Assembly: GCA_902563505.1 (NCBI GenBank)
Contig: CACEXK010000002.1
Coordinates: forward strand, 134,884 to 198,883
Length of the DNA: 64,000 nucleotides
DNA from: an uncultured Alphaproteobacteria bacterium
Lineage (GTDB): Bacteria; Pseudomonadota; Alphaproteobacteria; Methylaequorales; Methylaequoraceae
Reading direction: 5' to 3'
The notes below the pieces were generated by a model. The model had not been told where the DNA came from, searched no databases, and saw only the letters and a program-made list of their open reading frames with translations. This document shows, one piece after another, positions 1-64,000 of the stretch (position 1 is its first letter; every line of letters starts with the position of its first letter). A program made the translations under genes and the position numbers.

Positions 1-71
1 TTTGCAAATGCCTTTTTTTTATTATTAACCATACATGTTTTTAAAAAAGGTTATGGGCTGAGGACCTAGAT

Positions 72-1235
72 ATGGGTATTTTAGAAGTTTATAATCCTCT
101 TGATATCGAAATTGATCACGGTGATGGAGTGTATTTATACTCAACCGATGGTACGAGATATCTGGATTTTACTAGTGGCATTGGTGTTACAAGTCTGGGA
201 CATAGTCATCCCTCTCTGGTAAATGCATTGAAAGATCAAGGAGATAAGCTCTGGCATTGTTCTAATTTATTCAGAATTAATGGACAAGAGTTAGTTGCAA
301 AAAGAATTGTCAAAAATTCATTTGCTTCAAAAGTTTTTTTTTGTAACTCCGGTGCAGAATCTGTAGAGGCAGGAATAAAGGTAGTGAGAAAATATTTTAA
401 TTCAAAAGGTTCTGATAAATATAAGATAATATGTGCTAAGAATTCATTTCATGGAAGAACCTATGCCGCAATCTCAACAAGCGGTAAATCAAAATTGACA
501 GATGGATTTTTCCCGATTTTGGAAGGTTTTGAGCAAGTCGAATTTAATGATATTAAAGATTTAAAAAAAAAAGTTGATAAGAAGACTGCAGCAATAATGA
601 TCGAAACTGTTCAGGGTGAAGGGGGAATAATTCCGGCTAATAAGCAATATCTGAAAGAGGTTCAAAAAATAGCTAAGGATAACGAACTACTATTATTTTT
701 TGATGAAGTACAGTGTGGGGTTGGTAGAACAGGGAAATTTTTAGCAACAGAATGGGTTAAAGAACTAAAACCAAATTTAGTATCAATTGCTAAAGGTATA
801 GGCGGAGGATTCCCTCTTGGCGCACTTTTGTTAGATAAGAAAACTTCAGATGTAATGAAGCGTGGGGCACACGGATCAACATTTGGAGGAAATCCACTTG
901 GCATGGCGGTAGCAAACGAAGTTCTAAACTATGTGCTTGATGAGGATTTTTTGGATAATATCAGAGAAGTTGGTTACAATATGAGAAAACTTTTGAAGTC
1001 TGAGGTTATTCCAAGATTTCCAAAACTTTTGTCTGGGGTTAGAGGGATTGGCCTTATGATTGGACTCGAGTGTATTCAAAAAAATGAAATTTTAATTAAT
1101 GCAATGATAAAAGAAAAATTACTTACAGTCAGAGCCGGACAAAATGTGATAAGAATCTTACCTCCTCTTATTTTAGAAATTAAACATGTTGATGAAGCAA
1201 TTAGTAAAATGATAAAAGCTTTTGAAAGTTTATAA
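72..1235 (+). CDS. argD: acetylornithine aminotransferase (class III PLP aminotransferase)
   Basis: 387-aa ORF with class III aminotransferase motifs (GVTSLGHSHP, FFCNSGAESVEAG, FDEVQCGVGRTGK, AKGIGGGFPLG, STFGGNPL). It is immediately followed by argF. Confidence 0.9.
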   Translation: MGILEVYNPLDIEIDHGDGVYLYSTDGTRYLDFTSGIGVTSLGHSHPSLVNALKDQGDKLWHCSNLFRINGQELVAKRIVKNSFASKVFFCNSGAESVEAGIKVVRKYFNSKGSDKYKIICAKNSFHGRTYAAISTSGKSKLTDGFFPILEGFEQVEFNDIKDLKKKVDKKTAAIMIETVQGEGGIIPANKQYLKEVQKIAKDNELLLFFDEVQCGVGRTGKFLATEWVKELKPNLVSIAKGIGGGFPLGALLLDKKTSDVMKRGAHGSTFGGNPLGMAVANEVLNYVLDEDFLDNIREVGYNMRKLLKSEVIPRFPKLLSGVRGIGLMIGLECIQKNEILINAMIKEKLLTVRAGQNVIRILPPLILEIKHVDEAISKMIKAFESL

Positions 1236-1247
1236 ATGGGAAGAAAA

Positions 1248-2141
1248 ATGAGACATTTTCTAAATATAAGTGAGCTAAAAACTAATGATGTTAAAAAAAT
1301 AATCAATCAAAGCCATGTTTTGAAAAAGGAATATGGAAAAAGAAAATTCAAAAAGAAGATAATTTTAGCGATGATCTTTGAAAAACCTTCAACAAGAACA
1401 AGGGTCTCATTTGAAGTTGGAATGAAACAGTTAAATGGAGATGTTGTGATATTAGATCAAGCTGATTCCCAGCTTGGAAGAGGAGAATCACTAATTGATA
1501 CAATAAAAGTACTGAACAGATATGTGGATATAATAATGTATAGAGGGTCTGATGAGAAAAAACTTTATGAGATTGCGAATTTTTCAAGTGTACCAATTAT
1601 AAATGGTTTGACTGATCAAAGTCATCCCTGCCAAATTTTAGCAGATATAATGACTCTAGAAGAAAACTTTAAAGATATTTCAAATTTAAACCTATGTTGG
1701 GTTGGTGATGGTAATAATGTTTGTAATTCTTGGATTCATTCATGTTTGCATTATGGATTCAATCTAAATATTTCTTGTCCAAAAGGTTTTTTCCCATCAA
1801 AAAAAGTAATTGATGTAGTTAAATCAAAAAAAATTAATTTTTTTGATAATCCCTATGAAGCGGTTATCGATGCAGATGTTTTAATCACTGATACATGGGT
1901 ATCGATGGGTATGCAAGATGAGGAGAAGCGACTAGAAAAATTCAAGTCTTTCCAAATTAATTCAAAACTTATGAAATCAACTAAGAAAAACACCTTTTTT
2001 CTTCACTGTTTGCCTGCTCATCGAGGATGTGAAGTAACTGATGAAATTATTGATGGAAAAAACTCTCTTGTCTGGACTGAAGCAGAAAATAGACTTTATG
2101 TTCATCAATCAATCCTTTTGTGGTGTCTTGGTAAAGTTTAG
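1248..2141 (+). CDS. argF: ornithine carbamoyltransferase
   Basis: Has the STRTR carbamoyl-phosphate motif plus HPCQ and HCLPAHRG motifs. The ORF opens at ATG 1236, but ATG 1248 (MRHFL...) has a GGAAGA SD-like element upstream, so the start is ambiguous (1236 or 1248). Confidence 0.9.
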   Translation: MRHFLNISELKTNDVKKIINQSHVLKKEYGKRKFKKKIILAMIFEKPSTRTRVSFEVGMKQLNGDVVILDQADSQLGRGESLIDTIKVLNRYVDIIMYRGSDEKKLYEIANFSSVPIINGLTDQSHPCQILADIMTLEENFKDISNLNLCWVGDGNNVCNSWIHSCLHYGFNLNISCPKGFFPSKKVIDVVKSKKINFFDNPYEAVIDADVLITDTWVSMGMQDEEKRLEKFKSFQINSKLMKSTKKNTFFLHCLPAHRGCEVTDEIIDGKNSLVWTEAENRLYVHQSILLWCLGKV

Positions 2142-2145
2142 TTTC

Positions 2146-3594
2146 TCATCTTCTCCACAAATGTGGTGATAGCAATACGAGGATTGGGAAAAGTTCTAAT
2201 CTTCCTATTAACATTCCAAGAGAAAGGAAAAACTTTGATAGACTGCTTATTCCTGAATAATTATTTGCTGGTCCTATTATCTCGCTCAGCCCGGGCCCTA
2301 CATTTGCTATAGAAGCAGCTGCTCCAGATAATGAAGTAAGAACATCTTGTCCATCAAAAGAGAGGATTAGTGTGAGTGATGAAAAAGTTATTAGATACAA
2401 GAAGAAGTAGCCTGTAACAGAGTTTAAAACTTCCTGATCAATCTCTCGAGAATTATAAGTTGGAATAAATATTCCTCTCGGCTGAATTATTTTTTTTATG
2501 AGAATTAATGAACTTCTTAACAAAATTTGTATTCTAAAGATTTTTAAACCACAGCTAGATGACCCAGAACACCCTCCAATGAGCATTATAAAAAGGAATA
2601 ATATTGTTGTAAAAGTTCCCCAGACACTGAAATCATAGGTACTAAACCCACTTCCAGTTGCTATTGAAACAACTGCAAAGGAGGAAATTCTTAATGCCTG
2701 AATATAATCAACTTCATAATATTTTTTTAGCCAAAATGTTACAATTACAGTAATCATACCAACTAAGAAAAGAAAAAACTTTACTTGTGAATTTTTTAAT
2801 AGGTGAATTATATTTCCTTTTAATGCTTGGAAAAGTAAAATAAAAGGTAGAGATGAAATTATCATAAAAGAAATTGTTACAAGTTCAGTTGTAACTGAGT
2901 CAAAAAATCCAATAGACATGTTTTTTGTTGAAAAACCTCCTGTTGCAATTATTGTCATTCCATGAGCAAGGCTGTCAAAAAATTCAACTCCAGTTGAATA
3001 TAAAAAGAATGTACAAAGTAATGTCAAAATCAAGTAAACAAACCCAATCCCTGTTGCAATTTTTGTTGTGCGTGGAAGTACTTTCTCATCCTTAGAACTA
3101 AATTCGGTTTGAAAAAGTTGCATCCCCCCAATTTTTAAAATTGGAAAAATAGCTATTGCTATAACAATAATTCCTATCCCACCTAACCATTGCAGCATTG
3201 CTCTCCACAATAATATAGATTTTGAGGTATTGTCGAGATCCTGAATTATAGTTGCTCCAGTTGTAGTTAAACCTGACATTGATTCAAAAAAAGAATCTAT
3301 AAAAGATAAATTAGTTGAACCAATACAAAATGGTATTGCAGCAATAAGTGTTAATATTATCCAAGATATGAAAGTTAATAAAAATGCAGATAACACTTCG
3401 ACATCTTTATTCCTATTTTTGAATGTAAATGAGATATTAAGTCCTGTAAAAAGGCATACGATAGAAATTAAAGAAAAAACAGCCCAATCTGTTCCTAAGG
3501 TCAGGTAATCATACATTGCAGGGATTAGAGAATATAATGAAAAAAAAACTAATAGATTACCTATAACATATAGAGAGGATTTTAAATTATCCAT
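2146..3594 (-). CDS. trkH: Trk-type potassium uptake membrane protein TrkH
   Basis: 482-aa polytopic membrane ORF with repeated TrkH-like pore-loop segments (SGLTTTGAT, ATGGFSTKN, ATGSGFST, GAAASIANVGPG). Confidence 0.85.
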   Translation of the reverse strand: MDNLKSSLYVIGNLLVFFSLYSLIPAMYDYLTLGTDWAVFSLISIVCLFTGLNISFTFKNRNKDVEVLSAFLLTFISWIILTLIAAIPFCIGSTNLSFIDSFFESMSGLTTTGATIIQDLDNTSKSILLWRAMLQWLGGIGIIVIAIAIFPILKIGGMQLFQTEFSSKDEKVLPRTTKIATGIGFVYLILTLLCTFFLYSTGVEFFDSLAHGMTIIATGGFSTKNMSIGFFDSVTTELVTISFMIISSLPFILLFQALKGNIIHLLKNSQVKFFLFLVGMITVIVTFWLKKYYEVDYIQALRISSFAVVSIATGSGFSTYDFSVWGTFTTILFLFIMLIGGCSGSSSCGLKIFRIQILLRSSLILIKKIIQPRGIFIPTYNSREIDQEVLNSVTGYFFLYLITFSSLTLILSFDGQDVLTSLSGAAASIANVGPGLSEIIGPANNYSGISSLSKFFLSLGMLIGRLELFPILVLLSPHLWRR

Positions 3595-3595
3595 T

Positions 3596-3979
3596 TCAAT
3601 TAAGTCTTTTTTTTTGGTCAGGAATGTCTAATGAAAAGGGAGGTATTAATACCTCAAACATTCTTCCTTTGAAATCTTGCATCTGATAACTGCCATGCAT
3701 GATACCAGAACTTGTTTTTAAAGGTGTGCCGCTAGTATATTCAAATTCGTGACCTGGCTCGATAGTAGGCTGTTCACCAACCACCCCTTTACCTCTGACT
3801 TCTCTGTGACTTCCATTGGAATCAAAAATCTTCCAATGTCTGCTTAATAACTTTATAGTTTCTGATCCATTGTTTTTTATTTTAACTTTATATGCCCAAA
3901 GATAAGAGTCTTCAGAGGGGTCAGAATGATCCTCAAGATAAATTGGTTCAACATTTATGAGTACTTTGTTTTTTTTCAT
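3596..3979 (-). CDS. apaG: ApaG (DUF525) protein
   Basis: 127 aa with an ApaG-like pattern (YLWAYKVKIKNNG, SRHWKIFDSNG, VRGKGVVGEQP, PGHEFEYTSG). Confidence 0.85.
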   Translation of the reverse strand: MKKNKVLINVEPIYLEDHSDPSEDSYLWAYKVKIKNNGSETIKLLSRHWKIFDSNGSHREVRGKGVVGEQPTIEPGHEFEYTSGTPLKTSSGIMHGSYQMQDFKGRMFEVLIPPFSLDIPDQKKRLN

Positions 3980-3982
3980 TTT

Positions 3983-5179
3983 TTAAATAATCTTATTTGA
4001 TTTTTTTAAGGCATTATCAATGTCACTAATTATATCAGTAACATCTTCTAATCCAACTGATAGTCTAATTAAATTTTCTGTTATGCGTAAACTCATTTTT
4101 TCTTTCTGCTCCAATTTGTGGTGTGTGGTTGTATATGGGTGCGTAATTAGAGTTTTGGAATCACCAAGATTATTAGAAATATCAATAAGTTTTAGTTTAT
4201 TAAGAAATTCGAAAGATTTTTTCTTTTCATTTTTTTTTGAAGCTTTTATTTCAAATGCGATTATAGTTCCGCCATCTAACATTTGTTGTTTTGCAATTTT
4301 TATTTGTTTAGATTTTTTTAATGTTGGGTAATAAATCTTTTTAATGTTTTTATTTTTTTCAAGAAAACTAATTATTTCTTTGGCACTTTTTGTCTGCTGC
4401 TTAATTCTTAATTCTAATGTCTCAATTCCTTTTAATAAAACCCATGCATTAAATGGACTTATTGAGGGCCCTGTATTTCTGATGAATGGTTTGATTATAT
4501 TTTCACAAAAACTATGACTACCTAATATTGCTCCACCAAGCACTCTACCATGTCCATCAAAATGCTTTGTAGCAGAATACATTACTACATCTGCACCATA
4601 ATTTAATGGTTTCTGAAGAATAGGTGTGGCAAAAACATTATCAACTACTACTAGAGCACCAGATTTGTGAGCTAATTTTGAGACTTCTTTTATATCAACC
4701 AAATCAAGACAAGGGTTTGATGGTGTTTCAAAAAAAACTAAATTTGTTTTTTTTTTTAAGGCTAATTCCCACTGGTTGAGATTTGTTCCATCAACCAGTT
4801 CTACTTCAATTCCAAATCTAGGTAAAATTTTTGTAACTATGTGGTGACAACTTCCAAAAAGAGCTCTTGCTGAAACAACTCTGTCACCATTTTTTAGATA
4901 TGACATGAAAATACTGAAAAGTGCAGACATACCTGTTGATGTCAGCCAGCAGGATTCTGCTTCTTCGATCAAAGCAAGTTTTTTTTGTAGTATTTCAACT
5001 GTAGGGTTTCCAAATCTTGAATATAAAAATCTTTTTTTTTCTTCCTTGAATGCTTTTTCTGCCTCCTGCGCCGTTTTGTATACAAATCCCGAAGTTAAAA
5101 ACAATGGTTCACTTGTTTCAGAAAAATTTGTTCTATTTATGCCACCCCTAATTAATTTTGTTGAAGTTTTTTTTTTCAT
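3983..5179 (-). CDS. metZ: O-succinylhomoserine sulfhydrylase / cystathionine gamma-synthase family PLP enzyme
   Basis: 398-aa enzyme of the Cys/Met-metabolism PLP family. Has the PLP-lysine motif SATKHFDGHG and an N-terminal TSGFVY motif. The metZ-apaG arrangement is typical of alphaproteobacteria. Confidence 0.8.
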   Translation of the reverse strand: MKKKTSTKLIRGGINRTNFSETSEPLFLTSGFVYKTAQEAEKAFKEEKKRFLYSRFGNPTVEILQKKLALIEEAESCWLTSTGMSALFSIFMSYLKNGDRVVSARALFGSCHHIVTKILPRFGIEVELVDGTNLNQWELALKKKTNLVFFETPSNPCLDLVDIKEVSKLAHKSGALVVVDNVFATPILQKPLNYGADVVMYSATKHFDGHGRVLGGAILGSHSFCENIIKPFIRNTGPSISPFNAWVLLKGIETLELRIKQQTKSAKEIISFLEKNKNIKKIYYPTLKKSKQIKIAKQQMLDGGTIIAFEIKASKKNEKKKSFEFLNKLKLIDISNNLGDSKTLITHPYTTTHHKLEQKEKMSLRITENLIRLSVGLEDVTDIISDIDNALKKSNKII

Positions 5180-5230
5180 TTGATTTTTTAGATTAACATT
5201 TTTTAAAATTTATTTATAGTAAGTAAAATT

Positions 5231-6499
5231 ATGAGCGCAAAGTTTTTTTTATTTATAACATTTACAATAACTTTATTTTTCACTTTTTTTTCAGAAACAA
5301 GAGAATTATCAATAAAGCAACTTGAGGAAAGAAAAAAAGCTGATATTGAAAGAAAAAAAGAAAGAGAGAAAAGGGGAAAAAAGTCTTTTCAAAAAGAGAT
5401 TACAATTAAGAGTGAAATTGTTTTCATTTCAAAAGAAAGAGAATTACCCCCGGTACTATCTAATCTTGACCCGATTTTGGATGATGAGGGATTTTATGGT
5501 GTGAAGCTTGCCATTGAAGATAACCTGACAACTGGCAGATTTGTTGGTCATGATTACAAAGCCGAATTCCATAGAATTTTAATAGATGAGGATCTTGACA
5601 GTGAGTTTGAGAAATTAATGAAACAGGGAAAAAAATTCTTTGTTGTAGATTTTAATGAAGATGAATTGTTATCTCTAATGAAAATTCCGGGAATTGAGGA
5701 TGTTTTAATTTTTAATGTAAGAGCAAAGAATGACTCTTTGAGAAATGAAAATTGTAAGAAAAACTTTTTCCACATTCCACCTAGCTATTCTATTTTATCT
5801 GATGCCCTCACCCAGTATTTAGTAAAAAAAAAATGGAAAAAATGGTTTTTAGTAACAGGACCAGACAAAAATGATAAGCTATATTCTGATGCTCTAAAAA
5901 AATCAGCAAAAAAATTTAATGTCAAAATAAAAGAAGAAAAAATATGGGATTTCTCCTCAGATTTGCGAAGAACAGCTGGAAAAGAAGTACCAATTTTCAC
6001 AAAAGGTTCAAAGTATGATGTTCTTGTTGTTGCTGACGAAGAAGGTGAATTTGGAGAGTACCTTGCATATAGGACATGGGATCCTAGACCAATAGCAGGA
6101 ACACAGGGTTTGAAACCAAGTTCGTGGCATCGCACACATGAGCAGTGGGGGGCAACGCAGATGCAAAATAGGTTTAGAAGAGAAAGTGGAAGATGGATGA
6201 CTGAGGTTGACTATCATGCGTGGACTGCAGTAAGAGCTTTGGGAGAAACAATAACCAGAACTCAAAGTAATGATGTAAATGAAGTACAAAAGTATTTATT
6301 GGGTGAAAAATTTGGTTTGGGTGCTTACAAAGGTGTAAAGGTATCTTTTAGATCATGGAATGGTCAATTAAGACAACCAATTTTATTAGCTGCTCCGAGA
6401 TCAATGGTATCTGTTTCTCCCCAGGAGGGGTATATTCATCCAGTAAGTGAGCTTGATACTATGGGTGAAGATGAACCGGAATCTACTTGTAAATTTTAA
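5231..6499 (+). CDS. periplasmic substrate-binding protein of a PQQ-dehydrogenase-associated ABC system (PedA1-like)
   Basis: Has a signal peptide followed by a Lys/Glu-rich linker, then a type-I (Leu/Ile/Val-like) SBP body. It is the first gene of an SBP/beta-propeller/ATPase/ABC-2 permease quartet next to pqq and xoxF. Confidence 0.65.
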   Translation: MSAKFFLFITFTITLFFTFFSETRELSIKQLEERKKADIERKKEREKRGKKSFQKEITIKSEIVFISKERELPPVLSNLDPILDDEGFYGVKLAIEDNLTTGRFVGHDYKAEFHRILIDEDLDSEFEKLMKQGKKFFVVDFNEDELLSLMKIPGIEDVLIFNVRAKNDSLRNENCKKNFFHIPPSYSILSDALTQYLVKKKWKKWFLVTGPDKNDKLYSDALKKSAKKFNVKIKEEKIWDFSSDLRRTAGKEVPIFTKGSKYDVLVVADEEGEFGEYLAYRTWDPRPIAGTQGLKPSSWHRTHEQWGATQMQNRFRRESGRWMTEVDYHAWTAVRALGETITRTQSNDVNEVQKYLLGEKFGLGAYKGVKVSFRSWNGQLRQPILLAAPRSMVSVSPQEGYIHPVSELDTMGEDEPESTCKF

Positions 6500-6520
6500 A
6501 ATTTTTAATACATTAACATC

Positions 6521-7489
6521 ATGAAACTTCTTTTTTTAATAGTTGCTTTTTTTTCAATATTAAGCTTTTCAAATGTTAATGCAAATTTAGCCTACATAAC
6601 TAATGAGAAAGACAATACAGTAAGTGTAATTGATATAAAAAAGAAAAAAGTGATTAAAACCGTCAAGGTTGGTCAAAGACCTCGAGGAATCATCATGTCT
6701 AAGGATGGAAAGCTTGTTCTTATATGTGCATCAGATGATGACAGAGTAGAAGTTAGAGAAGCAGAAACTCTTAAGTTAAAATATCATTTGCCCTCGGGAC
6801 CTGATCCAGAACTGTTTATCCTATCGCCAGACGACAGTACTCTATATATAGCCAATGAGGATGATGCAATGGTAACTGTAGTTGATATGAATGATAAAAT
6901 GATAATTGATGACATACCAGTAGGAGTTGAGCCTGAAGGTATGGGACTAACAAATAATGGTAAGGTTTTAGTAAACACCTCTGAAACAACAAATATGGCT
7001 CATTTCATTGACACTAATACTCTCGAAATCATTGAAAATGTTCTAGTCGATGCGCGACCAAGAGTTGCAATGTTTACACCTGATGACAAAGAGGTATGGG
7101 TTTCTGCGGAAATAGGGGGTACTGTAAAAGTTATTAACCCAAGCTCCAAAGAAGTTACTCACACCATAGGATTTGAAATACCTGGAGTTAATGAGGAAAG
7201 CATCCAGCCAGTAGGCGTAAGACATTCAAAAGATGGTAAATACACATTTATAGCACTTGGTCCAGCTAACAGAATTGCCGTAGTCGATCAACAAACAAAA
7301 GAACTTGTTAAATATCTACTTGTTGGCCAGAGAGTTTGGCAACTAGCATTCACTCCTGATCAAAAAACTTTGTTAAGTACCAATGGAGTAAGTAATGATG
7401 TTTCTTTTATCAATGTAGACAAACTAAAAGTTGAAAAATCAGTTAAAGTTGGAAGATTTCCTTGGGGAGTTGTTATAAGCCCTAACTAG
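6521..7489 (+). CDS. YVTN-repeat beta-propeller protein, PQQ-dependent catabolism-associated (PedA2-like)
   Basis: Has a signal peptide and repeated units of the form 'Y(I/V)(T/A)NE.D..V.V(I/V)D' (LAYITNEKDNTVSVIDI, LYIANEDDAMVTVVDM, IAVVDQQT, SNDVSFINV). Confidence 0.8.
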   Translation: MKLLFLIVAFFSILSFSNVNANLAYITNEKDNTVSVIDIKKKKVIKTVKVGQRPRGIIMSKDGKLVLICASDDDRVEVREAETLKLKYHLPSGPDPELFILSPDDSTLYIANEDDAMVTVVDMNDKMIIDDIPVGVEPEGMGLTNNGKVLVNTSETTNMAHFIDTNTLEIIENVLVDARPRVAMFTPDDKEVWVSAEIGGTVKVINPSSKEVTHTIGFEIPGVNEESIQPVGVRHSKDGKYTFIALGPANRIAVVDQQTKELVKYLLVGQRVWQLAFTPDQKTLLSTNGVSNDVSFINVDKLKVEKSVKVGRFPWGVVISPN

Positions 7490-7517
7490 TTAACCTTTGG
7501 GAAATTAATTAAGCAAA

Positions 7518-8243
7518 ATGACTGTTGCCCTAGAAATAAAAAATGTTTCACATAAATTTGGAGAGTTTCTGGCCCTTAACGATGTCAGCTTGAATATATT
7601 ACCAGGTGATTTTACTGTACTACTTGGATTAAACGGTGCTGGTAAGACTACTCTTTATTCATTAATAACAAGGCTATATAACAACAATTCTGGATCAATA
7701 AAAATCTATGGATTTGATGTTCGTGAAAATTCAGTAAATGCTCTTAAAAATATTGGAGTTGTATTTCAACAACCAACATTAGACCTTGACTTAAGTGTTA
7801 AAGAGAATCTTAATTATCACTCATCTCTCCATGGTATAAGTTTTGCTGAGGCCAATAACAGAATTGACAGCGAAATTGGCAGAATAAAATTAGAGGATAA
7901 AATTAAAAGTAAAGTCAGAGCATTGTCAGGTGGACAAAGGCGAAGAGTAGAGATTGCAAGGTCACTTATCCATAGACCTAAACTATTACTTTTAGATGAA
8001 CCAACAGTTGGTTTAGATATAGGTTCTAGGCAAATGATTTTAAAACATGTTAAGTCTTTGTGTAAAAAAGATAATTTAGCAGTTCTTTGGGCCACTCATT
8101 TGATTGATGAGATTGATAAGGGAGAAAAAGTAATAATTATAGATAAAGGTAAAGTCCTTGAATCTGGTGATGTTTCAATGATTGTAAGAAAAACCAAAAC
8201 AAAAAATATTAGAGACGCATTTAACAAATTAGTAGGAATTTAA
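7518..8243 (+). CDS. ABC transporter ATP-binding protein
   Basis: Has Walker A (GLNGAGKTT), the ABC signature (LSGGQRRR) and Walker B (LLLLDEPT). Confidence 0.92.
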   Translation: MTVALEIKNVSHKFGEFLALNDVSLNILPGDFTVLLGLNGAGKTTLYSLITRLYNNNSGSIKIYGFDVRENSVNALKNIGVVFQQPTLDLDLSVKENLNYHSSLHGISFAEANNRIDSEIGRIKLEDKIKSKVRALSGGQRRRVEIARSLIHRPKLLLLDEPTVGLDIGSRQMILKHVKSLCKKDNLAVLWATHLIDEIDKGEKVIIIDKGKVLESGDVSMIVRKTKTKNIRDAFNKLVGI

Positions 8244-8249
8244 ATAATA

Positions 8250-9053
8250 ATGGAACTTGTAATTTACATACGGTGTTTTAAGGGGATTGTTTTGAGAGAG
8301 GCTTTGAGGTTCATTCATCAGAAAGAGAGGTTTTTCTCTGCATTAGTTAGACCATTGGTATGGCTTGGAATTTTTGCTGCAGGATTCAGATCAGTACTTG
8401 GGGTTGCAATTATTCCCCCTTACGAAACTTATATCCCCTATGAGGTATATATTGCACCAGGTTTGATAGCAATGATTCAATTATTTAACGGAATGCAAAG
8501 TTCTTTATCTATGGTTTATGACAGAGAAATGGGCAGTATGAAAACAATGCTAGTAAGTCCTATTCCTAGGTGGTTTTTGTTAATTTCAAAATTACTAGCT
8601 GGTGTTTTCGTTTCTATACTTCAGGTTTATGCTTTTTTGATAATAGCTTCCCTGTGGGATATAATTCCTCCAATTTCTGGATATTTTACGATTCTTCCTG
8701 CTTTAATAGTTTCAGGTCTGATGTTAGGTTCTTTGGGTATGTTTTTATCTTCAGCAATTAAACAACTGGAAAACTTTGCTGGTGTTATGAATTTTGTTAT
8801 ATTTCCTATGTTTTTTGCCTCATCCGCTCTTTATCCATTATGGAAAATTGAAGAAACGAGTGAATGGCTTTATTATTTTTGTTTTTATAATCCCTTTACT
8901 TATGCTGTTGAGTGCATCAGGTTTTCTCTTTATTCTCAGATAAATATAGAATACACAATTGGGATTCTTATATTTACATTAATATTTTTGTTTTTATCGA
9001 TTTTAGGATATGATCCCGCAAGAGGAAATTTACAAAAGAAAGCAGGAAAATAA
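8250..9053 (+). CDS. ABC-2 type transporter permease (PedC-like)
   Basis: 267-aa protein with about 6 TM segments and ABC-2 permease architecture. It lies directly after the ATPase gene. Confidence 0.8.
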   Translation: MELVIYIRCFKGIVLREALRFIHQKERFFSALVRPLVWLGIFAAGFRSVLGVAIIPPYETYIPYEVYIAPGLIAMIQLFNGMQSSLSMVYDREMGSMKTMLVSPIPRWFLLISKLLAGVFVSILQVYAFLIIASLWDIIPPISGYFTILPALIVSGLMLGSLGMFLSSAIKQLENFAGVMNFVIFPMFFASSALYPLWKIEETSEWLYYFCFYNPFTYAVECIRFSLYSQINIEYTIGILIFTLIFLFLSILGYDPARGNLQKKAGK

Positions 9054-9055
9054 AT

Positions 9056-9475
9056 ATGAAAAATTTTTTAAAATTTCTATGCATAATTGTTTTTATATCT
9101 TCAGCAACTCATGCTAAGGGAGATCTTGCAATTAGGGCAAAAAAATTAGAATTAAAACTTGGTTCAGAAAAAAGTGATTATGATATGTCACAAAAAGTTT
9201 TTGAGATGGAAACTGGTAAAGCATATAGACTTGAAATTTCTAGTATGGGTTTTAAAGAATACGAAATTGAAGCAGAAGATTTTTTTAGAAATATTTGGAT
9301 TAGAAATATTGAAGTTGCAGGAATAGAGATCGATACACCTGTCATTGAAGAAATTGAATTTGAAAGAGAAGGTGAAATAGAAATAAAGTTCGTTCCAATT
9401 CGTCCGGGTGAATATGACTTTGAGATCGAAGGGCTTCAAAGTAAAGGAATGGTTGGAAAGTTTATTGTGAAATAA
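9056..9475 (+). CDS. secreted, very acidic small protein with a degenerate cupredoxin-like C-terminus (function unknown)
   Basis: Has a signal peptide (…ISSATHA/KG). The start is 2 nt after the permease stop. It contains alternating E-x-E strands (EYEIEAED, EIEFEREGEIEIKF, DFEIEG). The C-terminus PGEYDFEIEG..KGMVGKFIVK resembles a cupredoxin tail but has no Cys or His at the usual copper-ligand positions. Confidence 0.6.
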   Translation: MKNFLKFLCIIVFISSATHAKGDLAIRAKKLELKLGSEKSDYDMSQKVFEMETGKAYRLEISSMGFKEYEIEAEDFFRNIWIRNIEVAGIEIDTPVIEEIEFEREGEIEIKFVPIRPGEYDFEIEGLQSKGMVGKFIVK

Positions 9476-9494
9476 TTTTATATGGAGTGTTATT

Positions 9495-10142
9495 ATGTAC
9501 CAAAAATTTATTATATTTTTTGTTTTTACTTTGATTTTCATTTTTTCTTTTAATGTATCTGCCAATCCACCTGAAGCCGCTCCCAAAAAATGGCCTTGTG
9601 ATCAAGTTTATAATCCAAAACTGAACTTAAGTGCTATATGGCAGGGCCCACCAATTGATAACGCTTTAAAAAATTGGTGGAAAGATGACGATATAATTGA
9701 TTATGTAAATACTCTTTCAAATCCTGTTCTCAAGGAAGATGATGGACTAAGAATAATTGAAGAGTTTGCAAAAAAATACACTTACCTTGGTTTAATAAAA
9801 AAACGAGAACAAAAAGAAAAATTAGTTTTTCTTTTTGCAGGACTATATCAAAAGGCAAAAGATCGAAGAAGTAGGCAATACAAAGGCATTATAAAGTTTG
9901 TTGAAAGGCAGGATTCATTCAGAAAAGCAATTGGCAAAGCTTCTAAATTAATAAGACAATATAGAAAAGATAAAATTGATATTAAAGATCAAAGATATGT
10001 AGATGCTTCTTCTCAGTTAGAATGGAATACAAGAGTATTTGATCAAAGAACTAGACTTACAGAATATATATGTGAGGAACCAGTTTTTAACACCCAAAGA
10101 TTGGGTTATCAATCCCGAAAGATATACTTATACCTACAATAA
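9495..10142 (+). CDS. secreted hypothetical protein (basic, two Cys)
   Basis: 215-aa ORF with an N-terminal signal-like segment (…FNVSANPPEA). I recognise no family. It is the last gene before pqqA. Confidence 0.55.
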   Translation: MYQKFIIFFVFTLIFIFSFNVSANPPEAAPKKWPCDQVYNPKLNLSAIWQGPPIDNALKNWWKDDDIIDYVNTLSNPVLKEDDGLRIIEEFAKKYTYLGLIKKREQKEKLVFLFAGLYQKAKDRRSRQYKGIIKFVERQDSFRKAIGKASKLIRQYRKDKIDIKDQRYVDASSQLEWNTRVFDQRTRLTEYICEEPVFNTQRLGYQSRKIYLYLQ

Positions 10143-10148
10143 ATTTAA

Positions 10149-10165
10149 ATGAATCTGATATGAAT
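10149..10165 (+). promoter_or_regulatory. direct repeat ATGAAT-N5-ATGAAT (11-bp phasing) upstream of pqqA
   Basis: The sequence taaATGAATctgatATGAATgtgta lies 92-108 nt upstream of the pqqA ATG. The same arrangement occurs twice in the xoxF upstream spacer. Confidence 0.55.
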
Positions 10166-10256
10166 GTGTAAATCAGAAAATTTTAATTAAAAAGATGTAT
10201 AACTATCCTGCACTCACATTAGGTGAGTTCGTTCAAACTATAACAAGGAGTTAATT

Positions 10257-10334
10257 ATGGCTTGGACAAAACCAATGATTTCTGAGATCTCTGTAGGTCT
10301 AGAAATCAATTCTTATGCTTGCGCTGAAAAGTAG
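10257..10334 (+). CDS. pqqA: PQQ precursor peptide PqqA
   Basis: A 25-codon ORF, MAWTKPMISEISVGLEINSYACAEK, not present in the ORF track. It has the conserved W-x-x-P motif and the E-x-x-x-Y crosslinking pair (EINSY). An AAGGAG SD lies 6 nt upstream, and pqqB is directly downstream. Confidence 0.93.
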   Translation: MAWTKPMISEISVGLEINSYACAEK

Positions 10335-10354
10335 TTTTTAGCAATAGCAAAACA

Positions 10355-10397
10355 GCCCCTTAAGTCCAATTGGCCTTAGGGGGCCTTTTAATTTTTT
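10355..10397 (+). terminator. stem-loop plus T-tract between pqqA and pqqB (attenuator / partial terminator)
   Basis: gcccCttaag (10355-10364) pairs with cttaGggggc (10375-10384), giving 10 bp with one G-U pair. The loop is 10 nt and is followed by ctttTaaTTTTTT. Confidence 0.7.
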
Positions 10398-10433
10398 AAA
10401 ACTTTTAAGGAATTTGTTTTGGGGAATGATGAA

Positions 10434-11366
10434 ATGCTAAAAGTTTTGGTTCTAGGATCAGGTGCAGGTGGGGGGTCGCCTCAATGGAATTGTAACAGTG
10501 ATGTAAGTAAAGCTGTAAGAGGGAAAGAACCGGGAACATCTCCAAGGACTCAATCATCTATAGCTGTAACAGCAAATAATGATGAATGGTTCTTATTTAA
10601 TGCTTCACCAGACCTTGGTTCTCAAATTTTGAAAAACCAACAAATGCATCCAAAGAAATCACCAAGACATAGTCCAATCAGTGGTGTCGTTTTAACAAAT
10701 GGTGATGTTGATCATGTTGCAGGCCTTTTAACTTTAAGAGAAAGACAAAATCTTTCAATATATGCACATCCAAGAGTCCACTCTGTGCTTAGCCAAAATT
10801 CTATTTTTAATGTATTAAACCCAACATATGTGGACAGAAGGAATATGGAAATGAATAAAAAGTTTGAGTTGCAGGATAAAAATGGAAAAAATTCAGGAAT
10901 TGAAATTGAAGCATTTGAGGTTCCCGGTAAGATTGCGTTATGGTTAGAAGATGAGTCTAAGGGTGAGAATTTTGGAACCCAAGAAGGTGATACAATTGGT
11001 TTGAAAATTTCATCTAAGGATGATGCTAAATCTTTCTTCTACATACCAGCATGTGCGAAGATAACTAATGATTTGGCTAATAGAATTAAAAATTCTCAAA
11101 TGGTTTTATTCGACGGTACTCTATGGGAAAATGATGAAATGTCATCGAGTAATGTTGGAGAAAAAACTGGTCAAAGAATGGGTCATATGAATAATTCAGG
11201 TCCACAGGGTTCTATGGAAGCATTTAAAGATTTAAATGTAAAAAAAAAAATATATATACATATAAATACAACAAATCCAATACTTTTAAGCGATTCTAAA
11301 GAGCGTAAGATTGTTGAAGAAAATGATTGGGAAGTTAGTTATGATGGAATGGAGATAAAATTATGA
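10434..11366 (+). CDS. pqqB: PQQ biosynthesis protein PqqB (metallo-beta-lactamase fold)
   Basis: The N-terminus MLKVLVLGSGAGGGSPQWNC and the motif GDVDHVAGL match PqqB. I prefer ATG 10434 over the TTG at 10419 used by the ORF track. Confidence 0.92.
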   Translation: MLKVLVLGSGAGGGSPQWNCNSDVSKAVRGKEPGTSPRTQSSIAVTANNDEWFLFNASPDLGSQILKNQQMHPKKSPRHSPISGVVLTNGDVDHVAGLLTLRERQNLSIYAHPRVHSVLSQNSIFNVLNPTYVDRRNMEMNKKFELQDKNGKNSGIEIEAFEVPGKIALWLEDESKGENFGTQEGDTIGLKISSKDDAKSFFYIPACAKITNDLANRIKNSQMVLFDGTLWENDEMSSSNVGEKTGQRMGHMNNSGPQGSMEAFKDLNVKKKIYIHINTTNPILLSDSKERKIVEENDWEVSYDGMEIKL

Positions 11367-12148
11367 AAAATTTGGCTATAAAAAAAGAGTTAGAATCAAC
11401 CCCATTAACAAAAACTGAATTTGTAAAAAAATTAAGAGATATTGGAAAAGAGAGATACCATGACAATTGTAAATTTCATCATCTCTTACATAGTGGTATG
11501 CTAAATAAGGGTCAGGTTCAGGCTTGGGCATTAAACAGATATTATTATCAAATAAATATTTCAATAAAAGATTCTGCTTTAATGTCTAGAATTAAAAATC
11601 CTGAACTTAGAAGAATTTGGATTAAAAGAATCTTGGACCACGATGGTAGAAAAAATGATGAAGGGGGAATTGAAAGGTGGTACAGGTTGACCGATGGATT
11701 AGGTTTAGATAGAGATTATGTAAAGTCAACATCAGGAATTCTTCCTGCAACAAGATTTGCTGTAGACGCTTATGTAAATTTTGTTAAGGAAAAATCACTT
11801 CTAGAGGGTGTTACATCTTCTTTAACTGAACTTTTTGCCCCCAAGATTCATAAAGAAAGAATCTCCGGGATGCTTGAAAACTATGATTTCGTTAATGATA
11901 TTACAATGGCCTATTTCAAAAAGCGTGTTGATCAAGCAACCGACGATGCTGACTTTGTCTTAGACTATGCAGTTAAAAATGCTAGAACACGATTAGAACA
12001 AGAATCAGTTTGTGAGGCTTTAAAGTTTAAAACGGATGTATTATGGGTCCAACAAGATGCACTATATCATGCTTATATAAATGGACATGTTCCGCCAGGC
12101 GCTTTTATGCCAGAGGATTTTAATGACAGATATACTGAAGATAAATGA
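11363..12148 (+). CDS. pqqC: pyrroloquinoline-quinone synthase PqqC
   Basis: 261 aa with PqqC-like segments (RYHDNCKFHHLLHSG, QAWALNRYYYQ, RWYRLTDGLG). It overlaps the pqqB stop by 4 nt. Confidence 0.92.
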   Translation: MKNLAIKKELESTPLTKTEFVKKLRDIGKERYHDNCKFHHLLHSGMLNKGQVQAWALNRYYYQINISIKDSALMSRIKNPELRRIWIKRILDHDGRKNDEGGIERWYRLTDGLGLDRDYVKSTSGILPATRFAVDAYVNFVKEKSLLEGVTSSLTELFAPKIHKERISGMLENYDFVNDITMAYFKKRVDQATDDADFVLDYAVKNARTRLEQESVCEALKFKTDVLWVQQDALYHAYINGHVPPGAFMPEDFNDRYTEDK

Positions 12149-12416
12149 GAATATTATTCCAAAGTTTCCTAAACATGTTAGATTTAGGTTTAATAAGGCA
12201 AGAAAGGAATGGGTCATACTTGCGCCTGAGAGGCTTGTCAAACTTGATCCAATCGCAGTTGAAATACTTCAACTCGTTAATGGAGAAAGGGCTGTGAGAA
12301 CAATAGCAAATGAACTCAGTAAAAAGTTTAATGCGCCAGAAGATACAATTCTTGCAGATGTCAAAGAAATGTTGCAAGATTTATCAGATAAGGGTTTTAT
12401 AGAAGAAAATGGATGA
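12123..12416 (+). CDS. pqqD: PqqA-binding chaperone PqqD
   Basis: About 97 aa starting from MTDILKINENIIPKFPKHVRFRF.., with a PqqD-like core (EWVILAPERLVKLDPIAVEILQLVNGERAV). The start is uncertain, since the ORF is open from 12081. Confidence 0.85.
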   Translation: MTDILKINENIIPKFPKHVRFRFNKARKEWVILAPERLVKLDPIAVEILQLVNGERAVRTIANELSKKFNAPEDTILADVKEMLQDLSDKGFIEENG

Positions 12417-13557
12417 TGTAAAGAAACAAACAAACCTTAAAAAAGCCTCTGAGCATGGTATTCAGGCTCCATTGGCCCTATTGGCAGAATTGTCACATAG
12501 ATGTCCCCTACAGTGCCCATATTGTTCAAATCCAGTTCAACTAGAAAAAAAAACTGGAGAGTTGACTACAGATGAGTGGAAATCAGTAATAGATCAAGCT
12601 GTTGAAATGGGAATGCATCAAATACATCTTTCAGGTGGGGAACCAACTGTTAGACACGATCTTGAGGATATTGTAGAGCATTGTACAAACAAAGGCCTTT
12701 ATACAAATCTTATCACATCTGGGGTTCTTCTTAATCCAGATCGATTAAAGAAACTTGAGAAATTAGGTTTAGAACATGTGCAGTTATCTTTTCAAGATAC
12801 AGATAATGACAATGCTGATAGAATTGGTGGATTCAAAGGTGGGCATGCAAAAAAACTGGAAGTTGCGAAGTGGGTTAGAGAAGTTGAATTACCTTTAACC
12901 TGTAATTGTGTGGTTCATAGACAAAACATAGATAATTTAGAAAATTTCATTCAGATGGCCCTTGATCTTGACGCTGAAAGAGTTGAGATTGCTCAGGTTC
13001 AATACTATGGGTGGGCACTTAAAAATAGAGCTGCATTCATTCCTACTCCTGAACAACTTGACCATGCAACAGAAATAGTTGAAAAAGCGAGAATAGATTT
13101 AAAAGGAAAGTTGGTTATTGATTATGTAATTCCTGATTATTACGCAAAACATCCAAAAAACTGCATGGGAGGATGGGGCAGAAGATTTCTGAATATGAAT
13201 CCAAAAGGTGATGTTTTGCCTTGTCATGCCGCTGAAACAATTCCTCATTTGAAATTTGATAATGTTAGAGAACATAGCCTCAAATGGATCTGGGAAAATT
13301 CAGAAGCATTTAATATATATAGAGGTACTGATTGGATGCCAGAGCCATGTAAATCCTGTGATAGAAAAGAAATCGATTGGGGTGGTTGTAGATGCCAGGC
13401 TATGGCACTAACTGGTGATGCAAAAAACACCGACCCAGCTTGTTCTATTTCTCCACTTCACAGTGAAATTTTCTCAATGGCAGCTGAGGAAGCGAGAAGA
13501 GCTCCTCCAGAATTTATATACAGAAGGTATGGTGTGAGATTTAATTCACCTATCTAA
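12409..13557 (+). CDS. pqqE: radical SAM enzyme PqqE
   Basis: Has the CPLQCPYC radical-SAM cluster motif and a C-terminal SPASM-like Cys cluster (CKSCDRKEIDWGGCRCQA). Confidence 0.93.
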   Translation: MDDVKKQTNLKKASEHGIQAPLALLAELSHRCPLQCPYCSNPVQLEKKTGELTTDEWKSVIDQAVEMGMHQIHLSGGEPTVRHDLEDIVEHCTNKGLYTNLITSGVLLNPDRLKKLEKLGLEHVQLSFQDTDNDNADRIGGFKGGHAKKLEVAKWVREVELPLTCNCVVHRQNIDNLENFIQMALDLDAERVEIAQVQYYGWALKNRAAFIPTPEQLDHATEIVEKARIDLKGKLVIDYVIPDYYAKHPKNCMGGWGRRFLNMNPKGDVLPCHAAETIPHLKFDNVREHSLKWIWENSEAFNIYRGTDWMPEPCKSCDRKEIDWGGCRCQAMALTGDAKNTDPACSISPLHSEIFSMAAEEARRAPPEFIYRRYGVRFNSPI

Positions 13558-14425
13558 CAGGTGGTCTTCCCTTTATTAGAGCATCGGTAGTTGTTTCATC
13601 CGCTTTTTTTCTTTTTCCTGGTCTTAGGCTCAGCACAGGAATGTTATGCTTAGCCAATATTTTGTCTATATCTTTTTGATTCTCTTTAATAAATTTATTT
13701 AATTTCTTCTTCCAATCTGTTTCACCATCTCTAACACCCATTGTGGTATAGTAATCCATTCTTCCCCAACCTTGATCTGTTGTTTCTAAAGGGATAAAAA
13801 CATATTTTTCTTTAGTATAGCCTTTTTTATTTAAGTAATGAGTTGCAATTGGACCTGACATAAATGCTATATCAACAAGGCCGTCAATCATATCTTCGAT
13901 CATTGTTTCTCCAATTATTGCTCTTCTTGGGTCAAATGTTAGGTTGTATGGCCTTACTCTTCCCATTAGGTTAAATCTTTGTAATACAAAGGTTGGAGGA
14001 GTTCCAGCTTGAACACCAATGCTCAGTTCTGCAAGTTGAGGATGATTGGGCCTATCAACTTCAATACCGCTATCTTTAAGGTATACCATTCCGTAGGCCC
14101 ACCTCATGTATGGAACTGTATTTAAAACTAAGTCATTATTTGCTGTTATTCCAATAATTATATCACATTTTTTCTTGTTCAAAGTGTTACGAACATACCC
14201 AATAACTTGAGGAAAGAATTCGTAAACAACGGGTATACCTAGTTTTTCTCCTAATAGCTTAGCAATATCATTTTCATAACCTTCCTCTTTTTCATTTGAG
14301 AAAGGGAGGTTGGATGGGTCTGCACAAACTCTCAAATTTTCGGTATCAACAGCCTCTATTGCGGTCTCTCTAGCTTTGGGGTTAGACACTACAATAAGCA
14401 TAAAAAGAACAACAAAAAGTTTCAT
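13550..14425 (-). CDS. xoxJ: MoxJ/XoxJ-type periplasmic binding protein associated with methanol dehydrogenase
   Basis: Has a signal peptide and an SBP fold with MxaJ-like segments (LRVCADPSNLPFSNEKEEGYENDIAKLL). It is the last gene of xoxF-G-J. Its stop overlaps the pqqE stop by 8 nt, with the two genes convergent. Confidence 0.8.
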   Translation of the reverse strand: MKLFVVLFMLIVVSNPKARETAIEAVDTENLRVCADPSNLPFSNEKEEGYENDIAKLLGEKLGIPVVYEFFPQVIGYVRNTLNKKKCDIIIGITANNDLVLNTVPYMRWAYGMVYLKDSGIEVDRPNHPQLAELSIGVQAGTPPTFVLQRFNLMGRVRPYNLTFDPRRAIIGETMIEDMIDGLVDIAFMSGPIATHYLNKKGYTKEKYVFIPLETTDQGWGRMDYYTTMGVRDGETDWKKKLNKFIKENQKDIDKILAKHNIPVLSLRPGKRKKADETTTDALIKGRPPVR

Positions 14426-14467
14426 TTGATTTTAAAAATTCTGAAGGTCTGTTTTGACCTAATTTTG

Positions 14468-15079
14468 TTATTCTTTAAACTTTGGAAGTTTTGGAAGTCT
14501 AACACCTCTTCTAATCTTACCATCAGCTCTTGCTTTTACATATCTATAGATATCATTGATATGTGGTTCAACATTGGTATTTTCTCCAAAAGCGGGCATC
14601 ACATTTCCTTCTTGTGCACCTTCGGCAACACCTTTACCATTTGCTATAATAGTGTAGAAATCCATATAGTCTAAACCATTCTTAACAGACATCATTAATG
14701 ATGGTGCGTAGGTACTCCCCATAGCATCAGGTCCATGACAAACATGACATTCTGCATGATAAGCTCTCCAACCTTTGTAAGTCGAGAAGTCCATCCATCC
14801 ATATTTCATCTCTACAAGGTCATCATTTGCTCTGCATTCATCCATATCTTCATCTGAGGCAAAGTCAACAGCTTGTTCCTTACAATAAATTTGAATAAGG
14901 TTTAATGGTTTTTCGGTAGAGGGATCGAGTCTGTCTCCTTCGCCGTATGTTACATAGTATGTAGGATCGTCATTTTCGTCAAACTGAGGTTCAACTGCAT
15001 CTGGTGTAGGCATTGCAATTGATTTGCCTGCAACAAACACTGAAGCGATTAAACTAGTTAAAATTGTTTTTTTTGTCAT
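14468..15079 (-). CDS. xoxG: c-type cytochrome (cytochrome cL-like, XoxG)
   Basis: Has a signal peptide and a single heme motif, CHVCHG. It lies downstream of xoxF. ATG 15079 is preceded by a GGTGGA SD, whereas the ORF track starts at TTG 15094. Confidence 0.85.
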   Translation of the reverse strand: MTKKTILTSLIASVFVAGKSIAMPTPDAVEPQFDENDDPTYYVTYGEGDRLDPSTEKPLNLIQIYCKEQAVDFASDEDMDECRANDDLVEMKYGWMDFSTYKGWRAYHAECHVCHGPDAMGSTYAPSLMMSVKNGLDYMDFYTIIANGKGVAEGAQEGNVMPAFGENTNVEPHINDIYRYVKARADGKIRRGVRLPKLPKFKE

Positions 15080-15173
15080 ATTTATTCCACCCAATAAATG
15101 TTCTTATTTATTAATATATATATTAGTATTTATTATTCTAAATTCCAGAAAAAACTAAATAATTTTCTTTTAC

Positions 15174-15203
15174 AAAAAAAAAGCCCGGAAATACATCCGG
15201 GCT
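15174..15203 (-). terminator. rho-independent terminator after xoxF
   Basis: On the minus strand the sequence reads AGCCCGG-atgtattt-CCGGGCT followed by T9. This GC stem stands out in an otherwise AT-rich spacer, and it sits between xoxF and xoxG. Confidence 0.85.
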
Positions 15204-15230
15204 TTTCTATAAGCTATCTATCTTCAGCTA

Positions 15231-17063
15231 CTACGGTAGAGAGAAGACAGTCAATACGCCACCAAGAGCAGTGTGGTTATGTAGTGCAGAGTATGCACCC
15301 ACAGCACCAAGACCTGCAGTTGGGTCAGTAAGACCAGCAGCTAGACCAATTCCAGCCCAACCACCAACGCCTGATAGGATACCAACATATTGCTTACCTT
15401 TATGTTTGTAAGACATGAAGTTACCGATAATACCAGATGGTGTTTTGAACTTGAATAGTTCTTTACCAGTTTTACTTTCAACAGCTTTAGCATAACCTTC
15501 TAATGTTCCATAGAATGTAATACCACCAGCTGTTGCCATAGCACCAGACCATACAGAGAATGGCTCAGGGTTAGACCATACGATCTTACCTTTATCAGCA
15601 TCCCATGCGATCATGTTACCAAGATGAGTTCCGCCTGGAGCTGGGTACATAGATAATGTAGCACCAACATAAGCGTTACCAGCTACGTAATCAACTTTGA
15701 ATGGTTCGTAGTCCATACAAACATGGTTTGTTGGAACCATAAATAAACCAGAAAGTCTATCGTAAGCAGCAGGCTGTTGGTCTTTAGAACCTAGAGCCGC
15801 TGGGCAGATGTTAGTAGTGTTAACATCTTCACCTTGGTGTGCAGTTGAATATCTGTCTTGTACTTGCGGACGACCAGTTTTCATATCAACATGAGTTGCC
15901 CAGTTCACTGCTGGATCATATTTTTCAGCAACAAGTAGTTCACCTGAAGCTCTATCCATAGTGTAAGCAAATCCGTTTCTGTCGAAGTGCACAAGTGCTT
16001 GACGGTTTTTACCTTTAACTTTCATGTCAACAAGAATCATCTCGTTAACACCGTCGTAATCCCACTCATCATATGGAGTCATTTGATATAACCATTTAGC
16101 CATACCATTGTCTGGGTTACGAGCGTTAATCGTCATAGACCATTTGTTGTCACCAGGACGAACAACTGGGTTCCATGTTGATGGGTTACCTGTACCGTAG
16201 TACAAAGTATTTAATTTAGAGTCATAACCGTAGAAACCCCAAATTGAACCACCACCGATTTTCCATGCATCACCAGGCCAAGTTTTCAAAGATGAATCTT
16301 TACCAATTGGTTTTAACATAGAAGTAGTTTTGTTTGGATCAACAAGCATATCCTTATCTGGACCCATGCTGTATGCTCTCCAAAGTCTCTTACCACTGTT
16401 GATGTCATAACTTGTCCAGTTACATCTAACACCAAATTCAGCACCAGAACAACCAACACCTACAGTATCTTTGATAATGAAAGGTTGACCTGAACCAGTT
16501 GATGCAGAAACACCATATTTACCAGTACCAGCGTGTAGATTTGTAGTAATCCACTTTTCTTTACCAGTTTTAGCGTCTAATGCAATTACTGAAGTATCAG
16601 CAGCGTGAAGAACGATTGTACCATTTGGATGATAGTTAACACCACGGTTAACGTTATCACAACACATAACTGAGATAACTCTATCCATAGTTTCACCACC
16701 TGGGTACTTACCACCTTTTACAGGGTTGTACTTCCAAATGATTCTTTGGTCATCATTAAGATCTAAAGCGTACACGATATTTGGGATAGCAGTATGTACA
16801 TACATTGTATCACCAATAACAAGTGGACCACCTTCGTGACCTCTTAAAACACCAGTAGAAAAAGTCCATGCGACTTTTAAGCTACCAACATTACTTTTGT
16901 TGATTTGATCCAAAGTTGTGTAACGATGTCCAGCGTAATCACCAGACTGTTGTACCCATTGACTAGGATCTTTCATCATTTTTTCTAGCTTAGAATTAGC
17001 ACTTACTGCAAGAGGAAGAGCTAAAGCAGCAGAAGCGATGATGCTTTTTTTCAAAATACTCAT
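15231..17063 (-). CDS. xoxF: PQQ-dependent methanol dehydrogenase, XoxF type (lanthanide-dependent signature)
   Basis: 610 aa with a signal peptide. Has the vicinal Cys pair ([10 protein letters not shown]) and tryptophan-docking propeller repeats. The segment [10 protein letters not shown] carries D-Y-D, where MxaF-type enzymes have D-x-A. An AAGGAG SD is present. Confidence 0.95.
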
Positions 17064-17191
17064 AAAGTATTTCTCCTTTATTAAGTTAATATAAAGAGTA
17101 GAAACTACTCGGTTATTAAAATGTCGGAATCAAACTAGATAACAAAAGAAAGATGTCACTTTTTTGATTTCCTCCCATTGTCATATTATTT

Positions 17192-17197
17192 ATGAAT
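17192..17197 (+). promoter_or_regulatory. solo ATGAAT half-site in the xoxF upstream spacer
   Basis: A single tATGAATagc copy lies 26 nt from the first paired site. Confidence 0.3.
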
Positions 17198-17217
17198 AGC
17201 CCAAATTCAAGGAAAAA

Positions 17218-17234
17218 ATGAATGCAAGATGAAT
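17218..17234 (+). promoter_or_regulatory. direct repeat ATGAAT-N5-ATGAAT (site 1, xoxF / soxYZ-like divergent spacer)
   Basis: The sequence is aaaATGAATgcaagATGAATgctgtgta. It is followed by a TGTGTAG-tt-TGTGTAG tandem at 17238-17253. Confidence 0.55.
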
Positions 17235-17344
17235 GCTGTGTAGTTTGTGTAGCGGCAAACAATCTTTTTCCAACAAGATCAATTACTTATAAGCACAAAT
17301 CAATAAAAAAAAAGCTGTGGATAATTTTTATTTTTTTTTATTAA

Positions 17345-17361
17345 ATGAATAGAAGATGAAT
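17345..17361 (+). promoter_or_regulatory. direct repeat ATGAAT-N5-ATGAAT (site 2)
   Basis: The sequence taaATGAATagaagATGAATacaaa lies 157-173 nt upstream of the soxYZ-like ATG, in the same orientation as the pqqA site. Confidence 0.55.
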
Positions 17362-17440
17362 ACAAATTTTAAAAATTGTTCAGAATTGAAAAAAATGCAA
17401 TAAAATCAATGCTTTAATTGATTGATTTTAATAGGTAGCT

Positions 17441-17458
17441 CAAAATTGCACAATTTTG
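17441..17458. promoter_or_regulatory. perfect inverted repeat CAAAATTG-ca-CAATTTTG
   Basis: Has 8-bp arms with a 2-nt spacer and lies 60-77 nt upstream of the soxYZ-like start. The composition is AT-only, so it may have arisen by chance. Confidence 0.3.
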
Positions 17459-17517
17459 TTCTTTAAATTCAATTTTTTTGATATATATATAGTATAGATT
17501 AAATCTGAAGATTAGAA

Positions 17518-18345
17518 ATGAAATTAAACAATATTTTTTTCAAATTTTTTATATTATTTTCGCTAGTTAATTTTAGTTCAAATACATATTCTAAGGATAA
17601 ACTTCCTGAGCCAGTAGTATGGGATACAGATCTCAAAGAATTTTTCTTTGATAATGATGAAATACAAGACGGCTCAAAAATCTTTTCTTTAGAAACTCCA
17701 TACAGAGCTCTTGATGCAGCTATAGTTCCAATAACAGTAAAATTTAAACAAAAACAATCAGAAAACAATTATGTCAAATCATTATCATTAATTATTGATG
17801 AAAATCCATCTCCTCTGGTAGGGAAGTTCGAATTTACACCAAAAATGGGAGACCCTTCATTCACAACAAGAATCAGAGTTGATAAATATACCTATGTAAG
17901 GGCAGTTATTGAAATGAATGATAGTAAGAAATTTATGGTTGCTAATTATGTAAAAGCTGCAGGTGGTTGCTCTGCCCCAGCTCTTGCTGACATGGATTCA
18001 ATAATGGCAAGATTAGGTAAAATGAAAATGAAATTTATAAAAACAGGGAAAAAAGGCGAGATAAATAAAGCGCAATTTTTAATCAGTCACCCGAACTATT
18101 CAGGACTTCAGTTTAACCAGCTAACCAGGTCGGAAATACCCGCCCATTTTGTAAACTATATAAGTATAGAACAGGATGGTAACTTGATATTTCAGGCTAA
18201 TCCAGATATCTCTTTATCTGAAGACCCATCATTCACCTTCAATTATATTGACTCTGGTGGACCACTTAAGGTAACAGTAAAAGATAGTGATGGTTTGGAT
18301 TTTGCGGGTGAATTTCCAACATCCAATATTGTATCAGCAAAATAG
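17518..18345 (+). CDS. SoxY-SoxZ fusion, quinoprotein-dehydrogenase-associated SoxYZ-like carrier protein
   Basis: Has a signal peptide. The N-terminal half is SoxY-like (ALDAAIVPITVKF, IIDENPSPLVGKFEF, and it ends in VKAAGGCSAP, which contains the carrier-Cys GGC motif). The C-terminal half is SoxZ-like (FLISHPNYSG, IPAHFVNYISIEQDG, ISLSEDPSFTF, VTVKDSDG). Confidence 0.8.
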   Translation: MKLNNIFFKFFILFSLVNFSSNTYSKDKLPEPVVWDTDLKEFFFDNDEIQDGSKIFSLETPYRALDAAIVPITVKFKQKQSENNYVKSLSLIIDENPSPLVGKFEFTPKMGDPSFTTRIRVDKYTYVRAVIEMNDSKKFMVANYVKAAGGCSAPALADMDSIMARLGKMKMKFIKTGKKGEINKAQFLISHPNYSGLQFNQLTRSEIPAHFVNYISIEQDGNLIFQANPDISLSEDPSFTFNYIDSGGPLKVTVKDSDGLDFAGEFPTSNIVSAK

Positions 18346-18354
18346 AAATTTAAA

Positions 18355-18690
18355 TTAAAAACATTCAAGTTCAGATGCCGCTTGAGCTCTTAATAGTTTA
18401 TCCATCCTCTCTTTGGATAGACCAACGCTTTTAAAGGCTTCTTCTCGTGGACTTGCTCCCAGTTGAAGTCTAGCTATTGCTTCAGCCTGAGCATACTCTT
18501 CGTAATTAATTCTTTTTGCAATTTCATCAATAGCACATGAACATTTTGCCATAAAATCCCTATTTGATTCATTGGAACTCATGCAGGCAAAAACGAATTC
18601 TGATCTTGCAACTGTCGGGAAATCATTGGATTCTGCAGAATCTATAGATATCATGTAACTAATGAAAATAAAAATTAATCTTTTAAACAT
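18355..18690 (-). CDS. secreted hypothetical protein, 4 Cys
   Basis: 111 aa with a signal-like N-terminus. Cysteines occur at FACM, KCSC and the C-terminal ELECF. It lies 2 nt downstream of the 276-aa ORF. Confidence 0.5.
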   Translation of the reverse strand: MFKRLIFIFISYMISIDSAESNDFPTVARSEFVFACMSSNESNRDFMAKCSCAIDEIAKRINYEEYAQAEAIARLQLGASPREEAFKSVGLSKERMDKLLRAQAASELECF

Positions 18691-18692
18691 AA

Positions 18693-19523
18693 TTAGCTGT
18701 CTCCTTCCTTTCTGTTCTTAAATTCATCTCTAAGTTGTTTATTGGTTCTCATACCCTGAAATTCAAGCGTTTCTTTAACCATATCATCGGGATCTTCTAA
18801 ATCTTTAATAAATGTTTCAATTTTAAAAATATATCCAGGAATTTCCTTACTCATTAAAACTACAAACTTTTTAGTTTTGTAGCGTGAAACTCTTCTTTTT
18901 AATTCTGTTTTCATAAAAGGTTGAAATGAAATTTGTTGACCAGAATATTTTTTTCCATTGAAATCGAAATCGATATTTTCAACATTAGTTGCAGCAATAG
19001 TATGCCTTATTCTACTCCTAAAAAATAATGCATTCCCGCCTGTGAGCCTTTGCATATCTCTTGAGTCGCGTTCGAAGAAAAGCATAAAAACAGGGTTACC
19101 TTTTGCCCCTATCTGAGGAGGAAACCTGACTTTATTTCTTCCCTTTAAATATCGGAAGGTAATGTGTTTGGTATTATCATCGTCAATTTTAACTACATTT
19201 AAAACTACATTACCAATAAAATTGTCTTCTCTTGAAGACTCCTTTTTAAACTTATAATAAATTCTCGATGGTTCTGTAATTGAGCTTAAGTGTTCATCTA
19301 TGAATAATGCAATATTTGCTGATGACATTTCTTTTAATAAGCCGGCCTTGAATTCCTCAGTCCCCCACTTAGCTCTTTTTTCTTCTGCATCTTCAGCTTT
19401 TGAAAAATCATTTTCAATGTTAATTGTTTCTTGAGCATTTGAAGTTGAAACAAGAAATGCAACAGCAAAAATCAACAAAAGAAATTTTTTTATAAAAATA
19501 CTCATTTTATTTATAAAATTCAT
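18693..19523 (-). CDS. secreted hypothetical protein
   Basis: 276 aa with a clear signal peptide (…LVSTSNA/QE). I recognise no family. It is divergent from the folB-like operon. Confidence 0.55.
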   Translation of the reverse strand: MNFINKMSIFIKKFLLLIFAVAFLVSTSNAQETINIENDFSKAEDAEEKRAKWGTEEFKAGLLKEMSSANIALFIDEHLSSITEPSRIYYKFKKESSREDNFIGNVVLNVVKIDDDNTKHITFRYLKGRNKVRFPPQIGAKGNPVFMLFFERDSRDMQRLTGGNALFFRSRIRHTIAATNVENIDFDFNGKKYSGQQISFQPFMKTELKRRVSRYKTKKFVVLMSKEIPGYIFKIETFIKDLEDPDDMVKETLEFQGMRTNKQLRDEFKNRKEGDS

Positions 19524-19575
19524 AGGATATATTTATGGTTTAAATTTTATATTTTTTCAACTATCATTTAATATT

Positions 19576-20067
19576 ATGAAAAATAAAATAAAAAATATAT
19601 CAGTTATATCCACTGGCTCATGGGTCCCTTCCGACCTACAAAATCAGGATTTGAAATTTAAAAGATATAAAGTTTTTATAAAAAAACTTATTTTGGATGC
19701 TTCTATTGGAATACATGAGCACGAAAAGAAAAAAAAACAAAAGATTGCTATATCTCTTGAATTGGATGTAAAAGATAATATTTCTGAAGTAAAACAAAAA
19801 ATTGAAAACTTTGTTTCTTATGAAATAATAATAAAAAACATTAAAAAATTAGTTTCGAAGAAACATATTGATTTGCTTGAAACTTTAGGAGAGAAAATAC
19901 TAAAAATTTGTTTTGAAGATGAGAGGATCTTCTCTATTAAATTGAAACTAGAAAAAATTGAGGTTTTCAAGGAGACGGATAGCGTTGGAATAGAGATATT
20001 CCGAGAAAAAATTAACCCAAATAATCTTAATTACAATTCAAGAAATGTGTCTAGGTTAAAAGAATAA
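19576..20067 (+). CDS. dihydroneopterin aldolase-family protein (H4MPT pterin branch)
   Basis: Has a FolB-like core (FIKKLILDASIGIHEHEKKKKQKIAISLELDV ... VSYEII...) with an N-terminal extension of about 30 aa. It is the first gene of the cofactor operon. Confidence 0.7.
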   Translation: MKNKIKNISVISTGSWVPSDLQNQDLKFKRYKVFIKKLILDASIGIHEHEKKKKQKIAISLELDVKDNISEVKQKIENFVSYEIIIKNIKKLVSKKHIDLLETLGEKILKICFEDERIFSIKLKLEKIEVFKETDSVGIEIFREKINPNNLNYNSRNVSRLKE

Positions 20068-20076
20068 CATTCGGAT

Positions 20077-20682
20077 ATGTGGATTGTTAAAATAGGTGGA
20101 AGTTGGATTAAAAACCCTAAACTTGAAACCTTAATAAACCTTTTACAAAAATTTGTTAAAAAAAAAATTGTAATTGTAACTGGTGGTGGAATTATTTCAG
20201 ATTCCATAAGAGATATTTACAACACAATTAATATGTCTGAGGAAAATGCTAATTTTCTTGCCCTCAAAGCGACAGAAATTTTCGCCCACTTATTATTATT
20301 AAAAAATAAAAATTTAAATTTGACTTCAGACAAAAAAAAATTTTTAAAAAACAAAATAAATATTTGGCTCCCTTCTGAAAAACTGAAAGTTTCTAAAGAT
20401 TTTGAAAAAACCTGGGAATCTACCTCAGATTCAGTTGCTTCTTGGCTTTATGGCACTACATTTTCAGAAGGTATTTTATTTGTAAAATCTTTAGAACTTT
20501 CAAGAAAAAAGAATTATGATTTAACCGAATTGCAGAATAAAGGAATCTTGGATAGAAATTTAAAAAAATATTTAAAAGGAAAAAATAATCTAAAAATAAT
20601 TGGACCTGAATTAATTGATTTATTGAGTAAAAATTATGAATGGGAAATACTTGAATCAAAATTTAGTAAAATAAATTTGTAA
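20077..20682 (+). CDS. amino-acid-kinase-fold protein, MfnE-like (furan-methyl phosphate kinase candidate)
   Basis: The N-terminus MWIVKIGGS...VIVTGGG is typical of the Asp/Glu/uridylate kinase fold. The gene is clustered with mfnB/mfnF-like genes. Confidence 0.6.
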   Translation: MWIVKIGGSWIKNPKLETLINLLQKFVKKKIVIVTGGGIISDSIRDIYNTINMSEENANFLALKATEIFAHLLLLKNKNLNLTSDKKKFLKNKINIWLPSEKLKVSKDFEKTWESTSDSVASWLYGTTFSEGILFVKSLELSRKKNYDLTELQNKGILDRNLKKYLKGKNNLKIIGPELIDLLSKNYEWEILESKFSKINL

Positions 20683-20684
20683 GA

Positions 20685-21242
20685 ATGAATAGTAAAAAAA
20701 TAAAAAAAAAATGGGCTTGGGTTTTAACTGGGTCTGGTCACTTTTTTAATGAAACGATCGAACTCATTAATTCGATTGGAGAAGTAGATTTGTTTATCTC
20801 AAAAGCTGCAGAGGAGGTTTTAGTGATGTACAAGAAAAGTAAAAAAATTTCTGAACAAATTAAAATTTATAAAGATAATTCTTCAAGTTCTGTCTCAGTG
20901 GGAAAATTCTACAAAGGTCATTATCATACTTTGGTGATGGGGCCGACTTCAAGTAATACGGTCGCTAAATGTGTCTACGGGATTTCTGACAATCTTGCTA
21001 CAAACATTTTTGCTCAGGCTGGAAAATGCAAGGTAATGTGTATTTTTTTTCCATGTGATACTGCTCCTGAGTTGAAAACTCTTGCTCCTGGAGGAATTGT
21101 GGATGTTTATCCTAGAAAAATTGATTTGGATAATGTAAGGAAATTAAAAAAATTTTCTGATACAGATGTTGTTATGAGTTTTAATGATTTAAAAAAAAAT
21201 ATTGAGAAAAGAAAAAAATGCATGAAAAAATCCTATTTCTAA
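20685..21242 (+). CDS. flavoprotein (AfpA/DmrB-like; candidate dihydromethanopterin reductase)
   Basis: 185 aa. The motifs WAWVLTGSGHFF and GPTSSNTVAKC resemble the small flavoprotein (CoaC-like) family found in H4MPT clusters. Confidence 0.6.
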   Translation: MNSKKIKKKWAWVLTGSGHFFNETIELINSIGEVDLFISKAAEEVLVMYKKSKKISEQIKIYKDNSSSSVSVGKFYKGHYHTLVMGPTSSNTVAKCVYGISDNLATNIFAQAGKCKVMCIFFPCDTAPELKTLAPGGIVDVYPRKIDLDNVRKLKKFSDTDVVMSFNDLKKNIEKRKKCMKKSYF

Positions 21243-22600
21243 CCGGCAAATTGGCAGAAAGACAGCTTAAAAGAATTTTAAATTCTATGAAACCTGAATT
21301 TAAGTACAAGATAAATCAAATTGGAGTTAATGTTGCAGCACTCATGTCAGAAAGCATAATTATGAGAAGATTATCTAAAGACCAAGATGTCGATAGGATT
21401 ATTGTGCCAGGAAAGTTTAGGGGTGATTTAAAAAAATTGAGTAGTTTTTTTAATGTTCCAGTAGAGAGAGGTCCTGACGACATTTCAAATTTGCCTGATT
21501 ATTTTGGATTGAAAACTCCTTTAGAGAAATTGACTAGTTATTCATGCGATATTTTTGCAGAAATCGTTGATGCTGCATTACTTAGCACAAAAGAAATTTT
21601 GAGAATTGCAAAATCATATATAGCTGATGGAGCAAATGTTATTGATTTAGGTTGCATGCCTGATACAAAATTTATTCATTTAGAGGATACTATCAGAGCT
21701 TTAAAATCATTAGGTTGCAAAGTGTCAGTTGATTCAGCTAGTGATAAGGAATTGATAAGAGGAAGTAAAGCTGGAGCTGATTTTATTTTAAGTTTAAGTG
21801 AGAGGAATATTAACTTGTTAGATCAATGCAATTCGGTACCTATTCTTATACCTAATTCACCTGGCGATATGAAATCACTTGATAGACTTATAAAAATAGC
21901 AACCAAGCAAAAAATCAATTTTTTTGCTGATCCAATTCTTGATCCTATACATTACGGTTTTGCTGATTCAATAATGAGATATATTGAATTAAGAAGAAAA
22001 TACAGAGATTTGAAAATTTTTATGGGAACTGGAAATTTGACAGAGTTAACTGATTGTGATTCATCTGGAGCTAATACTCTATTAATGGGACTTGTATCAG
22101 AGTTATCAATTGATGCAGTTTTAGTGGTTCAAGTAAGTGGTCATTGTAAAAACTCGATAAAGGAGACAGATGCTGCTAGGAAATTAATGCATTTTGCCAG
22201 AGAAAACCAGCGCCTTCCGTTTAGAGTTGATGATTCATTGATGTGTATTTCAAATAGAAAACCAAATCGAAAATCAAAAAAAGAGATTAATGAAATTAAA
22301 TCAATGGTAAAAGATAAAAATTTTAGAATACTTCTTAGTAATAATGGAGTAAATATTTTTAATTCTGATATTTTTTCAACTGGAACTGATCCTTATGATT
22401 TCTATACAAAATTAAATGTTGAAAATGATGCTAGCCATGCTTTTTATTTAGGAGTAGAGTTAGCAAGAGCACAAATTGCTTTTCAACTTGGTAAAAATTA
22501 TGATCAAGACAATGAATTGAATTGGGGAGTTGCATTAGAAAAGAAAAAGGTTAGTTTGACTAAAAGACCAAAATTAAAAAGTACTCAAAAATCAAAATGA
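21218..22600 (+). CDS. dihydropteroate synthase-related protein (H4MPT biosynthesis)
   Basis: 460 aa with an N-terminal accessory domain and a pterin-binding barrel-like segment (GANVIDLGCMPD, VSVDSAS). This gene is conserved in bacterial H4MPT gene clusters. Confidence 0.7.
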   Translation: MHEKILFLTGKLAERQLKRILNSMKPEFKYKINQIGVNVAALMSESIIMRRLSKDQDVDRIIVPGKFRGDLKKLSSFFNVPVERGPDDISNLPDYFGLKTPLEKLTSYSCDIFAEIVDAALLSTKEILRIAKSYIADGANVIDLGCMPDTKFIHLEDTIRALKSLGCKVSVDSASDKELIRGSKAGADFILSLSERNINLLDQCNSVPILIPNSPGDMKSLDRLIKIATKQKINFFADPILDPIHYGFADSIMRYIELRRKYRDLKIFMGTGNLTELTDCDSSGANTLLMGLVSELSIDAVLVVQVSGHCKNSIKETDAARKLMHFARENQRLPFRVDDSLMCISNRKPNRKSKKEINEIKSMVKDKNFRILLSNNGVNIFNSDIFSTGTDPYDFYTKLNVENDASHAFYLGVELARAQIAFQLGKNYDQDNELNWGVALEKKKVSLTKRPKLKSTQKSK

Positions 22601-23160
22601 TTCTTGAGACTATAATTTCAACTATTGATAAAAGTGGAAATGTGAATTTTGCACCTTTTGGTATAAAAAAAAATAAAAATTTCATACTTATTTCTCCATA
22701 TATCCCATCAAAAACTCTTAACAATTTAACATCTACTAAAAGCGCGACAGTAAATTATACAAATGATGCAGTTTTTTTTGTAAATAGTATTCTCGGTAAG
22801 AAAAATTTTAAAAAAAAAAAATGTAAAAAAATAAAAGGTTTTTTTTTAGATGGTTGCTTAGCATATGATGAGGTTGTTGTAGAGGAAATAAAAAATGATA
22901 AAATCAGGCCAACCTTTAAATGCAAAATAGTTGAAAGTGTCTCAAATAAAAGATTTGAAGGACTGAATAGGGCACAATTTTCGCTAATTGAAGCATGTAT
23001 TTTAGCTACAAGAATAAATTTTTTGGATACAAAAAAACTCATGGAAGAATTATCTTTTTTGTCAAAACCTGTAGAGAAAACAGGTGGTCAAACTGAAAAA
23101 AAATTATGGAAAAAAATTGAAAAGTTTGTTAGCGATGGAATCAAAAAAAAAAAAAACTAA
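22597..23160 (+). CDS. DUF447-family protein (H4MPT/methylofuran-associated)
   Basis: 187 aa. The start MILETIISTIDKSGNVNFAPFG is typical of DUF447 proteins in these clusters. The C-terminus runs through an A14 tract. Confidence 0.6.
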   Translation: MILETIISTIDKSGNVNFAPFGIKKNKNFILISPYIPSKTLNNLTSTKSATVNYTNDAVFFVNSILGKKNFKKKKCKKIKGFFLDGCLAYDEVVVEEIKNDKIRPTFKCKIVESVSNKRFEGLNRAQFSLIEACILATRINFLDTKKLMEELSFLSKPVEKTGGQTEKKLWKKIEKFVSDGIKKKKN

Positions 23161-23851
23161 TAAAGTAAAGCTACTTGTAAGTTTTAAATCTAAAGAGGAA
23201 ATTTCTGGAGAAAATATTAGGCTTGTTGATATATTAGATCTTAAAGACCCTATTATGGGATCATTGGGGTCCTGGAAAATTAAATCTATAAAAGAAATTA
23301 TTAGGGTCTTTGGAAAAAAAAAAAAAATATCAGCCACATTAGGAGATATAAAAAAAACAAAAGATGTTCTTAAAAAACTAGAAAAATTTGATCAATTAAA
23401 TTTAGATTATATTAAGTTTGGTCTTTTTTCAGAAACCCAAAATCAAATCGAAGATCTGATGAATAGGATTTCTGAGAGAAAAATTAAAACAAAACTTGTT
23501 CCAGTTATTTTTGCTGACTTTAATTATACAAAAAAATGGATTTTTAATAACCTTGAAAAAATTAGACCTTTAGGATTTAAATATATTATTCTTGATACTT
23601 ACTCAAAACATTCTGGGAACTTAATAGAATTATGTTCAATGAATTTTCTTGAAAAATTTGTAAATAAATCATCTAGATTTAAAATTAATGTTGGTTTAGC
23701 AGGAAAATTAAAAGCTAACCATATTCCCAAATTACTTTCAATAAGTCCTAATATACTTGGTTTTAGATCTGCGGCTTGCAAAAGCCATGATAGAAACTCA
23801 AGTATTTCAAATTCTAAAATTAAAGAGTTACATTCATTTCTTAGTTCTTAG
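23135..23851 (+). CDS. MfnB-like (DUF556) 4-(hydroxymethyl)-2-furancarboxaldehyde-phosphate synthase candidate
   Basis: The N-terminal segment KLLVSFKSKEE...VDILDLKDPIMGSLGSW matches the MfnB/OrfY pattern. I prefer ATG 23135, although the ORF is open from 23084. Confidence 0.7.
   Translation: MESKKKKTNKVKLLVSFKSKEEISGENIRLVDILDLKDPIMGSLGSWKIKSIKEIIRVFGKKKKISATLGDIKKTKDVLKKLEKFDQLNLDYIKFGLFSETQNQIEDLMNRISERKIKTKLVPVIFADFNYTKKWIFNNLEKIRPLGFKYIILDTYSKHSGNLIELCSMNFLEKFVNKSSRFKINVGLAGKLKANHIPKLLSISPNILGFRSAACKSHDRNSSISNSKIKELHSFLSS
23143..23156 (+). repeat. A14 homopolymer inside the DUF447/MfnB-like overlap
   Basis: 14 consecutive A residues, counted directly. Both frames read KKKK through it. 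Confidence 0.95.
23314..23327 (+). repeat. second A14 homopolymer, in-frame in the MfnB-like gene
   Basis: 14 consecutive A residues encoding GKKKKI. Confidence 0.95.
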
Positions 23852-24899
23852 ACTTTAAAAGGTTTGCAATACATAAAGCCGGTGCATGATAGGTTGAAAT
23901 TTTTTTTAGATTTGTATTCTTGCCCGGAAAAAAATCTTTGAGTAAGTATATTTTATTTTTTGTTTTTAAAAAATCATAAATTACATGTTGTCCAATTCCG
24001 CATAAAATTATAGGTGTACTTTTTTTAAATTTGAATTTCTTGAATAAAATATCAATATTGTTTGATATTTTATTTAATTGTTCTTTTGAGAGTATTTCAA
24101 CTAGACTTTTGAGAAGTTTTTTTTTCTCATTATTGTAGTCAAACCCAAAAGAACGAGAAATTCTTCTTAGACTTGCATTGGTTGATTTCCCTGTTTTGTC
24201 AGCTACCTCATCAAGATCAAAGTTTTTGATGATTTTCTTTTTTATTCTATAAACATCAGACATATTAGAAAAAAACTCAGGTATAATTTGATATTTTTTT
24301 TTTTTATAGATCAGAGTATTTAATATTCCAAATATGGGAGTTCTTGTTAAACCAGTGTATAATAGTTCTGAATTATTAATTCTTGAGAAGTCATCTAAAC
24401 CTTTATTAACTAATTTATTTTTTTTTATACAAATAAAATCAGTTGTTGTGGATCCAAAATCTACAATGACTGCATTATCTAGGATTTTTTCAAGAAACCT
24501 TCCTGTAGCATGCCAATTCATAGAAATTACTTCTTCAAAATTGAGGTTTTTTTTTTTAAAGGCCTTATCTGAGTTTGTATAAAATAATTTTTTAAAATGA
24601 ATGTTAAGACATTCTTCAAAGATTATCTTAGCACCGCTAATTCTATCTTTAAAAAGATCACAAAGTTCACCAGTCATTGTAATGCCGCAGGTAATATCTT
24701 TGTTTTTACTTAATTTATTAATGAATTTAATTTGATTTTTAAGATTTTTAATATTTTTCCAAAGAGGACAATTTTTGTATGCAACATAACAAATAATTCC
24801 ATTCTTATCCAAACCTACAATTTTTATATGCGCTCCACCAACATCAATTCCTAAAAACTTAATTAATTTTTTCATTAAAATATTTTTAACATTTATCAA
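23841..24899 (-). CDS. hydantoinase/oxoprolinase-like 'H4MPT-linked C1 transfer pathway' protein (MfnF-like)
   Basis: Has an ASKHA-type N-terminus (FLGIDVGGAHIKIV) and a second phosphate motif (VIVDFGSTTTD). Confidence 0.65.
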   Translation of the reverse strand: MINVKNILMKKLIKFLGIDVGGAHIKIVGLDKNGIICYVAYKNCPLWKNIKNLKNQIKFINKLSKNKDITCGITMTGELCDLFKDRISGAKIIFEECLNIHFKKLFYTNSDKAFKKKNLNFEEVISMNWHATGRFLEKILDNAVIVDFGSTTTDFICIKKNKLVNKGLDDFSRINNSELLYTGLTRTPIFGILNTLIYKKKKYQIIPEFFSNMSDVYRIKKKIIKNFDLDEVADKTGKSTNASLRRISRSFGFDYNNEKKKLLKSLVEILSKEQLNKISNNIDILFKKFKFKKSTPIILCGIGQHVIYDFLKTKNKIYLLKDFFPGKNTNLKKISTYHAPALCIANLLKSKN

Positions 24900-25848
24900 A
24901 AGATGTATATTTTTTTTTTAACAATTTTGGAGTTTTTTTTATTAAATTTTCCTTAGTATAAAAGCCGTTAATTATTTCGTTTACACCAACTCCATAAGCT
25001 ATTTCTAATCCAACATGGGCACTAGTAAATCTTGCATTTATTTCTAAAACTTTCCACGATTTATTCACTCTAATGATATCAACACCAATAAAACCAAATA
25101 AGCCTGGTAAACTTTTACTGATAAGATTAGCTAAAACTTTAATTTCATCTCTATATTTTTCTAAACCACCAATAATTAATCCAACTTGCCTTATTGAATC
25201 TTTATTTTCTTCAATACGCTGTTTATTGCAAGACAAAATACTGAATTCACCTTTTTTACATACCATTGTAAAACTTCCTTTTTCATCTGGATAAAATTTT
25301 TGAAAAAAAAATCCTCTTTTCTTTTTTATTTTATATACAAATTTGATCTCTTCGGATCCTGCTCCGTATTCAGGTTTTTCAATAAGTTTGGATGAACATG
25401 ATTTATTTGTTTTTTCTATTGCGATACATGGTATTTTATTCTTCACTAAAAAATCATGTGTTTTTATTTTAGAAGAAATCATTTTTATTGTTTGGGTATC
25501 TGAGTTTAGTAGTGAAATTCTTTTTCTAAATCTTTTGGCTAAATTAATATAAATTTTATTTGTTTCTGGAGCTATAAGAATCATCTTAGCTTGATTTTTT
25601 GACTTTTTTAATGAATCAAATACTGCATTTATTTTTTGTAAAGGATGATAGAAAATTTTTTTATTTTTTATAAATCCTTCTGATTTATTATTTCCTATTA
25701 AATGTATCTTTTTTATATTAGCATCTTTAACTAAACTCCTAGCAATCGAATTAACTAAATTTAGAGCCTCGATAAAAATCTTGCTCGAATTCAAATTTAA
25801 TTTATTTTGAGATGTGAAATATTCAAATATAATTAGTTCTGTATTCAT
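24886..25848 (-). CDS. ATP-grasp ligase (MfnD-like candidate)
   Basis: Has ATP-grasp C-terminal motifs (FIGVDIIRVNKSWKVLEINARFT). It overlaps the downstream mfnF-like gene by 14 nt. Confidence 0.6.
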   Translation of the reverse strand: MNTELIIFEYFTSQNKLNLNSSKIFIEALNLVNSIARSLVKDANIKKIHLIGNNKSEGFIKNKKIFYHPLQKINAVFDSLKKSKNQAKMILIAPETNKIYINLAKRFRKRISLLNSDTQTIKMISSKIKTHDFLVKNKIPCIAIEKTNKSCSSKLIEKPEYGAGSEEIKFVYKIKKKRGFFFQKFYPDEKGSFTMVCKKGEFSILSCNKQRIEENKDSIRQVGLIIGGLEKYRDEIKVLANLISKSLPGLFGFIGVDIIRVNKSWKVLEINARFTSAHVGLEIAYGVGVNEIINGFYTKENLIKKTPKLLKKKYTSFDKC

Positions 25849-25851
25849 ATT

Positions 25852-26544
25852 ATGGAAATTATATTAGCAATTGATTTAAAAAAAGGTTTAGTTGTAAAAG
25901 CTTTTGCTGGTTTTAGATTAAATTATAAACCACTAGTTGTAAATTCAGTTAATTACTCTGACCCAATAAAACTTATAAGTAAAATTTTAAATAAAATAAA
26001 TTTAAAAAAAATATATATTGCGGATTTAGATGCAATACAAAACCTTAAACCTAATAGTAAAATAATTGAAAAGATATTAAAAACTTTCCCTTCAATAATG
26101 TTCTTAATTGACTCAGGTTTTGATTATCCCAAGTCAGTTTTTGAATTCTGTTTGAATTTAAATAAAAAAAAAATATCGAATTTTGAGATTATTTTGGGTA
26201 CTGAAAAAATCAAAAACTATAACTTTAAGTTTTTCTCCAAAAAAAACAAATACAGGGTTTCTATAGATTTTAATGGCAATCAACAAAAATGGATTGATAA
26301 AGCGGAGAAGAGTAGGGTTAAGCCAAATTTAATTTTTATGTTCTTAAAAAACATTGGAGGAAGAGGTATTTCAATCCCAAGGGTTAAATTACTGGTTAAG
26401 AAATTTCCTAAAAACAAATGTACAATTGCTGGTGGAATAAAAACAACCAATCAAATTAAGTCTATAGAGAGAGCTGGTGCAGAGTCTGTTATTGTCTCAA
26501 CTCTACTTCATAAAAATATTCTAGGGACTATTAATGGTCCCTAG
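25852..26544 (+). CDS. HisA/HisF-family barrel protein (cofactor biosynthesis-associated)
   Basis: The motifs ILAIDLKKGLVVKA and the C-terminal IAGGIKT...GAESVIVST are typical of the HisA/HisF family. Confidence 0.65.
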   Translation: MEIILAIDLKKGLVVKAFAGFRLNYKPLVVNSVNYSDPIKLISKILNKINLKKIYIADLDAIQNLKPNSKIIEKILKTFPSIMFLIDSGFDYPKSVFEFCLNLNKKKISNFEIILGTEKIKNYNFKFFSKKNKYRVSIDFNGNQQKWIDKAEKSRVKPNLIFMFLKNIGGRGISIPRVKLLVKKFPKNKCTIAGGIKTTNQIKSIERAGAESVIVSTLLHKNILGTINGP

Positions 26545-26556
26545 AATTTATTTTTT
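26521..26556 (+). terminator. hairpin plus T-tract at the end of the HisA/F-like gene (possibly bidirectional, also serving fae)
   Basis: The sequence is CTAGGGAC-tattaat-GTCCCTAG with a perfect 8-bp stem. It is followed by aatttaTTTTTT on the plus strand and by a T-rich tract on the minus strand. Confidence 0.6.
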
Positions 26557-26628
26557 AAAAAAAGAAAACAACCTTGAAAGCCACCCGCCACCACTAGCTT
26601 TATCTGATGGCTTCATGTCGGATGAATT

Positions 26629-27138
26629 TCATTTTGCTGCAAATGGATGTTCAGCAGAATCTTTCTGTGAAACAACATCCTTTGCTTTAGGTTCACCTGA
26701 AACGGCTCTTTCAATCGATTCTTTAGTAGCTTGATAATTGTATTCCTGAATTTTTTTATCATCTTCAGCTAACCAGTGAATAAAAACACCAACAGAGATA
26801 AAAAGATTCTCAGCTTCATCTGCAGGTATTGTTCCTTCTTCAACACAATCCATAACTGCTTTTGCAACACCGTGTTGTGCTGGACCAAACATTTGTACCG
26901 CTTGTTTTGCTCCTTTAATTGTAACTTTATTAAACATACAAGTTGCAGGTTTTGTCATTAAGTTAGGTGCAACAACTGCAAGAAGAGCAGTAAAACCGTC
27001 TTTATTATTGGTAAGTGCATTTGCAAATGCTGTTTCTGCTGGGGTTCCTCTTGGACCGATAATTAAGTCGATATGAGCAACTTCGTTACCATCTCCAACA
27101 AGAGACTCACCCACTAGCATTTTAGTTATTTTAGCCAT
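26629..27138 (-). CDS. fae: formaldehyde-activating enzyme
   Basis: [43 protein letters not shown]... has the classic Fae N-terminus. ATG 27138 is preceded by GGAGG, whereas the ORF track begins 4 codons earlier. Confidence 0.93.
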
Positions 27139-27182
27139 TATTTCCTCCATTAGTTAAGTATTAACAACCCAACATAAATATC

Positions 27183-28019
27183 TTATATCGGAAATTTGAA
27201 TATATCCCTTATTTTATTGATTAGCAAGGTTGTTACAGTTAAATCAGCGCAAGTACCTGGATTATAGTGAAAAACCTTCAGATATTTATCTAATTTTAAT
27301 AATTTAAAATCATATTTTTTTCTTAAATTTAAGCTTTTTTGAATTAATTGACTTTTTTTCATTATTCTTTTTGCTTTTTCATTTCCAAATTTTCTTGAAA
27401 TATGACTATCAACATCGAGACAAAGATAATTCATATAAAGCATTGTTGTGGCCTTGTGGTATGATATTTTTTTATTTAAAGATATGAAGTAAGGAAGGCC
27501 TTTCTCTAAAATCTCAAAGTAATCATCCACATAACATCGAGAAATTCGATCCCAACCAGCTCCAATCTTCATTATTTCTCTGAAATCTAATTTATTATTT
27601 TTATTTGCAACATTACCCTTTCCTTTGTAATTATCTATTCCTGCTGGTTTTAACTTCATTATTGCTTTAAATATAAGTTCACCCTCCTTTCTGGAAATAT
27701 TTTTTAGAGTATTTTTTAATTCCAATTTAAAATTTTTAAGTCGAGATAATGGAATTTTAAGAATCGGTGCACACAATAAAATTATACCTAAATTATAATT
27801 TTCCCCAAGCTCTTCAAAACATTTTGATGCAGATTCATAAATTGATTCTCCCAAGCTTAATTGCTTTTGTGCAAGAATTTCAGATGAAATCTTCGCTGCT
27901 CTCTCAAATTTTTTATGGTCCATACCAATTATTTTTGACTGAATGCTGTGATTTCCTGGTTTTAGAATTCTTAATTCCTCACAACAAGATTCGTAGAATA
28001 ATTTTTTAAGATAAGACAT
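27183..28019 (-). CDS. triphosphoribosyl-dephospho-CoA synthase (CitG/MdcB)-like protein of H4MPT clusters
   Basis: 278 aa with a CitG-like N-terminal motif (EELRILKPGN). Its position matches that in known methylotroph clusters. Confidence 0.6.
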   Translation of the reverse strand: MSYLKKLFYESCCEELRILKPGNHSIQSKIIGMDHKKFERAAKISSEILAQKQLSLGESIYESASKCFEELGENYNLGIILLCAPILKIPLSRLKNFKLELKNTLKNISRKEGELIFKAIMKLKPAGIDNYKGKGNVANKNNKLDFREIMKIGAGWDRISRCYVDDYFEILEKGLPYFISLNKKISYHKATTMLYMNYLCLDVDSHISRKFGNEKAKRIMKKSQLIQKSLNLRKKYDFKLLKLDKYLKVFHYNPGTCADLTVTTLLINKIRDIFKFPI

Positions 28020-28022
28020 TTA

Positions 28023-28886
28023 TTATATTTTTCTTAGAAAATCTTTTACTAAAATTTCAGAAATATTTTTTTCTTCAATTTTTTGAATTCCTTTCCATGA
28101 TGGTATCCCATTAACTTCAATTACATAATAATTTTTTTTGTGGAGTTTAATATCAATCCCACCATAACCTAGATTAAAAACTTTAGAGACTTTAATACAA
28201 ATTTTTTCTAATTTATTTTTTAAAGTGATTTTTTTGGTTTGTGCACCTTGAAAAACATTTGTAATAAAATGTTCCGAAGATCTTTCCATTACAGATATCA
28301 CTCTATGATTGCTTACAAGAACTCTATAATCTGAAAATTTTTTTTCTTCTGATTTCAGAAATCTTTGAAGATAAAAGACATTTCCTTTAGCTTGAATGTT
28401 TGCCGATTTATTTGGATTTGAAATAAGAAATATATCCTTACCTTGTGAACCAAAAATAGGTTTTAGGAGATAATTATATTTTTTATTTGTAGGAAAATTT
28501 TTTAATTGATTTCCTATACTCACAAATGTTTCAGGAGATTTTAATCTATGTATTTCTAATAAACCAGTCGTTCTTATTTTATCTACTGTTTTCTCAATTA
28601 CTGTCGCAGAGTTGTGAACATATATTTTCATTTTTTCAAGAAGGTGAAGAATTGTTAACTTTGTTGTTATTTCCTCTATGGATCCAGTATTTATATATCT
28701 TACCCAGACGCCATCTAATTTAGCTATTTTTTTATTATTCAAAAATGTAATTTTGTTATTTTTGAGTTTTAATAAAAAATCATCAAAGTTTAGCTTGATA
28801 ACATCACAGTTATTTTTTTTTAAAAAAAAATCTATTTCTTCACTATGCCAATCATGCGAATCTGATAGAATACCAATCGAATGCAT
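28023..28886 (-). CDS. mptN: RimK-family ATP-grasp, tetrahydromethanopterin:alpha-L-glutamate ligase-like
   Basis: Has RimK-like organisation (LLKPIFGSQGKDI, GGIDIKLHKKNYYVIEVNGIPSW). Confidence 0.65.
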   Translation of the reverse strand: MHSIGILSDSHDWHSEEIDFFLKKNNCDVIKLNFDDFLLKLKNNKITFLNNKKIAKLDGVWVRYINTGSIEEITTKLTILHLLEKMKIYVHNSATVIEKTVDKIRTTGLLEIHRLKSPETFVSIGNQLKNFPTNKKYNYLLKPIFGSQGKDIFLISNPNKSANIQAKGNVFYLQRFLKSEEKKFSDYRVLVSNHRVISVMERSSEHFITNVFQGAQTKKITLKNKLEKICIKVSKVFNLGYGGIDIKLHKKNYYVIEVNGIPSWKGIQKIEEKNISEILVKDFLRKI

Positions 28887-28890
28887 TTGC

Positions 28891-29862
28891 TTAAGTAAAT
28901 GAGGTTTTAATTAATTTTTCATTAACTTTTCCAGATAAAAATGATTTGCCTGATTCCTGGGAATTAATTATTACTAATGCTGGACTAAACAAAGATCCAT
29001 CAATTTTATAGAAATCACCTCCGTAACTTTCAAAAACTTCTTTAAAAGGCCTGCCATAATCTTTAGAGTTATTACTTGGTAAGTTTTTTGACAAATTTTT
29101 TAAATCTTTATCTGGCCCTTTCATAGTAAGTTGAACAATCCCACCATATATTATGGCATCATTAGTTCTGCCCATACCCATTACAAAATTTTTCGAAATT
29201 GGTGGCAATGGAGCATAACCATGTCCATGAGTAATTCGATCAAGTGGAAATTTTAATTCGTGGACTTTATGAATAGCAACTTCTAAAACTCTGGCAACTA
29301 CTTGAATATTTCCACTAATAGAAGTGGTTGGGGTTAAAATAAAAGTTAAATTTTTAGGTTTGACTTTCGTATCATTAGAAATTTTTTCTACTATTTCTTT
29401 AGGTGGAAATTTATCAACTTCTAAAACAACACAGGTTGAACTTGAATTATCTTCATAATTTAACACTTTAAATATTTTTTCTTTTTGTGCGATTGAGCGA
29501 ACTGGGCCTGAACCAAGCGAGAAGAAATCATCAGTTGACAGACTCCAACCAGCATATTGTGATCCTAGACAAGCCAAAACAGGTCGGGATGAAAAAACTG
29601 AAATACCATAGGATGTTATATTAATTTTTTGATCTGGTACTAAACTCACACTGCCTAAACCACCAAGACATATTTCTGATATTTTTATACCAGCCTCAAT
29701 ACTTCCATCTACTTTTATCCCTGCATCAATTATTCTGCAACCCATAGGTCCATTTGTTATGGAGAGGTTTAGTTTTTTGCTTTCTTTAATTAACATACCT
29801 ACTAACTTGTTTGTATGTTCATTAATTTTATATTCCATTATATTAACTTTAATATTTTTCAA
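28891..29862 (-). CDS. mch: methenyl-H4MPT cyclohydrolase
   Basis: About 320 aa with Mch-like segments (GCRIIDAGIKVDGSIEAG, CLGGLG, ACLGSQYAGW, FFSLGSGP). An alternative start is ATG 29838. Confidence 0.85.
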   Translation of the reverse strand: MKNIKVNIMEYKINEHTNKLVGMLIKESKKLNLSITNGPMGCRIIDAGIKVDGSIEAGIKISEICLGGLGSVSLVPDQKINITSYGISVFSSRPVLACLGSQYAGWSLSTDDFFSLGSGPVRSIAQKEKIFKVLNYEDNSSSTCVVLEVDKFPPKEIVEKISNDTKVKPKNLTFILTPTTSISGNIQVVARVLEVAIHKVHELKFPLDRITHGHGYAPLPPISKNFVMGMGRTNDAIIYGGIVQLTMKGPDKDLKNLSKNLPSNNSKDYGRPFKEVFESYGGDFYKIDGSLFSPALVIINSQESGKSFLSGKVNEKLIKTSFT

Positions 29863-30895
29863 GATGACTTAGAACTTTATAAGACATTTTTTCTATTTTT
29901 TCACCCAATAAATCTCTTTGTTTAGATTTGAGGTGTAACAGACAAATAGGTTCGTCCGGCATTATTTTATCATAAATGTTAGGTAATTCAGAGAAATTTT
30001 TGGTAGAGTCTAACTCTTTTATAAATTTAAAGTTATCTTTATTTATCAAAATTTTTTTACTTGCATAAAGAATTGTTGTCGAAAAATATAATTCTTTTGA
30101 GATTTTTTTTAATTTACTATTTTCATAATTAGTAAAATCTTTACTTAATTGAGAAATTATATTCATGCTCAAACCAGGCCTTGGATTAATTTCAATCAAA
30201 TAAATTTTTTTTTTATATAAAACCAAATCTATGTTATTTAAACCATTTAGTTTAAAAATATATGATACTCTATTTACTAAATTTTTTAATTTTTTGAAAA
30301 AATCAGAAGTTACATTTTTTGTTATTAAACTTTCAATTAAAAATGGGTTTTTTGTTCTCTTAGACATTAATTGCTCACAGATACACTGTATGAAGGCTGT
30401 ATTGTTTTTGCAAAAAAATTGAACAGACAAAAGTTCACCATTTTTAAGCAATTTCTGATAATACTCATCATGTTTTAATTTTTTTTTAGATTCATCTATT
30501 TTTTTTATCTTTGTTCCTCCGGCTGAAGTAAAACTTTTAACAAGCCAATCGGAGGATTCTGGTCTAGATCTAGTAGATTTTGGGTGAGTGATATTATTCT
30601 TTTCTAATTCTTTGAAAAATAAACCACTTTTTATTTTACTTATGGTTTCATAATCATTCCCTAGGTTTTGCCTGTTAGCTATTATATTTTTTTTAGTAAT
30701 TTCTTCGGCAAAACCAGAACCAATTAGGATTTTTTTATTATTCTTTGGATCTATTAAATTAAGAATAGTGAGTATTTTTTGCTCATCAAAATTTTTAAGT
30801 GTGAAGATTTTTTTACAATATTTTTTTAGATTCAAACTTTTGTGTATACATAATGCAAAAATTGTAAATTTGAGTTTATGAAGTTCTCGTGCCAA
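29849..30895 (-). CDS. ATP-grasp family protein (H4MPT/methylofuran-associated carboligase)
   Basis: Has an ATP-grasp C-terminal motif (NNIDLVLYKKKIYLIEINPRPG). Confidence 0.55.
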   Translation of the reverse strand: MARELHKLKFTIFALCIHKSLNLKKYCKKIFTLKNFDEQKILTILNLIDPKNNKKILIGSGFAEEITKKNIIANRQNLGNDYETISKIKSGLFFKELEKNNITHPKSTRSRPESSDWLVKSFTSAGGTKIKKIDESKKKLKHDEYYQKLLKNGELLSVQFFCKNNTAFIQCICEQLMSKRTKNPFLIESLITKNVTSDFFKKLKNLVNRVSYIFKLNGLNNIDLVLYKKKIYLIEINPRPGLSMNIISQLSKDFTNYENSKLKKISKELYFSTTILYASKKILINKDNFKFIKELDSTKNFSELPNIYDKIMPDEPICLLHLKSKQRDLLGEKIEKMSYKVLSHLEKY

Positions 30896-30936
30896 ATCCT
30901 CACAAGCATTACAAATAATAATAATTTCTTTTTGTT

Positions 30937-31833
30937 TTAAAGTTTTAATATTTCTCTTGCTGTTTTCAAAGCTTCGTCAAAATTGAGGTATAGAGGTTTT
31001 TCAGTTTCACACATTTTTTCAAACATTTTGTATTGAGTTTTCACTTTTATATCACCTGATGTTAATGGTCCAATGTTAAGAGCACCACACGGATGTTTCA
31101 CATCATCATCTTGTAATCCAATACCCTCCAAACCAGCAGGAGGCACTGCATTAACATCAGCTAGAACCATTGCTTTTGATGCGTTATTGAGTTGCTGCAA
31201 GCTTATAACCTGGGTTCCAGCCCTGGCAGCACAAAAAATTATATCAGCCTCTGGAAGATATGATGAATTTAGTTCGTCAGATGATCCATCTCCAGGAGTT
31301 ATATCAACATTAAATCTTGATTTGTACTCCTCAGATTTTTTAGCAACATTATTTATCCCGTCATATCCAACAATAGTGCAATTGGCACCTTCCTTTGCAC
31401 ACATAATTGCAGATATTCCTCCAACTATTCCTTTGCCACCATAAATTATGATATTTTTATTTTTAAAATCAGTATTAAACTTTTCCTTCAGTGTTTTTTC
31501 TGTACATGCAACCATAGCAGCAGCAGTAGTGAATGAGCCAGCAGGATCTGGAAAAACTGAAATCTCAAAAGGAGGAACCATAGAATCTTTTGCCGTATTC
31601 ATCATATCCAGTGCAAGCGATGCATCTTTACCACAAATAAAAATACCAGTTTTTTTTGCATTGGAAACTGATCTAGAAAATATTGCGTCCTGAACAAGGC
31701 CTTTAACATCAGTTAAATTTACATTTGTGTAAGGAATTACTAGGTCATATCCAGCATCACAGGCCATATTAACATCGAATGGACTTACATTTTCTTGTGG
31801 GCTTATCATATGTAAAATATTTTTCTTCTGCAT
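30937..31833 (-). CDS. mtdB: NAD(P)-dependent methylene-H4MPT dehydrogenase
   Basis: The N-terminus ILHMISPQENVSPFDVNMACDAGYD and a Rossmann segment (IYGGKGIVGG) match the MtdA/MtdB family. I assign MtdB from the context next to mch and fae. Confidence 0.8.
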   Translation of the reverse strand: MQKKNILHMISPQENVSPFDVNMACDAGYDLVIPYTNVNLTDVKGLVQDAIFSRSVSNAKKTGIFICGKDASLALDMMNTAKDSMVPPFEISVFPDPAGSFTTAAAMVACTEKTLKEKFNTDFKNKNIIIYGGKGIVGGISAIMCAKEGANCTIVGYDGINNVAKKSEEYKSRFNVDITPGDGSSDELNSSYLPEADIIFCAARAGTQVISLQQLNNASKAMVLADVNAVPPAGLEGIGLQDDDVKHPCGALNIGPLTSGDIKVKTQYKMFEKMCETEKPLYLNFDEALKTAREILKL

Positions 31834-31840
31834 TTTTTTC

Positions 31841-32803
31841 CTAACTCTTAAGTGTTCTTCCTATATTTCTTCCATCTGTTTTAGTCAATGAAATTTCCTT
31901 AAATCGTTTTAATTTAATATAACTTTCTAATTCATTAAACAACTCATTTCTTTCTTTAACGGTTTTACAAAAAACAAAACCTGTAGGTCCCCAGGATGAT
32001 TGACCATAACCTTGAATACCTTTTTTATTCAAATGAGAGAAAATTTTTTTTATTTTTGAACTAGCATAAAGATTACTATCACCGTAAAAAATTTTTGACA
32101 TATTTTTTTGAACCAATCTTATACCTTCAGAAAATTCCTCAAAATTTTTTTCTAAAATCCCTGGAATTACTTTCATTAAAACAGCTTTGCAATTTTGATT
32201 AACGAATTTTGAATGAACAGTCTTTAATTTTTTGAACTGTTGTGATTCATTTGTCCCAGAAGTTCCTACTAAAGTATTATCGAATATAAGAATAATTTTC
32301 CAGGTTTGTGGCCATTTCAAATTGAGAAATTTTAAAGGTAGATTTTTTGATTTTTTATTTTTACCCAAATCAATGATGAATCCTCCAGATTCGAATGCTT
32401 CTATTCCAATTCCAGATCTATTTCCTCTGTTTAGCACTTCTGATATCTGATTAATATCCATTTTCAAATTATTTAGCTGTGATATTAAAAAACCTACAGA
32501 CAAAGATAACTGAGTTCCTGAACCTAACCCTTGGTGGGTGGGTATGAATTTTTTCACAATAATTTTACATTTCTTAATTTTTTTAATTTTTGAAAAAATT
32601 CCAAGTATGTCCTGAATTTTTAACTTTACATCAAGGTTTTTTGATTCTACTTCAAATTTTTTATTTTCCTGAATAGTAATTATATCTTCAAATTTTGAAA
32701 TCGTTAGTCCTAAACTCCCAAAAATCCGTGGAGAACTTTGATTAAGTTCTAAGAAACCCAGATGTATTCTCGAAGGGCTTTTTAAAATTATTCTTTTTTT
32801 CAC
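31841..32803 (-). CDS. mptG: beta-ribofuranosylaminobenzene 5'-phosphate synthase
   Basis: Has a GHMP-kinase-like motif (PTHQGLGSGTQLSLSVG) and an N-terminal PSRIHLGF motif. Confidence 0.8.
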   Translation of the reverse strand: MKKRIILKSPSRIHLGFLELNQSSPRIFGSLGLTISKFEDIITIQENKKFEVESKNLDVKLKIQDILGIFSKIKKIKKCKIIVKKFIPTHQGLGSGTQLSLSVGFLISQLNNLKMDINQISEVLNRGNRSGIGIEAFESGGFIIDLGKNKKSKNLPLKFLNLKWPQTWKIILIFDNTLVGTSGTNESQQFKKLKTVHSKFVNQNCKAVLMKVIPGILEKNFEEFSEGIRLVQKNMSKIFYGDSNLYASSKIKKIFSHLNKKGIQGYGQSSWGPTGFVFCKTVKERNELFNELESYIKLKRFKEISLTKTDGRNIGRTLKS

Positions 32804-32896
32804 CTATATAAATTTTTTATAATTCATTATTATAGATTATGATTATACAATTATAATCGTTTTTCATGTTTTTTAATTTTTAATTGGAGATTTTTA

Positions 32897-33277
32897 ATGA
32901 GTAAAGGAGAAATCAGAGTTTTTAAAGAATCAGAGATAAATGAAATTCTCGATAAAGATTTTGATGATTGGACATATGACGGAAAATGGATCAGAAAAAC
33001 ATACAAGACTACAAGTTGGAAAGGTACTCTAATGGTAATTAATACAATTGGACATCTGGCAGAGGTGGCTTGGCATCACCCTGATTTAGTAGTCTCATAT
33101 GCTTTTGTGGAAGTTAAGTTAATGAATCATGGTAAAAAAGGAATAACTCAATTAGATTTTGATTTAGCTAAAAAAATAGATGAAGTTGTTTTATGGAATC
33201 CAAAAGATTCTAATTCAAGTTTAGAAGGGACACCTGATGACCCAAAGTTTTCATATGTTAAATACAAAAAGAAATAA
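32897..33277 (+). CDS. pterin-4a-carbinolamine dehydratase-family protein
   Basis: 126 aa with a PCD/DCoH core (W.......L....F.F........F...V...AE...HHPD). The sequence here is HLAEVAWHHPDLVVSYAFVEVKLMNH. Confidence 0.75.
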   Translation: MSKGEIRVFKESEINEILDKDFDDWTYDGKWIRKTYKTTSWKGTLMVINTIGHLAEVAWHHPDLVVSYAFVEVKLMNHGKKGITQLDFDLAKKIDEVVLWNPKDSNSSLEGTPDDPKFSYVKYKKK

Positions 33278-34415
33278 TTCTAAAAAATGTAATTTTTGTT
33301 CAACATTTTGTTTTGATTTTCAAAAAGAATTAAATAAAAAAAATTCTACCAATAATTGTTTGGAATACATAGATAGGGTTCAGAATTACTCTCTTAATTC
33401 TAGACCAATGATCAAAGGAAAAGTTGTAACAATTGAAAAGGCGATTAAGGAATGCAGAAAAATAGTTAAATCCAGTGAAGACATACATCTTGAAGGATTT
33501 AGTTGTGATCAAAAAACAATACAGAATGCACTGCGGTTTGCAGAACAAAAAAAATGTTCAATTAATCATATGCATGGGAAAAAAATAAATAATTTTTTTT
33601 CATCTTTTCAAAGATACGGTGGATCAATTGTCTCATTTAATGAACTTAAAAATAGATCTGATTTTCTAATTTTTATAAATATACATGAAAAATCAATATG
33701 TGATCTTTTTTTGAGAAAATTAGAATGGAGCAATCAAAAAATGAAAAAAAGTTTTTTCTTTTTGAACAAATCAAGGATTGAAAATTTTTTTTTTAATAAT
33801 CTTTTTTTATCAGAAAAAAAGTTAGTAAATTTTCTTAATTTAACAAAAAAATCATTGATGAGTGAAAAAAGAAATAATAAAGATGAACCTTTTATTAATT
33901 TATTATCTAAATCTAAATATCCAGTAATAATTTATAATCTTGAGGAGGATGACCAAATTTTGACAAACTCATTGTTGGATTTCATAAAATTCACGAGCAA
34001 AAAAAAAAGAGTAAGACTTTTTAATTTGTTCGGTCCTGACAATTCAGCTGGTTTTGTTAATTCATGCATAACCAAAACTGGATTTCCTAATGGTATAAAT
34101 TTCTCGGATATTGGAGCCGAATATGAACCTCACAACATTGATGTATCTAAAATGAGTAAATATAAAGATCTACAAATTTATATTTCAAGCTTTGAAAGTT
34201 CTCCAAAAATTAAATATTTCAAAAAAAATGTATTTATTGGAAATCCAAATTTGAAAGATAAGTTTTTTTTTGATGTATATATTCCGACAACCACCCCGGG
34301 AATTGATTCAGAGGGTTTAGTGGTTAGGTCAGATGGGATTAAAATTATAAAATTAAAAAAAATCATAGAGTCTCAGTACATAGAAGCATCGAAAATTTTT
34401 TTAAATTTAATATAA
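33237..34415 (+). CDS. fhcB: formyltransferase/hydrolase complex subunit B (FwdB/FmdB homolog)
   Basis: 392 aa, upstream of fhcD and fhcC. The N-terminus keeps a C-x-F-C-x3-C-x-D pattern (CNFCSTFCFD). The start is ambiguous (33237, 33255 or 33408), and the first option overlaps the PCD gene by 41 nt. Confidence 0.7.
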   Translation: MTQSFHMLNTKRNNSKKCNFCSTFCFDFQKELNKKNSTNNCLEYIDRVQNYSLNSRPMIKGKVVTIEKAIKECRKIVKSSEDIHLEGFSCDQKTIQNALRFAEQKKCSINHMHGKKINNFFSSFQRYGGSIVSFNELKNRSDFLIFINIHEKSICDLFLRKLEWSNQKMKKSFFFLNKSRIENFFFNNLFLSEKKLVNFLNLTKKSLMSEKRNNKDEPFINLLSKSKYPVIIYNLEEDDQILTNSLLDFIKFTSKKKRVRLFNLFGPDNSAGFVNSCITKTGFPNGINFSDIGAEYEPHNIDVSKMSKYKDLQIYISSFESSPKIKYFKKNVFIGNPNLKDKFFFDVYIPTTTPGIDSEGLVVRSDGIKIIKLKKIIESQYIEASKIFLNLI

Positions 34416-34422
34416 AGATAAA

Positions 34423-35316
34423 ATGATAAAAAATAAAATTACTATCGAAGATACATTTGCAGAGGCGTTTCCAATGAAGGCCTCAAGATTGATAATAACA
34501 GCACACAACAGCTCTTGGGCAATCAAAGCAGCAGAGTCCTTTACTGGTTTTGCAACATCAGTTATTGCTTGTGGTTGCGAAGCAGGTATAGAAAAAATTC
34601 TTAGTTTCAGAGAAACGCCTGATGGACGACCAGGGGTATCCATTTTAGTTTTTTCTATGTCTTCTAAAGAACTTGCAAAACAAATTTTAAATAGGGCAGG
34701 ACAATGTGTAATGACATCCCCGACATCATCACTTTTTTCTGGTAATGATGGCGATATAAAAATTGAGTTAGGAAAATCATTAAGGTATTTTGGTGATGGT
34801 TACCAAATTTCTAAGATTGTTAATGGAAAAAGATTCTGGAGAATTCCCGTCATGGATGGTGAATTTTTGTGTGAAGAATTTGCGTATCAGCAACCAGCTA
34901 TTGGAGGTGGAAACTTTCTAATTATTGGTAAAAACATAGATGGGGTTCTCAAGGCAGCGGAAAATGCTGTGAATCAAATAAAGAAAATTAAAAATATAAT
35001 TTTACCATTTCCCGGTGGTATTGTTAGGTCTGGATCAAAAGTTGGTTCTAAATACAAAAGTTTAATAGCATCAACAAATTTTGATTACTGCCCTACTTTG
35101 CGGGGTATGGTCAAGGTAAAGATCAGTGAGAATGCAGGTTGTGTTTTAGAAATTGTAATTGACGGTTTGGAAAAGAAGGATATTGAAAAAGCAATGAAGG
35201 TTGGAATCAATACTATTCTACACTCAGGAAATAAAGATATTCTTGCGATTTCAGCAGGAAATTATGGTGGAAAACTTGGCCCCTATTTATTTAATTTACT
35301 CAAAATAGTCAAATGA
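34423..35316 (+). CDS. fhcD: formylmethanofuran:H4MPT formyltransferase (Fhc subunit D)
   Basis: 297 aa with an Ftr-like N-terminus (IEDTFAEAFPMKASRLIITA...WA..AA..FTGFATSVI.CG.EAGIE). Confidence 0.85.
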   Translation: MIKNKITIEDTFAEAFPMKASRLIITAHNSSWAIKAAESFTGFATSVIACGCEAGIEKILSFRETPDGRPGVSILVFSMSSKELAKQILNRAGQCVMTSPTSSLFSGNDGDIKIELGKSLRYFGDGYQISKIVNGKRFWRIPVMDGEFLCEEFAYQQPAIGGGNFLIIGKNIDGVLKAAENAVNQIKKIKNIILPFPGGIVRSGSKVGSKYKSLIASTNFDYCPTLRGMVKVKISENAGCVLEIVIDGLEKKDIEKAMKVGINTILHSGNKDILAISAGNYGGKLGPYLFNLLKIVK

Positions 35317-36137
35317 AAAAAATTATACTTAAGTCATTGAAGAAAATAGACGGGCTCCTTAATTTAAAAAATCTGAGCCTTATGAATGAGAAAAAAATAA
35401 ATACCAGAAATATCGGACAAATTCTTTTGATATATAAAAATAAAGAAATTAAGTTATCCGAAATTTTCTCAATAAAAATTATTGAAAATAAAAAGGAAGA
35501 GAATGAAATAAATGTCAAAGGCTGCAACAGTTTTTGTAATTATTTAGGTTACAAATGGAAAAAAGATATCTTAACTGTCGAATCTAATCTTGGGTCATAT
35601 GTTGGAAAAAAAATGCAAGGTGGGGAAATAAGAGTAAAAGGGTCTGTTGAGGATTTTTTAGGTTCTGGAATGCTGGGTGGAAAAATAATTATAAGAGGAA
35701 ATGCAAAAGATTATGTTGGATCAGCATCATTTGGTGAAAAAACAGGAATGAATGGAGGTGAGATTTTCATTTCTGGTGATATCGGCAAATATGCCTGTAA
35801 TTTTATGAGAAGAGGGTTTGTAATAATCAAAGGAAATGTTGATGCATACTGTTGTTTTAATATGATTTCTGGAACTTTGATAGCATTTGGTAATGTCGAG
35901 AAAAATTTTGGTATTTCGATGAGAAGAGGTACTTTAATTTTTTATAAAGCTAATTTTGTAGATGTAAATAATTTTATAAAATCTGGTGAATTTGACTTTA
36001 GCTACATCAGTTTAATTGAGACATATCTATTTAAGGAGTATCTCATTAAATTTCCAAAAAATAATATTAGATTTATAAAATACTCAGGTGACAAAAATCT
36101 TAGTGGTCTTGGAGAAATTTTTATTAAAAATATCTAG
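35313..36137 (+). CDS. fhcC: formyltransferase/hydrolase complex subunit C (FwdC homolog)
   Basis: Has GXXGGX beta-helix repeats (MQGGEIRVKGSVEDFLGSGMLGGKIIIRGNAKDYVGS...MNGGEIFISGD). Confidence 0.85.
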   Translation: MKKIILKSLKKIDGLLNLKNLSLMNEKKINTRNIGQILLIYKNKEIKLSEIFSIKIIENKKEENEINVKGCNSFCNYLGYKWKKDILTVESNLGSYVGKKMQGGEIRVKGSVEDFLGSGMLGGKIIIRGNAKDYVGSASFGEKTGMNGGEIFISGDIGKYACNFMRRGFVIIKGNVDAYCCFNMISGTLIAFGNVEKNFGISMRRGTLIFYKANFVDVNNFIKSGEFDFSYISLIETYLFKEYLIKFPKNNIRFIKYSGDKNLSGLGEIFIKNI

Positions 36138-36761
36138 CTAGTTTCTAAGTTCATCATTTTTTTTTTTAAGAGATTCTATCAAGTGATCAATTCCTTTATC
36201 TTTGATTATCTTACTAAATTCTGATTTTTTTGTTGCTATTTCACTAATTGAACCAGCCAGCAAAACATCAAAAATTTTCCATTCTTTTTTTTCTGTTTGA
36301 TTTAGTAAATAATTGATTTCTACTTTTTCCTGATCTTTAATTATTAATGAGGTTTGAACATAAAAATATTTTTCTCCTATTTTTTTTTTCCCATTAATTT
36401 TGAAATTTGGTTCATTAATCTTTCTGAATCTTTGATTATAATTTAAAGAAATGTATTCTTGAAAAACTTTATGAATTTGCTTTTTTTGACTTTGGGAAAA
36501 TTCATTCCATTCTTTTCCAATAATCATTCTTATCATTTTTTCTGAGTTATAGGTTTTTTCAACAAGTATTAGTGTGGATTTGAAAAAATCTTTATTTTTA
36601 TTTTTGCTGATATCAATCAACCCATTTTGTAATAGAATTATATTTTTTAGTTTTTCCTCAGAGAAGCTGACTGTATCAATGAAAAATAGAATTAAAACAA
36701 AAGAAATTAAAGTAAATTTAGATTTAAAATATGAAAAAAAACTGGATATTACACTATACAT
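36138..36761 (-). CDS. hpnM: MlaC/Ttg2D-like lipid-binding protein, hopanoid-associated (HpnM-like)
   Basis: 207 aa with a signal/anchor and a toluene-tolerance Ttg2D-like fold. It is adjacent to hpnA. Its stop abuts the fhcC stop, reading TAG|CTA. Confidence 0.6.
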   Translation of the reverse strand: MYSVISSFFSYFKSKFTLISFVLILFFIDTVSFSEEKLKNIILLQNGLIDISKNKNKDFFKSTLILVEKTYNSEKMIRMIIGKEWNEFSQSQKKQIHKVFQEYISLNYNQRFRKINEPNFKINGKKKIGEKYFYVQTSLIIKDQEKVEINYLLNQTEKKEWKIFDVLLAGSISEIATKKSEFSKIIKDKGIDHLIESLKKKNDELRN

Positions 36762-36803
36762 TGCTAATGTTTATAACTCATAACTAAATTCATATAAATA
36801 AAA

Positions 36804-37808
36804 ATGAACAAAAAGATTCTTATTACTGGTGCTAATGGTTTTTTGGGCTCTGCGATTACAAAACTTGGGATTAAAAAAGGTTTTAAAGTAAATGTATTGG
36901 TAAGAGAGAACTCTGATTTACAAAATCTAAAAAAAATTTCATCTAAAATTAAAATATATTATGGAGACATAAGACAAATTGACAGTATTCACAAAGCTAT
37001 TTTTGATAGTGATGTTATTTTTCATGTTGCAGCTGATTATAGATTATGGGCTAGAAAAACAAGCGAAATATATTCATCTAATGTTTTGGGATCTGAAAAT
37101 GTTGCGTTGAAAGCACTGGAACTAAAAAAAATTCTAATTTACACATCAAGTGTAGCAACCCTTGATGTTAAAAAAGGTGAAATATCTAATGAAATGAGTT
37201 TAGGAAATTTTGACCAAATGCTTGGTGACTATAAAAAATCTAAGTTTCTTGCTGAAAAAATAATTAAAAAATTAGTTGAAAAGAGGAAATTGAAAGCCAT
37301 TGTAGTTAGTCCTTCAACACCTATTGGCCCTGGAGATATTAAACCAACTCCAACTGGAAAGATTATTCTTGATATTTTAAAAAAAAAAATGCCAGCTTAT
37401 GTTGATACTGGCCTAAATTTTGTGCATGTTGAAGATGTTGCAGAGGGTCATTTTTTAGCTCTGAAACATGGGAAAGTAGGTGAAAACTATATTTTAGGTG
37501 GAGAAAACCTAGATTTTAAGAATTTTATTGATTTAGTTGCTGAATCGGGTGGTGTACCAAAAACTAATATAAAGTTGAACCAAAAGTATTTATACCCTTT
37601 GGCTTATCTAAATGAGTTTTTTGCAAAATATTTTTTTGACCACAATCCTTCTTTAACTCTTGATGGTTTAAAAATGTCAGAAAAAAAAATGTTTTTTTCA
37701 TCAAACAAGGCAAAAAAGAAACTTCATTATAGACCTAGAAACATAAAAAATGCTATAAAAGATGCTGTTAACTGGACAAAATCTAATTTTTTAAATAATA
37801 TCGATTAA
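36804..37808 (+). CDS. hpnA: NAD-dependent epimerase/dehydratase, hopanoid-associated sugar epimerase
   Basis: Has an ILITGANGFLGS Rossmann motif and a YxxxK motif (YKKSK). It sits in the hpn context. Confidence 0.75.
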   Translation: MNKKILITGANGFLGSAITKLGIKKGFKVNVLVRENSDLQNLKKISSKIKIYYGDIRQIDSIHKAIFDSDVIFHVAADYRLWARKTSEIYSSNVLGSENVALKALELKKILIYTSSVATLDVKKGEISNEMSLGNFDQMLGDYKKSKFLAEKIIKKLVEKRKLKAIVVSPSTPIGPGDIKPTPTGKIILDILKKKMPAYVDTGLNFVHVEDVAEGHFLALKHGKVGENYILGGENLDFKNFIDLVAESGGVPKTNIKLNQKYLYPLAYLNEFFAKYFFDHNPSLTLDGLKMSEKKMFFSSNKAKKKLHYRPRNIKNAIKDAVNWTKSNFLNNID

Positions 37809-37809
37809 A

Positions 37810-38775
37810 ATGAAAGTTTTAAAAGAAAAAAAATCGTTAAGAATTGTTTTGGCTCAACCCAGAGGTTTTTGTGCAGGGGTGGAGAGAGCAATAGAAATAG
37901 TTGAAAGAGCTCTCAAAATTTATGGTCCCCCAGTCTATGTCAGACATGAGATAGTTCACAATAAAAGAGTTGTTAATAATTTAAGTTCTAAAGGCGCAAT
38001 CTTTGTACAGGAGCTTGATCAGATACCAGAGGGTGCAGTGACCGTTTTCAGTGCCCATGGTGTTGCACAAAAAGTTGAAGATACAGCGAATATAAGAAAT
38101 CTTCCTGTATTAGATGCGACATGCCCTCTTGTTGCAAAAGTTCATAAGGAAGGACAGAGGTATTCAGAAGGTGGTTTTGAGGTTATCTTAATTGGTCACG
38201 AGGGTCATCCAGAAGTTGAAGGAACAATGGGTAGGATATCTGGTCCAGTTTACCTTGTCTCAAACACCGATGATGTAAAAAAATTAAAAGTAAAGAACCC
38301 AGATAAATTATCATATGTAAGTCAAACTACATTATCTGTTGATGATACAAAGGATGTCATTAATGCTCTTCAGGACAGATTTCCAAATATTATTGGGCCA
38401 GATGTTAAAGATATATGTTATGCTACACAGAATCGACAATCAGCAGTAAGAGATCTGGTAAAAGAAGTTGATTTGGTTTTGGTTGTTGGAGCAAGAAATA
38501 GCTCTAACTCTAACAGATTAAAAGATATTGGCGCAGAATCGGGAGTAAAAACACATTTGATTGAAACAGCAGATGATATGTCTCTGGATTGGTTTGAAAG
38601 TGTAGAGTCAGTAGGGATTACATCTGGTGCTTCCACCCCAGATGAACTTGTTAAGGAAGTTATTGATAAAATCTCAACTTTTACTTCTATAGAAATAGAA
38701 AAACAACTTGGAAAAGAAGAAAATGTGGTTTTTAAACTCCCAAAAGAGTTGTTGAATTTTGATATAGCAAATTAG
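37810..38775 (+). CDS. ispH: 4-hydroxy-3-methylbut-2-enyl diphosphate reductase
   Basis: Matches LytB/IspH motifs (PRGFCAGVERAI, IVHN, SAHGV, DATCPLV, GHEGHPEV, TTLS, ICYATQNRQ, SSNSNRL). Confidence 0.95.
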   Translation: MKVLKEKKSLRIVLAQPRGFCAGVERAIEIVERALKIYGPPVYVRHEIVHNKRVVNNLSSKGAIFVQELDQIPEGAVTVFSAHGVAQKVEDTANIRNLPVLDATCPLVAKVHKEGQRYSEGGFEVILIGHEGHPEVEGTMGRISGPVYLVSNTDDVKKLKVKNPDKLSYVSQTTLSVDDTKDVINALQDRFPNIIGPDVKDICYATQNRQSAVRDLVKEVDLVLVVGARNSSNSNRLKDIGAESGVKTHLIETADDMSLDWFESVESVGITSGASTPDELVKEVIDKISTFTSIEIEKQLGKEENVVFKLPKELLNFDIAN

Positions 38776-38803
38776 GTAAAATTTATAGGATGTTAAAATA
38801 ATT

Positions 38804-39934
38804 ATGGGTATACCTTTAATCCAGCAAGCAAGAGTCGGAGCTTACATAATAAAGCAAAAGATACTGGGTAGGGAAAAGTATCCTCTTGTTTTAATGTTAG
38901 AACCTTTGTTTAGGTGCAATTTAGCTTGCGCGGGTTGTGGAAAAATTGACTATCCTAAAGAAATTTTGGATCAAAGATTATCTGTAGAACAGTGTGTTGA
39001 AGCTGTTGAGGAATGTGGTGCTCCAATTGTTTCTATACCAGGAGGTGAACCACTGATTCATAAGGAAATGCCCATTATCGTTGATGAGCTAATAAAAAGA
39101 AAAAAATTCGTATATCTTTGTACTAATGCATTGCTCATGGAAAAGAAGATGACTGATTATAAACCCAGTTCTTACTTTACCTGGTCGGTTCACTTGGATG
39201 GAATGAGAGAAGAGCACGACAAATCTGTATGCCAGGATGGAGTTTTTGATAGATGTGTTTCAGCAATAACAAAAGCTAAATCTCTGGGATTCAGGTGTAA
39301 CATAAACTGCACAATATTTGATAATGTCAAAGAACAATCGCTAACAGAATTTCTTGATTATGCAACAAATAACCTTAAAGTTGACGGTATTACAATTTCT
39401 CCTGGTTTTGCATATGAAAGAGCACCTGATCAAGAGCATTTCATTAAACGATCTAATACTAAAAAGTTTTTTAGGAATGTTTTCAAATCAAAAAGTTTCA
39501 AAAAATGGGATTTTAGTCACTCAGGATTATATCTTGATTTTCTTGCTGGCAATCAATCTTACAAATGTACGCCATGGGGGAATCCTACAAGAAATATTTT
39601 TGGATGGCAAAAACCTTGTTATTTGATTGGCGAAGGTTATGTGAATACATTTAAAGAACTGATGGAAACAACTGACTGGGATAAATATGGAACAGGTAAT
39701 TATGATAAATGCTCTGATTGTATGGCGCATTGTGGCTATGAAGCTTCTGCAGTTACTGATGTTTTTTCAAGTCCAATCAAAGCAATTAATGTTGCTTTAA
39801 AAGGCCCTAAAACAGATGGCCCTATGGCAACTGAAATCGATCTTTCTAATTCCAGGGGCCCTGAGTTCGTATTCGATTCTCATGTCCAAAAAATGTTAAA
39901 TGAGATTCATAAAGAAAAAGAGAGCATTGGATAA
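38804..39934 (+). CDS. hpnH: adenosyl-hopene transferase (radical SAM)
   Basis: Has the CNLACAGC radical SAM motif and a C-terminal Cys-rich domain (CSDCMAHCGYE). It sits in the hpn context. Confidence 0.88.
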   Translation: MGIPLIQQARVGAYIIKQKILGREKYPLVLMLEPLFRCNLACAGCGKIDYPKEILDQRLSVEQCVEAVEECGAPIVSIPGGEPLIHKEMPIIVDELIKRKKFVYLCTNALLMEKKMTDYKPSSYFTWSVHLDGMREEHDKSVCQDGVFDRCVSAITKAKSLGFRCNINCTIFDNVKEQSLTEFLDYATNNLKVDGITISPGFAYERAPDQEHFIKRSNTKKFFRNVFKSKSFKKWDFSHSGLYLDFLAGNQSYKCTPWGNPTRNIFGWQKPCYLIGEGYVNTFKELMETTDWDKYGTGNYDKCSDCMAHCGYEASAVTDVFSSPIKAINVALKGPKTDGPMATEIDLSNSRGPEFVFDSHVQKMLNEIHKEKESIG

Positions 39935-39936
39935 AA

Positions 39937-40611
39937 TTAATTTAATTTTTGACCAATGTCCTCTAACACTTTTTTTGATCTTAAATAATACTTCATCAAT
40001 TTAATTAACTTCAGAGCTCTTTTTGGTTTTAATACTAGTTCAACCAATAATTTCTTTATAATAATTTCTCCATTTTGATCAATCATGCGATGTATAAATA
40101 GGGGTATAGAAAAATCAAGATCATCAAATATCACTCTTATCGCACAAAATTCAACTTTGTTTTTTTGAGCTAGATCATTAATGAAATATGATTCCATATC
40201 AACAGCCGAGATATTCTTACCTTTGATTGAAGGTTTAGTTTTTAATTCACCAAGATTTTCAATATTTGAGCTAGTTAGTAAATTTTTATCGAAAAATGTG
40301 AAATCATTTAAAATTCTTTTGAAGTAAATATTAAGCTTTTTTGAAGTCTTTAATCCTTTTTTATTTTTATGAAATATAATCTTAGGAATCAAGATATCAG
40401 AATTTTTTATACTCTTATCAATCGACCCGGCAAGACCAAAGCTTAAAATAACATCAACATTTCTTTTTAATAATCTTTTTGTTGCTTCTATGGCCTTAAT
40501 CCCATAGCCAGGCTCAATTATTAGATTTTTATTTTTAGTAATTAATTTTTTTTCTCTAACCAATCCTACAACGATTCCAATCAAAGGCTTTTGAATATTT
40601 CTATACACCAT
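39937..40611 (-). CDS. hpnG: hopanoid-associated phosphorylase/nucleosidase
   Basis: 224-aa member of the PNP/UDP-phosphorylase family (FGLAGS, AVDMES). It overlaps the shc stop by 11 nt. Confidence 0.75.
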   Translation of the reverse strand: MVYRNIQKPLIGIVVGLVREKKLITKNKNLIIEPGYGIKAIEATKRLLKRNVDVILSFGLAGSIDKSIKNSDILIPKIIFHKNKKGLKTSKKLNIYFKRILNDFTFFDKNLLTSSNIENLGELKTKPSIKGKNISAVDMESYFINDLAQKNKVEFCAIRVIFDDLDFSIPLFIHRMIDQNGEIIIKKLLVELVLKPKRALKLIKLMKYYLRSKKVLEDIGQKLN

Positions 40612-42514
40612 ATGATGGATTTGATGAATTTTTATTTAATAGATTTTTTATTTTTGAAATTGCAAGCAATGGGAAATATTTTGAGTAACCATGATATTTT
40701 AAATAAAAAACTTTTGGAAACCCAACAGCGGTATAGTATTTTTCTTCCCATTCGAGGTTATTTTGTAATAAATATTGGGTGCCTTTTTCAACCTCCCTAG
40801 AGTCCAATTCTCCCCCAGATATTAAACCCATTATTGCCCATGCAGTTTGCGAGGGGGTGCTTTCCTTAACATAATTTTCATGGCCTTTGAAATATGATTT
40901 TCCATCCTCTCCCCATCCACCGTCATTTCTTTGCATTGACTTGATATACTCAGTTGATTTTTTTAATACCTCTTTTTTTTCAGGAAACTCTATCAGATTT
41001 AAAGCACATAAAACTGACCAGGTTCCATATATATAATTTGTTCCCCACCTGCCAAACCAACTTCCGTCTTTTTCTTGTTCAGAAATGAGATAATTTAGAC
41101 CTTTTTTTATAGAGTCATTATTTCTTGAGTCATTCTGTTGTTTGAGAAAACTAATGCATCTGGCTGATACATCAGCAGTTGGCGGGTCCAGGAGTGCTCC
41201 ATGGTCGGCAAATGGTATTGAATTTAAATAACTGTGGTCATTATTTACATCAAATGCACCCCACCCCCCATTTTTTGATTGCATAGAAATTATCCATTTT
41301 CGTGTTCGTTCTAAACAGTCTTCAACTTTTTTGTTTTGTTTAGTTCTATTATATCTATCAAGGAACATTCCTACTAAAGCCGTATCGTCAACATCCGGAT
41401 AGAAATCATTATTAAACTGAAACGCCCAACCACCTGGGCTAATTTTCTTTTTTCCAACGCACCAATCTCCTTTTAATTTTATTTCTTTTCTTAAAAACCA
41501 ATCAACTAAATCATCAACATTTTTATTACTCTCCATTAACACATGACCCATCCATCCAGTATCCCATACGGGCGAGACGCAAGGTTGACAGTAGGCTGAA
41601 TCCCTTTTTTCAACCACTAAATTATTTATTGCTTTTTTTGCAATTAAAATATCTCGATCAAATCTTGACTTTTTATCTATTTTCATTGCAATAAGTGAGT
41701 TAACCATTGCTGGGAAAATACCCCCCAGGCCGTCCTCACCATTTAGTCTTTCTATTATCCATTTATATGATTTTTCTACACAGATTTGTTTATAGTTTTT
41801 GGAGAAAATTATTGGAAAAAGCTTTCTGGAAATTTTATCTATCAACAAAAAGATATATGATATTATTTTCTTGTCTTCAATTTCTTTAACATTGTTAGGT
41901 CTTCTATCTTGATCAAGAAACAACTCATCGATAGATACTCCATTCGGATTATTAGCTATTGGTTTCTTGTGCATAATGATTAAAAGTGGAATTAAGACAG
42001 TCCTTGACCAGTAAGAAATTTTATAAATATTAAAGGGAAACCACTTTGGGAATTTAATGATTTCTATTGGCATGTAAGGAATTGCCTTCCAAGAAATTTG
42101 ATTAAACAAGGCAAGGGAAACTTTTGTAAAAACATTAACACTTTCAGCCCCACCATTTTTCTGGATAAATTCTTTTGCTTTTTTCATTCTAGTAGCCGAA
42201 GGACTTATACCTGATAATTTTAGTGCATAATATGCTTTTACGGATGCACTGATATTTGATTCACCATCATAAAATAATGGCCAGCCACCATCATTAGACT
42301 GAGATTCCAGTAGATATTTTGAAATTTTTTTCTCTAATTTTAGGTCTATTTCACCTAAGAAGTGCATAAGCATTATATATTCTGCGGGTATAGTACAATC
42401 AGCTTCTAACTCGTAAACAAAACACCCCTCAGTTAATTTAAATTTGTTTTGATCACTAAGTTTTTTTTTAAGTTTTGAATCAAAAGGCTTGATAATTTGA
42501 TTTAACTTATGCAT
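40601..42514 (-). CDS. shc: squalene-hopene cyclase
   Basis: 637 aa with multiple QW repeats (Q..DGGW) and the catalytic DVDDTA motif (YPDVDDTALV). Confidence 0.95.
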   Translation of the reverse strand: MHKLNQIIKPFDSKLKKKLSDQNKFKLTEGCFVYELEADCTIPAEYIMLMHFLGEIDLKLEKKISKYLLESQSNDGGWPLFYDGESNISASVKAYYALKLSGISPSATRMKKAKEFIQKNGGAESVNVFTKVSLALFNQISWKAIPYMPIEIIKFPKWFPFNIYKISYWSRTVLIPLLIIMHKKPIANNPNGVSIDELFLDQDRRPNNVKEIEDKKIISYIFLLIDKISRKLFPIIFSKNYKQICVEKSYKWIIERLNGEDGLGGIFPAMVNSLIAMKIDKKSRFDRDILIAKKAINNLVVEKRDSAYCQPCVSPVWDTGWMGHVLMESNKNVDDLVDWFLRKEIKLKGDWCVGKKKISPGGWAFQFNNDFYPDVDDTALVGMFLDRYNRTKQNKKVEDCLERTRKWIISMQSKNGGWGAFDVNNDHSYLNSIPFADHGALLDPPTADVSARCISFLKQQNDSRNNDSIKKGLNYLISEQEKDGSWFGRWGTNYIYGTWSVLCALNLIEFPEKKEVLKKSTEYIKSMQRNDGGWGEDGKSYFKGHENYVKESTPSQTAWAIMGLISGGELDSREVEKGTQYLLQNNLEWEEKYYTAVGFPKVFYLKYHGYSKYFPLLAISKIKNLLNKNSSNPSYGV

Positions 42515-42525
42515 TTCTTATCAAC

Positions 42526-43773
42526 TCAATTATTTAAATATTCAATAGCTTTTTTACCTGAAAGGATAGAGGCCTCAATTGTACATGGTAAATTATATTG
42601 AGTCCAGTCTCCAGCAAGTAAAATATTATTTGGAATTTTCTTTAAATTCTTAATCAATTTAAGATTTTTAGTAGATTGATGATAAGTAGCTTTCTTTTCT
42701 CTTACAACTTGAAATTTCAAAAATTCAATCTTTTCTCCAAGATACAAACAAATTTCCTCCCATACATTTTTTGCAATCTTATCAGAATCAATCGAGTTCA
42801 TTGAATTAGCATTACTGACTGTTACGGAAATATGATTGTGTTTAATAAAAACCCAATCAGAAATTGAATTAATTAGTCCAAAAATTGGTTGTTTGAATTT
42901 ACTAAGAATATTTTTTTTAATTTTAAAGTGAATATTTAAAATTGTATTGTAATCTTTAGGTAATACAATCTCGGGCAATAGTTTATTGAGATTTGTGGGA
43001 GGTATACATAAAATTACTTTTTCATTATCACCTATATTAATTTTCTTATGATTAAAAATTAAATTAGTTACCATGTCATTTTTTATTTCTATCTCTTTTA
43101 ACAAACTATTAAATTGAATCTGATTACCTTTTTTTTTTATGAACTCTGATGATGGTTTGATTAGAGTTTGTTCCCAATTTAATGAAGGTTGCAAAATATT
43201 GCAAAATTTTTTTCCTTTAAAAAAAGTTTTTTTCAAAACATTAGATAATACTTTAGCCGAAGCTTCTTTGGGGGATGTGTTCATAACGCCAATTGTTAAG
43301 GGTTCCCAAAATGTATTATAAATTCCTGATTTTCCAACTAATTCATAAACACTTTTGTTGTTATTTGTTATTAGGAATTTTAAAAAAGAAAAATAGTCAA
43401 AGATCTTTGAACCTGGGATAAGAGCTTTCTTTTGAGAAAAAAGAATCTTGAAAAGACTGTTTTCAAGGCTCAGATCCCATTTTTTTTTTTCTTTAAGATC
43501 AAAAAAACCAAAACATGGAGGAAAGACTTTAAGAGTTCTTTTTGAGTCAATATCTTTACAAAAATCAAGAAAATTTTCATTAGCTGAAAAAACAAGATGA
43601 TTACCATTGTCAATTTCTATACCCATTTTTTTATCATAAAAAGATCTACACCTTCCACCAGCGAATTTAGATGACTCAAAAAATTCAAAATTGAAATTAT
43701 TTTTAATTGCGTAGACAGCTGAGGATAGGCCAGAAACTCCAGCTCCTATTATGTATATTTTTTTAATGATAAT
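42526..43773 (-). CDS. hpnE: hydroxysqualene dehydroxylase (FAD-dependent amine-oxidase family)
   Basis: The frame is open up to 43779 and encodes the FAD dinucleotide fold KKIYIIGAGVSGLSSA...GGRCRS upstream of the first ATG (43626). No ATG, GTG or TTG precedes the motif. A provisional ATT/ATC start lies behind a GAGGTGA SD. Confidence 0.8.
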   Translation of the reverse strand: MIIKKIYIIGAGVSGLSSAVYAIKNNFNFEFFESSKFAGGRCRSFYDKKMGIEIDNGNHLVFSANENFLDFCKDIDSKRTLKVFPPCFGFFDLKEKKKWDLSLENSLFKILFSQKKALIPGSKIFDYFSFLKFLITNNNKSVYELVGKSGIYNTFWEPLTIGVMNTSPKEASAKVLSNVLKKTFFKGKKFCNILQPSLNWEQTLIKPSSEFIKKKGNQIQFNSLLKEIEIKNDMVTNLIFNHKKINIGDNEKVILCIPPTNLNKLLPEIVLPKDYNTILNIHFKIKKNILSKFKQPIFGLINSISDWVFIKHNHISVTVSNANSMNSIDSDKIAKNVWEEICLYLGEKIEFLKFQVVREKKATYHQSTKNLKLIKNLKKIPNNILLAGDWTQYNLPCTIEASILSGKKAIEYLNN

Positions 43774-43880
43774 TTCACCTCAGTGTAAATCTTACAAATA
43801 TAAAGAATTTATCAATGAGATTTAAACCAATTTTTTTGTTAAAATCTATTTTTTTTTTAAACATTTTTTTGTGAAGAGTT

Positions 43881-44612
43881 CTATAAAAAAAGTTTCATAA
43901 CCTCGGATGCGATGATATTTTTTTTACTAAAATTCTCTGATAATTTGTCTGATTCAAGAAAATGAACATTGGCCTCAAATAATAAATCTTGGAGAATATT
44001 TTGAATATTTGGATTGTTTTTTAATAATTTGAAATTTTTCTTTACTTTATATTTTTTAATTAATTCCAAAGGTATGTAACATCTACCAATTTCTAAATCT
44101 TCTGAAAAATCTCTGACAATATTTGTAATTTGAAAAGCCATACCAAGTGAAAAAGCGTATTTTTCTCCTAAACTAGATTTAATACCAAATATTCTTATTG
44201 ATAGTAAGCCCACGGAAACGGCAACTCTTTGACAATACAATTCAAGATCTTTTTTATAAGGAAATTGAATCTTTTTTTTTACATCCATTCTCATTCCTTG
44301 AATCACAGACATGAAATCTTTCTTTTTTAACTTGAATTGATTAATTGAAAAGGATAATTCCCTCAATAAACTGGATTTTTGAACACTATTATTAAATAGT
44401 AAGTGAATTTTTTTTTCCCATTCCTTAAGTTTTTTTTCTTTGGAATCTCTTGTCCCTTCATTATCAGCAATATCGTCAACCTCTCTGCAAAAAGCATAAA
44501 TTGCAAACATGCCTCTTTTTTTGGAATTTTCAAGGACCTTCATTCCCCAGTAAAAAGATGAACCAGATTTTTTTACTATTCTTTCTACGAAAAGTTGATC
44601 ATTAGGTGACAT
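43881..44612 (-). CDS. hpnD: presqualene diphosphate synthase (squalene/phytoene synthase family); 3' end apparently frameshifted
   Basis: The N-terminus SFYWGMKVL...AIYAFCREVDDIADN matches the family. The ORF stops after 243 aa inside a T7 run, but the adjacent frame continues for 36 more codons to a TGA at 43780-43782. Confidence 0.8.
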   Translation of the reverse strand: MSPNDQLFVERIVKKSGSSFYWGMKVLENSKKRGMFAIYAFCREVDDIADNEGTRDSKEKKLKEWEKKIHLLFNNSVQKSSLLRELSFSINQFKLKKKDFMSVIQGMRMDVKKKIQFPYKKDLELYCQRVAVSVGLLSIRIFGIKSSLGEKYAFSLGMAFQITNIVRDFSEDLEIGRCYIPLELIKKYKVKKNFKLLKNNPNIQNILQDLLFEANVHFLESDKLSENFSKKNIIASEVMKLFL

Positions 44613-44638
44613 TAGTTAAATAAAAAAGTCTATTACTT

Positions 44639-46561
44639 TTAGGCTCTTTCTAGTGAAAACTTTGCAGGAGCAGCTATTCCAAGGGCTCCAAGAACAATTC
44701 TTACTATACTTTCTGAATCTACACCACACTCTAAATTTTGTTGATCTGGTTTTCCATGATTAATGAAAACATCAGGAAAAAAGATTGGTCTAAATTTAAG
44801 TCCTTTATCCAAAGCACCGGATTTTGTCAGGAAAGACATTACTTGAGCAGAAAACCCACCTATTGAACCCTCTTCAACGCTTACCAAGACTTCATGGTCC
44901 CTTGCAAGTTGAGTTATCAATAATTGATCAATTGGTTTTGCAAATCTTGCATCTACTACAGTAGTTGATAAACCATATGAAGCAAGTATCTCTGATGCTA
45001 TCATAGAATCTTTTAATCTTGTTCCCAAAGAAACGATACATACTTTACTTCCTTTTCTAATAATTTTACCCTTGCCAATCTCCCAAGGTTCAGGTTTTTC
45101 ATTGATTTTGACACCTACACCTTCTCCCCTGGGGTATCTAAATGCACATGGTTTGTCGTTAATTAATGTTGAAGTAGCAATACAATTACATAATTCGTTT
45201 TCATCACTTGGCGCCATTACTATAAAATTTGGAAGTGTACAAAGATATGTGAGATCAAAGGAACCTGCATGCGTGGCACCATCTGCTCCAACTTGTCCAG
45301 CTCTGTCGATTGCAAATCTGACAGGTAAAGACTGTATTGCTACATCGTGAACTACTTGATCATAAGCTCGTTGAAGAAATGTTGAATATATAGTTGCATA
45401 TGGTTTCATTCCTCTTGTGGCCATTCCCGCAGCGAATGTAACAGCATGTTGCTCTGCAATTCCAACATCGAATGTTCTACTTGGAAATTCTTTCCCAAAC
45501 AAATCTAATCCTGTTCCTGATGGCATAGCTGCTGTAATAGCAACTATACTTTTATCTTTTTTTGCTTCTTTGATTAGAGCATTTGCAAAAACTTTTGTGT
45601 AAGCAGGGACTTTTGATGAAGATTTTACTTGCTCTCCTGTTATAACATCAAATTTTCCGACTCCATGATATTTATCCTCAGATTTTTCTGCAGGTTCGTA
45701 ACCGTAACCTTTTTTTGTTACCACATGAACAAAAACTGGACCGTCCCATTTTGATTCTTGGAGATTTCTTAAAACTGGTAATAAATGATCTAAGTTATGA
45801 CCATCTATCGGGCCTACATAGAAGAAACCAAGTTCTTCAAATAAAGTGCCCCCTGTTACCATACCCCTCATATATTCTTCAGCTTTGGCAGCCATATTTT
45901 GAAAACTCTTAGGAAATTTCTTAGCCATGTGTTTAGCAAGACTTCTTGCAGATTGGAATGTTTTGCCAGACAATAATCTTGACAGATATGCACTCATTGC
46001 TCCTACGGGCGGTGCAATTGACATATCATTGTCGTTCAAAATAACAATTAACTTAGCATTCATTGACCCTGCATTATTCATAGCTTCATAGGCCATTCCA
46101 GCACTTATAGCTCCATCACCAATAACACAGATGACCTGGTGATCTTCTTTTTTTAAGTCCCGGGCAACAGCCATGCCTAAGCCAGCAGATATTGATGTTG
46201 ATGAATGAGCTGCACCAAATGGATCGTAATCACTCTCAGATCTTTTTGTAAAACCATACAAACCACCTGGTTGTCTAATAGTTCTAATTTTTTCTCTTCG
46301 GCCAGTTATTACTTTGTGGGGGTAACACTGGTGTCCCACATCCCATATTAGTTTATCTTTTGGAGTATTAAATACACTATGAATTGCAACTGTGAGTTCA
46401 ACAACTCCTAAGCCTGCACCTAGGTGACCACCCGTGACTGAGACAGCATCAATCACTTCATCTCTCAGTTCTTTACTAACTTGTTTTAATTCAGAATCTT
46501 TGAACTTTTTTAAATCTTTCGGAAACTTAACTTTGTCTAATAAATTTTTTTTATAACTCAT
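44639..46561 (-). CDS. dxs: 1-deoxy-D-xylulose-5-phosphate synthase
   Basis: 640 aa with Dxs motifs ([49 protein letters not shown]). Confidence 0.96.
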
Positions 46562-46598
46562 GACACTAATTTATAGCTCTACTTAATTCTTATCTTAT

Positions 46599-47426
46599 TT
46601 AATCCCATATTATCCCTTTTATAAAACAAAAAATCAAATCAATCCTTGATAATTTGATTTTTTTTTCTAAAGGATCATATTTTTTTAGCAAATTACATAA
46701 CCTTTTGGCAATATTTAATATTATTAATGTTTCTTTTCTTAATCTCCACAATCTAATTAACTTAAGACCTTGTTTTGTATTAATTAACATATCTTCAACC
46801 TTTTTAACTAATTCCAATTTCAATTTAATAAATTTTTTAGGTGATTCTTTTGATGAGAGGCATTTTGTATTAAGACCATATTTTTTAAAAAATGATTCGG
46901 GAATATAGATTCTTTTCAGATTCAAATAGTCATCTTTACAATCTTGAAGATGATTGATGATTTGTAATGCAGAACACAATTTGTCTGATTCTCGGTAGAT
47001 TTTTTTTAAATTTTTATTTTTTCTTTGATTTTGATGAGATGCATCAATTACAAATCTACCAACTGGATTTGCAGAATATTTACAATAATAAAGTAATTCA
47101 TCCCAATCTTTATATTCTTTTTTATGAGCATCCAGCAGAAATGCTTTAAGAAGATGCCTTGAATATTTTTTACCGAAAGGAATTTTTGGAAACAAATATA
47201 TTAAATCATTTAAAGCTTTCAAGTCAGTATATTCGCTGTTACCGAGGGTTCTGTCAAAAAAATTAAGTATTGTTTTTTTTTCTTTAGAACTTAATTTTTC
47301 ATTGTCAGCAACATCATCTGCTGTTCTGGCAAAAAAATAAAATTTTTTAATTAAAAGTCCCAAGTCTCTTTTCATTATGAATGAAGAAACTGGAAAGTTT
47401 TCATCGGAATATGTTTTACCTGACAA
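46599..47426 (-). CDS. hpnC: hydroxysqualene synthase (squalene synthase family)
   Basis: Has an ENFPVSS N-terminal motif and ARTADDVADN. It sits in the hpn context. Confidence 0.8.
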   Translation of the reverse strand: MSGKTYSDENFPVSSFIMKRDLGLLIKKFYFFARTADDVADNEKLSSKEKKTILNFFDRTLGNSEYTDLKALNDLIYLFPKIPFGKKYSRHLLKAFLLDAHKKEYKDWDELLYYCKYSANPVGRFVIDASHQNQRKNKNLKKIYRESDKLCSALQIINHLQDCKDDYLNLKRIYIPESFFKKYGLNTKCLSSKESPKKFIKLKLELVKKVEDMLINTKQGLKLIRLWRLRKETLIILNIAKRLCNLLKKYDPLEKKIKLSRIDLIFCFIKGIIWD

Positions 47427-47463
47427 AATTCCAGAAATTTTTTTCTCATTTATTTTTTGTTTT

Positions 47464-48639
47464 TTAATATTTCCTCCCCTTCCAAATATTTCCGCCTCTC
47501 AAAGTATAATTGAACGCTGAATTTAAAGTCATAAAAATATAAAAAAACGCTGAAATTGGAAGAGAAAATGAATAATAAAATCTCAATTTGTAAAATCTTA
47601 TTGTAGGTATCAATGAAAATGTCATCAAAAAAATTGTAATGAGATTTATTAAAAATTCATTTTTTTTAAAGCTTGAAAATTGATTAAATAAATTGAAATA
47701 CGGAAATATGTAAATTATTAACATTCCAATAATTGAAAATATAACTAAAAATAACGAATGATTTAATTGTTCAAATGCTGTTCTAGTCACCATCTTCCAT
47801 ATTTCAGAGAGTTTTTTATAATTTCTCTGACTAGAAATTTTGTCAGTTAATCCCAGCCAAATATTACCTTTTTCTTTTAAAAGTTTTGCAATATTACAAT
47901 CATCAATAACTCTATCTTTAATCTTGGCATAAAGATTTTCTTCTTTAAAAGCTGATGATTTACATAAAATAAAACCTCCTGCTGCCGCAGCTAGATTGTT
48001 TTTTTTATTATTTACTTTACTGAATGGATAAATTTTTTGAAAAAAGTATATAAAAGACGGGATTAAAAGTTTTTCCCAGAAAGCATCACATTTTAATTTT
48101 GCCATGAGCGACACCATTATGAGTTTTTTTTCATCTAAAAATTCTAAGGTATTAGCAATCGTATTTTCTTTCATTTTTATATCGGAGTCTAAAAAAAGGA
48201 AATGAGAAAATTTTTTATTTTTTAAAAAATCAACTGCTTGATAAAGAGCCCAAACCTTACCACTCCAACCAACAGGTAATTTTTTCCCTTTTAAAATTTT
48301 GAAATTTTTAATCCCTCTTCTTTTTAGAAAAATCTCTGACTTTTCAGAGGTTTTGTCAGTGCTATTGTCATCAACAATTAAAATATATTTTTGTTTGAAG
48401 CTTTGCCTTAATATTGAATCTAGAGTTTTGGTGATATTTTTAGATTCGTTCCTTGCGGGAATCACTATACACAAATTAGCTTTGTCTAATTTATTTACTT
48501 CTTTTTTACCAAAAAAAAAATTTTCAAAAATAATTTTGTTAGTCCAGAAAAGGCTATTGATTCCAAAATCCTGTCTTGAATAAAGAAATATTAAATAGAT
48601 CCAAATAGTTAAAGAAATTGAAGAAAGAAGAAAGTCCAT
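47464..48639 (-). CDS. hpnB: hopanoid-associated family-2 glycosyltransferase
   Basis: Has an N-terminal TM segment, a GT2 core (CIVIPARNE, IVDDNSTD, FLDSD) and C-terminal TM segments. Confidence 0.75.
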   Translation of the reverse strand: MDFLLSSISLTIWIYLIFLYSRQDFGINSLFWTNKIIFENFFFGKKEVNKLDKANLCIVIPARNESKNITKTLDSILRQSFKQKYILIVDDNSTDKTSEKSEIFLKRRGIKNFKILKGKKLPVGWSGKVWALYQAVDFLKNKKFSHFLFLDSDIKMKENTIANTLEFLDEKKLIMVSLMAKLKCDAFWEKLLIPSFIYFFQKIYPFSKVNNKKNNLAAAAGGFILCKSSAFKEENLYAKIKDRVIDDCNIAKLLKEKGNIWLGLTDKISSQRNYKKLSEIWKMVTRTAFEQLNHSLFLVIFSIIGMLIIYIFPYFNLFNQFSSFKKNEFLINLITIFLMTFSLIPTIRFYKLRFYYSFSLPISAFFYIFMTLNSAFNYTLRGGNIWKGRKY

Positions 48640-48807
48640 GAAAGAATCCTAACAAAATTGCAAAAATACAACAATTTTTTAAAAAACTTTAAAAAAAAAT
48701 GTTTTCTCTTGAAATACAGTGTTATAATGTATAAATTAATGTATAATGATTAATTTTTAAACAAAAAATATATTGATCAAAAATTAGGCAAATAATAAGG
48801 AAAGGAC

Positions 48808-49620
48808 TTGAAAATGCTAAAAAAAATTATAATTTCTAGTGCGCTAGCACTTCCATTGACTCTTGCGGTCGATGCTAAAAGTTTTGAATTCCCCGAAGAA
48901 CCCCCTATTGGAGAATTGTCTGCAAATGTTAGTTACTATACTAATTACATTTGGAGAGGTGAAGAACAAACTGGGGGTATGTCAATTCAGGGTGGCTTCG
49001 ATTATTCAGTAAATTTAGTTGAGAACTATATTGATTTCTATGTTGGAACTTGGGCTGCAAATTTAAATACAAATGGTTTCGGAATGGAACTAGATTACTA
49101 TGGTGGATTTACAGGTGCTGTTCCAGGTATTGAAGATTATCTATCCTATGACGCTGGTCTGCTTTATTATGACTATCCAGGCGCTTCTTCCCAACAACCT
49201 GATGGAGATGATGCTACTGGTGGATCAGGGACCAGAAGTATGGAATTTTTAGAGTATTATGGTTCTGTAGGTATTTCTGGTCTTCCAGCTGACATAGGAG
49301 TTTCATATTACTTTGGTTATTCACCAACAGGTTTTAATGGAAATTACGATTATACTTACCATAATGTAAGTGCAGAAGTTCCTGTTCCCACAACACCATT
49401 TACATTATATGGTGGAGTAGGTTTTACTGACTCTGATACGGACGACAATGTAACCGGGGCTGGTTTTACTGATTATAAAGTTGGCGTATCAACATCAGCT
49501 TTTGGTTTAGACTGGGGCTTAGAATACACCGGTACAAGTGACTATGCTGCGAGTGGTGTAGATGAAGATACTACTGCTGGTGGAGACCATATCGTAGGTT
49601 ATGTTTCCGCAAGTTTCTAA
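48808..49620 (+). CDS. TorF-family putative outer-membrane porin
   Basis: Has a signal peptide, the N-terminal motif ANVSYYTNYIWRGEEQT, Gly/Tyr-rich beta strands and a terminal Phe. An alternative start is ATG 48814. Confidence 0.65.
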   Translation: MKMLKKIIISSALALPLTLAVDAKSFEFPEEPPIGELSANVSYYTNYIWRGEEQTGGMSIQGGFDYSVNLVENYIDFYVGTWAANLNTNGFGMELDYYGGFTGAVPGIEDYLSYDAGLLYYDYPGASSQQPDGDDATGGSGTRSMEFLEYYGSVGISGLPADIGVSYYFGYSPTGFNGNYDYTYHNVSAEVPVPTTPFTLYGGVGFTDSDTDDNVTGAGFTDYKVGVSTSAFGLDWGLEYTGTSDYAASGVDEDTTAGGDHIVGYVSASF

Positions 49621-49640
49621 TTTTCAATCCTAATTTTTTG

Positions 49641-50705
49641 TCAAATTAAAGGGCGATTTATCGCCCTTTTTTTGTTTACTTCACACAATGTAATTACTAG
49701 AAGGGAAAGTATAAGTAGTGAACCCATTTGATGTAATAGACCAAGAGAGATTGGGACATATAGTTTAAGAATGATTATTCCAAGTGTATACTGAAAAATG
49801 ATTATGAAAAGTATGGAAAAGAATAGAATCTTATAATTATAAAAAAAATTATCTCTGTAAGCTTTAAAAATTGAATGAAGAATAAATAATAGAGTTAGTG
49901 ATGCAAGTAATCTATGAAGAAACTGAAGAAAACCTTGGTCGTGAAAAAGCGTCTTAATGTCAGGTAGTTGATCGTAAAGTAATATTGGCGGTAAAATATT
50001 GTCATCCATCAGAGGAAAGTTATTATAAGACATTCCAGCATCTGTACCTGAAACAAATGCACCAGCACAAATTGTTAAAAAAAGAAAAATAACAGATATT
50101 TCAAAATTATTTTTATGAACTTTTAATTGAGAGGTTGCAAAGTATTTTGTGTTTTTTTTATTTTCCGAAAATATATTCCAAAAAAAATAAAGAAGCATTG
50201 AGTAAATAATGAATGCAGTAATTAAATGAACAGATAACCTAAAATGACTTACATCTGGCTTATCAATAAGACCACTTTTTACCATGTACCACCCCATAAA
50301 AGCCTGAAAAAATCCTAGAAAGGTTAAAGTAACAACTAATTTTTTTTCATTTTTGCTAAAACCTTCTTTTATCCATATAAAAATCAGAGGTATAAAGAAA
50401 GTCAATCCAATTAATCTGCCCCAAATTCTATGAAGATATTCCCAAAAAAAAATTTTTTTAAATTCAGTTAGTGACATTTCTGAATTCTTAATTTTATATT
50501 CTGGGAACCCTTTATAATTTTCAAAAACTATTTGCCAATCATTATGGTTTAATGGGGGTATTATTCCACTTATTAATTTCCAGTCAGTCATGGAGAGACC
50601 GGAATCTGTAAGTCTTGTGATACCACCAATAACAATCATTGAGAATACCATAAAAATATTTACAGCAAGCCATTTCAATTTTATGAGTCTAATTCTTAAA
50701 ACCAT
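49641..50705 (-). CDS. ctaA: heme A synthase (COX15/CtaA)
   Basis: 354-aa polytopic protein with the motifs GGITRLTDSGLSMTDW and EYLHRIWGRLIG, plus paired His-containing helices. Confidence 0.85.
   Translation of the reverse strand: MVLRIRLIKLKWLAVNIFMVFSMIVIGGITRLTDSGLSMTDWKLISGIIPPLNHNDWQIVFENYKGFPEYKIKNSEMSLTEFKKIFFWEYLHRIWGRLIGLTFFIPLIFIWIKEGFSKNEKKLVVTLTFLGFFQAFMGWYMVKSGLIDKPDVSHFRLSVHLITAFIIYSMLLYFFWNIFSENKKNTKYFATSQLKVHKNNFEISVIFLFLTICAGAFVSGTDAGMSYNNFPLMDDNILPPILLYDQLPDIKTLFHDQGFLQFLHRLLASLTLLFILHSIFKAYRDNFFYNYKILFFSILFIIIFQYTLGIIILKLYVPISLGLLHQMGSLLILSLLVITLCEVNKKRAINRPLI
49648..49674 (+). terminator. rho-independent terminator after the porin gene (lies within the 3' end of convergent ctaA)
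   Basis: The sequence is AAAGGGCGA-ttta-TCGCCCTTT followed by TTTT. Confidence 0.8.
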
Positions 50706-50783
50706 TTGCTATTATTAATAATTGTTAATTAATAAAATAAAATACATATTATTTGTGTATTATAAATTTATTTACATAACATA

Positions 50784-50812
50784 TTGACAGTTTATAATTA
50801 TTGTCATTAATA
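50784..50812 (+). promoter_or_regulatory. candidate sigma70-like promoter for cysH-D-NC, with an embedded TGACA-N12-TGTCA inverted repeat
   Basis: The sequence is TTGACA-17 nt-TTAATA, ending 11 nt before the cysH ATG. The inverted-repeat arms are at 50785-50789 and 50802-50806. Confidence 0.35.
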
Positions 50813-50823
50813 GAGTAAAAATA

Positions 50824-51534
50824 ATGATAGATTCAGAAAAAATATATAGCTTAAATTTGAAGGTTGAAAAATATCTACCTGAGCGGATAATTACTTTATC
50901 AATGGATGAATTCGATGGGAAAATTGCTTATGTTTCTTCTTTTGGTACAGAATCAGCTATAATTCTCCATATGATATCGAGAATAAACAAAAAATTCCCG
51001 ATTATCTTGATAAATACATATTTCTTATTTAATAAAACACTTGAATATAAGCATATGCTCTTAGAAAAAATGAATTTAGAAAATTTTAAAGAGATTTACC
51101 CTGACAATGAAACACTTCAAAATAATGATAAGCAAAATGATTTATGGAAAACCAATACAGACAAGTGTTGTGATATAAGAAAAGTTCAACCATTGAATAA
51201 AGAATTAAAAAACTATAATGCATGGATATCAGGTAGAAAGTCTTACCAGGGGTCAGAGAGAAAAACTTTAAAAGCATTCGAATATATTAATAATAAAGTA
51301 GTGGTAAATCCTCTAGTGAATTTTTCTCAAGAAAATGTCGACCAATATTTTAAAAAGAACAACTTACCTAGACACCCGATGTATGACGAAGGTTTTTTAT
51401 CTATTGGCTGCACTCATTGTACAGCAAAGCCAACTGATGTTAAAGATGTAAGGTCGGGAAGGTGGATAAATCAAACTAAAACCGAATGCGGAATCCACAA
51501 AAGATTTAAAGATTGGGAGAATAATAATGGATGA
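50824..51534 (+). CDS. cysH: adenylylsulfate (APS)/PAPS reductase, Fe-S type
   Basis: Has a PP-loop-like SFGTES motif, a Cys pair DKCCDIRK plus SIGCTHCT (the CC...CxxC cluster signature of APS reductases) and the C-terminal catalytic ECGIH. Confidence 0.88.
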   Translation: MIDSEKIYSLNLKVEKYLPERIITLSMDEFDGKIAYVSSFGTESAIILHMISRINKKFPIILINTYFLFNKTLEYKHMLLEKMNLENFKEIYPDNETLQNNDKQNDLWKTNTDKCCDIRKVQPLNKELKNYNAWISGRKSYQGSERKTLKAFEYINNKVVVNPLVNFSQENVDQYFKKNNLPRHPMYDEGFLSIGCTHCTAKPTDVKDVRSGRWINQTKTECGIHKRFKDWENNNG

Positions 51535-52324
51535 TCATTTAAAAAAACTAGAAAATGACAGCATTTATATTTTTAGACAAGCTTTTAGGTCTATTAAAAA
51601 TGTAGCAATGCTCTGGTCATTAGGAAAGGATTCGAATGTTATGGTTTGGATTGCTTTAAAGGCTTTTCTTGGGAAAATTCCATTTCCACTAGTGCATGTA
51701 GATACAGGAAAAAAATTTAAAGAAATGTATGAATTTAGAGAAAAATATGAAAAAAAATGGAATATAAATCTTATAAAAAGAAAATGCCCCCCAATAAGTT
51801 CGATTGATCCCTCTCTCCCACCTGCGGCTAGATCTGCTGCTAGAAAAACAGAAGGGTTAAAAGCAGTAATAAGAGAAAATAATTTCAAAGGTGTCATAGC
51901 AGGGATAAGGAGAGATGAGCAAGGGACGAGAGCCAAAGAAAGAATTTTTAGTCCGAGAGATGAGTTTGGAAAATGGGAGCCAAAAAATCAACCTCCAGAA
52001 TTTTGGGATCAATCAAATTTTAACTACCCCGATTCTGTTCATTTGAGAATACATCCTTTGTTAAGTTGGACAGAAATAGATATTTGGAAGTATATAAAAG
52101 AACAAAAAATACCAATTGTTGATCTTTATTTTTCAAAAAATGGAAAAAGGTACCGATCACTTGGAGATAAAGATATTACTTTCCCAGTGGTAAGTAGTGC
52201 TAAAAATCATGATCAAATAATTAGAGAACTTCAGAATACTAAAGTCTCTGAAAGATCGGGACGAGCGATGGATCATGAGCAGGAAGATGTATTTGAAAAA
52301 CTCAGAACTAGTGGATACATGTAA
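51527..52324 (+). CDS. cysD: sulfate adenylyltransferase subunit 2
   Basis: Matches the CysD family (MLWSLGKDSNVM, HVDTGKKFKEMYEFR, GIRRDEQGTRAKERIFS, and a C-terminal SERSGRAMDHE motif). Confidence 0.9.
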   Translation: MDDHLKKLENDSIYIFRQAFRSIKNVAMLWSLGKDSNVMVWIALKAFLGKIPFPLVHVDTGKKFKEMYEFREKYEKKWNINLIKRKCPPISSIDPSLPPAARSAARKTEGLKAVIRENNFKGVIAGIRRDEQGTRAKERIFSPRDEFGKWEPKNQPPEFWDQSNFNYPDSVHLRIHPLLSWTEIDIWKYIKEQKIPIVDLYFSKNGKRYRSLGDKDITFPVVSSAKNHDQIIRELQNTKVSERSGRAMDHEQEDVFEKLRTSGYM

Positions 52325-52326
52325 CT

Positions 52327-54195
52327 GTGACTCTGGAAGATGTAGAACATATCCCTAAAGTTGTCGTTGTCGGTCACATCGATCATGGTAAGTCATCTTT
52401 TATTGGTCGTTTAATGTATGATCTTGATCAGATCCCTGATGGTAAATTTGAAGAGTTAAAAGAGGTAAGTAAAAAAAGAGGAATGGATTTTGAATTTGCA
52501 TTCTTGATGGATGCACTTCAGTCTGAGAGAGATCAGGGAATAACTATTGATACGACGCAAATTTTTTTTAGAACTAAAAAAAGGAAATATGTATTTATTG
52601 ACGCCCCTGGACACAAGGAGTTTGTGAGAAATATGATAACAGGAGCATCTTCCGCTGATATTGCAATGCTAATTGTAGATGTTTGTGAAGGGGTCAAAGA
52701 ACAAACAAAAAAACATTCTTACCTCCTAAAACTTTTGGGAATAGATAATGTAATAATTCTTTACAACAAGATGGACAAAATCAAAAATGATGAAAAAAGA
52801 TACTTGTCAGTAAAAAATGAAATGGAAGAATATTTGAGAAATATAGGTATTAAAATATCAAACCAGATTCCAATTTCAGCAAAATGTGGTGACAATATTG
52901 TGAAAAAAAGTTCCAATATAAAATGGTATGAAGAAAAGGTTGTGAGTGAGGTTCTTGATGAATTTGATGTTGATTCAAAAAATGTTTTAGGTCCTTTGAG
53001 ATTACCAGTTCAAGACATCTATAAGATAAAAGATAAAAGGATCATAGTAGGTAGGATTGAGTCAGGAAAAGTTTCAATTGATGATGAGCTTCTTTTTTTA
53101 CCATCAAACGAAACTGTAAGAATCGATAGTTTTGAAGAATGGCCTGAGCCAAAAAACGATTATTTTGCTGGTGAAAGTATAGCATTTACAATGAAAGAGC
53201 AAATTTTTGTTGATAGAGGAAATTTAGTTTCTCATTCTGAAACTCCGCCAAAATTAATGCAGACTTTTGAAGCAAATATTTTTTGGCTGACACACAAAAA
53301 GTTAAATTTAAAAGGTAAGTATTTACTAAAAATTAATACAGGTGAGTATTCAGTGAGTATAAAAAATATTAAAAAAATAATAAATACAGATAATCTAGAA
53401 TCAAAATCATCATCTGGAATAATAAGAAAAAATGATGTTGCCGAGATTGTTCTTCATTCATCTCAACTCATACCAATGGATGATTTTCGAGATAACAAAA
53501 AGACTGGAAGGTTTTGTTTGTTAGATGAAGAAGAAATTATTGCAGGAGGGATAGTCGATTTATCTAATTATCCTGATCAAAGAGAGTCAAGTGTTCAACC
53601 TAATATAAAGCCTGTCGAACTTGCAGTTAAAGAAATTGATAGGTCAAATAAATTTAATCACAGATCTGCAATAATCTGGTTGACAGGTCTTTCAGGATCA
53701 GGAAAAAGTACAATAGCAAAAGAAGTGGAAAGAAAGTTATTTCTCAGAGATTTCAATGTTTTTGTTTTAGATGGTGATAATTTGAGAATGGGATTAAATA
53801 AAGGTTTGAAATTTTCAACAGATGACCGCACTGAGAATATAAGGAGAACGGCAGAAGTAGCGAAATTATTTAGTCAAGCAGGTTTTATTGTTATTGTTTC
53901 ATTAATATCACCTTATAAAAGTGAAAGGAAAAAAGCTAGAGATATAAGACCTGAAATTTTTAAAGAAATATATGTTTCTGCATCTTTAGAAGAATGCTCA
54001 AAAAGAGATGTAAAAGGTTTATATGCTAAAGCTAACAAAGGAGAGATAAAAAACTTTACAGGTATATCTTCCCCATATGAGGAGCCAGATAATCCTGATC
54101 TTATTCTAAATACAGAAGATGAATCTGTGGAGAAGAGCGTTAAAAAATTAGAAAATTTCATCGTGGAAAATTTTAGTAATTTAAAAAAAAGTTGA
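52327..54195 (+). CDS. cysNC: bifunctional sulfate adenylyltransferase subunit 1 / adenylylsulfate kinase
   Basis: Has a GTG start. The N-terminal GTPase has GHIDHGKSS, DAPGH and NKMD motifs. The C-terminal APS kinase has a P-loop (LTGLSGSGKST) and LDGDNLR. Confidence 0.9.
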   Translation: MTLEDVEHIPKVVVVGHIDHGKSSFIGRLMYDLDQIPDGKFEELKEVSKKRGMDFEFAFLMDALQSERDQGITIDTTQIFFRTKKRKYVFIDAPGHKEFVRNMITGASSADIAMLIVDVCEGVKEQTKKHSYLLKLLGIDNVIILYNKMDKIKNDEKRYLSVKNEMEEYLRNIGIKISNQIPISAKCGDNIVKKSSNIKWYEEKVVSEVLDEFDVDSKNVLGPLRLPVQDIYKIKDKRIIVGRIESGKVSIDDELLFLPSNETVRIDSFEEWPEPKNDYFAGESIAFTMKEQIFVDRGNLVSHSETPPKLMQTFEANIFWLTHKKLNLKGKYLLKINTGEYSVSIKNIKKIINTDNLESKSSSGIIRKNDVAEIVLHSSQLIPMDDFRDNKKTGRFCLLDEEEIIAGGIVDLSNYPDQRESSVQPNIKPVELAVKEIDRSNKFNHRSAIIWLTGLSGSGKSTIAKEVERKLFLRDFNVFVLDGDNLRMGLNKGLKFSTDDRTENIRRTAEVAKLFSQAGFIVIVSLISPYKSERKKARDIRPEIFKEIYVSASLEECSKRDVKGLYAKANKGEIKNFTGISSPYEEPDNPDLILNTEDESVEKSVKKLENFIVENFSNLKKS

Positions 54196-54217
54196 CAAAT
54201 TCAAATATTTTATTAAT

Positions 54218-54244
54218 TTAGCACTCGTTAGTGTAGAGTGCTAA
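54218..54244 (+). promoter_or_regulatory. CIRCE operator (HrcA binding site) upstream of groES
   Basis: The sequence TTAGCACTC-gttagtgta-GAGTGCTAA is a perfect match to the TTAGCACTC-N9-GAGTGCTAA consensus. A TTGACA -35-like hexamer lies at 54192-54197. Confidence 0.93.
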
Positions 54245-54296
54245 TAAGAGGCTCTGCAGATTGTAAGTTTGAATTGTCTAACAAAGGAGATTCTAT

Positions 54297-56262
<1,966 letters not shown>

Positions 56263-56290
56263 ATTACCCATTTGTGTAATACTTGTTTAT

Positions 56291-56323
56291 AAAAAACCCA
56301 GTATGAACTGCTGGGTTTTTTTT
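56291..56323 (+). terminator. rho-independent terminator after groEL (A-tract/T-tract flanked, potentially bidirectional)
   Basis: The sequence is AAAAAACCCAG-tatgaactg-CTGGGTTTTTTTT. Confidence 0.88.
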
Positions 56324-56771
56324 ATGGTTGGTAATAAATTCCTTTATCCATTTCTAAAAATTTTAGCCAGGTTTCTAAATTTTTTTCCTCAATTTCTACA
56401 CTGTCAAAGCCACAACGAAGCAAGAATATGTATTGATCAGGAAGAATATGCCCTGAACCTCTTATTTCATTTTTAAAATTATAGGATCTTCTCAGTTTTT
56501 TTGCTAAAGAGAAAGGTCTTCCGTCTTTAAAAGTAATAAATTTAAATTGAATTAATTTGAAATAATGGAGATCATTTTTTATGGGTCCTAATGATTGATC
56601 TGATGCTATTTCAAGGCCTAGATTAAATTTGTGTTTAGTAATTAATTTTTTTTGTGCTTCCCATAAATCAAGTGTAATTAAAATTGATTTTTTTTTCATT
56701 TCAACAAGTTCGTCAACATTTTGTATTATTTGAAATGGATTTTTTTTGACTTTGTCTCTTTGCAAAATCAC
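56322..56771 (-). CDS. DUF934-family protein (sulfite reductase-associated)
   Basis: 149 aa. The motifs FKDGRPFSLAKKLR and GHILPDQYIFLLRCGFDSVEI are typical of DUF934. It overlaps the cysI stop by 4 nt. Confidence 0.75.
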   Translation of the reverse strand: MILQRDKVKKNPFQIIQNVDELVEMKKKSILITLDLWEAQKKLITKHKFNLGLEIASDQSLGPIKNDLHYFKLIQFKFITFKDGRPFSLAKKLRRSYNFKNEIRGSGHILPDQYIFLLRCGFDSVEIEEKNLETWLKFLEMDKGIYYQP

Positions 56772-58399
56772 TTATAGAGATCCTCTTTGAATTTGTCTAT
56801 GCCCAATCTATTGAAAGCTGAGAGAAAGTCCTCATTTTTTTTTTTATTTTCTTCATAAGTTTTTAATATTCTTTCAATTGCAGGAATGAGGTTTTCAGTA
56901 GAAAATGAAGGGCCTACGATTTGGCCTATGCTGGCTTTTTCTGTTGCGGATCCTCCAAGTGTAATTTGATATGATTCCTCCCCATTTTTGTCGAGGCCAA
57001 GTATACCTATATTCCCAACATGATGATGACCGCAGGCATTGATACAACCAGAAATCTTAATTTTTAAATCACCAATCTTTTCTTGAACAGAATATTCCTT
57101 AAAATGATTACTTATTTTTTGAGAAATCGGAATAGACCTAGCTGTTGCAAGAGCGCAGTAGTCTAGTCCAGGACAACAAATTGTGTCTGTGATGAGTCCA
57201 AAGTTTGGAGTTGACAATCCAAGTTTTTTTAACCTACTCCATAATTCATAAAGATTTGAATTTAAAATATGTGGTAAAATTAAATTTTGTTCATGAGTAA
57301 CTCTTATTTCTCCATAAGAGAAATCTTTCGAGATTTTTGAAAGTTCTCTCATTTGCGATGATGTTGCATCTCCAGGAGGCTTTCCAGGAGGTTTGAGAGA
57401 TATCACAACAATTGAGTGACCACGAATTTTATGATTTATAACATTTTGTTGAAGCCAATGATTGTATTCTTTATCGCTATGTATTGGAACTTTAGAATTA
57501 GTTTTTTTTTCAATAGGTAATTTGAAAAAGTTAAAAATGTTATTAATTTCATTTTGATTTAATTCTAGACTTTTATCTGATAATTCTTCAAATTTTTCAT
57601 CTACTAATTCTTTGATTTTCTCCTGACCTAACTCATTGACTAGAATTTTTATTCTTGCCTTATAAATGTTGTCTCTTCTTCCAAGTTCATTATATACAGA
57701 TAGAATTGCTTCTAGGTAATTTAAAAGATCTTTTTTTTCCAGAAAGTCATTTATTTTCTTTGCTACATATGGGCTTCTTCCTTGCCCCCCACCCACAAAC
57801 ACCTCAAAGCCTATGGTACCTAATTTTTTTACAATTTTTAAACCAATGTCATGGACTTTTATTGCAGCTCTATCTTTTTCAGATCCCGTGACTGCTATTT
57901 TAAATTTTCTAGGAAGAAATGAAAACTCTGGGTGAAAAGTAGACCATTTTCTTATGATTTCACACCACGGACGTGGATCTTCTACCTCCTCTGAATTAAT
58001 TCCAGCCAAGTGATCACATGAAACATTTCTTATGCAATTTCCTGAAGTTTGTATAGCATGCATTTCTACTTCAGCTAGCTCAGATAAAATATCAGGTACA
58101 TCAAGAAGTTTCGGCCAGTTAAATTGTATATTTTGTCTCGTTGTGAAATGACCATAACCTTTGTCATATTTATCAGCGATTTCCGCTAACTTATTTAATT
58201 GAATATCTGATAACTCTCCGTAAGGTATTGCAACTCTGAGCATGTATGCGTGCAGCTGTAAATAAAGGCCATTCATTAATCTCAAAGGTTTAAATTCTTC
58301 TTCAGTTAGATCTCCATTGATTCTTCGCTCAACTTGAAATTTAAATTCTTTTGTTCGATTTTTGACAATCTTTTTATCTTGTTCAGTATATTTATACAT
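56768..58399 (-). CDS. cysI: sulfite reductase hemoprotein (nitrite/sulfite reductase family)
   Basis: 543 aa with two NIR_SIR repeats and siroheme/4Fe-4S Cys motifs (TICCPGLDYCALA, SGCINACGHHH). Confidence 0.88.
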   Translation of the reverse strand: MYKYTEQDKKIVKNRTKEFKFQVERRINGDLTEEEFKPLRLMNGLYLQLHAYMLRVAIPYGELSDIQLNKLAEIADKYDKGYGHFTTRQNIQFNWPKLLDVPDILSELAEVEMHAIQTSGNCIRNVSCDHLAGINSEEVEDPRPWCEIIRKWSTFHPEFSFLPRKFKIAVTGSEKDRAAIKVHDIGLKIVKKLGTIGFEVFVGGGQGRSPYVAKKINDFLEKKDLLNYLEAILSVYNELGRRDNIYKARIKILVNELGQEKIKELVDEKFEELSDKSLELNQNEINNIFNFFKLPIEKKTNSKVPIHSDKEYNHWLQQNVINHKIRGHSIVVISLKPPGKPPGDATSSQMRELSKISKDFSYGEIRVTHEQNLILPHILNSNLYELWSRLKKLGLSTPNFGLITDTICCPGLDYCALATARSIPISQKISNHFKEYSVQEKIGDLKIKISGCINACGHHHVGNIGILGLDKNGEESYQITLGGSATEKASIGQIVGPSFSTENLIPAIERILKTYEENKKKNEDFLSAFNRLGIDKFKEDLYK

Positions 58400-58680
58400 T
58401 AATTATTCAATTTAAAAGTTATACCTTTTTCTCTAATTTTATCTCTCATTTTTCTTATTTCTCCACCTTCATCTAGTTCTACAAAAAAAGGAGATACTAT
58501 CAAACATTCTTTTTCATGATTTTGAGCAATTTGTTCATATATTGCAAGATTATCTCTTGATATTTTTACAGCATTAGTCAAATCACTTGACCAATTGTTC
58601 TTAGAATAGTAAACGACTGATCCAGTTTTCAGATCATTTGCAGTGAGATAAAAATATTCTCCTTTTAACTTTTTTGCCAT
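58399..58680 (-). CDS. DUF2849-family protein
   Basis: 93 aa. The segment YLTANDLKTGSVVYYS and its position immediately upstream of cysI (1-nt overlap) match the DUF2849-cysI-DUF934 arrangement. Confidence 0.7.
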   Translation of the reverse strand: MAKKLKGEYFYLTANDLKTGSVVYYSKNNWSSDLTNAVKISRDNLAIYEQIAQNHEKECLIVSPFFVELDEGGEIRKMRDKIREKGITFKLNN

Positions 58681-58834
58681 ATTTAAAAATTAAAAATATT
58701 TTATTAAAAGTAAAGTTTTTTTAAAATAATACAAGAAAAAAATGCATAATATTATATTATACATAAGCTTGGTGTAAAATTAATTTTTTTTAAACTTGAT
58801 AATCAGATTAAACTAAATAATTTATAAGATAAAA

Positions 58835-60379
58835 ATGAATGAAATTATTTATAAACAATGGCCATTCAAAGAAGCCAAGAAGATTCAAAAAAGATTAGAA
58901 AATTCTAGGAAGGAGCTATGTGTTTTTCAAACTGGTTATGGCCCCTCAGGTCTACCTCATATTGGAACTTTTGGTGAGGTTTTAAGAACATCTATGGTTA
59001 TTAAGGCTTTTAGAAAGATTTCAAAAATACCTACAAAATTATATGTTTTTTCTGATGATATGGATGGACTTAGAAAAGTTCCTGAAAACATTCCAAATAG
59101 AGAATTAATAAAAAAGAATATTGAAAAACCACTTTCGTCTATTCCAGATCCATTTGAGAAATTCCATAGTTTTGCAGAATATAATAATCAAAAACTAATG
59201 AGTTTTCTTGATAGTTTTGATTTTGAATATGAATTCAAATCTGCAACTGATCATTATAAAAAAGGGATTTTTAATGATGGTTTGCAGGCAATATTTGAAA
59301 ATTACGAAAAAGTTTTAAATGTGATTCTTCCCACTCTAGGTAAAGAAAGAAGAGAAACATACTCTCCATTTTTACCTATATGTAAAGCAACAGGAAAAGT
59401 TCTACAAGTTAAAATTTTAGAACTAGATAAGAAGAACAAAAAAATAATATATACAAACCCAAATACAAAAAAAACCGACGATTCTTCAATTTTTAATGGT
59501 GAATGCAAACTTCAATGGAAGGTTGATTGGGCAATGCGATGGTTTGTACTGGGAGTAGATTATGAAATGAACGGAAAAGATTTAATAGAATCGTATGTTC
59601 TTTCAAATAAGATTAATAAGATTATTGGTGGAAGATCACCAGTAAATTTTACATACGAGCTCTTTTTAGATGAAAAAGGTGAAAAAATTTCAAAATCTGT
59701 TGGTAACGGAATAACAGTTGACGAATGGTTAAAATTTTCACCAAAGGAAAGTCTGGAACTTTTTATGTATCAGAACCCACAAAGAGCAAAACGTCTTTAT
59801 TTCGATGTGATTCCAAAAACAACAGATGAATTTATCAAATTAAAAAATAGGTTTGAAAATTTACCAGAAAACGAAAAGTATGATGAGTCATTGTGGTTTA
59901 TCAATTTCAAAATTGATGAGAAAATACCTGAAAATCTAACATTTAATATGATTTTAAATTTAGCTAGTGTATGTAATGCTGAATCAACAGAAATTTTGTG
60001 GGGGTTTATCCATAATTATTATCCAAACATTGATAGATCTGAACATCCTTATCTTGAAAAACTTCTTGATTACGGAGTAGAATATTACAAAGAATTTATT
60101 TTTCCTTCCAAAAAATATAGGGAACCTAGTGATAAAGAAAAAGATGCATTCAAAAGGATAATCGATGTTCTTAAAAAAGCATCTGCAGACATCCCAGCAG
60201 AGGATATTCAGACAAAAATTTATGATATTGGAATGTCAATGCATTTTGAGAACCTTAAAGAATTATTTTCAGCATTTTATGAAGTAATCTTAGGACAAAA
60301 ACAAGGACCTCGGTTAGGTTCATTTATAAAGTTTTTTGGAATAAAAAAAACAATAGAACTATTAGAAAGTAAAATTTAA
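58835..60379 (+). CDS. lysK: class I lysyl-tRNA synthetase
   Basis: 514 aa with a HIGH-type motif (PSGLPHIGTFGE) and a KMSKS-type motif (KISKSVGNG). The architecture matches class I LysRS. Confidence 0.9.
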   Translation: MNEIIYKQWPFKEAKKIQKRLENSRKELCVFQTGYGPSGLPHIGTFGEVLRTSMVIKAFRKISKIPTKLYVFSDDMDGLRKVPENIPNRELIKKNIEKPLSSIPDPFEKFHSFAEYNNQKLMSFLDSFDFEYEFKSATDHYKKGIFNDGLQAIFENYEKVLNVILPTLGKERRETYSPFLPICKATGKVLQVKILELDKKNKKIIYTNPNTKKTDDSSIFNGECKLQWKVDWAMRWFVLGVDYEMNGKDLIESYVLSNKINKIIGGRSPVNFTYELFLDEKGEKISKSVGNGITVDEWLKFSPKESLELFMYQNPQRAKRLYFDVIPKTTDEFIKLKNRFENLPENEKYDESLWFINFKIDEKIPENLTFNMILNLASVCNAESTEILWGFIHNYYPNIDRSEHPYLEKLLDYGVEYYKEFIFPSKKYREPSDKEKDAFKRIIDVLKKASADIPAEDIQTKIYDIGMSMHFENLKELFSAFYEVILGQKQGPRLGSFIKFFGIKKTIELLESKI

Positions 60380-60381
60380 GA

Positions 60382-60705
60382 ATGCCTGATTCACAGATGA
60401 ATATCTTTAGAGTCTTGAATGCTGACGAATGGGTAGAATTTAGAAAAAAAAAAGTTTTTAAGGGAAATTCTTTTGATCACAAGTCTGGTTTCATTCACCT
60501 TTCAACCCAGAAACAATTAAAAGAAACAATAAACTTGCATTTTAAAAATAATAAAAAAATTGTAATTCTTAAATTTAATGCAAATGATTTAGGAGATTCT
60601 CTAAAATGGGAACTATCGAGAAATAGAGAATTATTTCCACACTTATATGATTCTTTAAATTTTAAGCACATAAAAAATGTTGAGTCTTTTGGATGTAGCG
60701 TATGA
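60382..60705 (+). CDS. DUF952-family protein
   Basis: 107 aa. The motifs SGFIHLSTQKQL and LFPHLY are typical of DUF952. Confidence 0.75.
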   Translation: MPDSQMNIFRVLNADEWVEFRKKKVFKGNSFDHKSGFIHLSTQKQLKETINLHFKNNKKIVILKFNANDLGDSLKWELSRNRELFPHLYDSLNFKHIKNVESFGCSV

Positions 60706-61754
60706 TGTTTAAAACTATTTCAAACCTGACAAACTTTATATCACCTGAACTTTTGCACACATTTTTCCTTACAACACTCAAATATAGTTTGTTTAAGAAA
60801 AATACGATTTATGAAAATTTAAGATTTAAACTTTTGGATCGAGATTTTGATAATCCATTGGGACTAGCTGCTGGGTTTGATAAGAATGCTGAAGTATTGG
60901 ATGGATCTTTGGCATTGGGATTTGGTTATTTAGAGGCTGGCACAGTAACTCCAATGCCACAAAAAGGCAACCCTAAACCAAGGGTATTTAAAATACCCGA
61001 ATTTGAAGCTGTTATTCAGAGATTAGGATTTAACAACGATGGAATTGAAATTTTTTTGAGTAATTTAAAGCAGTTTAGACTTAAATCCAGAGGATTGGTT
61101 GGGGTAAATATTGGAAAAAATAAGGGTTCATCAGATTTGTATTCAGATTATACTTTTTTATACCAAAAAGTTGAACCATTTGCTGACTACATAACTATTA
61201 ATATTTCTTCGCCGAATACACCGGGTGTAAGAGATTTACAAAAAAAAGATAATTTTAAAAAATTAATTGAAAAAATTTCAAAATTTAAAAAAAAACCTAC
61301 TTTTGTAAAGATTTCTCCTGACATTTCTTCGAGTAATCTTGAAAATGTATGTGATTTAGCGTTAAATGAAGATTTTATTGATGGTTTGATTTTAACAAAT
61401 ACCACAATTTCAAGGGATTTTCTTCATTCAAAACCCATAAAAAATTCATGGAAGATTTTTGAAGATGGTGGATTATCAGGCCCTCCTTTAAAAAAAATTA
61501 CAAATGAAATGATTAAAAAAGTTTATAAACAAACCAAAGGGAAAATTATTATTATTGGTGTTGGCGGTATCTCAACAGGGAGGGATGCTTTTGAAAAAAT
61601 TTCCTTGGGTTGTAGTTTAGTTCAACTATACACATCTTTAATATATAAAGGTCCAAATGTTGTATCCAAAATTTTGGCTGAATTAAGTCAGCTTATTAAA
61701 AAAAAGGGATTAAAAAATGTTCAGGAACTCGTTGGAGCAAATATAGATTTATGA
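60702..61754 (+). CDS. pyrD: dihydroorotate dehydrogenase (quinone), class 2
   Basis: Has an N-terminal membrane-association helix plus the motifs GLAAGFDKNAE, GYLEAGTVTP, NRLGFNN, NISSPNTPGVRDLQ and GVGGI. Confidence 0.93.
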   Translation: MMFKTISNLTNFISPELLHTFFLTTLKYSLFKKNTIYENLRFKLLDRDFDNPLGLAAGFDKNAEVLDGSLALGFGYLEAGTVTPMPQKGNPKPRVFKIPEFEAVIQRLGFNNDGIEIFLSNLKQFRLKSRGLVGVNIGKNKGSSDLYSDYTFLYQKVEPFADYITINISSPNTPGVRDLQKKDNFKKLIEKISKFKKKPTFVKISPDISSSNLENVCDLALNEDFIDGLILTNTTISRDFLHSKPIKNSWKIFEDGGLSGPPLKKITNEMIKKVYKQTKGKIIIIGVGGISTGRDAFEKISLGCSLVQLYTSLIYKGPNVVSKILAELSQLIKKKGLKNVQELVGANIDL

Positions 61755-62596
61755 GAGAAATCAAACAAATACAAAACTTTAGGGATTTGATATATAAGTA
61801 TGATGTATTTTTTATTGACCTGTGGGGTGTCGTACACAATGGTGTTAACTTGTTCAAAAATACTCTTGATGTAATAGAAAAAATAAAAAAAGAAAAAAAA
61901 AAAATTTTTTTTTTAACTAATGCTCCCAGGAGAGCCTCTGTAATCTCAAATCAACTAGAAGAATTTGGTTTGAGTGCAAACCTTTATGACCAAATTATTT
62001 CCTCTGGAGAGTTAACTTGGTTAAGTCTTAAAGGAAAAGAATTTTCTAATAAAAAGTGTTTTCAGATTGGTCCAAAAAGAGATTTTCATTTGATTGAAGG
62101 ACTTGATGTTCAGGTGGTAAAAGAGCCGACATCTGCAGATATTATTATTAATACAGGCCCCTGGGGTGATGATGATTGTCTCGAAAATTATACAAACATT
62201 TTAAATAAACTTAATGAATCAAATGCAAAAATGATTTGTTCTAACCCCGACAAAACTGTTATCAGGGGGGAAAAATTTATGATTTGTGCTGGTTTGCTCG
62301 CAGAATATTACGAGAATATAGGAGGAAAAGTTCAATATTTCGGCAAACCCCATAAACAAATCTATGAGTTTTGTTATAAAATAATTAAAAAAAATGCGAA
62401 TATTTTAGTTATTGGAGATTCATTGGAAAATGATATCAAAGGAGCAAACAAACAAAACTTAGATTCATTGCTAATTACCGATGGTATTCATAGAGAAGTA
62501 AATAATAACAACAATGTTGATAAAGAAAAATTAGATGGTTTAATGAAGAAAAAAAATGCATTTCCAAATTATTACATGAAAAGTCTAACATATTAA
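61751..62596 (+). CDS. HAD-superfamily subfamily IIA hydrolase
   Basis: Has FFIDLWGV (DxxG-type motif I), LTNAP and the C-terminal GDSLENDI motif. Confidence 0.75.
   Translation: MREIKQIQNFRDLIYKYDVFFIDLWGVVHNGVNLFKNTLDVIEKIKKEKKKIFFLTNAPRRASVISNQLEEFGLSANLYDQIISSGELTWLSLKGKEFSNKKCFQIGPKRDFHLIEGLDVQVVKEPTSADIIINTGPWGDDDCLENYTNILNKLNESNAKMICSNPDKTVIRGEKFMICAGLLAEYYENIGGKVQYFGKPHKQIYEFCYKIIKKNANILVIGDSLENDIKGANKQNLDSLLITDGIHREVNNNNNVDKEKLDGLMKKKNAFPNYYMKSLTY
61893..61914 (+). repeat. A12T10 self-complementary homopolymer block inside the HAD gene
   Basis: Counted directly as 12 A followed by 10 T, encoding KKKKIFFL. Confidence 0.95.
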
Positions 62597-62609
62597 TTGA
62601 GGAAAAAAA

Positions 62610-64000
62610 TTGTCAAAAGATTTTGAAAAAAAAGAATGGGTTGATCTTGCATCAAAGGAACTTAAAGATAAAAAGTTAGAAAATCATTTTTGGGATACAC
62701 CGGAGGGAATTAAAGTGAAACCTCTTTACACCGCAGATGATTTGAAGGTAATTAAGCATAAAATAGGATTACCGGGTCTTCCTCCATTCACCCGAGGGCC
62801 TAGAGCAACTATGTATTCTAATCGCCCTTGGACAATTAGACAATATGCAGGCTTTTCAACTGCGGAGGAATCAAATAAGTTCTATAAAGAGGGACTTAAA
62901 AATGGAGTCATGGGACTTTCCGTTGCTTTTGATCTTGCTACGCATAGAGGATACGACTCGGATCACCCTAGAGTTGTTGCGGATGTTGGGAATGCTGGTG
63001 TCGCAATTGATTCAATTGAAGATATGAATAAACTTTTTGATGGAATACCATTAGACAAAATGAGTGTATCGATGACTATGAATGGTGCTGTGATACCAAT
63101 TCTTGCTTGTTTTATAGCGTCTGGGTTAGAACAAGGTTGTCCATTGGAGAAATTAACAGGAACAATTCAGAATGATATTTTAAAAGAATTTATGGTTAGA
63201 AATACCTTTATATTTCCTCCCAAACCAAGTATGAGAATTGTAGCTGACATCATTGAGTATACATCAAAAAAAATGCCAAAATTTAATTCAATTTCAATAA
63301 GTGGTTATCATATGCAGGAGGCTGGAGCAAATCAGGTTCAAGAGTTAGCTTATACTCTTGCAGATGGTGAAGAGTATATAAAAATTGCTCTTGATAGAGG
63401 TTTGAATATTGATGATTTTGCACCCAGACTTTCTTTTTTCTGGTCAATCGGAATGAATTTCTTTATGGAAATTGCAAAAATGAGGGCAGCTAGATATATG
63501 TGGTCAGAAATAGTAAGTAAATTTAAACCTAAAAACAACAAAAGTCTTGCACTCAGAACGCATTGCCAAACATCTGGAGTTTCGTTGATGGAACAGGATG
63601 CATACAATAATATTGTTCGAACAACAATTGAGGCTATGGCTGCGGTCATGGGTGGAACCCAATCACTTCATACAAATAGTTTCGATGAAGCTTTAGCTCT
63701 CCCAACTAAATTTTCTGCCAGGATAGCAAGAAACACTCAATTGATTTTAGCTGAAGAAACTGGAATTTGTAATGTTGTTGATCCTTTAGCAGGATCTTAT
63801 TATTTGGAAAGTTTAACATCAAGTATGATTGAAGAAGCAAAAAAACTTATAAATGAAATTGACGAAGTTGGGGGCATGGTCAAAGCAATAGAATTGGGGA
63901 TACCTAAAATGAGAATAGAGGAAAGTGCTGCTAAAAGACAGGCTAAAGTAGATTCACAGGAAGAAACTATTGTTGGAGTCAATAAATATAAGCCAACAGA
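62610..64000 (+). CDS. mcmA: methylmalonyl-CoA mutase large subunit (5' partial; runs off the window)
   Basis: This ORF is not in the ORF track because there is no stop within the window. It has a TTG start behind a GAGGA SD. My own translation reads [17 protein letters not shown]...[51 protein letters not shown]... Confidence 0.88.

Follow-up and report, generated by a model that had tools for sequence, protein, structure and literature searches.

A small gene at positions 9056 to 9475 of the forward strand, in a 64-kb window (the whole stretch of DNA that was analysed, 64,000 nucleotides), encodes a putative periplasmic protein of the LutC type, predicted to adopt a cupredoxin fold in which the copper ligands have been replaced. 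It lies next to pedA1, pedA2, pedB and pedC, and the family to which it belongs co-occurs with PedA1/A2/B/C across many orders of the Alpha- and Gammaproteobacteria, in a survey of more than 100 species. The best explanation, to which we assign a probability of roughly 45%, is an auxiliary periplasmic protein of the Lut/Ped system with a putative weak carboxylate site at its surface, for Ln3+ or a Ln-chelate. Its main rival is a docking partner that binds no metal; lesser ones are a helper that handles chelators or assists XoxF maturation, and a copper protein.

The gene and its neighbourhood

The open reading frame is translated into 139 residues (MKNFLKFLCIIVFISSATHAKGDLAIR...KGMVGKFIVK). 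Its ATG at 9056 follows the pedC stop codon (TAA, 9051 to 9053) after a gap of 2 nt, and the tetranucleotide AGGA is found 9 nt upstream of the start. Residues 1 to 20 (MKNFLKFLCIIVFISSATHA; 9056 to 9115, forward strand) read as a Sec-type signal peptide, with a basic N-region, a hydrophobic core and a terminal ..THA. Cleavage would occur after A20, a position at which 81% of the 131 non-redundant homologs have Ala, ahead of a conserved G-[DN]-L-A motif. A lipoprotein reading was rejected from the sequence, no lipobox being present before C9, and an antisense ORF (9188 to 9586) was taken as spurious.

The mature chain after A20 contains no His, no Cys and four Met, for a net charge of -9. Over the whole ORF there are 27 acidic residues, 21 Glu and 6 Asp, and Glu reaches 15.1%, against 6.0 +/- 1.7% in 58 long ORFs of the window, which has a GC content of 31%. 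The strings EYEIEAED, EIEFEREGEIEIKF and DFEIEG all occur in the translation. Pairs of the type acid-x-acid number 14, compared to 4.6 +/- 1.9 in shuffled sequences, and since 14 was reached in none of 20,000 shuffles, the alternation is not due to chance; it is the pattern expected of amphipathic beta-strands with an acidic outer face. A sequence-only reading of this DNA had described a secreted protein of this length and Glu and Asp content, starting 2 nt past the permease stop and rich in E-x-E strings, and all of these features were recovered here.

Upstream, on the same strand, lie four genes: a pedA1/lutA-type substrate-binding protein (5231 to 6499; TIGR03863, 471 bits for a cut-off of 413.6), a pedA2/lutB-type YVTN beta-propeller protein (6521 to 7489; TIGR03866, 480.6 bits), a pedB/lutE-type ABC ATPase (7518 to 8243; TIGR03864, 333 bits) and a pedC/lutF-type ABC-2 permease (8250 to 9053; TIGR03861, 401 bits). 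All four exceed the curated NCBIfam cut-offs of the models for the PQQ-dehydrogenase-associated ABC system. PedA1A2BC is required for lanthanide-dependent growth in P. putida (PMC6839425), and PedA1, PedA2, PedB and PedC correspond to LutA, LutB, LutE and LutF of M. extorquens (PMC7391723).

The gene had been placed between the ABC system and pqqA. On the downstream side, a further conserved ORF (9495 to 10142, forward strand) intervenes before pqqA. It encodes a secreted, two-Cys protein of 215 residues (ORF215) without a match in Pfam, NCBIfam or PDB. Its homologs, detected by tblastn, follow PedC in 25 of the 114 loci surveyed below, as well as on Paracoccus, Ensifer and Rhizobium plasmids, and it is a probable positional counterpart of LutG. 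Then come pqqA (25 residues, MAWTKPMISEISVGLEINSYACAEK; 10257 to 10334, forward strand), a terminator-like hairpin (10372 to 10385) and pqqB, pqqC, pqqD and pqqE (10419 to 13557, forward strand), recognised from their ORFs and translations and by tblastn to the annotated pqqB, pqqC and pqqD of Roseomonas. The reverse strand from 13550 to 17063 is occupied by xoxJ (13550 to 14425; TIGR03871), xoxG (14468 to 15094; TIGR03874) and xoxF (15231 to 17063; TIGR03075). The XoxF product has the D-Y-D motif by which lanthanide-type enzymes are recognised. Past xoxF lie a SoxYZ-like carrier and genes matching tetrahydromethanopterin-biosynthesis families. Rfam and tRNA scans of the 64-kb window returned nothing. 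Overall, the window represents a methylotrophy island from a marine alphaproteobacterium with AT-rich DNA.

Across four metatranscriptomes from the sea, the word depth of xoxF rose into the thousands and up to about 25,000, and the cupredoxin-like gene was covered 2 to 9x. Contigs from these data span 9031 to 9380, 9133 to 9283 and 9377 to 9581; the first, from a related strain, crosses the junction with pedC, and the last, identical in sequence, crosses the junction with ORF215. These junction-crossing contigs are consistent with co-transcription, DNA carry-over being another possible source. The exact protein is present in Tara Oceans assemblies, and its close homologs come from MAGs named Pelagibacteraceae or Rickettsiales by their sources. 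The organism appears to depend on XoxF, the xoxF transcripts being dominant in these metatranscriptomes.

Predicted fold and loss of the copper site

AF2 gave an unusable model (pLDDT 43.9) when supplied with just 20 close, SAR11-like sequences, and this shallow alignment was replaced by one of 48 diverse homologs, which gave a pLDDT of 90.9 and a pTM of 0.79. The resulting model is an all-beta domain with a single short helix at residues 74 to 78. When it was compared to the PDB with Foldseek, the best 50 matches were all copper-protein (cupredoxin) domains, with a probability of 1.00. The top match was 4hcf (Cupredoxin_1; E 2e-7, TM 0.81 normalised to the target chain), and others included plastocyanins, a cytochrome ba3 oxidase subunit chain, laccase and nitrite-reductase domains, AcoP and auracyanin. 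The predicted fold is thus a cupredoxin beta-sandwich, with a clade-specific insertion of a helix plus a hairpin; a cupredoxin-like fold had been suggested from the C-terminal sequence, with structure prediction and Foldseek as the proposed check. A profile search of PDB sequences returned solely filamin Ig-repeat noise (E >= 0.06), the PF13473 (Cupredoxin_1) score of 17.4 bits (E 0.0047) was under the gathering threshold of 27, and the match to plastocyanin TIGR02656 was weak and sub-threshold. Among the 48 diverse family members, eight matched PF13473 at E <= 0.01. Matches to Pfam EhbP, DUF3244 and Y_Y_Y were discarded as sub-threshold noise.

The protein of structure 4hcf, a single-domain blue-copper protein of Bacillus anthracis, has the Greek-key beta-sandwich in common with the model, and the C-terminal motif of Cupredoxin_1 proteins, ..PG.Y.F....G....GM.G...V, is kept. 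Our protein differs from the Cupredoxin_1 proteins not only in its low Pfam score: the His-Cys-His ligands are missing, an extra helix and hairpin are present between strands (residues 74 to 92), and the genetic context is one of lanthanides and PQQ rather than copper.

A type-1 copper site was taken to need His, Cys and His (plus Met), placed where strand 4 ends and within the C-terminal loop. At these positions the protein has Y69 (His1; codons of E68 and Y69 at 9257 to 9262, forward strand), I124 (Cys) and L127 (His2), and only M132 is kept. The ligand loop, I124-E-G-L127-Q-S-K-G-M132 (9425 to 9451, forward strand), is degenerate when aligned to that of copper-retaining homologs (C..GH...GM): Cys has become Ile with a deletion of two residues, His has become Leu, and Met is unchanged. 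The absence of Cys and His ligands, already remarked on in the sequence-only reading, is therefore borne out, and is complete for a mature chain devoid of both residues. Given these replacements, the protein is very likely neither a copper protein nor an electron-transfer protein.

When 1.84 billion cluster representatives were searched with a profile, 340 proteins were retrieved at E <= 0.001, and these representatives, at 50% identity, constitute the family. Residues were counted on 131 non-redundant full-length members (less than 70% identity). The full H-C-H-M set was found in three of them, and 128 are without it. Position 69 is occupied by Y, F, L, C or V, position 124 by V, I, A or C, position 127 by L, Y or F, and position 132 by M, L, V or F. 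In sixteen members, Cys takes the place of His1 as well as standing at the Cys position, and the pair probably forms a disulfide. Family members are named 'copper-binding protein' by NCBI and 'cupredoxin-like copper-binding protein' by IMG. The NCBI name is contradicted by our protein, as read from its sequence, and the 'copper-binding protein' label is very probably wrong for the 128 members lacking the full set. The loss of the copper site across nearly the whole family goes beyond the published accounts that we found.

The family profile also retrieves tandem cupredoxins that keep the motif K-H...C-x-x-G-H-x-x-x-G-M (P0133, for example, at E 8e-32). These copper-retaining proteins carry the same insertion as the family, an A-E-E-F-Y helix and a G-E-x-K hairpin. 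The common insertion indicates that the copper-less family derives from one clade of true copper cupredoxins. Apart from such tandem cupredoxins, the multi-domain relatives comprised one chimeric SDR fusion and Ig-repeat proteins that are unrelated.

Linkage to PedA1A2BC and relation to LutC

The gene neighbourhood was surveyed in one genome per species, using a degenerate DNA pattern for the motif G-x5-FVPIRPG-x-[YF]. This motif is present in only 23 of 150 representatives, and the survey is therefore biased towards the motif-bearing part of the family. It yielded 120 loci, 114 of which had a true homolog. At least one Ped gene was found in the same arbitrarily framed 8-kb block for 91 of these 114 loci (80%), a lower bound because many matches were at block edges or on short contigs; for about 20% of the homologs, no Ped gene was found in the 8-kb block. 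By gene, PedA2 was found at 76 loci, PedA1 at 70, PqqB at 11 and XoxF at 5, a comparison limited by the size of the block. The nearest Ped gene was PedA2 at 44 of the 91 loci, and was invariably on the same strand.

Homologs were also encountered on plasmids. Those of Roseomonas, Alloyangia, Paroceanicella and Paracoccus are 33 to 45% identical to our protein, and all four of these annotated genes lie among ABC-transporter genes and adjoin a PQQ dehydrogenase of the methanol/ethanol family, XoxF-like by tblastn. PedA1/PedA2-type genes adjoin three of the four, the exception being Roseomonas, where the homolog adjoins pqqBC and an ABC system of another type. In Paracoccus, a PepSY gene directly adjoins the cupredoxin homolog. 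On unannotated Ensifer and Rhizobium plasmids, tblastn revealed the order PedA1-PedA2-homolog-PedB-PedC-ORF215, and in a Beijerinckiaceae contig the same operon adjoins xoxFGJ. A LutC-type context, in or next to pedA1-pedA2-pedB-pedC, is thus found in the window and, for homologs, at 91 of the 114 loci, on six plasmids and on two metagenome contigs.

Within this association, gene order varies. It is A1-A2-B-C-cupredoxin-ORF215 in the SAR11-like group, A1-A2-cupredoxin-B-C-ORF215 in many Hyphomicrobiales and Beijerinckiaceae contigs, and cupredoxin-A2-A1-C in loci labelled Devosia or Maritimibacter, among others. That the linkage has outlasted such shuffling argues for a functional tie, and we consider it quite likely that the protein functions with the Ped/Lut system. 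The survey also answers the question, raised with the initial proposal, of whether homologs might be scattered without linkage: they are not, as far as the Ped genes are concerned. The breadth of the linkage to PedA1A2BC again exceeds the published accounts that we found.

In M. extorquens PA1, two hypothetical genes interrupt the ABC genes, and one of them has a putative cupredoxin fold (PMC6850437). The same two genes were named lutC and lutD in strain AM1 (PMC7391723). LutD is LanD (META1p1781), a three-helix bundle of 6.8 kDa, and its gene overlaps that of the ATPase (PMC11551332); by elimination, the cupredoxin-fold gene must then be lutC. LutC (MexAM1_META1p1780 / Mext_1848) is, like our protein, a small exported protein of putative cupredoxin fold encoded inside a lutA-lutB-...-lutE-lutF operon. 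Its slot, from propeller to ATPase, is exactly the one filled by Hyphomicrobiales homologs (Bosea, Beijerinckiaceae, Azorhizobium), whereas in the window the gene comes after the permease gene and not before that of the ATPase. No Methylobacterium or Methylorubrum sequence was found among the 120 matches listed for each Bosea- or Beijerinckiaceae-seeded search, nor in the genome scan. From position and fold, rather than from sequence, our protein is probably the LutC counterpart.

On methanol with La, a lutC deletion strain lags by 9 h and grows at 0.11 instead of 0.16 per hour, and lutC had no hits in the transposon screen (PMC7391723). In P. putida, PedA1A2BC is present and a cupredoxin gene is not listed in its cluster (PMC12997753). 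Taken together, this cluster and the mild lutC phenotype indicate that the protein is dispensable. A literature search for META1p1780 returned nothing, and a paper characterising a LutC-type protein was not found by the same means. The LutC-type family has been noticed and named, yet is uncharacterised, and our protein is a new marine member of it.

Conserved carboxylates and possible roles

The rows of alternating Glu had been put forward as the likely metal-binding feature. Conservation across the 131 members weakens this argument: the fraction of acidic residues is only 0.06 at E70, 0.12 at E72, 0.08 at E74, 0.37 at E99, 0.38 at E107, 0.01 at E123 and 0.24 at E125. Being scarcely conserved, the E-x-E-x-E rows cannot be the functional site of the family, and they are largely a trait of the SAR11-like lineage. 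The extreme acidity of the protein (22.7% acidic residues, for a family mean of 15.4 +/- 2.9%) is likewise in part a lineage trait. Net charge in the family averages -5.5 +/- 4.7, with extremes of -16 and +5, some members not being acidic.

Only five acidic positions are well conserved, namely E68 (0.85), D75 (0.76), E91 (0.92), E101 (0.91) and E103 (0.89), and positions 104 and 105 are acidic in fractions of 0.56 and 0.50. E101, E103 and E105 belong to the conserved acidic strand end and turn E101-F-E103-R-E105 (9356 to 9370, forward strand). D75, E91 and E101 are also found in copper-retaining relatives, and are therefore probably structural. Copper-type relatives mostly have Lys at position 68 (in K-H, where His is the ligand), and F, L, Q, P, K or T at position 103; among the conserved acids, E68 and the acid at 103 are thus the two that are specific to the copper-less subfamily, a distinction absent from the published accounts that we found. 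Position 128 is acidic in 56% of the copper-less family and is Q128 in our protein; it varies in copper-type relatives, several of which have Glu or Asp. Positions 104, 105 and 128 appear to set the copper-less family apart from these relatives only in part.

E68 directly precedes the lost His1 (69), and position 128 directly follows the lost His2. Because the ligands of a cupredoxin all meet at the same atom, positions 68 and 128 must, on geometrical grounds, border the former copper site on the surface. The turn 103 to 105 is presumably at the same pole, going by cupredoxin topology. E68, E103, E105 and E125, plus Q128, would then form a candidate carboxylate cluster, and the pattern of acids fits the exchange of a soft, buried copper site for a hard, exposed oxygen-donor site.

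The best explanation combines these elements as follows. The protein would be exported via Sec, lose its signal peptide after A20, and act in the periplasm next to PedA2, the beta-propeller, and PedA1, the binding protein. E68, E103, E105 and E125 around the former copper site, on an acidic surface (-9), may constitute a weak, exposed oxygen-donor cation site, which would take Ln3+, or a complex of Ln with its chelator, to be passed towards the ABC importer or XoxF. The contribution would be auxiliary and not essential, in keeping with the small defect of the lutC deletion. The context, the overall acidity, E68 and E103 make lanthanide binding a reasonable hypothesis, and LanD provides an example in which a half-saturated surface site made of carboxylates alone can be functional (PMC11551332). 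Direct binding of lanthanides by the protein itself is a tentative proposal to which we give somewhat less than even odds. It is rather unlikely, although conceivable, that a surface carboxylate cluster has taken over from the buried N/S copper site, at the same pole of the fold, and makes the protein a fourth, structurally distinct natural class of lanthanide binders, beside LanM, LanD and LanP.

LanM (lanmodulin; EF-hands), LanD (landiscernin; three-helix bundle with a surface site of Glu) and LanP (lanpepsy; PepSY) are small, secreted and acidic, and are encoded in or near lanthanide-uptake and xox clusters, as is our protein; its fold, however, is unrelated to theirs. Identity with LanM was rejected on the basis of an all-beta fold without an EF-hand loop, and a regular-expression search of all ORFs of the window for such loops (D-x-D/N-x-D/N-G-x5-E, Pro at position 2) found none. 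LanD and LanP were rejected likewise, the predicted fold being a beta-sandwich and not a three-helix bundle with a disulfide, and Pfam giving no PepSY match.

The conserved acids may instead have nothing to do with metal. A metal-free adaptor or scaffold, docking on PedA2, PedA1 or the periplasmic face of the permease in a NosZ-like manner, would use them for electrostatics and salt bridges, and could account for several of the above observations: PedA2 adjoins the gene most often (44 of 91) and is always on the same strand, D75, E91 and E101 are shared with copper-type relatives and so point to a structural role, and the acidity of the family is far from constant. Well-conserved basic positions also accompany the acids (K55, R58, R78 and R116), and could form salt bridges with them. 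Plastocyanin-type cupredoxins dock on their partners via acidic patches. An architectural parallel exists in NosZ, which joins a beta-propeller to a cupredoxin domain, and in the ABC-2 system NosDFY, since our gene also neighbours those of a YVTN propeller and of an ABC-2-type ATPase and permease. The likeness stops at architecture, propeller and cupredoxin being here separate polypeptides without copper centres. The adaptor leaves unexplained why E68 and E103 are acidic where copper-type relatives have Lys or other non-acidic residues, and fusion to a propeller or a binding protein was not encountered among the multi-domain relatives examined. We regard it as rather unlikely, albeit the strongest of the rivals.

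A role in PQQ-dehydrogenase maturation or chelator handling, in which the protein would bind a lanthanophore-Ln complex, PQQ or apo-XoxF and aid the release or insertion of the metal, is less probable still. The gene does lie between transporter genes and pqqA-E/xoxFGJ, the Roseomonas homolog has pqqBC and a different type of ABC system beside it, and a Ln-metallophore complex has been inferred as the transported species (PMC11551332, PMC7391723). Within the 8-kb blocks of the 114 loci, however, linkage is far tighter to PedA1 and PedA2 (70 and 76) than to XoxF (5) or PqqB (11), and the structure prediction suggests no ligand pocket. Finally, a genuine copper-binding or electron-transfer cupredoxin, to which the database names, the sub-threshold Cupredoxin_1 (17.4 bits) and TIGR02656 matches and the ligand set kept in three family members might point, is effectively refuted for our protein by Y69, I124 and L127 at the ligand positions of a mature chain without His or Cys, 128 of 131 members being similarly without the full set.

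The auxiliary Lut/Ped protein that we favour bears on the route taken by lanthanides through the periplasm to the ABC importer and XoxF. To our knowledge, LanM, LanD and LanP are the only periplasmic lanthanide binders studied biochemically, and they are missing from many bacteria that use lanthanides. The LutC-type family is linked to PedA1A2BC/Lut far more widely than these three, with a one-line mention in the literature. Should the protein prove to bind lanthanides, rare-earth separation would gain a new scaffold in the form of a simple beta-sandwich. In the streamlined marine methylotroph studied here, our protein is the sole small periplasmic candidate for lanthanide handling, a putative one, found in the 64-kb window. 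As no lanM-like gene was found in the window and the organism appears to rely on XoxF, this LutC-type protein may be a tractable entry point into that route.

Gene content of the island

As a whole, the window makes up a compact methylotrophy island. Across four marine metatranscriptomes, the word depth of its lanthanide-type PQQ methanol dehydrogenase gene xoxF (15231-17063, - strand) rises into the thousands, to as much as about 25,000, compared with 0 to 20 for the genes alongside it. This high depth fits a report that assigns the top-expressed xoxF5 genes of the sea to 'Clade X', an unplaced group of Alphaproteobacteria that used to be named Rickettsiales (PMC11996626); the window may be a member of this clade.

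Also present are a quinoprotein-dehydrogenase-associated SoxYZ-like carrier (TIGR04557; 17518-18345, + strand) and, at 19576-22600 (+ strand), matches to tetrahydromethanopterin-biosynthesis families (FolB-like, MfnE-like, dihydromethanopterin reductase-like and dihydropteroate synthase-like). Two adjoining ORFs of unassigned function, of 111 aa (18355-18690, - strand) and 276 aa (18693-19523, - strand), both have signal-like N-termini. Tblastn matched both in Roseomonas, a Geminicoccaceae MAG and Beijerinckiaceae contigs, and the 111-aa ORF in Paracoccus and Ensifer as well; every match lay within a xox/pqq/lut locus. These ORFs may correspond to the orf6/orf7 type genes of M. extorquens, for which methanol phenotypes are known. 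Directly 3' of pqqA and 5' of pqqB stands a hairpin (10372-10385, + strand), the sole terminator-like one within 5000-10500, at the position expected if pqqA transcripts exceed those of pqqB-E.

Neighbours of the cupredoxin gene

The ORF that follows the cupredoxin gene (9495-10142, + strand) encodes a secreted protein of 215 aa with two conserved cysteines, in the motifs ..WPC.. and ..ICE.., and no match to it was found in Pfam, NCBIfam or PDB. At 25 of the 114 surveyed loci the permease gene is followed by a homolog of this ORF, and homologs also lie 3' of the permease gene on Paracoccus, Ensifer and Rhizobium plasmids. Its position makes the ORF the probable counterpart of M. extorquens LutG, deletion of which causes a growth defect that is strong and La-dependent, with a lag of 12 h and a rate of 0.03 per hour. 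The 215-aa protein may be worthier of attention than the cupredoxin itself.

On a Paracoccus alcaliphilus plasmid (locus L004), a PepSY-domain gene (9343-9594) separates the cupredoxin homolog from the ABC ATPase gene and so takes the same slot as LanD in M. extorquens; the PepSY protein lanpepsy is known to bind lanthanides. This slot may be a hot spot for small lanthanide-binding proteins. The copper-less cupredoxin gene itself is tandemly duplicated on an Alloyangia pacifica plasmid (locus L002, 9419-9847 and 9935-10348) and likewise at locus L123, and one homolog (P0127, 258 aa) consists of two such domains fused.

The former copper site and the naming of the family

Among 131 non-redundant family members, 16 carry Cys at both the His1 and the Cys ligand positions (..KEC.. 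and ..W.C..), for example P0137 and a Bosea protein (L028, 3183-3677, - strand). The two cysteines are probably joined in a disulfide that takes up the space once used by copper; metal binding by their thiolates is a less probable, though conceivable, alternative. The copper-retaining relatives are tandem arrays of two to four cupredoxin domains (P0133, P0144, P0179, P0181, P0219 and others), and they have a helix-plus-hairpin insertion in common with the copper-less family. One of them, P0133, matches Pfam PF23509 (MSMEG_3727, PQQ-associated) over the whole protein, hinting that copper-bearing ancestors of the family were already tied to PQQ systems.

Family members are named 'copper-binding protein' at NCBI and 'uncharacterized cupredoxin-like copper-binding protein' at IMG. 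Because the ligands are absent from the great majority of members, these names are, for them, very probably a misannotation, one that conceals the lanthanide context of the family.

Follow-up and report, generated by a model that had tools for sequence, protein, structure and literature searches.

A conserved 17-bp direct repeat in the pqqA and xoxF control regions of marine TMED127 bacteria: a putative operator

Among the methanol oxidisers of the oligotrophic surface ocean, members of the uncultured marine order TMED127 ("Methylaequorales") are reported to show the highest transcriptional activity (PMC12542740). In these bacteria, xoxF5 accounts for 16-57% of the transcripts and follows a daily cycle, and the same work gives no account of how this gene is controlled (PMC12542740). 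A stretch of 64,000 nucleotides from a member of this order (the window, i.e., the whole stretch of DNA analysed) carries a short direct repeat, ATGAAT-N5-ATGAAT, in front of pqqA and again in the spacer between xoxF and a SoxYZ-like gene. Is this repeat a genuine regulatory element and, if so, what kind of protein would read it?

Copies and conservation of the repeat

The window contains three exact copies of ATGAAT-N5-ATGAAT at 11-bp spacing, all on the + strand (Table 1), as the original prediction had listed them. The number expected from 100 dinucleotide-preserving shuffles is 0.05, and none of the shuffles reached three, in agreement with the earlier estimate from base composition of far less than one copy. 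A pattern search allowing one mismatch, which had been proposed as a check for the whole genome, adds in the window a single match, located in coding sequence at 47644 and corresponding to the chance level. Among pairs of ATGAAY lying 6-40 nt apart, the 11-nt spacing alone is enriched (3 pairs in the window, 24 in the relatives). In a weight-matrix scan of the window, the three sites score 20-26 bits and the next best one, in coding sequence, 12.8 bits, which leaves a gap of more than 7 bits; nearly all the weaker matches also fall within coding sequence.

The comparison set comprised the window, nine other species and 50 environmental contigs, ~530 kb in total. A scan of environmental metagenomes (DNA assemblies) added 49 distinct xoxF spacers; the environmental contigs cover the xoxF region, and none extends to pqqA. 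ATGAAY-N5-ATGAAY has been kept at the same positions in the nine other species and the 50 contigs, and 110/110 exact copies in the set sit at three orthologous sites, each with the 11-bp spacing. This count comprises 27/27 copies in the window and the nine species, and 83/83 in the environmental contigs (270 kb), in both cases on one strand. At least four named TMED127 genera carry the box (GCA-2691245, TMED13, CACBWF01, and SP4073). It is absent from the other DNA examined, including the H4MPT, fae, mch, and fhc C1 genes of the same island.

Alignments of the two regions (A1 and A2) and a logo built from 97 distinct sites show invariant hexamers and an N5 spacer that varies freely. TGAA is present in both halves of 97/97 distinct sites, and the last base of the hexamer is T or C in proportions of 66:31 in one half and 48:49 in the other. 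The repeat unit can be written as A-n-ATGAAY-R, two 11-bp units making up the box. Two flanking features of the original prediction fared less well: the AAA 5' flank is a preference only (A in 76-84 of the 97 distinct sites), and the TGTGTA-like tail after the second hexamer is not conserved, the first following base alone being constrained, always to a purine. The central proposal has been borne out, with the repeat kept at orthologous positions upstream of pqqA and xoxF in the relatives around a free N5; judged by this conservation, the box is a genuine cis-element common to both control regions.

Layout of the sequences upstream of pqqA and xoxF

The pqqA gene was confirmed by its score against TIGR02107 (36.7 bits, cut-off 20), and its peptide is identical in all the relatives compared. 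Its control region holds a single box, in the orientation opposite to that at xoxF, which reads ATGAAT-N5-ATGAAY in 9/9 genomes covering the region, with 8 different N5 among the 9 sequences. Three further blocks are invariant (ATCA, TTAA, and TATAAC), the last of them a candidate -10 separated from the box by 32 nt. If TATAAC serves as the -10, the pqqA box would span about -61 to -45, with transcription expected to begin near 10210; no recognisable -35 was seen in this promoter beside the TATA-type -10. Likewise, no obvious terminator was seen between lutG and pqqA. A hairpin in the pqqA leader is weak as a consensus fold, because its stems misalign.

The divergent region is more elaborate. 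Both xoxF and the SoxYZ-like gene were confirmed, and the predicted xoxF promoter consists of a TTGAAT -35 and a TAATAT -10 with a 16-nt spacer, features found in 52/57, 51/57, and 53/57 of the distinct xoxF spacers, respectively. The transcript would start near 17176, and a conserved block lies at its predicted 5' end. An extra half-site, ATGAAT, is located within the promoter spacer, where TGAAT is found in 46/57 distinct spacers. On the xoxF strand, box A reads RTTCAT-N5-RTTCAT at about -42 to -58 of the predicted start, and it has been kept in 10/10 genomes and nearly all environmental spacers. It is not indispensable, because in three environmental variants (L100, L110, and L111) box A has decayed and box B has been kept. 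A-tracts flank box A. Box B lies at about -169 to -185 of the predicted start and is found in 46/59 spacers; two genera, CACBWF01 and SP4073, and a further 11 environmental contigs have one module and lack this box.

Each of the two boxes has a partner that matches the consensus of the integration host factor IHF (WATCAANNNNTTR with an A/T-rich 5' flank, checked in PMC10380432). At a fixed offset of 42 nt from the box, 56/98 box instances show a 9/9 match and 31/98 an 8/9 match, compared with 1/2000 perfect matches at random anchors. The conserved bases of the site are ATCAA and TTA, and the four between them are free; this pattern, which is that of the IHF consensus, led to the rejection of an alternative in which the TAAAAT-CAAT block was a -10 element, the box lay at -61, and the promoters ran rightward. 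The two modules, A and B, can be aligned colinearly and without gaps, and most genera carry the box plus IHF-type module as a tandem duplication of 127 bp. As tandem duplicates of one module that also contains an IHF-type site, the two copies in the xoxF spacer do not count as independent sites. In the congeneric genome AG-892-F10, ihfB is listed, and ihfA was not seen among the gene-table entries listed.

Another element of this spacer is the A-tract followed by a DnaA-box-like sequence, which occurs once in the window, where 0.74 copies would be expected by chance. It has been kept in 10/10 genomes and in 47/50 informative environmental spacers, including one-module genomes. A replication origin, suggested by a DnaA box, IHF sites, and CtrA-like repeats, was considered and rejected: there is one DnaA box, GC skew tracks the gene strand with no switch, and dnaA lies ~134 kb away in AG-892-F10. 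Finally, an Rfam search (E<=1) of the control regions returned no family match.

Table 1. Features of the pqqA and xoxF control regions, in window coordinates.
Feature	Sequence	Position	Strand	Basis or remark
pqqA box	ATGAATctgatATGAAT	10149-10165	+	exact match; lutG stop codon 6 nt to the left, pqqA ATG 91 nt to the right
Conserved pqqA promoter-proximal blocks		10172-10203	+	columns invariant in alignment A1
Invariant block	ATCA	10172-10175
Invariant block	TTAA	10183-10186
Invariant block (candidate -10)	TATAAC	10198-10203
pqqA, 25 aa	MAWTKPMISEISVGLEINSYACAEK	10257-10334	+	TIGR02107, ATG at 10257; presumed target gene
xoxF		15231-17063	-	gene confirmed
xoxF core promoter, predicted		17163-17210	-	hexamer and spacing conservation, conservation profile
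Block at predicted 5' end of xoxF transcript	GGGAGGAAATCAAA	17163-17176		conserved
xoxF -10, predicted	TAATAT	17183-17188	-
Extra half-site	ATGAAT	17192-17197	+	within the xoxF promoter spacer
xoxF -35, predicted	TTGAAT	17205-17210	-
xoxF box A	ATGAATgcaagATGAAT	17218-17234	+	7 nt upstream of the xoxF -35 (7 or 9 in relatives)
IHF-type site A	gATCAAttacTTA	17277-17289	+	42 nt after box A; matches WATCAANNNNTTR
A-tract and DnaA-box-like element	TGTGGATAA (reverse complement of the DnaA-box consensus TTATCCACA)	17305-17324	+	between the two modules
xoxF box B	ATGAATagaagATGAAT	17345-17361	+	copy of box A, displaced by 127 bp away from xoxF
Rest of module B		17378-17416	+	conservation profile, IHF score
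Conserved element of module B	GTTCAG	17378-17383	+
IHF-type site B	AATCAAtgctTTA	17404-17416	+	42 nt after box B
SoxYZ-like gene		17518-18345		gene confirmed

Candidate binding proteins

The 17-bp element is most likely the DNA operator of a transcription factor. Tandem repeats one helical turn apart are typical of OmpR-family proteins, although not exclusive to them. Boxes of the OmpR/PhoB type are direct repeats 10-11 bp apart, and in TMED127 the spacing is exactly 11 bp in 110/110 copies; an adjoining regulator or sensor gene, common in such systems and not obligatory, is missing from the 64 kb. Such boxes are placed at the -35 or just upstream of it, at distances specific to the helical phase. 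With the promoters as predicted from conservation, the gap between box and -10 is 29-31 nt at xoxF and 32 nt at pqqA, i.e., not one helical face. By analogy, a regulator of the OmpR/PhoB type is plausible, and the reading that we favour, with modest confidence, is that the box serves as operator for a head-to-tail dimer, probably of an OmpR/PhoB winged-helix response regulator encoded elsewhere in the ~1.5-Mb genome. That a protein binds, to which family it belongs, where transcription starts, and whether regulation is positive or negative are inferences.

Under this OmpR/PhoB-type reading, one factor would link xoxF5, which codes for the apo-enzyme of the lanthanide methanol dehydrogenase, with pqqA, which codes for the PQQ precursor peptide. 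At xoxF, the box would be half of a composite module whose other half is an IHF-type bending site 42 nt away, the module being duplicated in most genera. Relative to an invariant promoter of the sigma-70 type, the boxes would thus lie at about -50 and -177 and their IHF-type partners at about -107 and -234, and an IHF-induced bend may bring the distal box B to that promoter. At pqqA, the factor would act through the single, oppositely oriented box placed upstream of the TATA-type -10.

Several known boxes resemble the one described here. The half-site of PhoP is (T/G)GTTTA and differs from the ATGAAY of TMED127. The boxes of PhoP and PmrA in enterobacteria are alike in having two direct hexamers, an N5, an 11-bp period, and a 17-bp footprint, and in lying at or upstream of the -35, one or two per promoter; PhoP-type boxes function in either orientation, provided that the distance is one of a defined set (PMC3335776). 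However, the PhoP distance classes (12/23/33 direct, 27/37/48 reverse) do not match the 29-32 nt between the TMED127 box and the -10 of the predicted promoters, and the TMED127 box has no regulator gene nearby. Another example is TorR, which is also an OmpR-family regulator. The TorR box is a decamer, CTGTTCATAT, with GTTCAT as its core (PMC9239176), and on the other strand the TMED127 half-site, Y-RTTCAT-n-T, fits it. The exact reverse complement, ATATGAACAG, is found verbatim in L001 and L003 site B; on that strand, the half-sites of the window read ATTCAT in 6/6 cases, not GTTCAT. The TorR boxes of E. coli and Salmonella are likewise direct repeats in a divergent intergenic region, with an RTTCAT core and Y...T flanks, and they adjoin the -35 of the gene that is activated and face it, an arrangement that box A shows with respect to xoxF. 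In contrast, tor boxes 1 and 2 of E. coli abut with a period of 10 bp, and a distance of 22 bp lies between boxes 3 and 4, whereas TMED127 has two half-sites at strictly 11 bp; the E. coli tor layout is not reproduced in the window, where no torR, torS, torT, or torCAD genes were found. The resemblance to TorR may be a convergence among 'GTTCA-type' winged-helix sites.

As for the regulators already known from methylotrophs, MxbDM, MxcQE, MxaB, and MxaY of Methylorubrum and Methylomicrobium exert a genetically defined two-component control of xox, mxa, and pqq genes, and the studies cited describe no DNA operator for any of the four (PMC11845868, PMC5784242, PMC6414531). In M. extorquens AM1, mxbM and mxbD adjoin pqqB-E in a syntenic island, whereas the TMED127 island has no mxbDM there. 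The TMED127 island also lacks mxaFI, and therefore the role of the regulator is probably not that of a lanthanide 'switch' from one enzyme to another.

A Pfam/NCBIfam scan of all ORFs of the 64-kb window found no transcription factor or kinase domain, and consequently no regulator can be assigned by synteny. Unannotated neighbour ORFs have N-terminal hydrophobic leaders that resemble signal peptides, as judged by eye, and exact-protein database look-ups for the argD product, the HAD hydrolase, and XoxF of the window returned no record. The published gene table of AG-892-F10, about one third of whose entries underlies the counts given here, contains at least three regulators of the OmpR family, namely PhoB and two that are called PhoP (CDS.273, CDS.397, and CDS.433), whereas LuxR-type regulators are absent among the entries listed. 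CDS.433 belongs to the two-component pair CDS.432/433, whose AM1 homologues, META1p2704/2705, were not found mentioned in any paper in a literature search. A further entry is CDS.78, a 'hypothetical transcriptional regulator' expressed at ~3000 TPM and located ~6 kb beyond the left end of the window.

Expression was assessed from the published BATS diel series mapped to AG-892-F10, in which xoxF, the SoxYZ-like gene, pqqB-E, and lutB were compared. The SoxYZ-like gene does not follow xoxF (rho 0.10), pqqB-E are in weak antiphase with it (rho -0.02 to -0.43), and lutB, which has no box, does follow it (rho 0.77). In the same series, xoxF peaks at 12-16 h, nrdAB peak at night, and CDS.78 is flat across the day. 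A simple common activator is not supported, because the profiles of xoxF, the SoxYZ-like gene, and pqqB-E differ; in the light of this discordance in situ, the idea that one activator switches on the methanol-oxidation genes together is too simple.

Conservation and exclusivity say only that something binds, and it is possible, if rather unlikely, that the box belongs to a protein outside the OmpR family, such as a NarL/FixJ-type, AraC-, MucR-, or XRE-like regulator, or a lineage-specific factor. NarL-type proteins use direct and inverted arrangements, and in 46/57 spacers the extra half-site and the -35 form an inverted pair, TGAAT-N7-ATTCA; however, one arm of this pair is the -35 hexamer itself. 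CDS.78, strongly expressed and close to the window, might be such a factor, but its expression does not change over the day and it has no family assignment. Against this class of proteins stands the strict 11-bp head-to-tail arrangement of a 9-position unit, which is the signature of winged-helix response regulators (PhoP, PmrA, PhoB, and CtrA). A NarL-type regulator, named as an option by the original prediction, seems somewhat less likely, because no LuxR-type regulator appears among the AG-892-F10 entries listed and no 7-2-7 inverted pair of heptamers was found, the boxes being strictly direct repeats. NarL sites act on narG through an IHF site, and the xoxF region is alike in having a distal regulator site (box B, ~-177), an IHF-type site in between (site A, ~-107), and a sigma-70 promoter. 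In TMED127, by contrast, the box and its putative IHF site form a fixed 42-nt unit which is tandemly duplicated, and the proximal box abuts the -35.

Less probable, and in our view doubtful, is the operator of a CtrA-like regulator that has come to recognise TGAA in place of TTAA. Together with the DnaA-box-like and IHF-type sites, such an operator would make transcription of xoxF and pqqA depend on the cell cycle, and the diel rhythm would result from this. The CtrA box, TTAA-N7-TTAA, has the same geometry, a tetramer-N7-tetramer of 11-bp period, and differs by one base per half-site from the TGAA-N7-TGAA of TMED127 (PMC11264516). CtrA is itself an OmpR-family regulator, conserved in Alphaproteobacteria (PMC7200025), the class to which the present host belongs, and CtrA promoters are multi-site and comprise both activation and repression (PMC11264516). 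The conserved consensus DnaA box of the xoxF spacer and the daytime peak of xoxF opposite the night peak of nrdAB would also fit. Nevertheless, the second base of the tetramer is G in 97/97 distinct sites and never the T of CtrA, the targets are metabolic, no cell-cycle gene in the DNA examined carries the box, and a single DnaA box in the window is what chance predicts.

It is very improbable that the hexamers are promoter elements, i.e., tandem -35-like hexamers or an UP-element-like region boosting a very strong promoter. ATGAAT is one base away from the conserved TTGAAT of xoxF, a conserved TAAT block follows the second hexamer at pqqA at a distance of 18 nt, A-tracts are found on the flanks of box A, and the share of xoxF among all transcripts is very large (PMC12542740). 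But UP elements are compositional and have no invariant hexamers, free spacer, or strict 11-bp period; no -10-like element stands at a suitable distance from box B, box A taken as a -35 points away from xoxF, and exactly two phased copies at three sites would be left without explanation. An element acting in RNA, either a leader element or a four-codon mini-ORF, is more remote still. The 11-nt spacing always yields ATG AAT NNN NNA TGA, with start and stop inherent in the repeat, and there is no obvious lutG-pqqA terminator; yet the mini-ORF has no Shine-Dalgarno sequence, whereas real genes here have strong ones, its variation is not codon-like, the conserved bases past TGA are left without explanation, no Rfam family matches, and a transcript running rightward would not be expected to start at box A, given its place upstream of the divergent promoter of xoxF. 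Finally, the operator of the alphaproteobacterial SOS repressor LexA, GAAC-N7-GAAC (GTTC-N7-GTTC), is contained in ATGAAC-N5-ATGAAC, shares the direct-repeat geometry, and is approached by copies with GAAC in one or both halves, but it can practically be dismissed: the half-sites of the window are GAAT in 6/6 cases, T is as frequent as C or more so at the last position across the 97 distinct sites, in the proportions given above, the invariant AT prefix is foreign to the LexA box, the targets are xoxF and pqqA and not DNA-repair genes, and, as a weaker point, 'LexA' and 'recA' are absent among the AG-892-F10 entries listed.

Significance of the box

The conserved 17-bp box and its IHF-type partner offer a concrete handle on an uncultured organism. 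The box is useful because no operator is known for any xox regulator, none being described in the studies cited above (PMC11845868, PMC5784242, PMC6414531), and it can be employed as bait, in DAP-seq or EMSA, for the handful of response regulators of a 1.5-Mb genome. It also lends itself to the definition of a regulon in silico, for example with regard to the co-cycling PQQ glucose dehydrogenase gene gdh, and to the reading of metatranscriptomes. If the doubtful CtrA-like alternative were true, the diel rhythm reported for methanol oxidation in the sea would reflect bacterial cell cycles running in synchrony and not the supply of methanol, and this for xoxF5, the most abundant transcript of the dominant methylotroph of the open ocean. 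Returning to the favoured OmpR/PhoB-type operator, the box suggests that the genes for an apo-enzyme and for the precursor of its cofactor are wired to one factor.

The ATGAAT direct repeat and its conservation

The hexamer pair of the 17-bp box upstream of pqqA is repeated twice, on the same strand, in the spacer between xoxF and a gene coding for a SoxYZ-like protein, and the original gene assignments proved right. The rarity claimed for such pairs holds, with three exact matches in the window against 0.05 expected from dinucleotide-preserving shuffles, none of which contained three. Tolerating one mismatch adds a single match, in a coding region and within chance. The 11-nt spacing is the sole enriched one among ATGAAY hexamer pairs 6–40 nt apart, and a weight matrix derived from the sites gives the three copies 20–26 bits, the runner-up in 64 kb reaching 12.8 bits. 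Weaker matches lie nearly all in coding sequence, and the scan of the window detected no box upstream of the other C1 genes of the methylotrophy island.

The closest XoxF relatives (95–99% identity) belong to nine uncultured marine alphaproteobacterial species, identity then falling to 69%. This lineage is the order TMED127, with the proposed name "Methylaequorales," whose streamlined genomes of about 1.5 Mb probably belong to obligate methylotrophs (PMC12542740, 2025). The lut, pqq, xox, H4MPT-pathway, and hopanoid genes of the window match the published TMED127 methylotrophy island of about 45 kb, drawn from CM1_5m.P40 (PMC12542740), which is among our compared loci as L006. Transcripts of xoxF5 account for 16–57% of all those of TMED127, in a daily cycle peaking at 16–20 h (PMC12542740); promoters and regulators are not treated in that paper.

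Among the compared loci, which cover the genera GCA-2691245, TMED13, CACBWF01, and SP4073, the pqqA box is kept as ATGAAT-N5-ATGAAY at the same place in all nine genomes covering the region, its N5 spacer taking eight different forms. Of the xoxF-spacer boxes, A (proximal to xoxF) is present in 10/10 genomes and B in 8/10, being absent from the two most divergent genera. Marine metagenomes, scanned with a pattern anchored on the start of xoxF, added 52 contigs with 49 distinct spacers. Every informative environmental contig carries at least one box, and the xoxF spacer holds all 83 exact boxes in 270 kb of these contigs, always on one strand; with the genomes included, 110/110 exact copies fall at the three orthologous sites. 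The three copies, originally proposed as a common cis-element, are kept at orthologous positions in the pqqA and xoxF control regions of relatives; they represent a genuine cis-regulatory box, deeply conserved and common to both genes. The logo of 97 distinct site contexts reads AAA-w-ATGAAY-r-n-w-A-g-ATGAAY-R, that is, two head-to-tail repeats of an 11-bp unit A-n-ATGAAY-R. In these contexts the AAA 5' flank is a preference rather than a strict rule, and the suggested TGTGTA-like tail is devoid of conservation.

Control regions of xoxF and pqqA

The anatomy of the xoxF spacer was obtained from a conservation profile of 45 distinct two-module spacers and from direct measurements.

Features of the pqqA and xoxF regions, in window positions; distances are from the inferred xoxF transcript start
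Feature	Position	Strand	Remarks
lutABEFCG (lanthanide uptake)	5231–10142		
lutB	6521–7489		
pqqA box	10149–10165	+	taaATGAATctgatATGAATgtgta
ATCA	10172–10175		invariant in alignment of pqqA upstream regions
TTAA	10183–10186		invariant in same alignment
TATA	10198–10201		invariant in same alignment
pqqA leader stem-loop	10204–10256		
pqqA	10257–10334	+	TIGR02107; pqqBCDE next
Terminator-like hairpin	10372–10385		after pqqA
Terminator after xoxF	about 15169–15207	-	AAAAGCCCGG-loop-CCGGGC, then U9
xoxJ, xoxG, xoxF	17063 (xoxF start)	-	
xoxF leader stem-loop	17096–17110	-	
Shine-Dalgarno-like block	17163–17176	-	GGGAGGAAATCAAA
xoxF -10	17183–17188	-	TAATAT; 51/57 distinct spacers
xoxF -35/-10 spacer		-	16 nt; 53/57 distinct spacers
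Third half-site, with inverted pair formed with -35	17192–17209		ATGAAT
xoxF -35	17205–17210	-	TTGAAT; 52/57 distinct spacers
Box A	17218–17234	+	about -50
IHF-type site A	17277–17289		WATCAANNNNTTR match, 42 nt from box A; about -107
A-tract + TGTGGATAA	17305–17324		about -140
Box B	17345–17361	+	about -177
IHF-type site B	17404–17416		WATCAANNNNTTR match, 42 nt from box B; about -234
SoxYZ-like gene (quinoprotein-associated)	17518		divergent from xoxF

These data show a predicted sigma-70-type promoter that is invariant in front of xoxF, the positions of its elements placing the predicted transcript start near 17176, with a leader of about 113 nt. Upstream of the -35 element, at a distance of 7 or 9 nt, comes box A, which spans about -42 to -58 and reads RTTCAT-N5-RTTCAT on the xoxF strand. 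Boxes A and B do not count as independent sites: each belongs to a copy of a module of about 127 bp, and the copies can be aligned colinearly with no gap; 13 spacers contain one module and 46 contain two. In three environmental variants (L100, L110, and L111) box A has decayed and box B is intact. Another environmental contig, L093, passes into unrelated sequence about 45 nt upstream of xoxF, by rearrangement or as an assembly chimera.

Each box of the xoxF spacer is followed at 40 nt by a TAAAAT-CAAT...CTTA block, which was considered as a -10 element and dropped, because its conserved ATCAA and TTA, separated by four free bases in the profile, are the IHF consensus WATCAANNNNTTR (PMC10380432). 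Among 98 box instances from 58 distinct spacers, the IHF-type match is perfect in 56 and 8/9 in 31, and the offset is exactly 42 nt in 62 cases; random anchors gave a perfect match in 1 of 2000 trials. The ihfB gene is listed for AG-892-F10, a TMED127 genome with a published gene table. Between the two modules, an A-tract followed by TGTGGATAA, which on the other strand reads as the DnaA-box consensus TTATCCACA, is kept in 10/10 genomes and 47/50 informative environmental spacers, including one-module genomes. The single copy of TGTGGATAA in the window is at chance (0.74 expected), but its conservation is not. A third half-site is also found inside the -35/-10 spacer, forming with the -35 hexamer an inverted pair TGAAT-N7-ATTCA in 46/57 spacers; the box-binding factor might repress from there.

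Within the inferred xoxF leader, a stem-loop immediately precedes the real ribosome-binding site, with pairing apparently kept through differing sequences across genera, and an invariant Shine-Dalgarno-like block marks the inferred 5' end. Both are candidate mRNA-stabilising elements of this extremely abundant transcript. A strong intrinsic terminator, missed by a simple terminator scan, directly follows the xoxF stop codon; the published AG-892-F10 data, where abundance falls roughly 300-fold between xoxF (351,021 TPM) and xoxG (1,087 TPM), are consistent with it.

A gap of 6 nt separates the stop codon of lutG from the pqqA box, which faces its gene as ATGAAY, the reverse of the orientation toward xoxF; no IHF-type partner was found at this site. 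If TATAAC is the -10 element, the box would lie at about -61 to -45 with no recognisable -35, and the promoter would thus resemble the activator-dependent type. Downstream of the TATA block come a stem-loop and then a strong Shine-Dalgarno sequence. The stem-loop arms vary between genera yet seem to remain complementary, the alignment-level fold being weak. The terminator-like hairpin after pqqA would uncouple this gene from pqqBCDE.

Candidate binding proteins

A protein very likely binds the box. No ORF of the 64-kb window contains a DNA-binding or kinase domain, and all the unannotated neighbours begin with a hydrophobic N-terminal leader that, by eye, resembles a signal peptide. In the syntenic island of Methylorubrum extorquens AM1 (xox/pqq/H4MPT/lut; META1p1748-1753), mxbM/mxbD adjoin pqqB-E, whereas in the window the pair is absent and lutG abuts pqqA (9495–10257). 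In the third of the AG-892-F10 gene table that was covered, the regulators listed are PhoB, two further members of the OmpR family named PhoP (one adjoining a histidine kinase), HrcA, one LysR-type regulator, and one "hypothetical transcriptional regulator," with no LuxR-type entry among them. The hypothetical regulator (CDS.78, 389 aa, no AM1 homologue) adjoins nrdAB just outside the window, some 6 kb before its position 1, and its expression is very high (about 3000 TPM) and does not cycle.

The box resembles several known operators. PhoP/PmrA boxes have the same geometry (hexamer-N5-hexamer, 17 bp); the PhoP box activates in direct orientation at 12, 23, or 33 nt and in reverse at 27, 37, or 48 nt from the -10, and second boxes may enhance or repress (PMC3335776). 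The TorR box CTGTTCATAT (PMC9239176) is fitted by the box unit on the opposite strand, although the spacing differs, boxes 1-2 abutting at 10 bp and 3-4 being 22 bp apart as read directly from E. coli torR-torC. The alphaproteobacterial CtrA box TTAA-N7-TTAA (PMC11264516) shares the geometry, but here the G of TGAA is invariant. Geometry and regulator inventory point to an OmpR/PhoB-type response regulator as the leading candidate, and a slightly favoured one.

Expression and significance

Expression values come from PMC12542740 (Table S5), where 35 BATS samples were mapped to AG-892-F10, and each gene is given here as its share of non-xoxF transcripts; this genome is a congener of loci L001–L003 and L006, all carrying the three boxes. 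In this diel series, xoxG and xoxJ follow xoxF (rho 0.67 and 0.72), as does lutB, which has no box (rho 0.77), and the SoxYZ-like gene does not (rho 0.10). For pqqB, pqqC, pqqD, and pqqE the values are -0.25, -0.43, -0.02, and -0.28, pqqB-E peaking at 00–04 h in weak antiphase with xoxF. Since pqqA is unannotated in Table S5, the measured genes do not include it, and the hairpin after pqqA makes pqqB-E a poor proxy. These values speak against a single activator imposing a shared profile, and are consistent with modules that serve xoxF, not SoxYZ; the box-binding factor may have opposite effects at xoxF and pqq. In the same data lutB stands about 10-fold above its operon neighbours, and no box or obvious promoter was found upstream of it.

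The box is an element of familiar kind, and its fixed, duplicated pairing with the IHF-type site is the unusual feature. The reviews and primary papers surveyed name xox regulators only genetically and give no DNA operator for them. The value of the box is practical: in that literature no candidate operator had been defined before it for any xox regulator, and its host organism dominates methanol-dehydrogenase transcription in the open ocean.

Follow-up and report, generated by a model that had tools for sequence, protein, structure and literature searches.

Why should an abundant marine methylotroph keep a gene for a fused SoxY–SoxZ carrier beside its methanol dehydrogenase gene, at a locus with no other sox genes, and what might the carrier do there? 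The window, which is the whole stretch of 64,000 nucleotides that was analysed, belongs to the marine order TMED127/Methylaequorales and is its "methylotrophy island". The gene is already annotated in print for this clade, as "SoxYZ-like protein, methanol oxidation" in a 2025 paper, and because its ortholog stands in that list the find itself is already known (PMC12542740). What is added here are a survey of partner genes at 42 loci, an orf6-like companion, a conserved ATGAAY-N5-ATGAAY box and lone carriers on marine phage contigs.

Sequence and structural features of the carrier

The gene product, a TIGR04557 protein encoded within a lanthanide-dependent methanol-oxidation module, is an exported one-chain fusion of a SoxY-like and a SoxZ-like domain with a single invariant cysteine (Table 1). 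A preliminary description made from the letters alone had proposed such a fusion, and the strings it quoted (VKAAGGCSAP, FLISHPNYSG, IPAHFVNY and SEDPSFTF) all occur in the translation. Pfam places SoxY (PF13501, E 3.7e-31) and SoxZ (PF08770, E 1.6e-22) in the same chain, and the AF2 model (pLDDT 88, pTM 0.82) matches solved structures of both in Foldseek (SoxY 2ox5_Y, TM 0.82; SoxZ 1v8h_A, TM 0.80), so that homology is strong by sequence and also by fold. [quoted passage not shown] More than 5000 homologs, a low dN/dS among relatives (0.03–0.15) and transcription of an ortholog show that the gene is real.

Table 1. Features of the carrier locus, in coordinates of the window.
Feature	Coordinates	Strand	Basis or remark
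Third tandem box, ATGAATCTGATATGAAT	10149..10165	+	92 nt upstream of pqqA (10257-10334)
xoxJ-like periplasmic binding protein	13550..14425	-	TIGR03871, 240 bits against a cutoff of 212
xoxG, c-type cytochrome that accepts electrons from XoxF	14468..15094	-	Best match TIGR03874; CxxCH motif
xoxF, lanthanide-type PQQ methanol dehydrogenase	15231..17063	-	TIGR03075 at 666 bits
Putative promoter-like site of xoxF, TTGAAT-N16-TAATAT	17183..17210	-	Read from sequence
Tandem box, ATGAATGCAAGATGAAT	17218..17234	+	7 nt upstream of xoxF -35-like hexamer (read on minus strand)
Tandem box, ATGAATAGAAGATGAAT	17345..17361	+	17 nt upstream of soxYZ -35-like hexamer
Promoter-like site of carrier gene, TTCAGA-N16-TAAAAT	17379..17406	+	Consensus scan
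SoxYZ-like carrier gene, 275 aa precursor, TIGR04557 family	17518..18345	+	ORF, ATG start
Putative Sec-type signal peptide, ~residues 1-25	17518..17592	+	Hydrophobic N-terminus; cleavage probably after NTYS
SoxY-like domain, residues 43-151	17644..17970	+	PF13501; aligns with SoxY 4uwq_B
GGCSAP carrier motif, residues 149-154	17962..17979	+	Cys151 codon TGC at 17968-17970
Inter-domain linker, residues 152-174, includes helix 155-165	17971..18039	+	AF2 secondary structure
SoxZ-like domain, residues 175-264, invariant H191-P192-N193..G196	18040..18309	+	PF08770; aligns with 1v8h_A, 4uwq_C
Small exported four-cysteine protein, 111 aa (orf6-like)	18355..18690	-	Homolog of M. extorquens orf6 (META1p1746)
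Exported 276 aa protein, upstream of orf6-like gene	18693..19523	-	Homologs in distant operons

The carrier is probably a Sec-exported periplasmic protein, to judge from its putative signal peptide. The signal region is modelled as a helix (residues 4–21, AF2), the alignment of relatives to the carrier begins at KDK(S/L)PEP, and a twin-arginine motif was found in none of the 119 close homologs checked.

The internal carrier cysteine proposed for the GGC motif is present at residue 151 (GGC at 149–151) and is the sole cysteine of the carrier. Clustering of the homologs at 50% identity gave 122 representatives, some only about 30% identical to the query, and 121 of them have this cysteine; G149, G150, C151, S152, A153 and P154 are all invariant in an alignment of 105 sequences. 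Neither outcome that the preliminary description had named as fatal to it, unsupported SoxY/SoxZ homology or a non-conserved cysteine, was seen. The motif aligns onto the C-terminal GGC of a solved SoxY (4uwq_B), and the SoxYZ hallmarks TRxR, D.NP.P and HPN..G are invariant or nearly so throughout the family. Within the linker G167 is conserved, as is (K/Q)M(K/R) where the SoxZ domain begins. The suggestion that fusion buries the cysteine stood only in part. Cys151 is indeed internal to the chain, directly after the last SoxY strand and with 124 residues following GGCSAP, but this placement, together with a drop in model confidence at residues 151–160 (pLDDT ~65), would fit an exposed flexible loop at the domain junction.

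Pairing with xoxF in a methylotrophy island

The carrier gene belongs to the lanthanide-dependent methanol-oxidation module of the window, which comprises xoxFGJ, pqq and lut genes. It is divergently paired with xoxF across a spacer of 454 bp, as described before, and the same arrangement is found in eight syntenic genomes. The encoded XoxF is 96–97% identical to those of TMED127 relatives and contains the WDYDG motif (residues 334–338) and a vicinal Cys134-Cys135 pair. The xoxG product matches TIGR03874, a family of methanol-metabolism-related cytochromes, with E 7.7e-37 and 126 bits, which is under the 162-bit cutoff, and carries the sole real CxxCH haem motif in the window. Rfam gave no match in the window at gathering thresholds. 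Across the 42 surveyed loci, a PQQ dehydrogenase is encoded within 10 kb of the carrier gene in 23, and every XoxF-like neighbour (22/22) has both the lanthanide Asp motif WD[YF]DG and a vicinal CC. The remaining 19 loci have no PQQ dehydrogenase within that distance, and some of them adjoin formate dehydrogenase instead; formate dehydrogenase and H4MPT genes are also among the C1 modules associated with the carrier.

That no other sox genes are present was borne out by a scan covering most window ORFs of at least 100 aa, among which soxAX, soxB and soxCD are absent. This bears on the reading that the protein is a true sulfur-oxidation carrier, which would present thiosulfate, tetrathionate or methanethiol-derived sulfur for energy-yielding oxidation, with a XoxF-type enzyme acting on sulfur. 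Its SoxYZ ancestry and the SoxH-like and rhodanese-like neighbours at other loci are in line with such a role, and according to Pyne et al. in 2018, Sox and Xox homologs reportedly collaborate in tetrathionate oxidation. Apart from the missing sox genes, however, the protein scores below the cutoffs for true SoxY (TIGR04488, 65.1 vs 125 bits) and true SoxZ (TIGR04490, 54.0 vs 76). Moreover, the xoxF here is of the canonical XoxF5 methanol dehydrogenase type, which accounts for 16–57% of transcripts in an obligate methylotroph (PMC12542740), and the family has members in bacteria unable to oxidise thiosulfate (PMC11237559). We therefore regard this reading as very improbable.

Conserved boxes and transcription

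The control region and the ATGAAT motif that the two genes were said to share are both real and conserved. The plus strand of the spacer has five copies of ATGAAT, where 0.73 would be expected for its two strands combined, and four of these copies form two tandem ATGAAT-N5-ATGAAT pairs. In the form ATGAAY-N5-ATGAAY the box is found upstream of each of three genes, pqqA, xoxF and that of the carrier, with three occurrences in the window against 0.12 expected. The box upstream of the carrier gene is kept in all eight syntenic loci, with variable spacer bases, and the pqqA-side box stands at the equivalent place in all seven loci that reach that far. A link of the carrier to lanthanide-dependent XoxF is suggested by this box, common to pqqA and xoxF, and by the divergence from xoxF in the window and eight further genomes. 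At the promoter-like site of the carrier gene, all loci share an unchanged TTTGTTCAGA and retain the -10 region. For xoxF, a putative promoter-like site can be read on the minus strand; the consensus promoter scan did not report it, and both of its hexamer regions are conserved in a nine-locus alignment. The window ORFs scanned include no regulator for the ATGAAY boxes.

In a published Sargasso Sea dataset, the carrier ortholog is transcribed at a mean of 392 TPM (Table S5 of PMC12542740), an average level for the genome. Its transcript is roughly a thousandth as abundant as that of xoxF, and xoxJ and the pqq genes are at a level like its own. Co-expression of carrier and xoxF was not found in these in-situ values: with noisy low-count TPM from another genus of the same order, the ortholog correlates with xoxF at a rho of 0.10, as against 0.67 for xoxG and 0.72 for xoxJ.

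Partner genes of the carrier

Partner hydrolases and rhodanese-like proteins, often associated with this family, had been described as absent, and they are found neither in the 64-kb window nor within 10 kb on either side of the carrier gene in eight relatives. HxHxDH and CxxCW motifs do not occur in the window, phmmer searches with the partner proteins of other loci gave no match among window ORFs of at least 70 aa, and the eight relatives have no homolog of the SoxH-like hydrolase or the CXXCW protein in the ±10 kb surveyed. In the portion of Table S5 that could be consulted, estimated at well under half of its genes, "lactamase", "rhodanese" and META1p1703/1705 have no matches (PMC12542740). 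Elsewhere, a SoxH-like TIGR04559 hydrolase accompanies the carrier at 36/42 loci, in most cases as its immediate neighbour. A rhodanese-like CXXCW protein (TIGR03865) is found at 10/42. The usual neighbours are thus of Sox type or sulfur-transfer type, joined by a four-cysteine protein at 28/42, which speaks for sulfur chemistry.

With so common a partner missing, the gene might be an evolutionary leftover, functionless in this lineage after loss of the hydrolase and the rhodanese-like protein. This reading is already disfavoured and extremely improbable: dN/dS is low, every family-invariant residue is kept, the gene is syntenic in eight genomes of a streamlined order, and its in-situ transcription is at the genome average.

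The hydrolase also bears on a role as C1 carrier, in which the thiol would hold formaldehyde made by XoxF as a thiohemiacetal, serving either to buffer it in the periplasm or to tether it as a substrate for oxidation to a thioester, which the SoxH-like enzyme of glyoxalase-II fold would hydrolyse to formate. Thiohemiacetal formation and dissociation need no enzyme, and such chemistry would suit the hydrolase-free arrangement found here; the carrier is, besides, consistently associated with XoxF, formate dehydrogenase and H4MPT genes, and the partner hydrolase weakly matches hydroxyacylglutathione hydrolase (E 4e-6). Nevertheless, an internal-loop cysteine of a 27-kDa protein would be unlikely to reach PQQ via the narrow methanol funnel, and a transcript about 1000-fold under xoxF would leave negligible buffering capacity. 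The residues of the SoxYZ arm and groove have all been kept and give no hint of re-tooling, and the rhodanese-like and four-cysteine partners would go unexplained. We consider a C1 carrier improbable; the thioester relay resembling glyoxalase II ranks low on steric and stoichiometric grounds.

Convergent with the carrier gene, and with 9 nt between the stop codons, lies the gene for a small four-cysteine protein, whose homology to M. extorquens orf6 is as given in Table S5 of PMC12542740. Its homologs adjoin SoxYZ-like genes in 28/42 loci and also occur in distant xox clusters. C50-x-C52 and the C-terminal C110 are invariant and C36 and F111 nearly so. AF2 predicts a helical bundle with moderate confidence (pLDDT 75, pTM 0.54), for which the PDB holds no meaningful match (best E 0.4). 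M. extorquens without orf6 grows on methanol plus La at 0.03 per h, compared with 0.16 per h when the gene is intact (PMC7391723).

This companion raises the question of whether the carrier is a maturation factor, in which Cys151 and the orf6-like protein would engage in thiol-disulfide exchange during periplasmic XoxF assembly, forming or proof-reading Cys134-Cys135 or aiding PQQ/lanthanide loading. The co-occurrence of the two genes, the four invariant or nearly invariant cysteines, the specific need for orf6 in lanthanum-dependent methanol growth (PMC7391723) and the vicinal CC of every neighbouring XoxF agree with it. Disulfide formation or cofactor stabilisation has also been proposed in a review of the ped cluster (PMC12997753), and the carrier is kept in a streamlined genome of ~1.5 Mb (PMC12542740). 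On the other hand, the M. extorquens selection that recovered orf6, orf7, xoxG and xoxJ missed the carrier and its two neighbours (PMC7391723), P. putida phenotypes are minimal, and the same disulfide is present in Ca-dependent enzymes without this system (PMC12997753). A single-cysteine protein could not resolve a disulfide alone, carrier-only phages fit poorly with a dedicated assembly factor, and in situ the carrier transcript does not track xoxF. A role in maturation is possible, if doubtful.

Upstream of the orf6-like gene, an exported 276-aa protein matches no Pfam or NCBIfam family. It is found in 11/42 loci, and its homologs (E 1e-25 to 1e-28) occur in the same order in two distant xoxF-G-J-...-SoxH-SoxYZ operons (L013 and L015). 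The idea that it is a divergent DUF3280, which likely holds the orf7 position in other clusters, was rejected (hhalign probability 0.3, unrelated).

Phage-encoded carriers

Phage-encoded SoxYZ-like auxiliary genes have been noted before (PMC11237559, PMC13500833). We found 37 viral contigs in IMG/VR that encode a carrier without hydrolase, PQQ-dehydrogenase or orf6-like genes, and one of them (L111) is clearly phage. The viral carriers score 140–264 bits against TIGR04557, with one (L114) marginally under the 140-bit cutoff. Like the window protein they belong to this family, carry a signal peptide and have GGCSAP without any change, but they share only 29–40% identity with it. Among 50,697 records of cultured phages there is no carrier homolog. 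A lone phage-borne carrier suits a capacity-limited or consumable component.

A possible role for the carrier

As the preliminary description had stated, the family is functionally uncharacterised, and the literature still gives TIGR04557 no tested function (PMC12997753, PMC11237559). Judging from ancestry and neighbours, we tentatively favour, with a probability of roughly 40%, a factor that bears a sulfur-type adduct on Cys151 and maintains or protects XoxF under certain conditions. The Cys151 thiolate would form a transient covalent adduct, as in SoxYZ, most likely a persulfide, S-sulfonate or mixed disulfide. The protein would not be a bulk substrate carrier but would be needed conditionally by XoxF, taking up or removing reactive sulfur nucleophiles that threaten the electrophilic PQQ-lanthanide centre or the strained Cys134-Cys135 disulfide. 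Removal of the adduct would in most bacteria fall to the SoxH-like metallohydrolase encoded next door; in the hydrolase-free TMED127 island the likeliest partner would be the co-conserved four-cysteine orf6-like protein.

A conditional role is consistent with genetic data. META1p1703–1705 are not on the M. extorquens transposon list for XoxF1 function, which comprises genes hit at least four times and includes orf6, orf7, xoxG and xoxJ (PMC7391723), and the P. putida homologs showed minimal RB-TnSeq phenotypes in a screen run without lanthanides (PMC12997753). Furthermore, H. denitrificans is inhibited by thiosulfate when it grows on methanol and not when it grows on formate (cited in PMC12997753 and PMC11237559). 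The low transcript and the lone viral carriers are further observations in keeping with conditional use.

Against this reading, adducts on any TIGR04557 member have never been reported, and no published cargo data were found in the literature. An island without hydrolase and rhodanese-like protein has no evident release route for a persulfide or sulfonate. Sulfite, sulfide and thiosulfate are scarce in oxic surface seawater, the habitat of the organism. Also, pmpAB, the cluster neighbours in H. denitrificans, are unresponsive to thiosulfate (PMC11582611). The negative genetic screens in M. extorquens and P. putida are themselves absence of evidence. Both the lack of co-variation with xoxF in situ and the loci without a nearby PQQ dehydrogenase count on the same side.

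TMED127/Methylaequorales are apparently the most transcriptionally active methanol oxidisers of oligotrophic surface oceans, with XoxF5 as the dominant transcript (PMC12542740), and the marine cycles of methanol and lanthanides are touched by any protein on which XoxF activity depends in these cells. The family is widespread: its members number in the thousands and occur in methylotrophs, in symbionts, in phages and in the ped clusters of Pseudomonas. The locus is not a discovery but a useful natural "minimal" case, an island with carrier, four-cysteine and 276-aa proteins and without hydrolase or rhodanese-like protein, and this gene set and the apparent shared regulatory box could guide work in tractable relatives (META1p1704, orf6, PP_2677). 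Unlikely as we hold it to be, the hydrolase-free carrier and the two neighbouring proteins might form a minimal periplasmic protein-thiol relay that keeps XoxF5, the dominant enzyme of the cell, active, with marine phages carrying the carrier alone to sustain methanol oxidation during infection; if true, lanthanide quinoproteins would have an enzyme-maintenance system of a new kind, specific to them.

Comparison with known systems

Canonical SoxYZ of Paracoccus pantotrophus (2OX5) and Thermus thermophilus (4UWQ) matches both folds of the window protein (TM 0.80–0.84 on target). It shares the homologous GGC cysteine as well as TRxR and D.NP.P of SoxY and HPN..G of SoxZ. Canonical SoxYZ, however, consists of two chains instead of one, and its cysteine sits on a free C-terminal GGCGG arm, whereas that of the window protein is internal (GGCSAP plus linker). 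Canonical SoxY is exported by Tat, in contrast to the putative Sec-type signal here, and the canonical system has SoxAX and SoxB (SoxCD) as partners, none of which is among the scanned window ORFs.

The "SoxYZ-S4" clade, known from H. denitrificans and from symbionts of lucinids and bathymodiolins, likewise consists of SoxYZ fusions, whose genes cluster with those for XoxF and formate dehydrogenase (PMC11237559), and a formate dehydrogenase-linked arrangement of this kind is found in one surveyed locus (L035). SoxYZ-S4 loci lie near soxH and the window locus does not; the likeness is one of architecture and gene context.

The closest counterparts are TIGR04557 relatives such as P. putida PP_2677, M. 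extorquens META1p1704 and TMED127 AG-892-F10.CDS.52, which have the same fusion, GGCSAP motif and signal peptide and likewise lie in clusters with a PQQ dehydrogenase. A TIGR04558/9 zinc metallohydrolase ("quinoprotein relay system") and a CXXCW protein, both missing from the window, flank the carrier in P. putida, in M. extorquens and at most loci; they are customary company and do not enter into the definition of the protein. The window protein itself is no different from these relatives; it is the gene context that differs.

SoxY–SoxZ fusion and its single cysteine

The carrier gene divergent from xoxF encodes a 275-residue protein in which Pfam recognizes SoxY (residues 43–151) followed by SoxZ (175–264). 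These domain matches uphold the SoxY–SoxZ fusion beside xoxF proposed in the preliminary description, whose quoted peptide strings are all present in the translation. Homology to both Sox subunits would suit a true sulfur-oxidation carrier, a role that we regard as quite improbable; the protein scores below the cutoffs for true SoxY (65 versus 125) and true SoxZ (54 versus 76). Its closest PDB sequences are SoxY 4uwq_B and SoxZ 1v8h_A, and its sole cysteine, Cys151, lies in a GGC motif (residues 149–151) that aligns with the C-terminal GGC of SoxY. An AlphaFold2 model built from 105 sequences is confident (pLDDT 88, pTM 0.82), and Foldseek matches its halves to SoxY 2ox5_Y (TM 0.82) and SoxZ 1v8h_A (TM 0.80). 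The pLDDT falls to ~65 at residues 151–160, and a helix at 155–165 runs into the SoxZ domain. Among 122 near-full-length family representatives (clustered at 50% identity), 121 retain the cysteine, as the fusion proposal had required of orthologs, with the consensus [FY]VKA[AS]GGCSAP. Two family alignments show full or near invariance of G149–P154, of TRxR and D.NP.P in SoxY, and of HPN..G in SoxZ. The N-terminus reads as a Sec-type signal, and twin-arginine motifs are absent from the 119 close homologs checked and few in the wider family. The carrier is an exported protein of SoxYZ fold whose only cysteine, an invariant one, sits where the domains join, on a loop that is probably flexible; there Cys151 would hold a covalent adduct as in SoxYZ. 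These results support the earlier interpretation and place the carrier among the ordinary members of TIGR04557, a curated family.

The gene is under purifying selection (dN/dS 0.03–0.15) and evolves faster than xoxF (protein identity across the order 62–68% versus 96–97%). Its ortholog is transcribed in situ, at a mean of 392 TPM versus 351,021 TPM for xoxF5 in Table S5 of PMC12542740. That the faster-evolving gene is a mere relic is hardly credible. Between the window and the syntenic locus L001, dS is 0.30 for xoxF and >2 for xoxG, xoxJ, soxYZ and pqqE; the low value suggests either that very high expression constrains codon use to an extreme degree or that xoxF has spread among TMED127 genera by recombination. 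In L007, a long-read MAG contig, the carrier gene, pqqB, orf276 and several others look frameshifted, most likely through assembly errors rather than as pseudogenes.

Genomic setting

The window (GC ~30%) is fully syntenic with eight genome loci of uncultured marine Alphaproteobacteria. Among these is L005 (CM1_5m.P40), on whose genome the ~45-kb “methylotrophy island” of the order TMED127/“Methylaequorales” was drawn (Glass et al, 2025; PMC12542740). Behind xoxF lie xoxG and xoxJ; the window also holds pqqA–E, H4MPT/methanofuran synthesis and C1-transfer genes, and hopanoid synthesis genes followed by sulfate assimilation genes. The two exported proteins that follow the lanthanide-uptake transporter, of 139 and 215 residues, are named lutC (annotated with a cupredoxin domain) and lutG in PMC12542740; neither window protein has a family match.

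Features of the window around the carrier gene
Feature	Position	Strand	Remarks
lut-type lanthanide-uptake ABC system with lutC, lutG	5231–10142	+	lut/pedA1A2BC-type “PQQ-dependent alcohol dehydrogenase system”; TIGR03863, 03866, 03864, 03861
Tandem box	10149–10165		upstream of pqqA
pqqA	10257–10334	+	25 codons, MAWTKPMISEISVGLEINSYACAEK; E-x-x-x-Y precursor motif; between lutG and pqqB
xoxF	15231–17063	-	divergent from carrier gene
Stem-loop in xoxF 5' leader	17096–17110	-	GAGTAGTTTCTACTC; just upstream of ribosome-binding site
Tandem box	17218–17234		beside xoxF promoter-like site; ends 7 nt from TTGAAT-N16-TAATAT
DnaA-box-like site	17316–17324		TGTGGATAA, reverse complement of consensus TTATCCACA
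Tandem box	17345–17361		upstream of carrier promoter-like site; ends 17 nt from TTCAGA-N16-TAAAAT
SoxYZ-like carrier gene	17518–18345	+	ORF
orf6-like gene	18355–18690	-	111-aa exported protein, unannotated; cysteines C36, C50-x-C52, C-terminal C110-F111
orf276	18693–19523	-	276-aa exported protein, no known family
Assimilatory sulfate-reduction set	50824–58399		PAPS reductase, CysN/C fusion, NirA-type sulfite reductase; adjoins groEL; streamlined marine genome

Putative regulatory sequences shared with xoxF

The xoxF and carrier genes stand on opposite strands across a 454-bp spacer with clear phylogenetic footprints, so the divergent pairing already described holds. So does its ATGAAT motif, with five copies on the plus strand of the spacer versus 0.73 expected on both strands together. 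The window holds three copies of the arrangement ATGAAY-N5-ATGAAY versus 0.12 expected, and each syntenic locus has this tandem box at exactly the same three places, with hexamers kept and spacers varying. It looks like the site of a putative regulator of a PQQ/XoxF regulon, and its direct repeats, recurring at an 11-bp interval, suggest a response regulator of the winged-helix type; no regulator for it was found among the scanned window ORFs.

A control site common to xoxF, pqqA and the carrier gene is therefore supported by sequence, with boxes beside both promoter-like sites of the spacer. Tight co-expression is not supported: in a published 35-sample Sargasso Sea series (PMC12542740 Table S5), transcripts of the carrier ortholog do not track those of xoxF (Spearman correlation 0.10). 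In the same data xoxG (0.67) and xoxJ (0.72) follow xoxF; the pqq genes do not.

Two further elements lie in the spacer. The DnaA-box-like site is kept in all nine loci while its flanks diverge; with one copy in 64 kb versus 0.8 expected by chance, conservation is its striking part. The stem-loop is kept in eight loci, with compensatory changes at two of four stem pairs, and might steady the very abundant xoxF mRNA.

Conserved neighbors of the carrier gene

Neighborhoods were surveyed in seven loci of distant homologs and 80 metagenome loci by phmmer on ORFs, seeded with this window and two distant clusters. Counts cover 42 loci whose flanks reach 8 kb or more, and genes no further than 10 kb from the carrier were taken as neighbors. 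Most frequent is the SoxH-like metallohydrolase TIGR04559 (36/42, mostly 0–60 bp away), and the orf6-like protein is second (28). There follow a PQQ dehydrogenase (23), xoxJ (18), xoxG (16), orf276 homologs (11) and the rhodanese-like CXXCW protein TIGR03865 (10). All 22 neighboring XoxF-like dehydrogenases have the lanthanide Asp motif WD[YF]DG and a vicinal CC, and no MxaF-type enzyme was seen among the neighboring dehydrogenases. Genetically, the carrier is thus linked to XoxF of the lanthanide type and to partners that are Sox-type or rich in thiols.

Carrier homologs lacking a nearby dehydrogenase still match TIGR04557. In some genomes, as at L035 (3473–10795), a SoxH-like/SoxYZ-like pair adjoins genes for a LysR regulator and an NAD-formate dehydrogenase, and the surrounding 10 kb hold no PQQ dehydrogenase. 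From such loci, the family tracks C1 oxidation more widely than xoxF alone. A carrier of formaldehyde as a thiohemiacetal would fit this C1 setting; it leaves the rhodanese-like and four-cysteine partners unexplained, and we consider it improbable.

No homolog of the SoxH-like hydrolase, the CXXCW protein or DUF3280 was found in the window or the eight syntenic loci, in agreement with the absence of hydrolase and rhodanese reported for the window; these Methylaequorales loci therefore carry an unusual hydrolase-free arrangement. The two genes downstream of the carrier belong to its neighborhood, and distant operons have the order xoxF-xoxG-xoxJ-[276-like]-[orf6-like]-SoxH-SoxYZ. Homologs of orf276 lie at L013 5254–5961 and L015 3687–4394; the protein has neither a family assignment nor obvious catalytic residues, and DUF3280, which holds the equivalent position in other clusters, is unrelated (hhalign probability 0.3).

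The orf6-like protein matches no Pfam or NCBIfam model, and a fold search gave no informative match. Among 49 family sequences, C50-x-C52 and C110 are present in all, and C36 and F111 are nearly invariant. PMC12542740 Table S5 lists it as a homolog of Methylobacterium extorquens orf6 (META1p1746). Lanthanum-dependent growth on methanol requires orf6: a selection for XoxF1 function yielded repeated transposon hits in the gene, and deleting it reduced the growth rate on methanol with La, which was 0.16 per h, to 0.03 per h (PMC7391723). Thiol–disulfide exchange with this protein would give the carrier a role in maturation, the main rival reading, which we hold to be unlikely. META1p1703–1705, the carrier homolog and its neighbors, are absent from that transposon list and from the supplements searched.

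Phage copies and proposed function

Carriers of TIGR04557 type with a signal peptide and exact GGCSAP occur on 37 IMG/VR contigs, mostly of ~30% GC, and hydrolase, PQQ dehydrogenase and orf6-like genes are absent from all 37. One contig, L111, is clearly phage, with ribonucleotide reductase, exonuclease, endolysin, PhoH, SSB and tape-measure genes; no homolog was found in cultured-phage genomes. Viral copies have been noted before (PMC11237559, PMC13500833).

We rank first, at a probability of roughly 0.4, that the carrier may be a conditional maintenance or protection factor bearing a sulfur-type adduct. This ranking reflects the retention of all ancestral arm and groove residues; the recurrence of SoxH-like, rhodanese-like and cysteine-rich partners; the phages that carry the carrier alone; and the loss-of-function screens that recovered true XoxF accessory genes and missed the carrier (PMC12997753, PMC7391723). 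It also reflects the reported inhibition by thiosulfate of H. denitrificans growth on methanol, but not on formate (cited in PMC12997753, PMC11237559).

Relation to known systems

The finding is correct yet already known. The exact gene was annotated in 2025: in PMC12542740 Table S5 the ortholog AG-892-F10.CDS.52 appears as “SoxYZ-like protein” in the module “Methanol oxidation” and as a homolog of M. extorquens META1p1704. NCBI homologs bear the TIGR04557 name, and two papers discuss the family. PMC12997753 treats PP_2677 of the P. putida ped cluster and proposes disulfide formation, cofactor stabilization or shielding of PQQ from sulfur nucleophiles; PMC11237559 describes a “SoxYZ-S4” clade occurring with xoxF and formate dehydrogenase. 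Both call the role unknown, as the preliminary description had stated. What keeps the locus of interest is the role of so widespread a family, a host that matters ecologically, and a hydrolase-free arrangement with a conserved box and an orf6-like partner.
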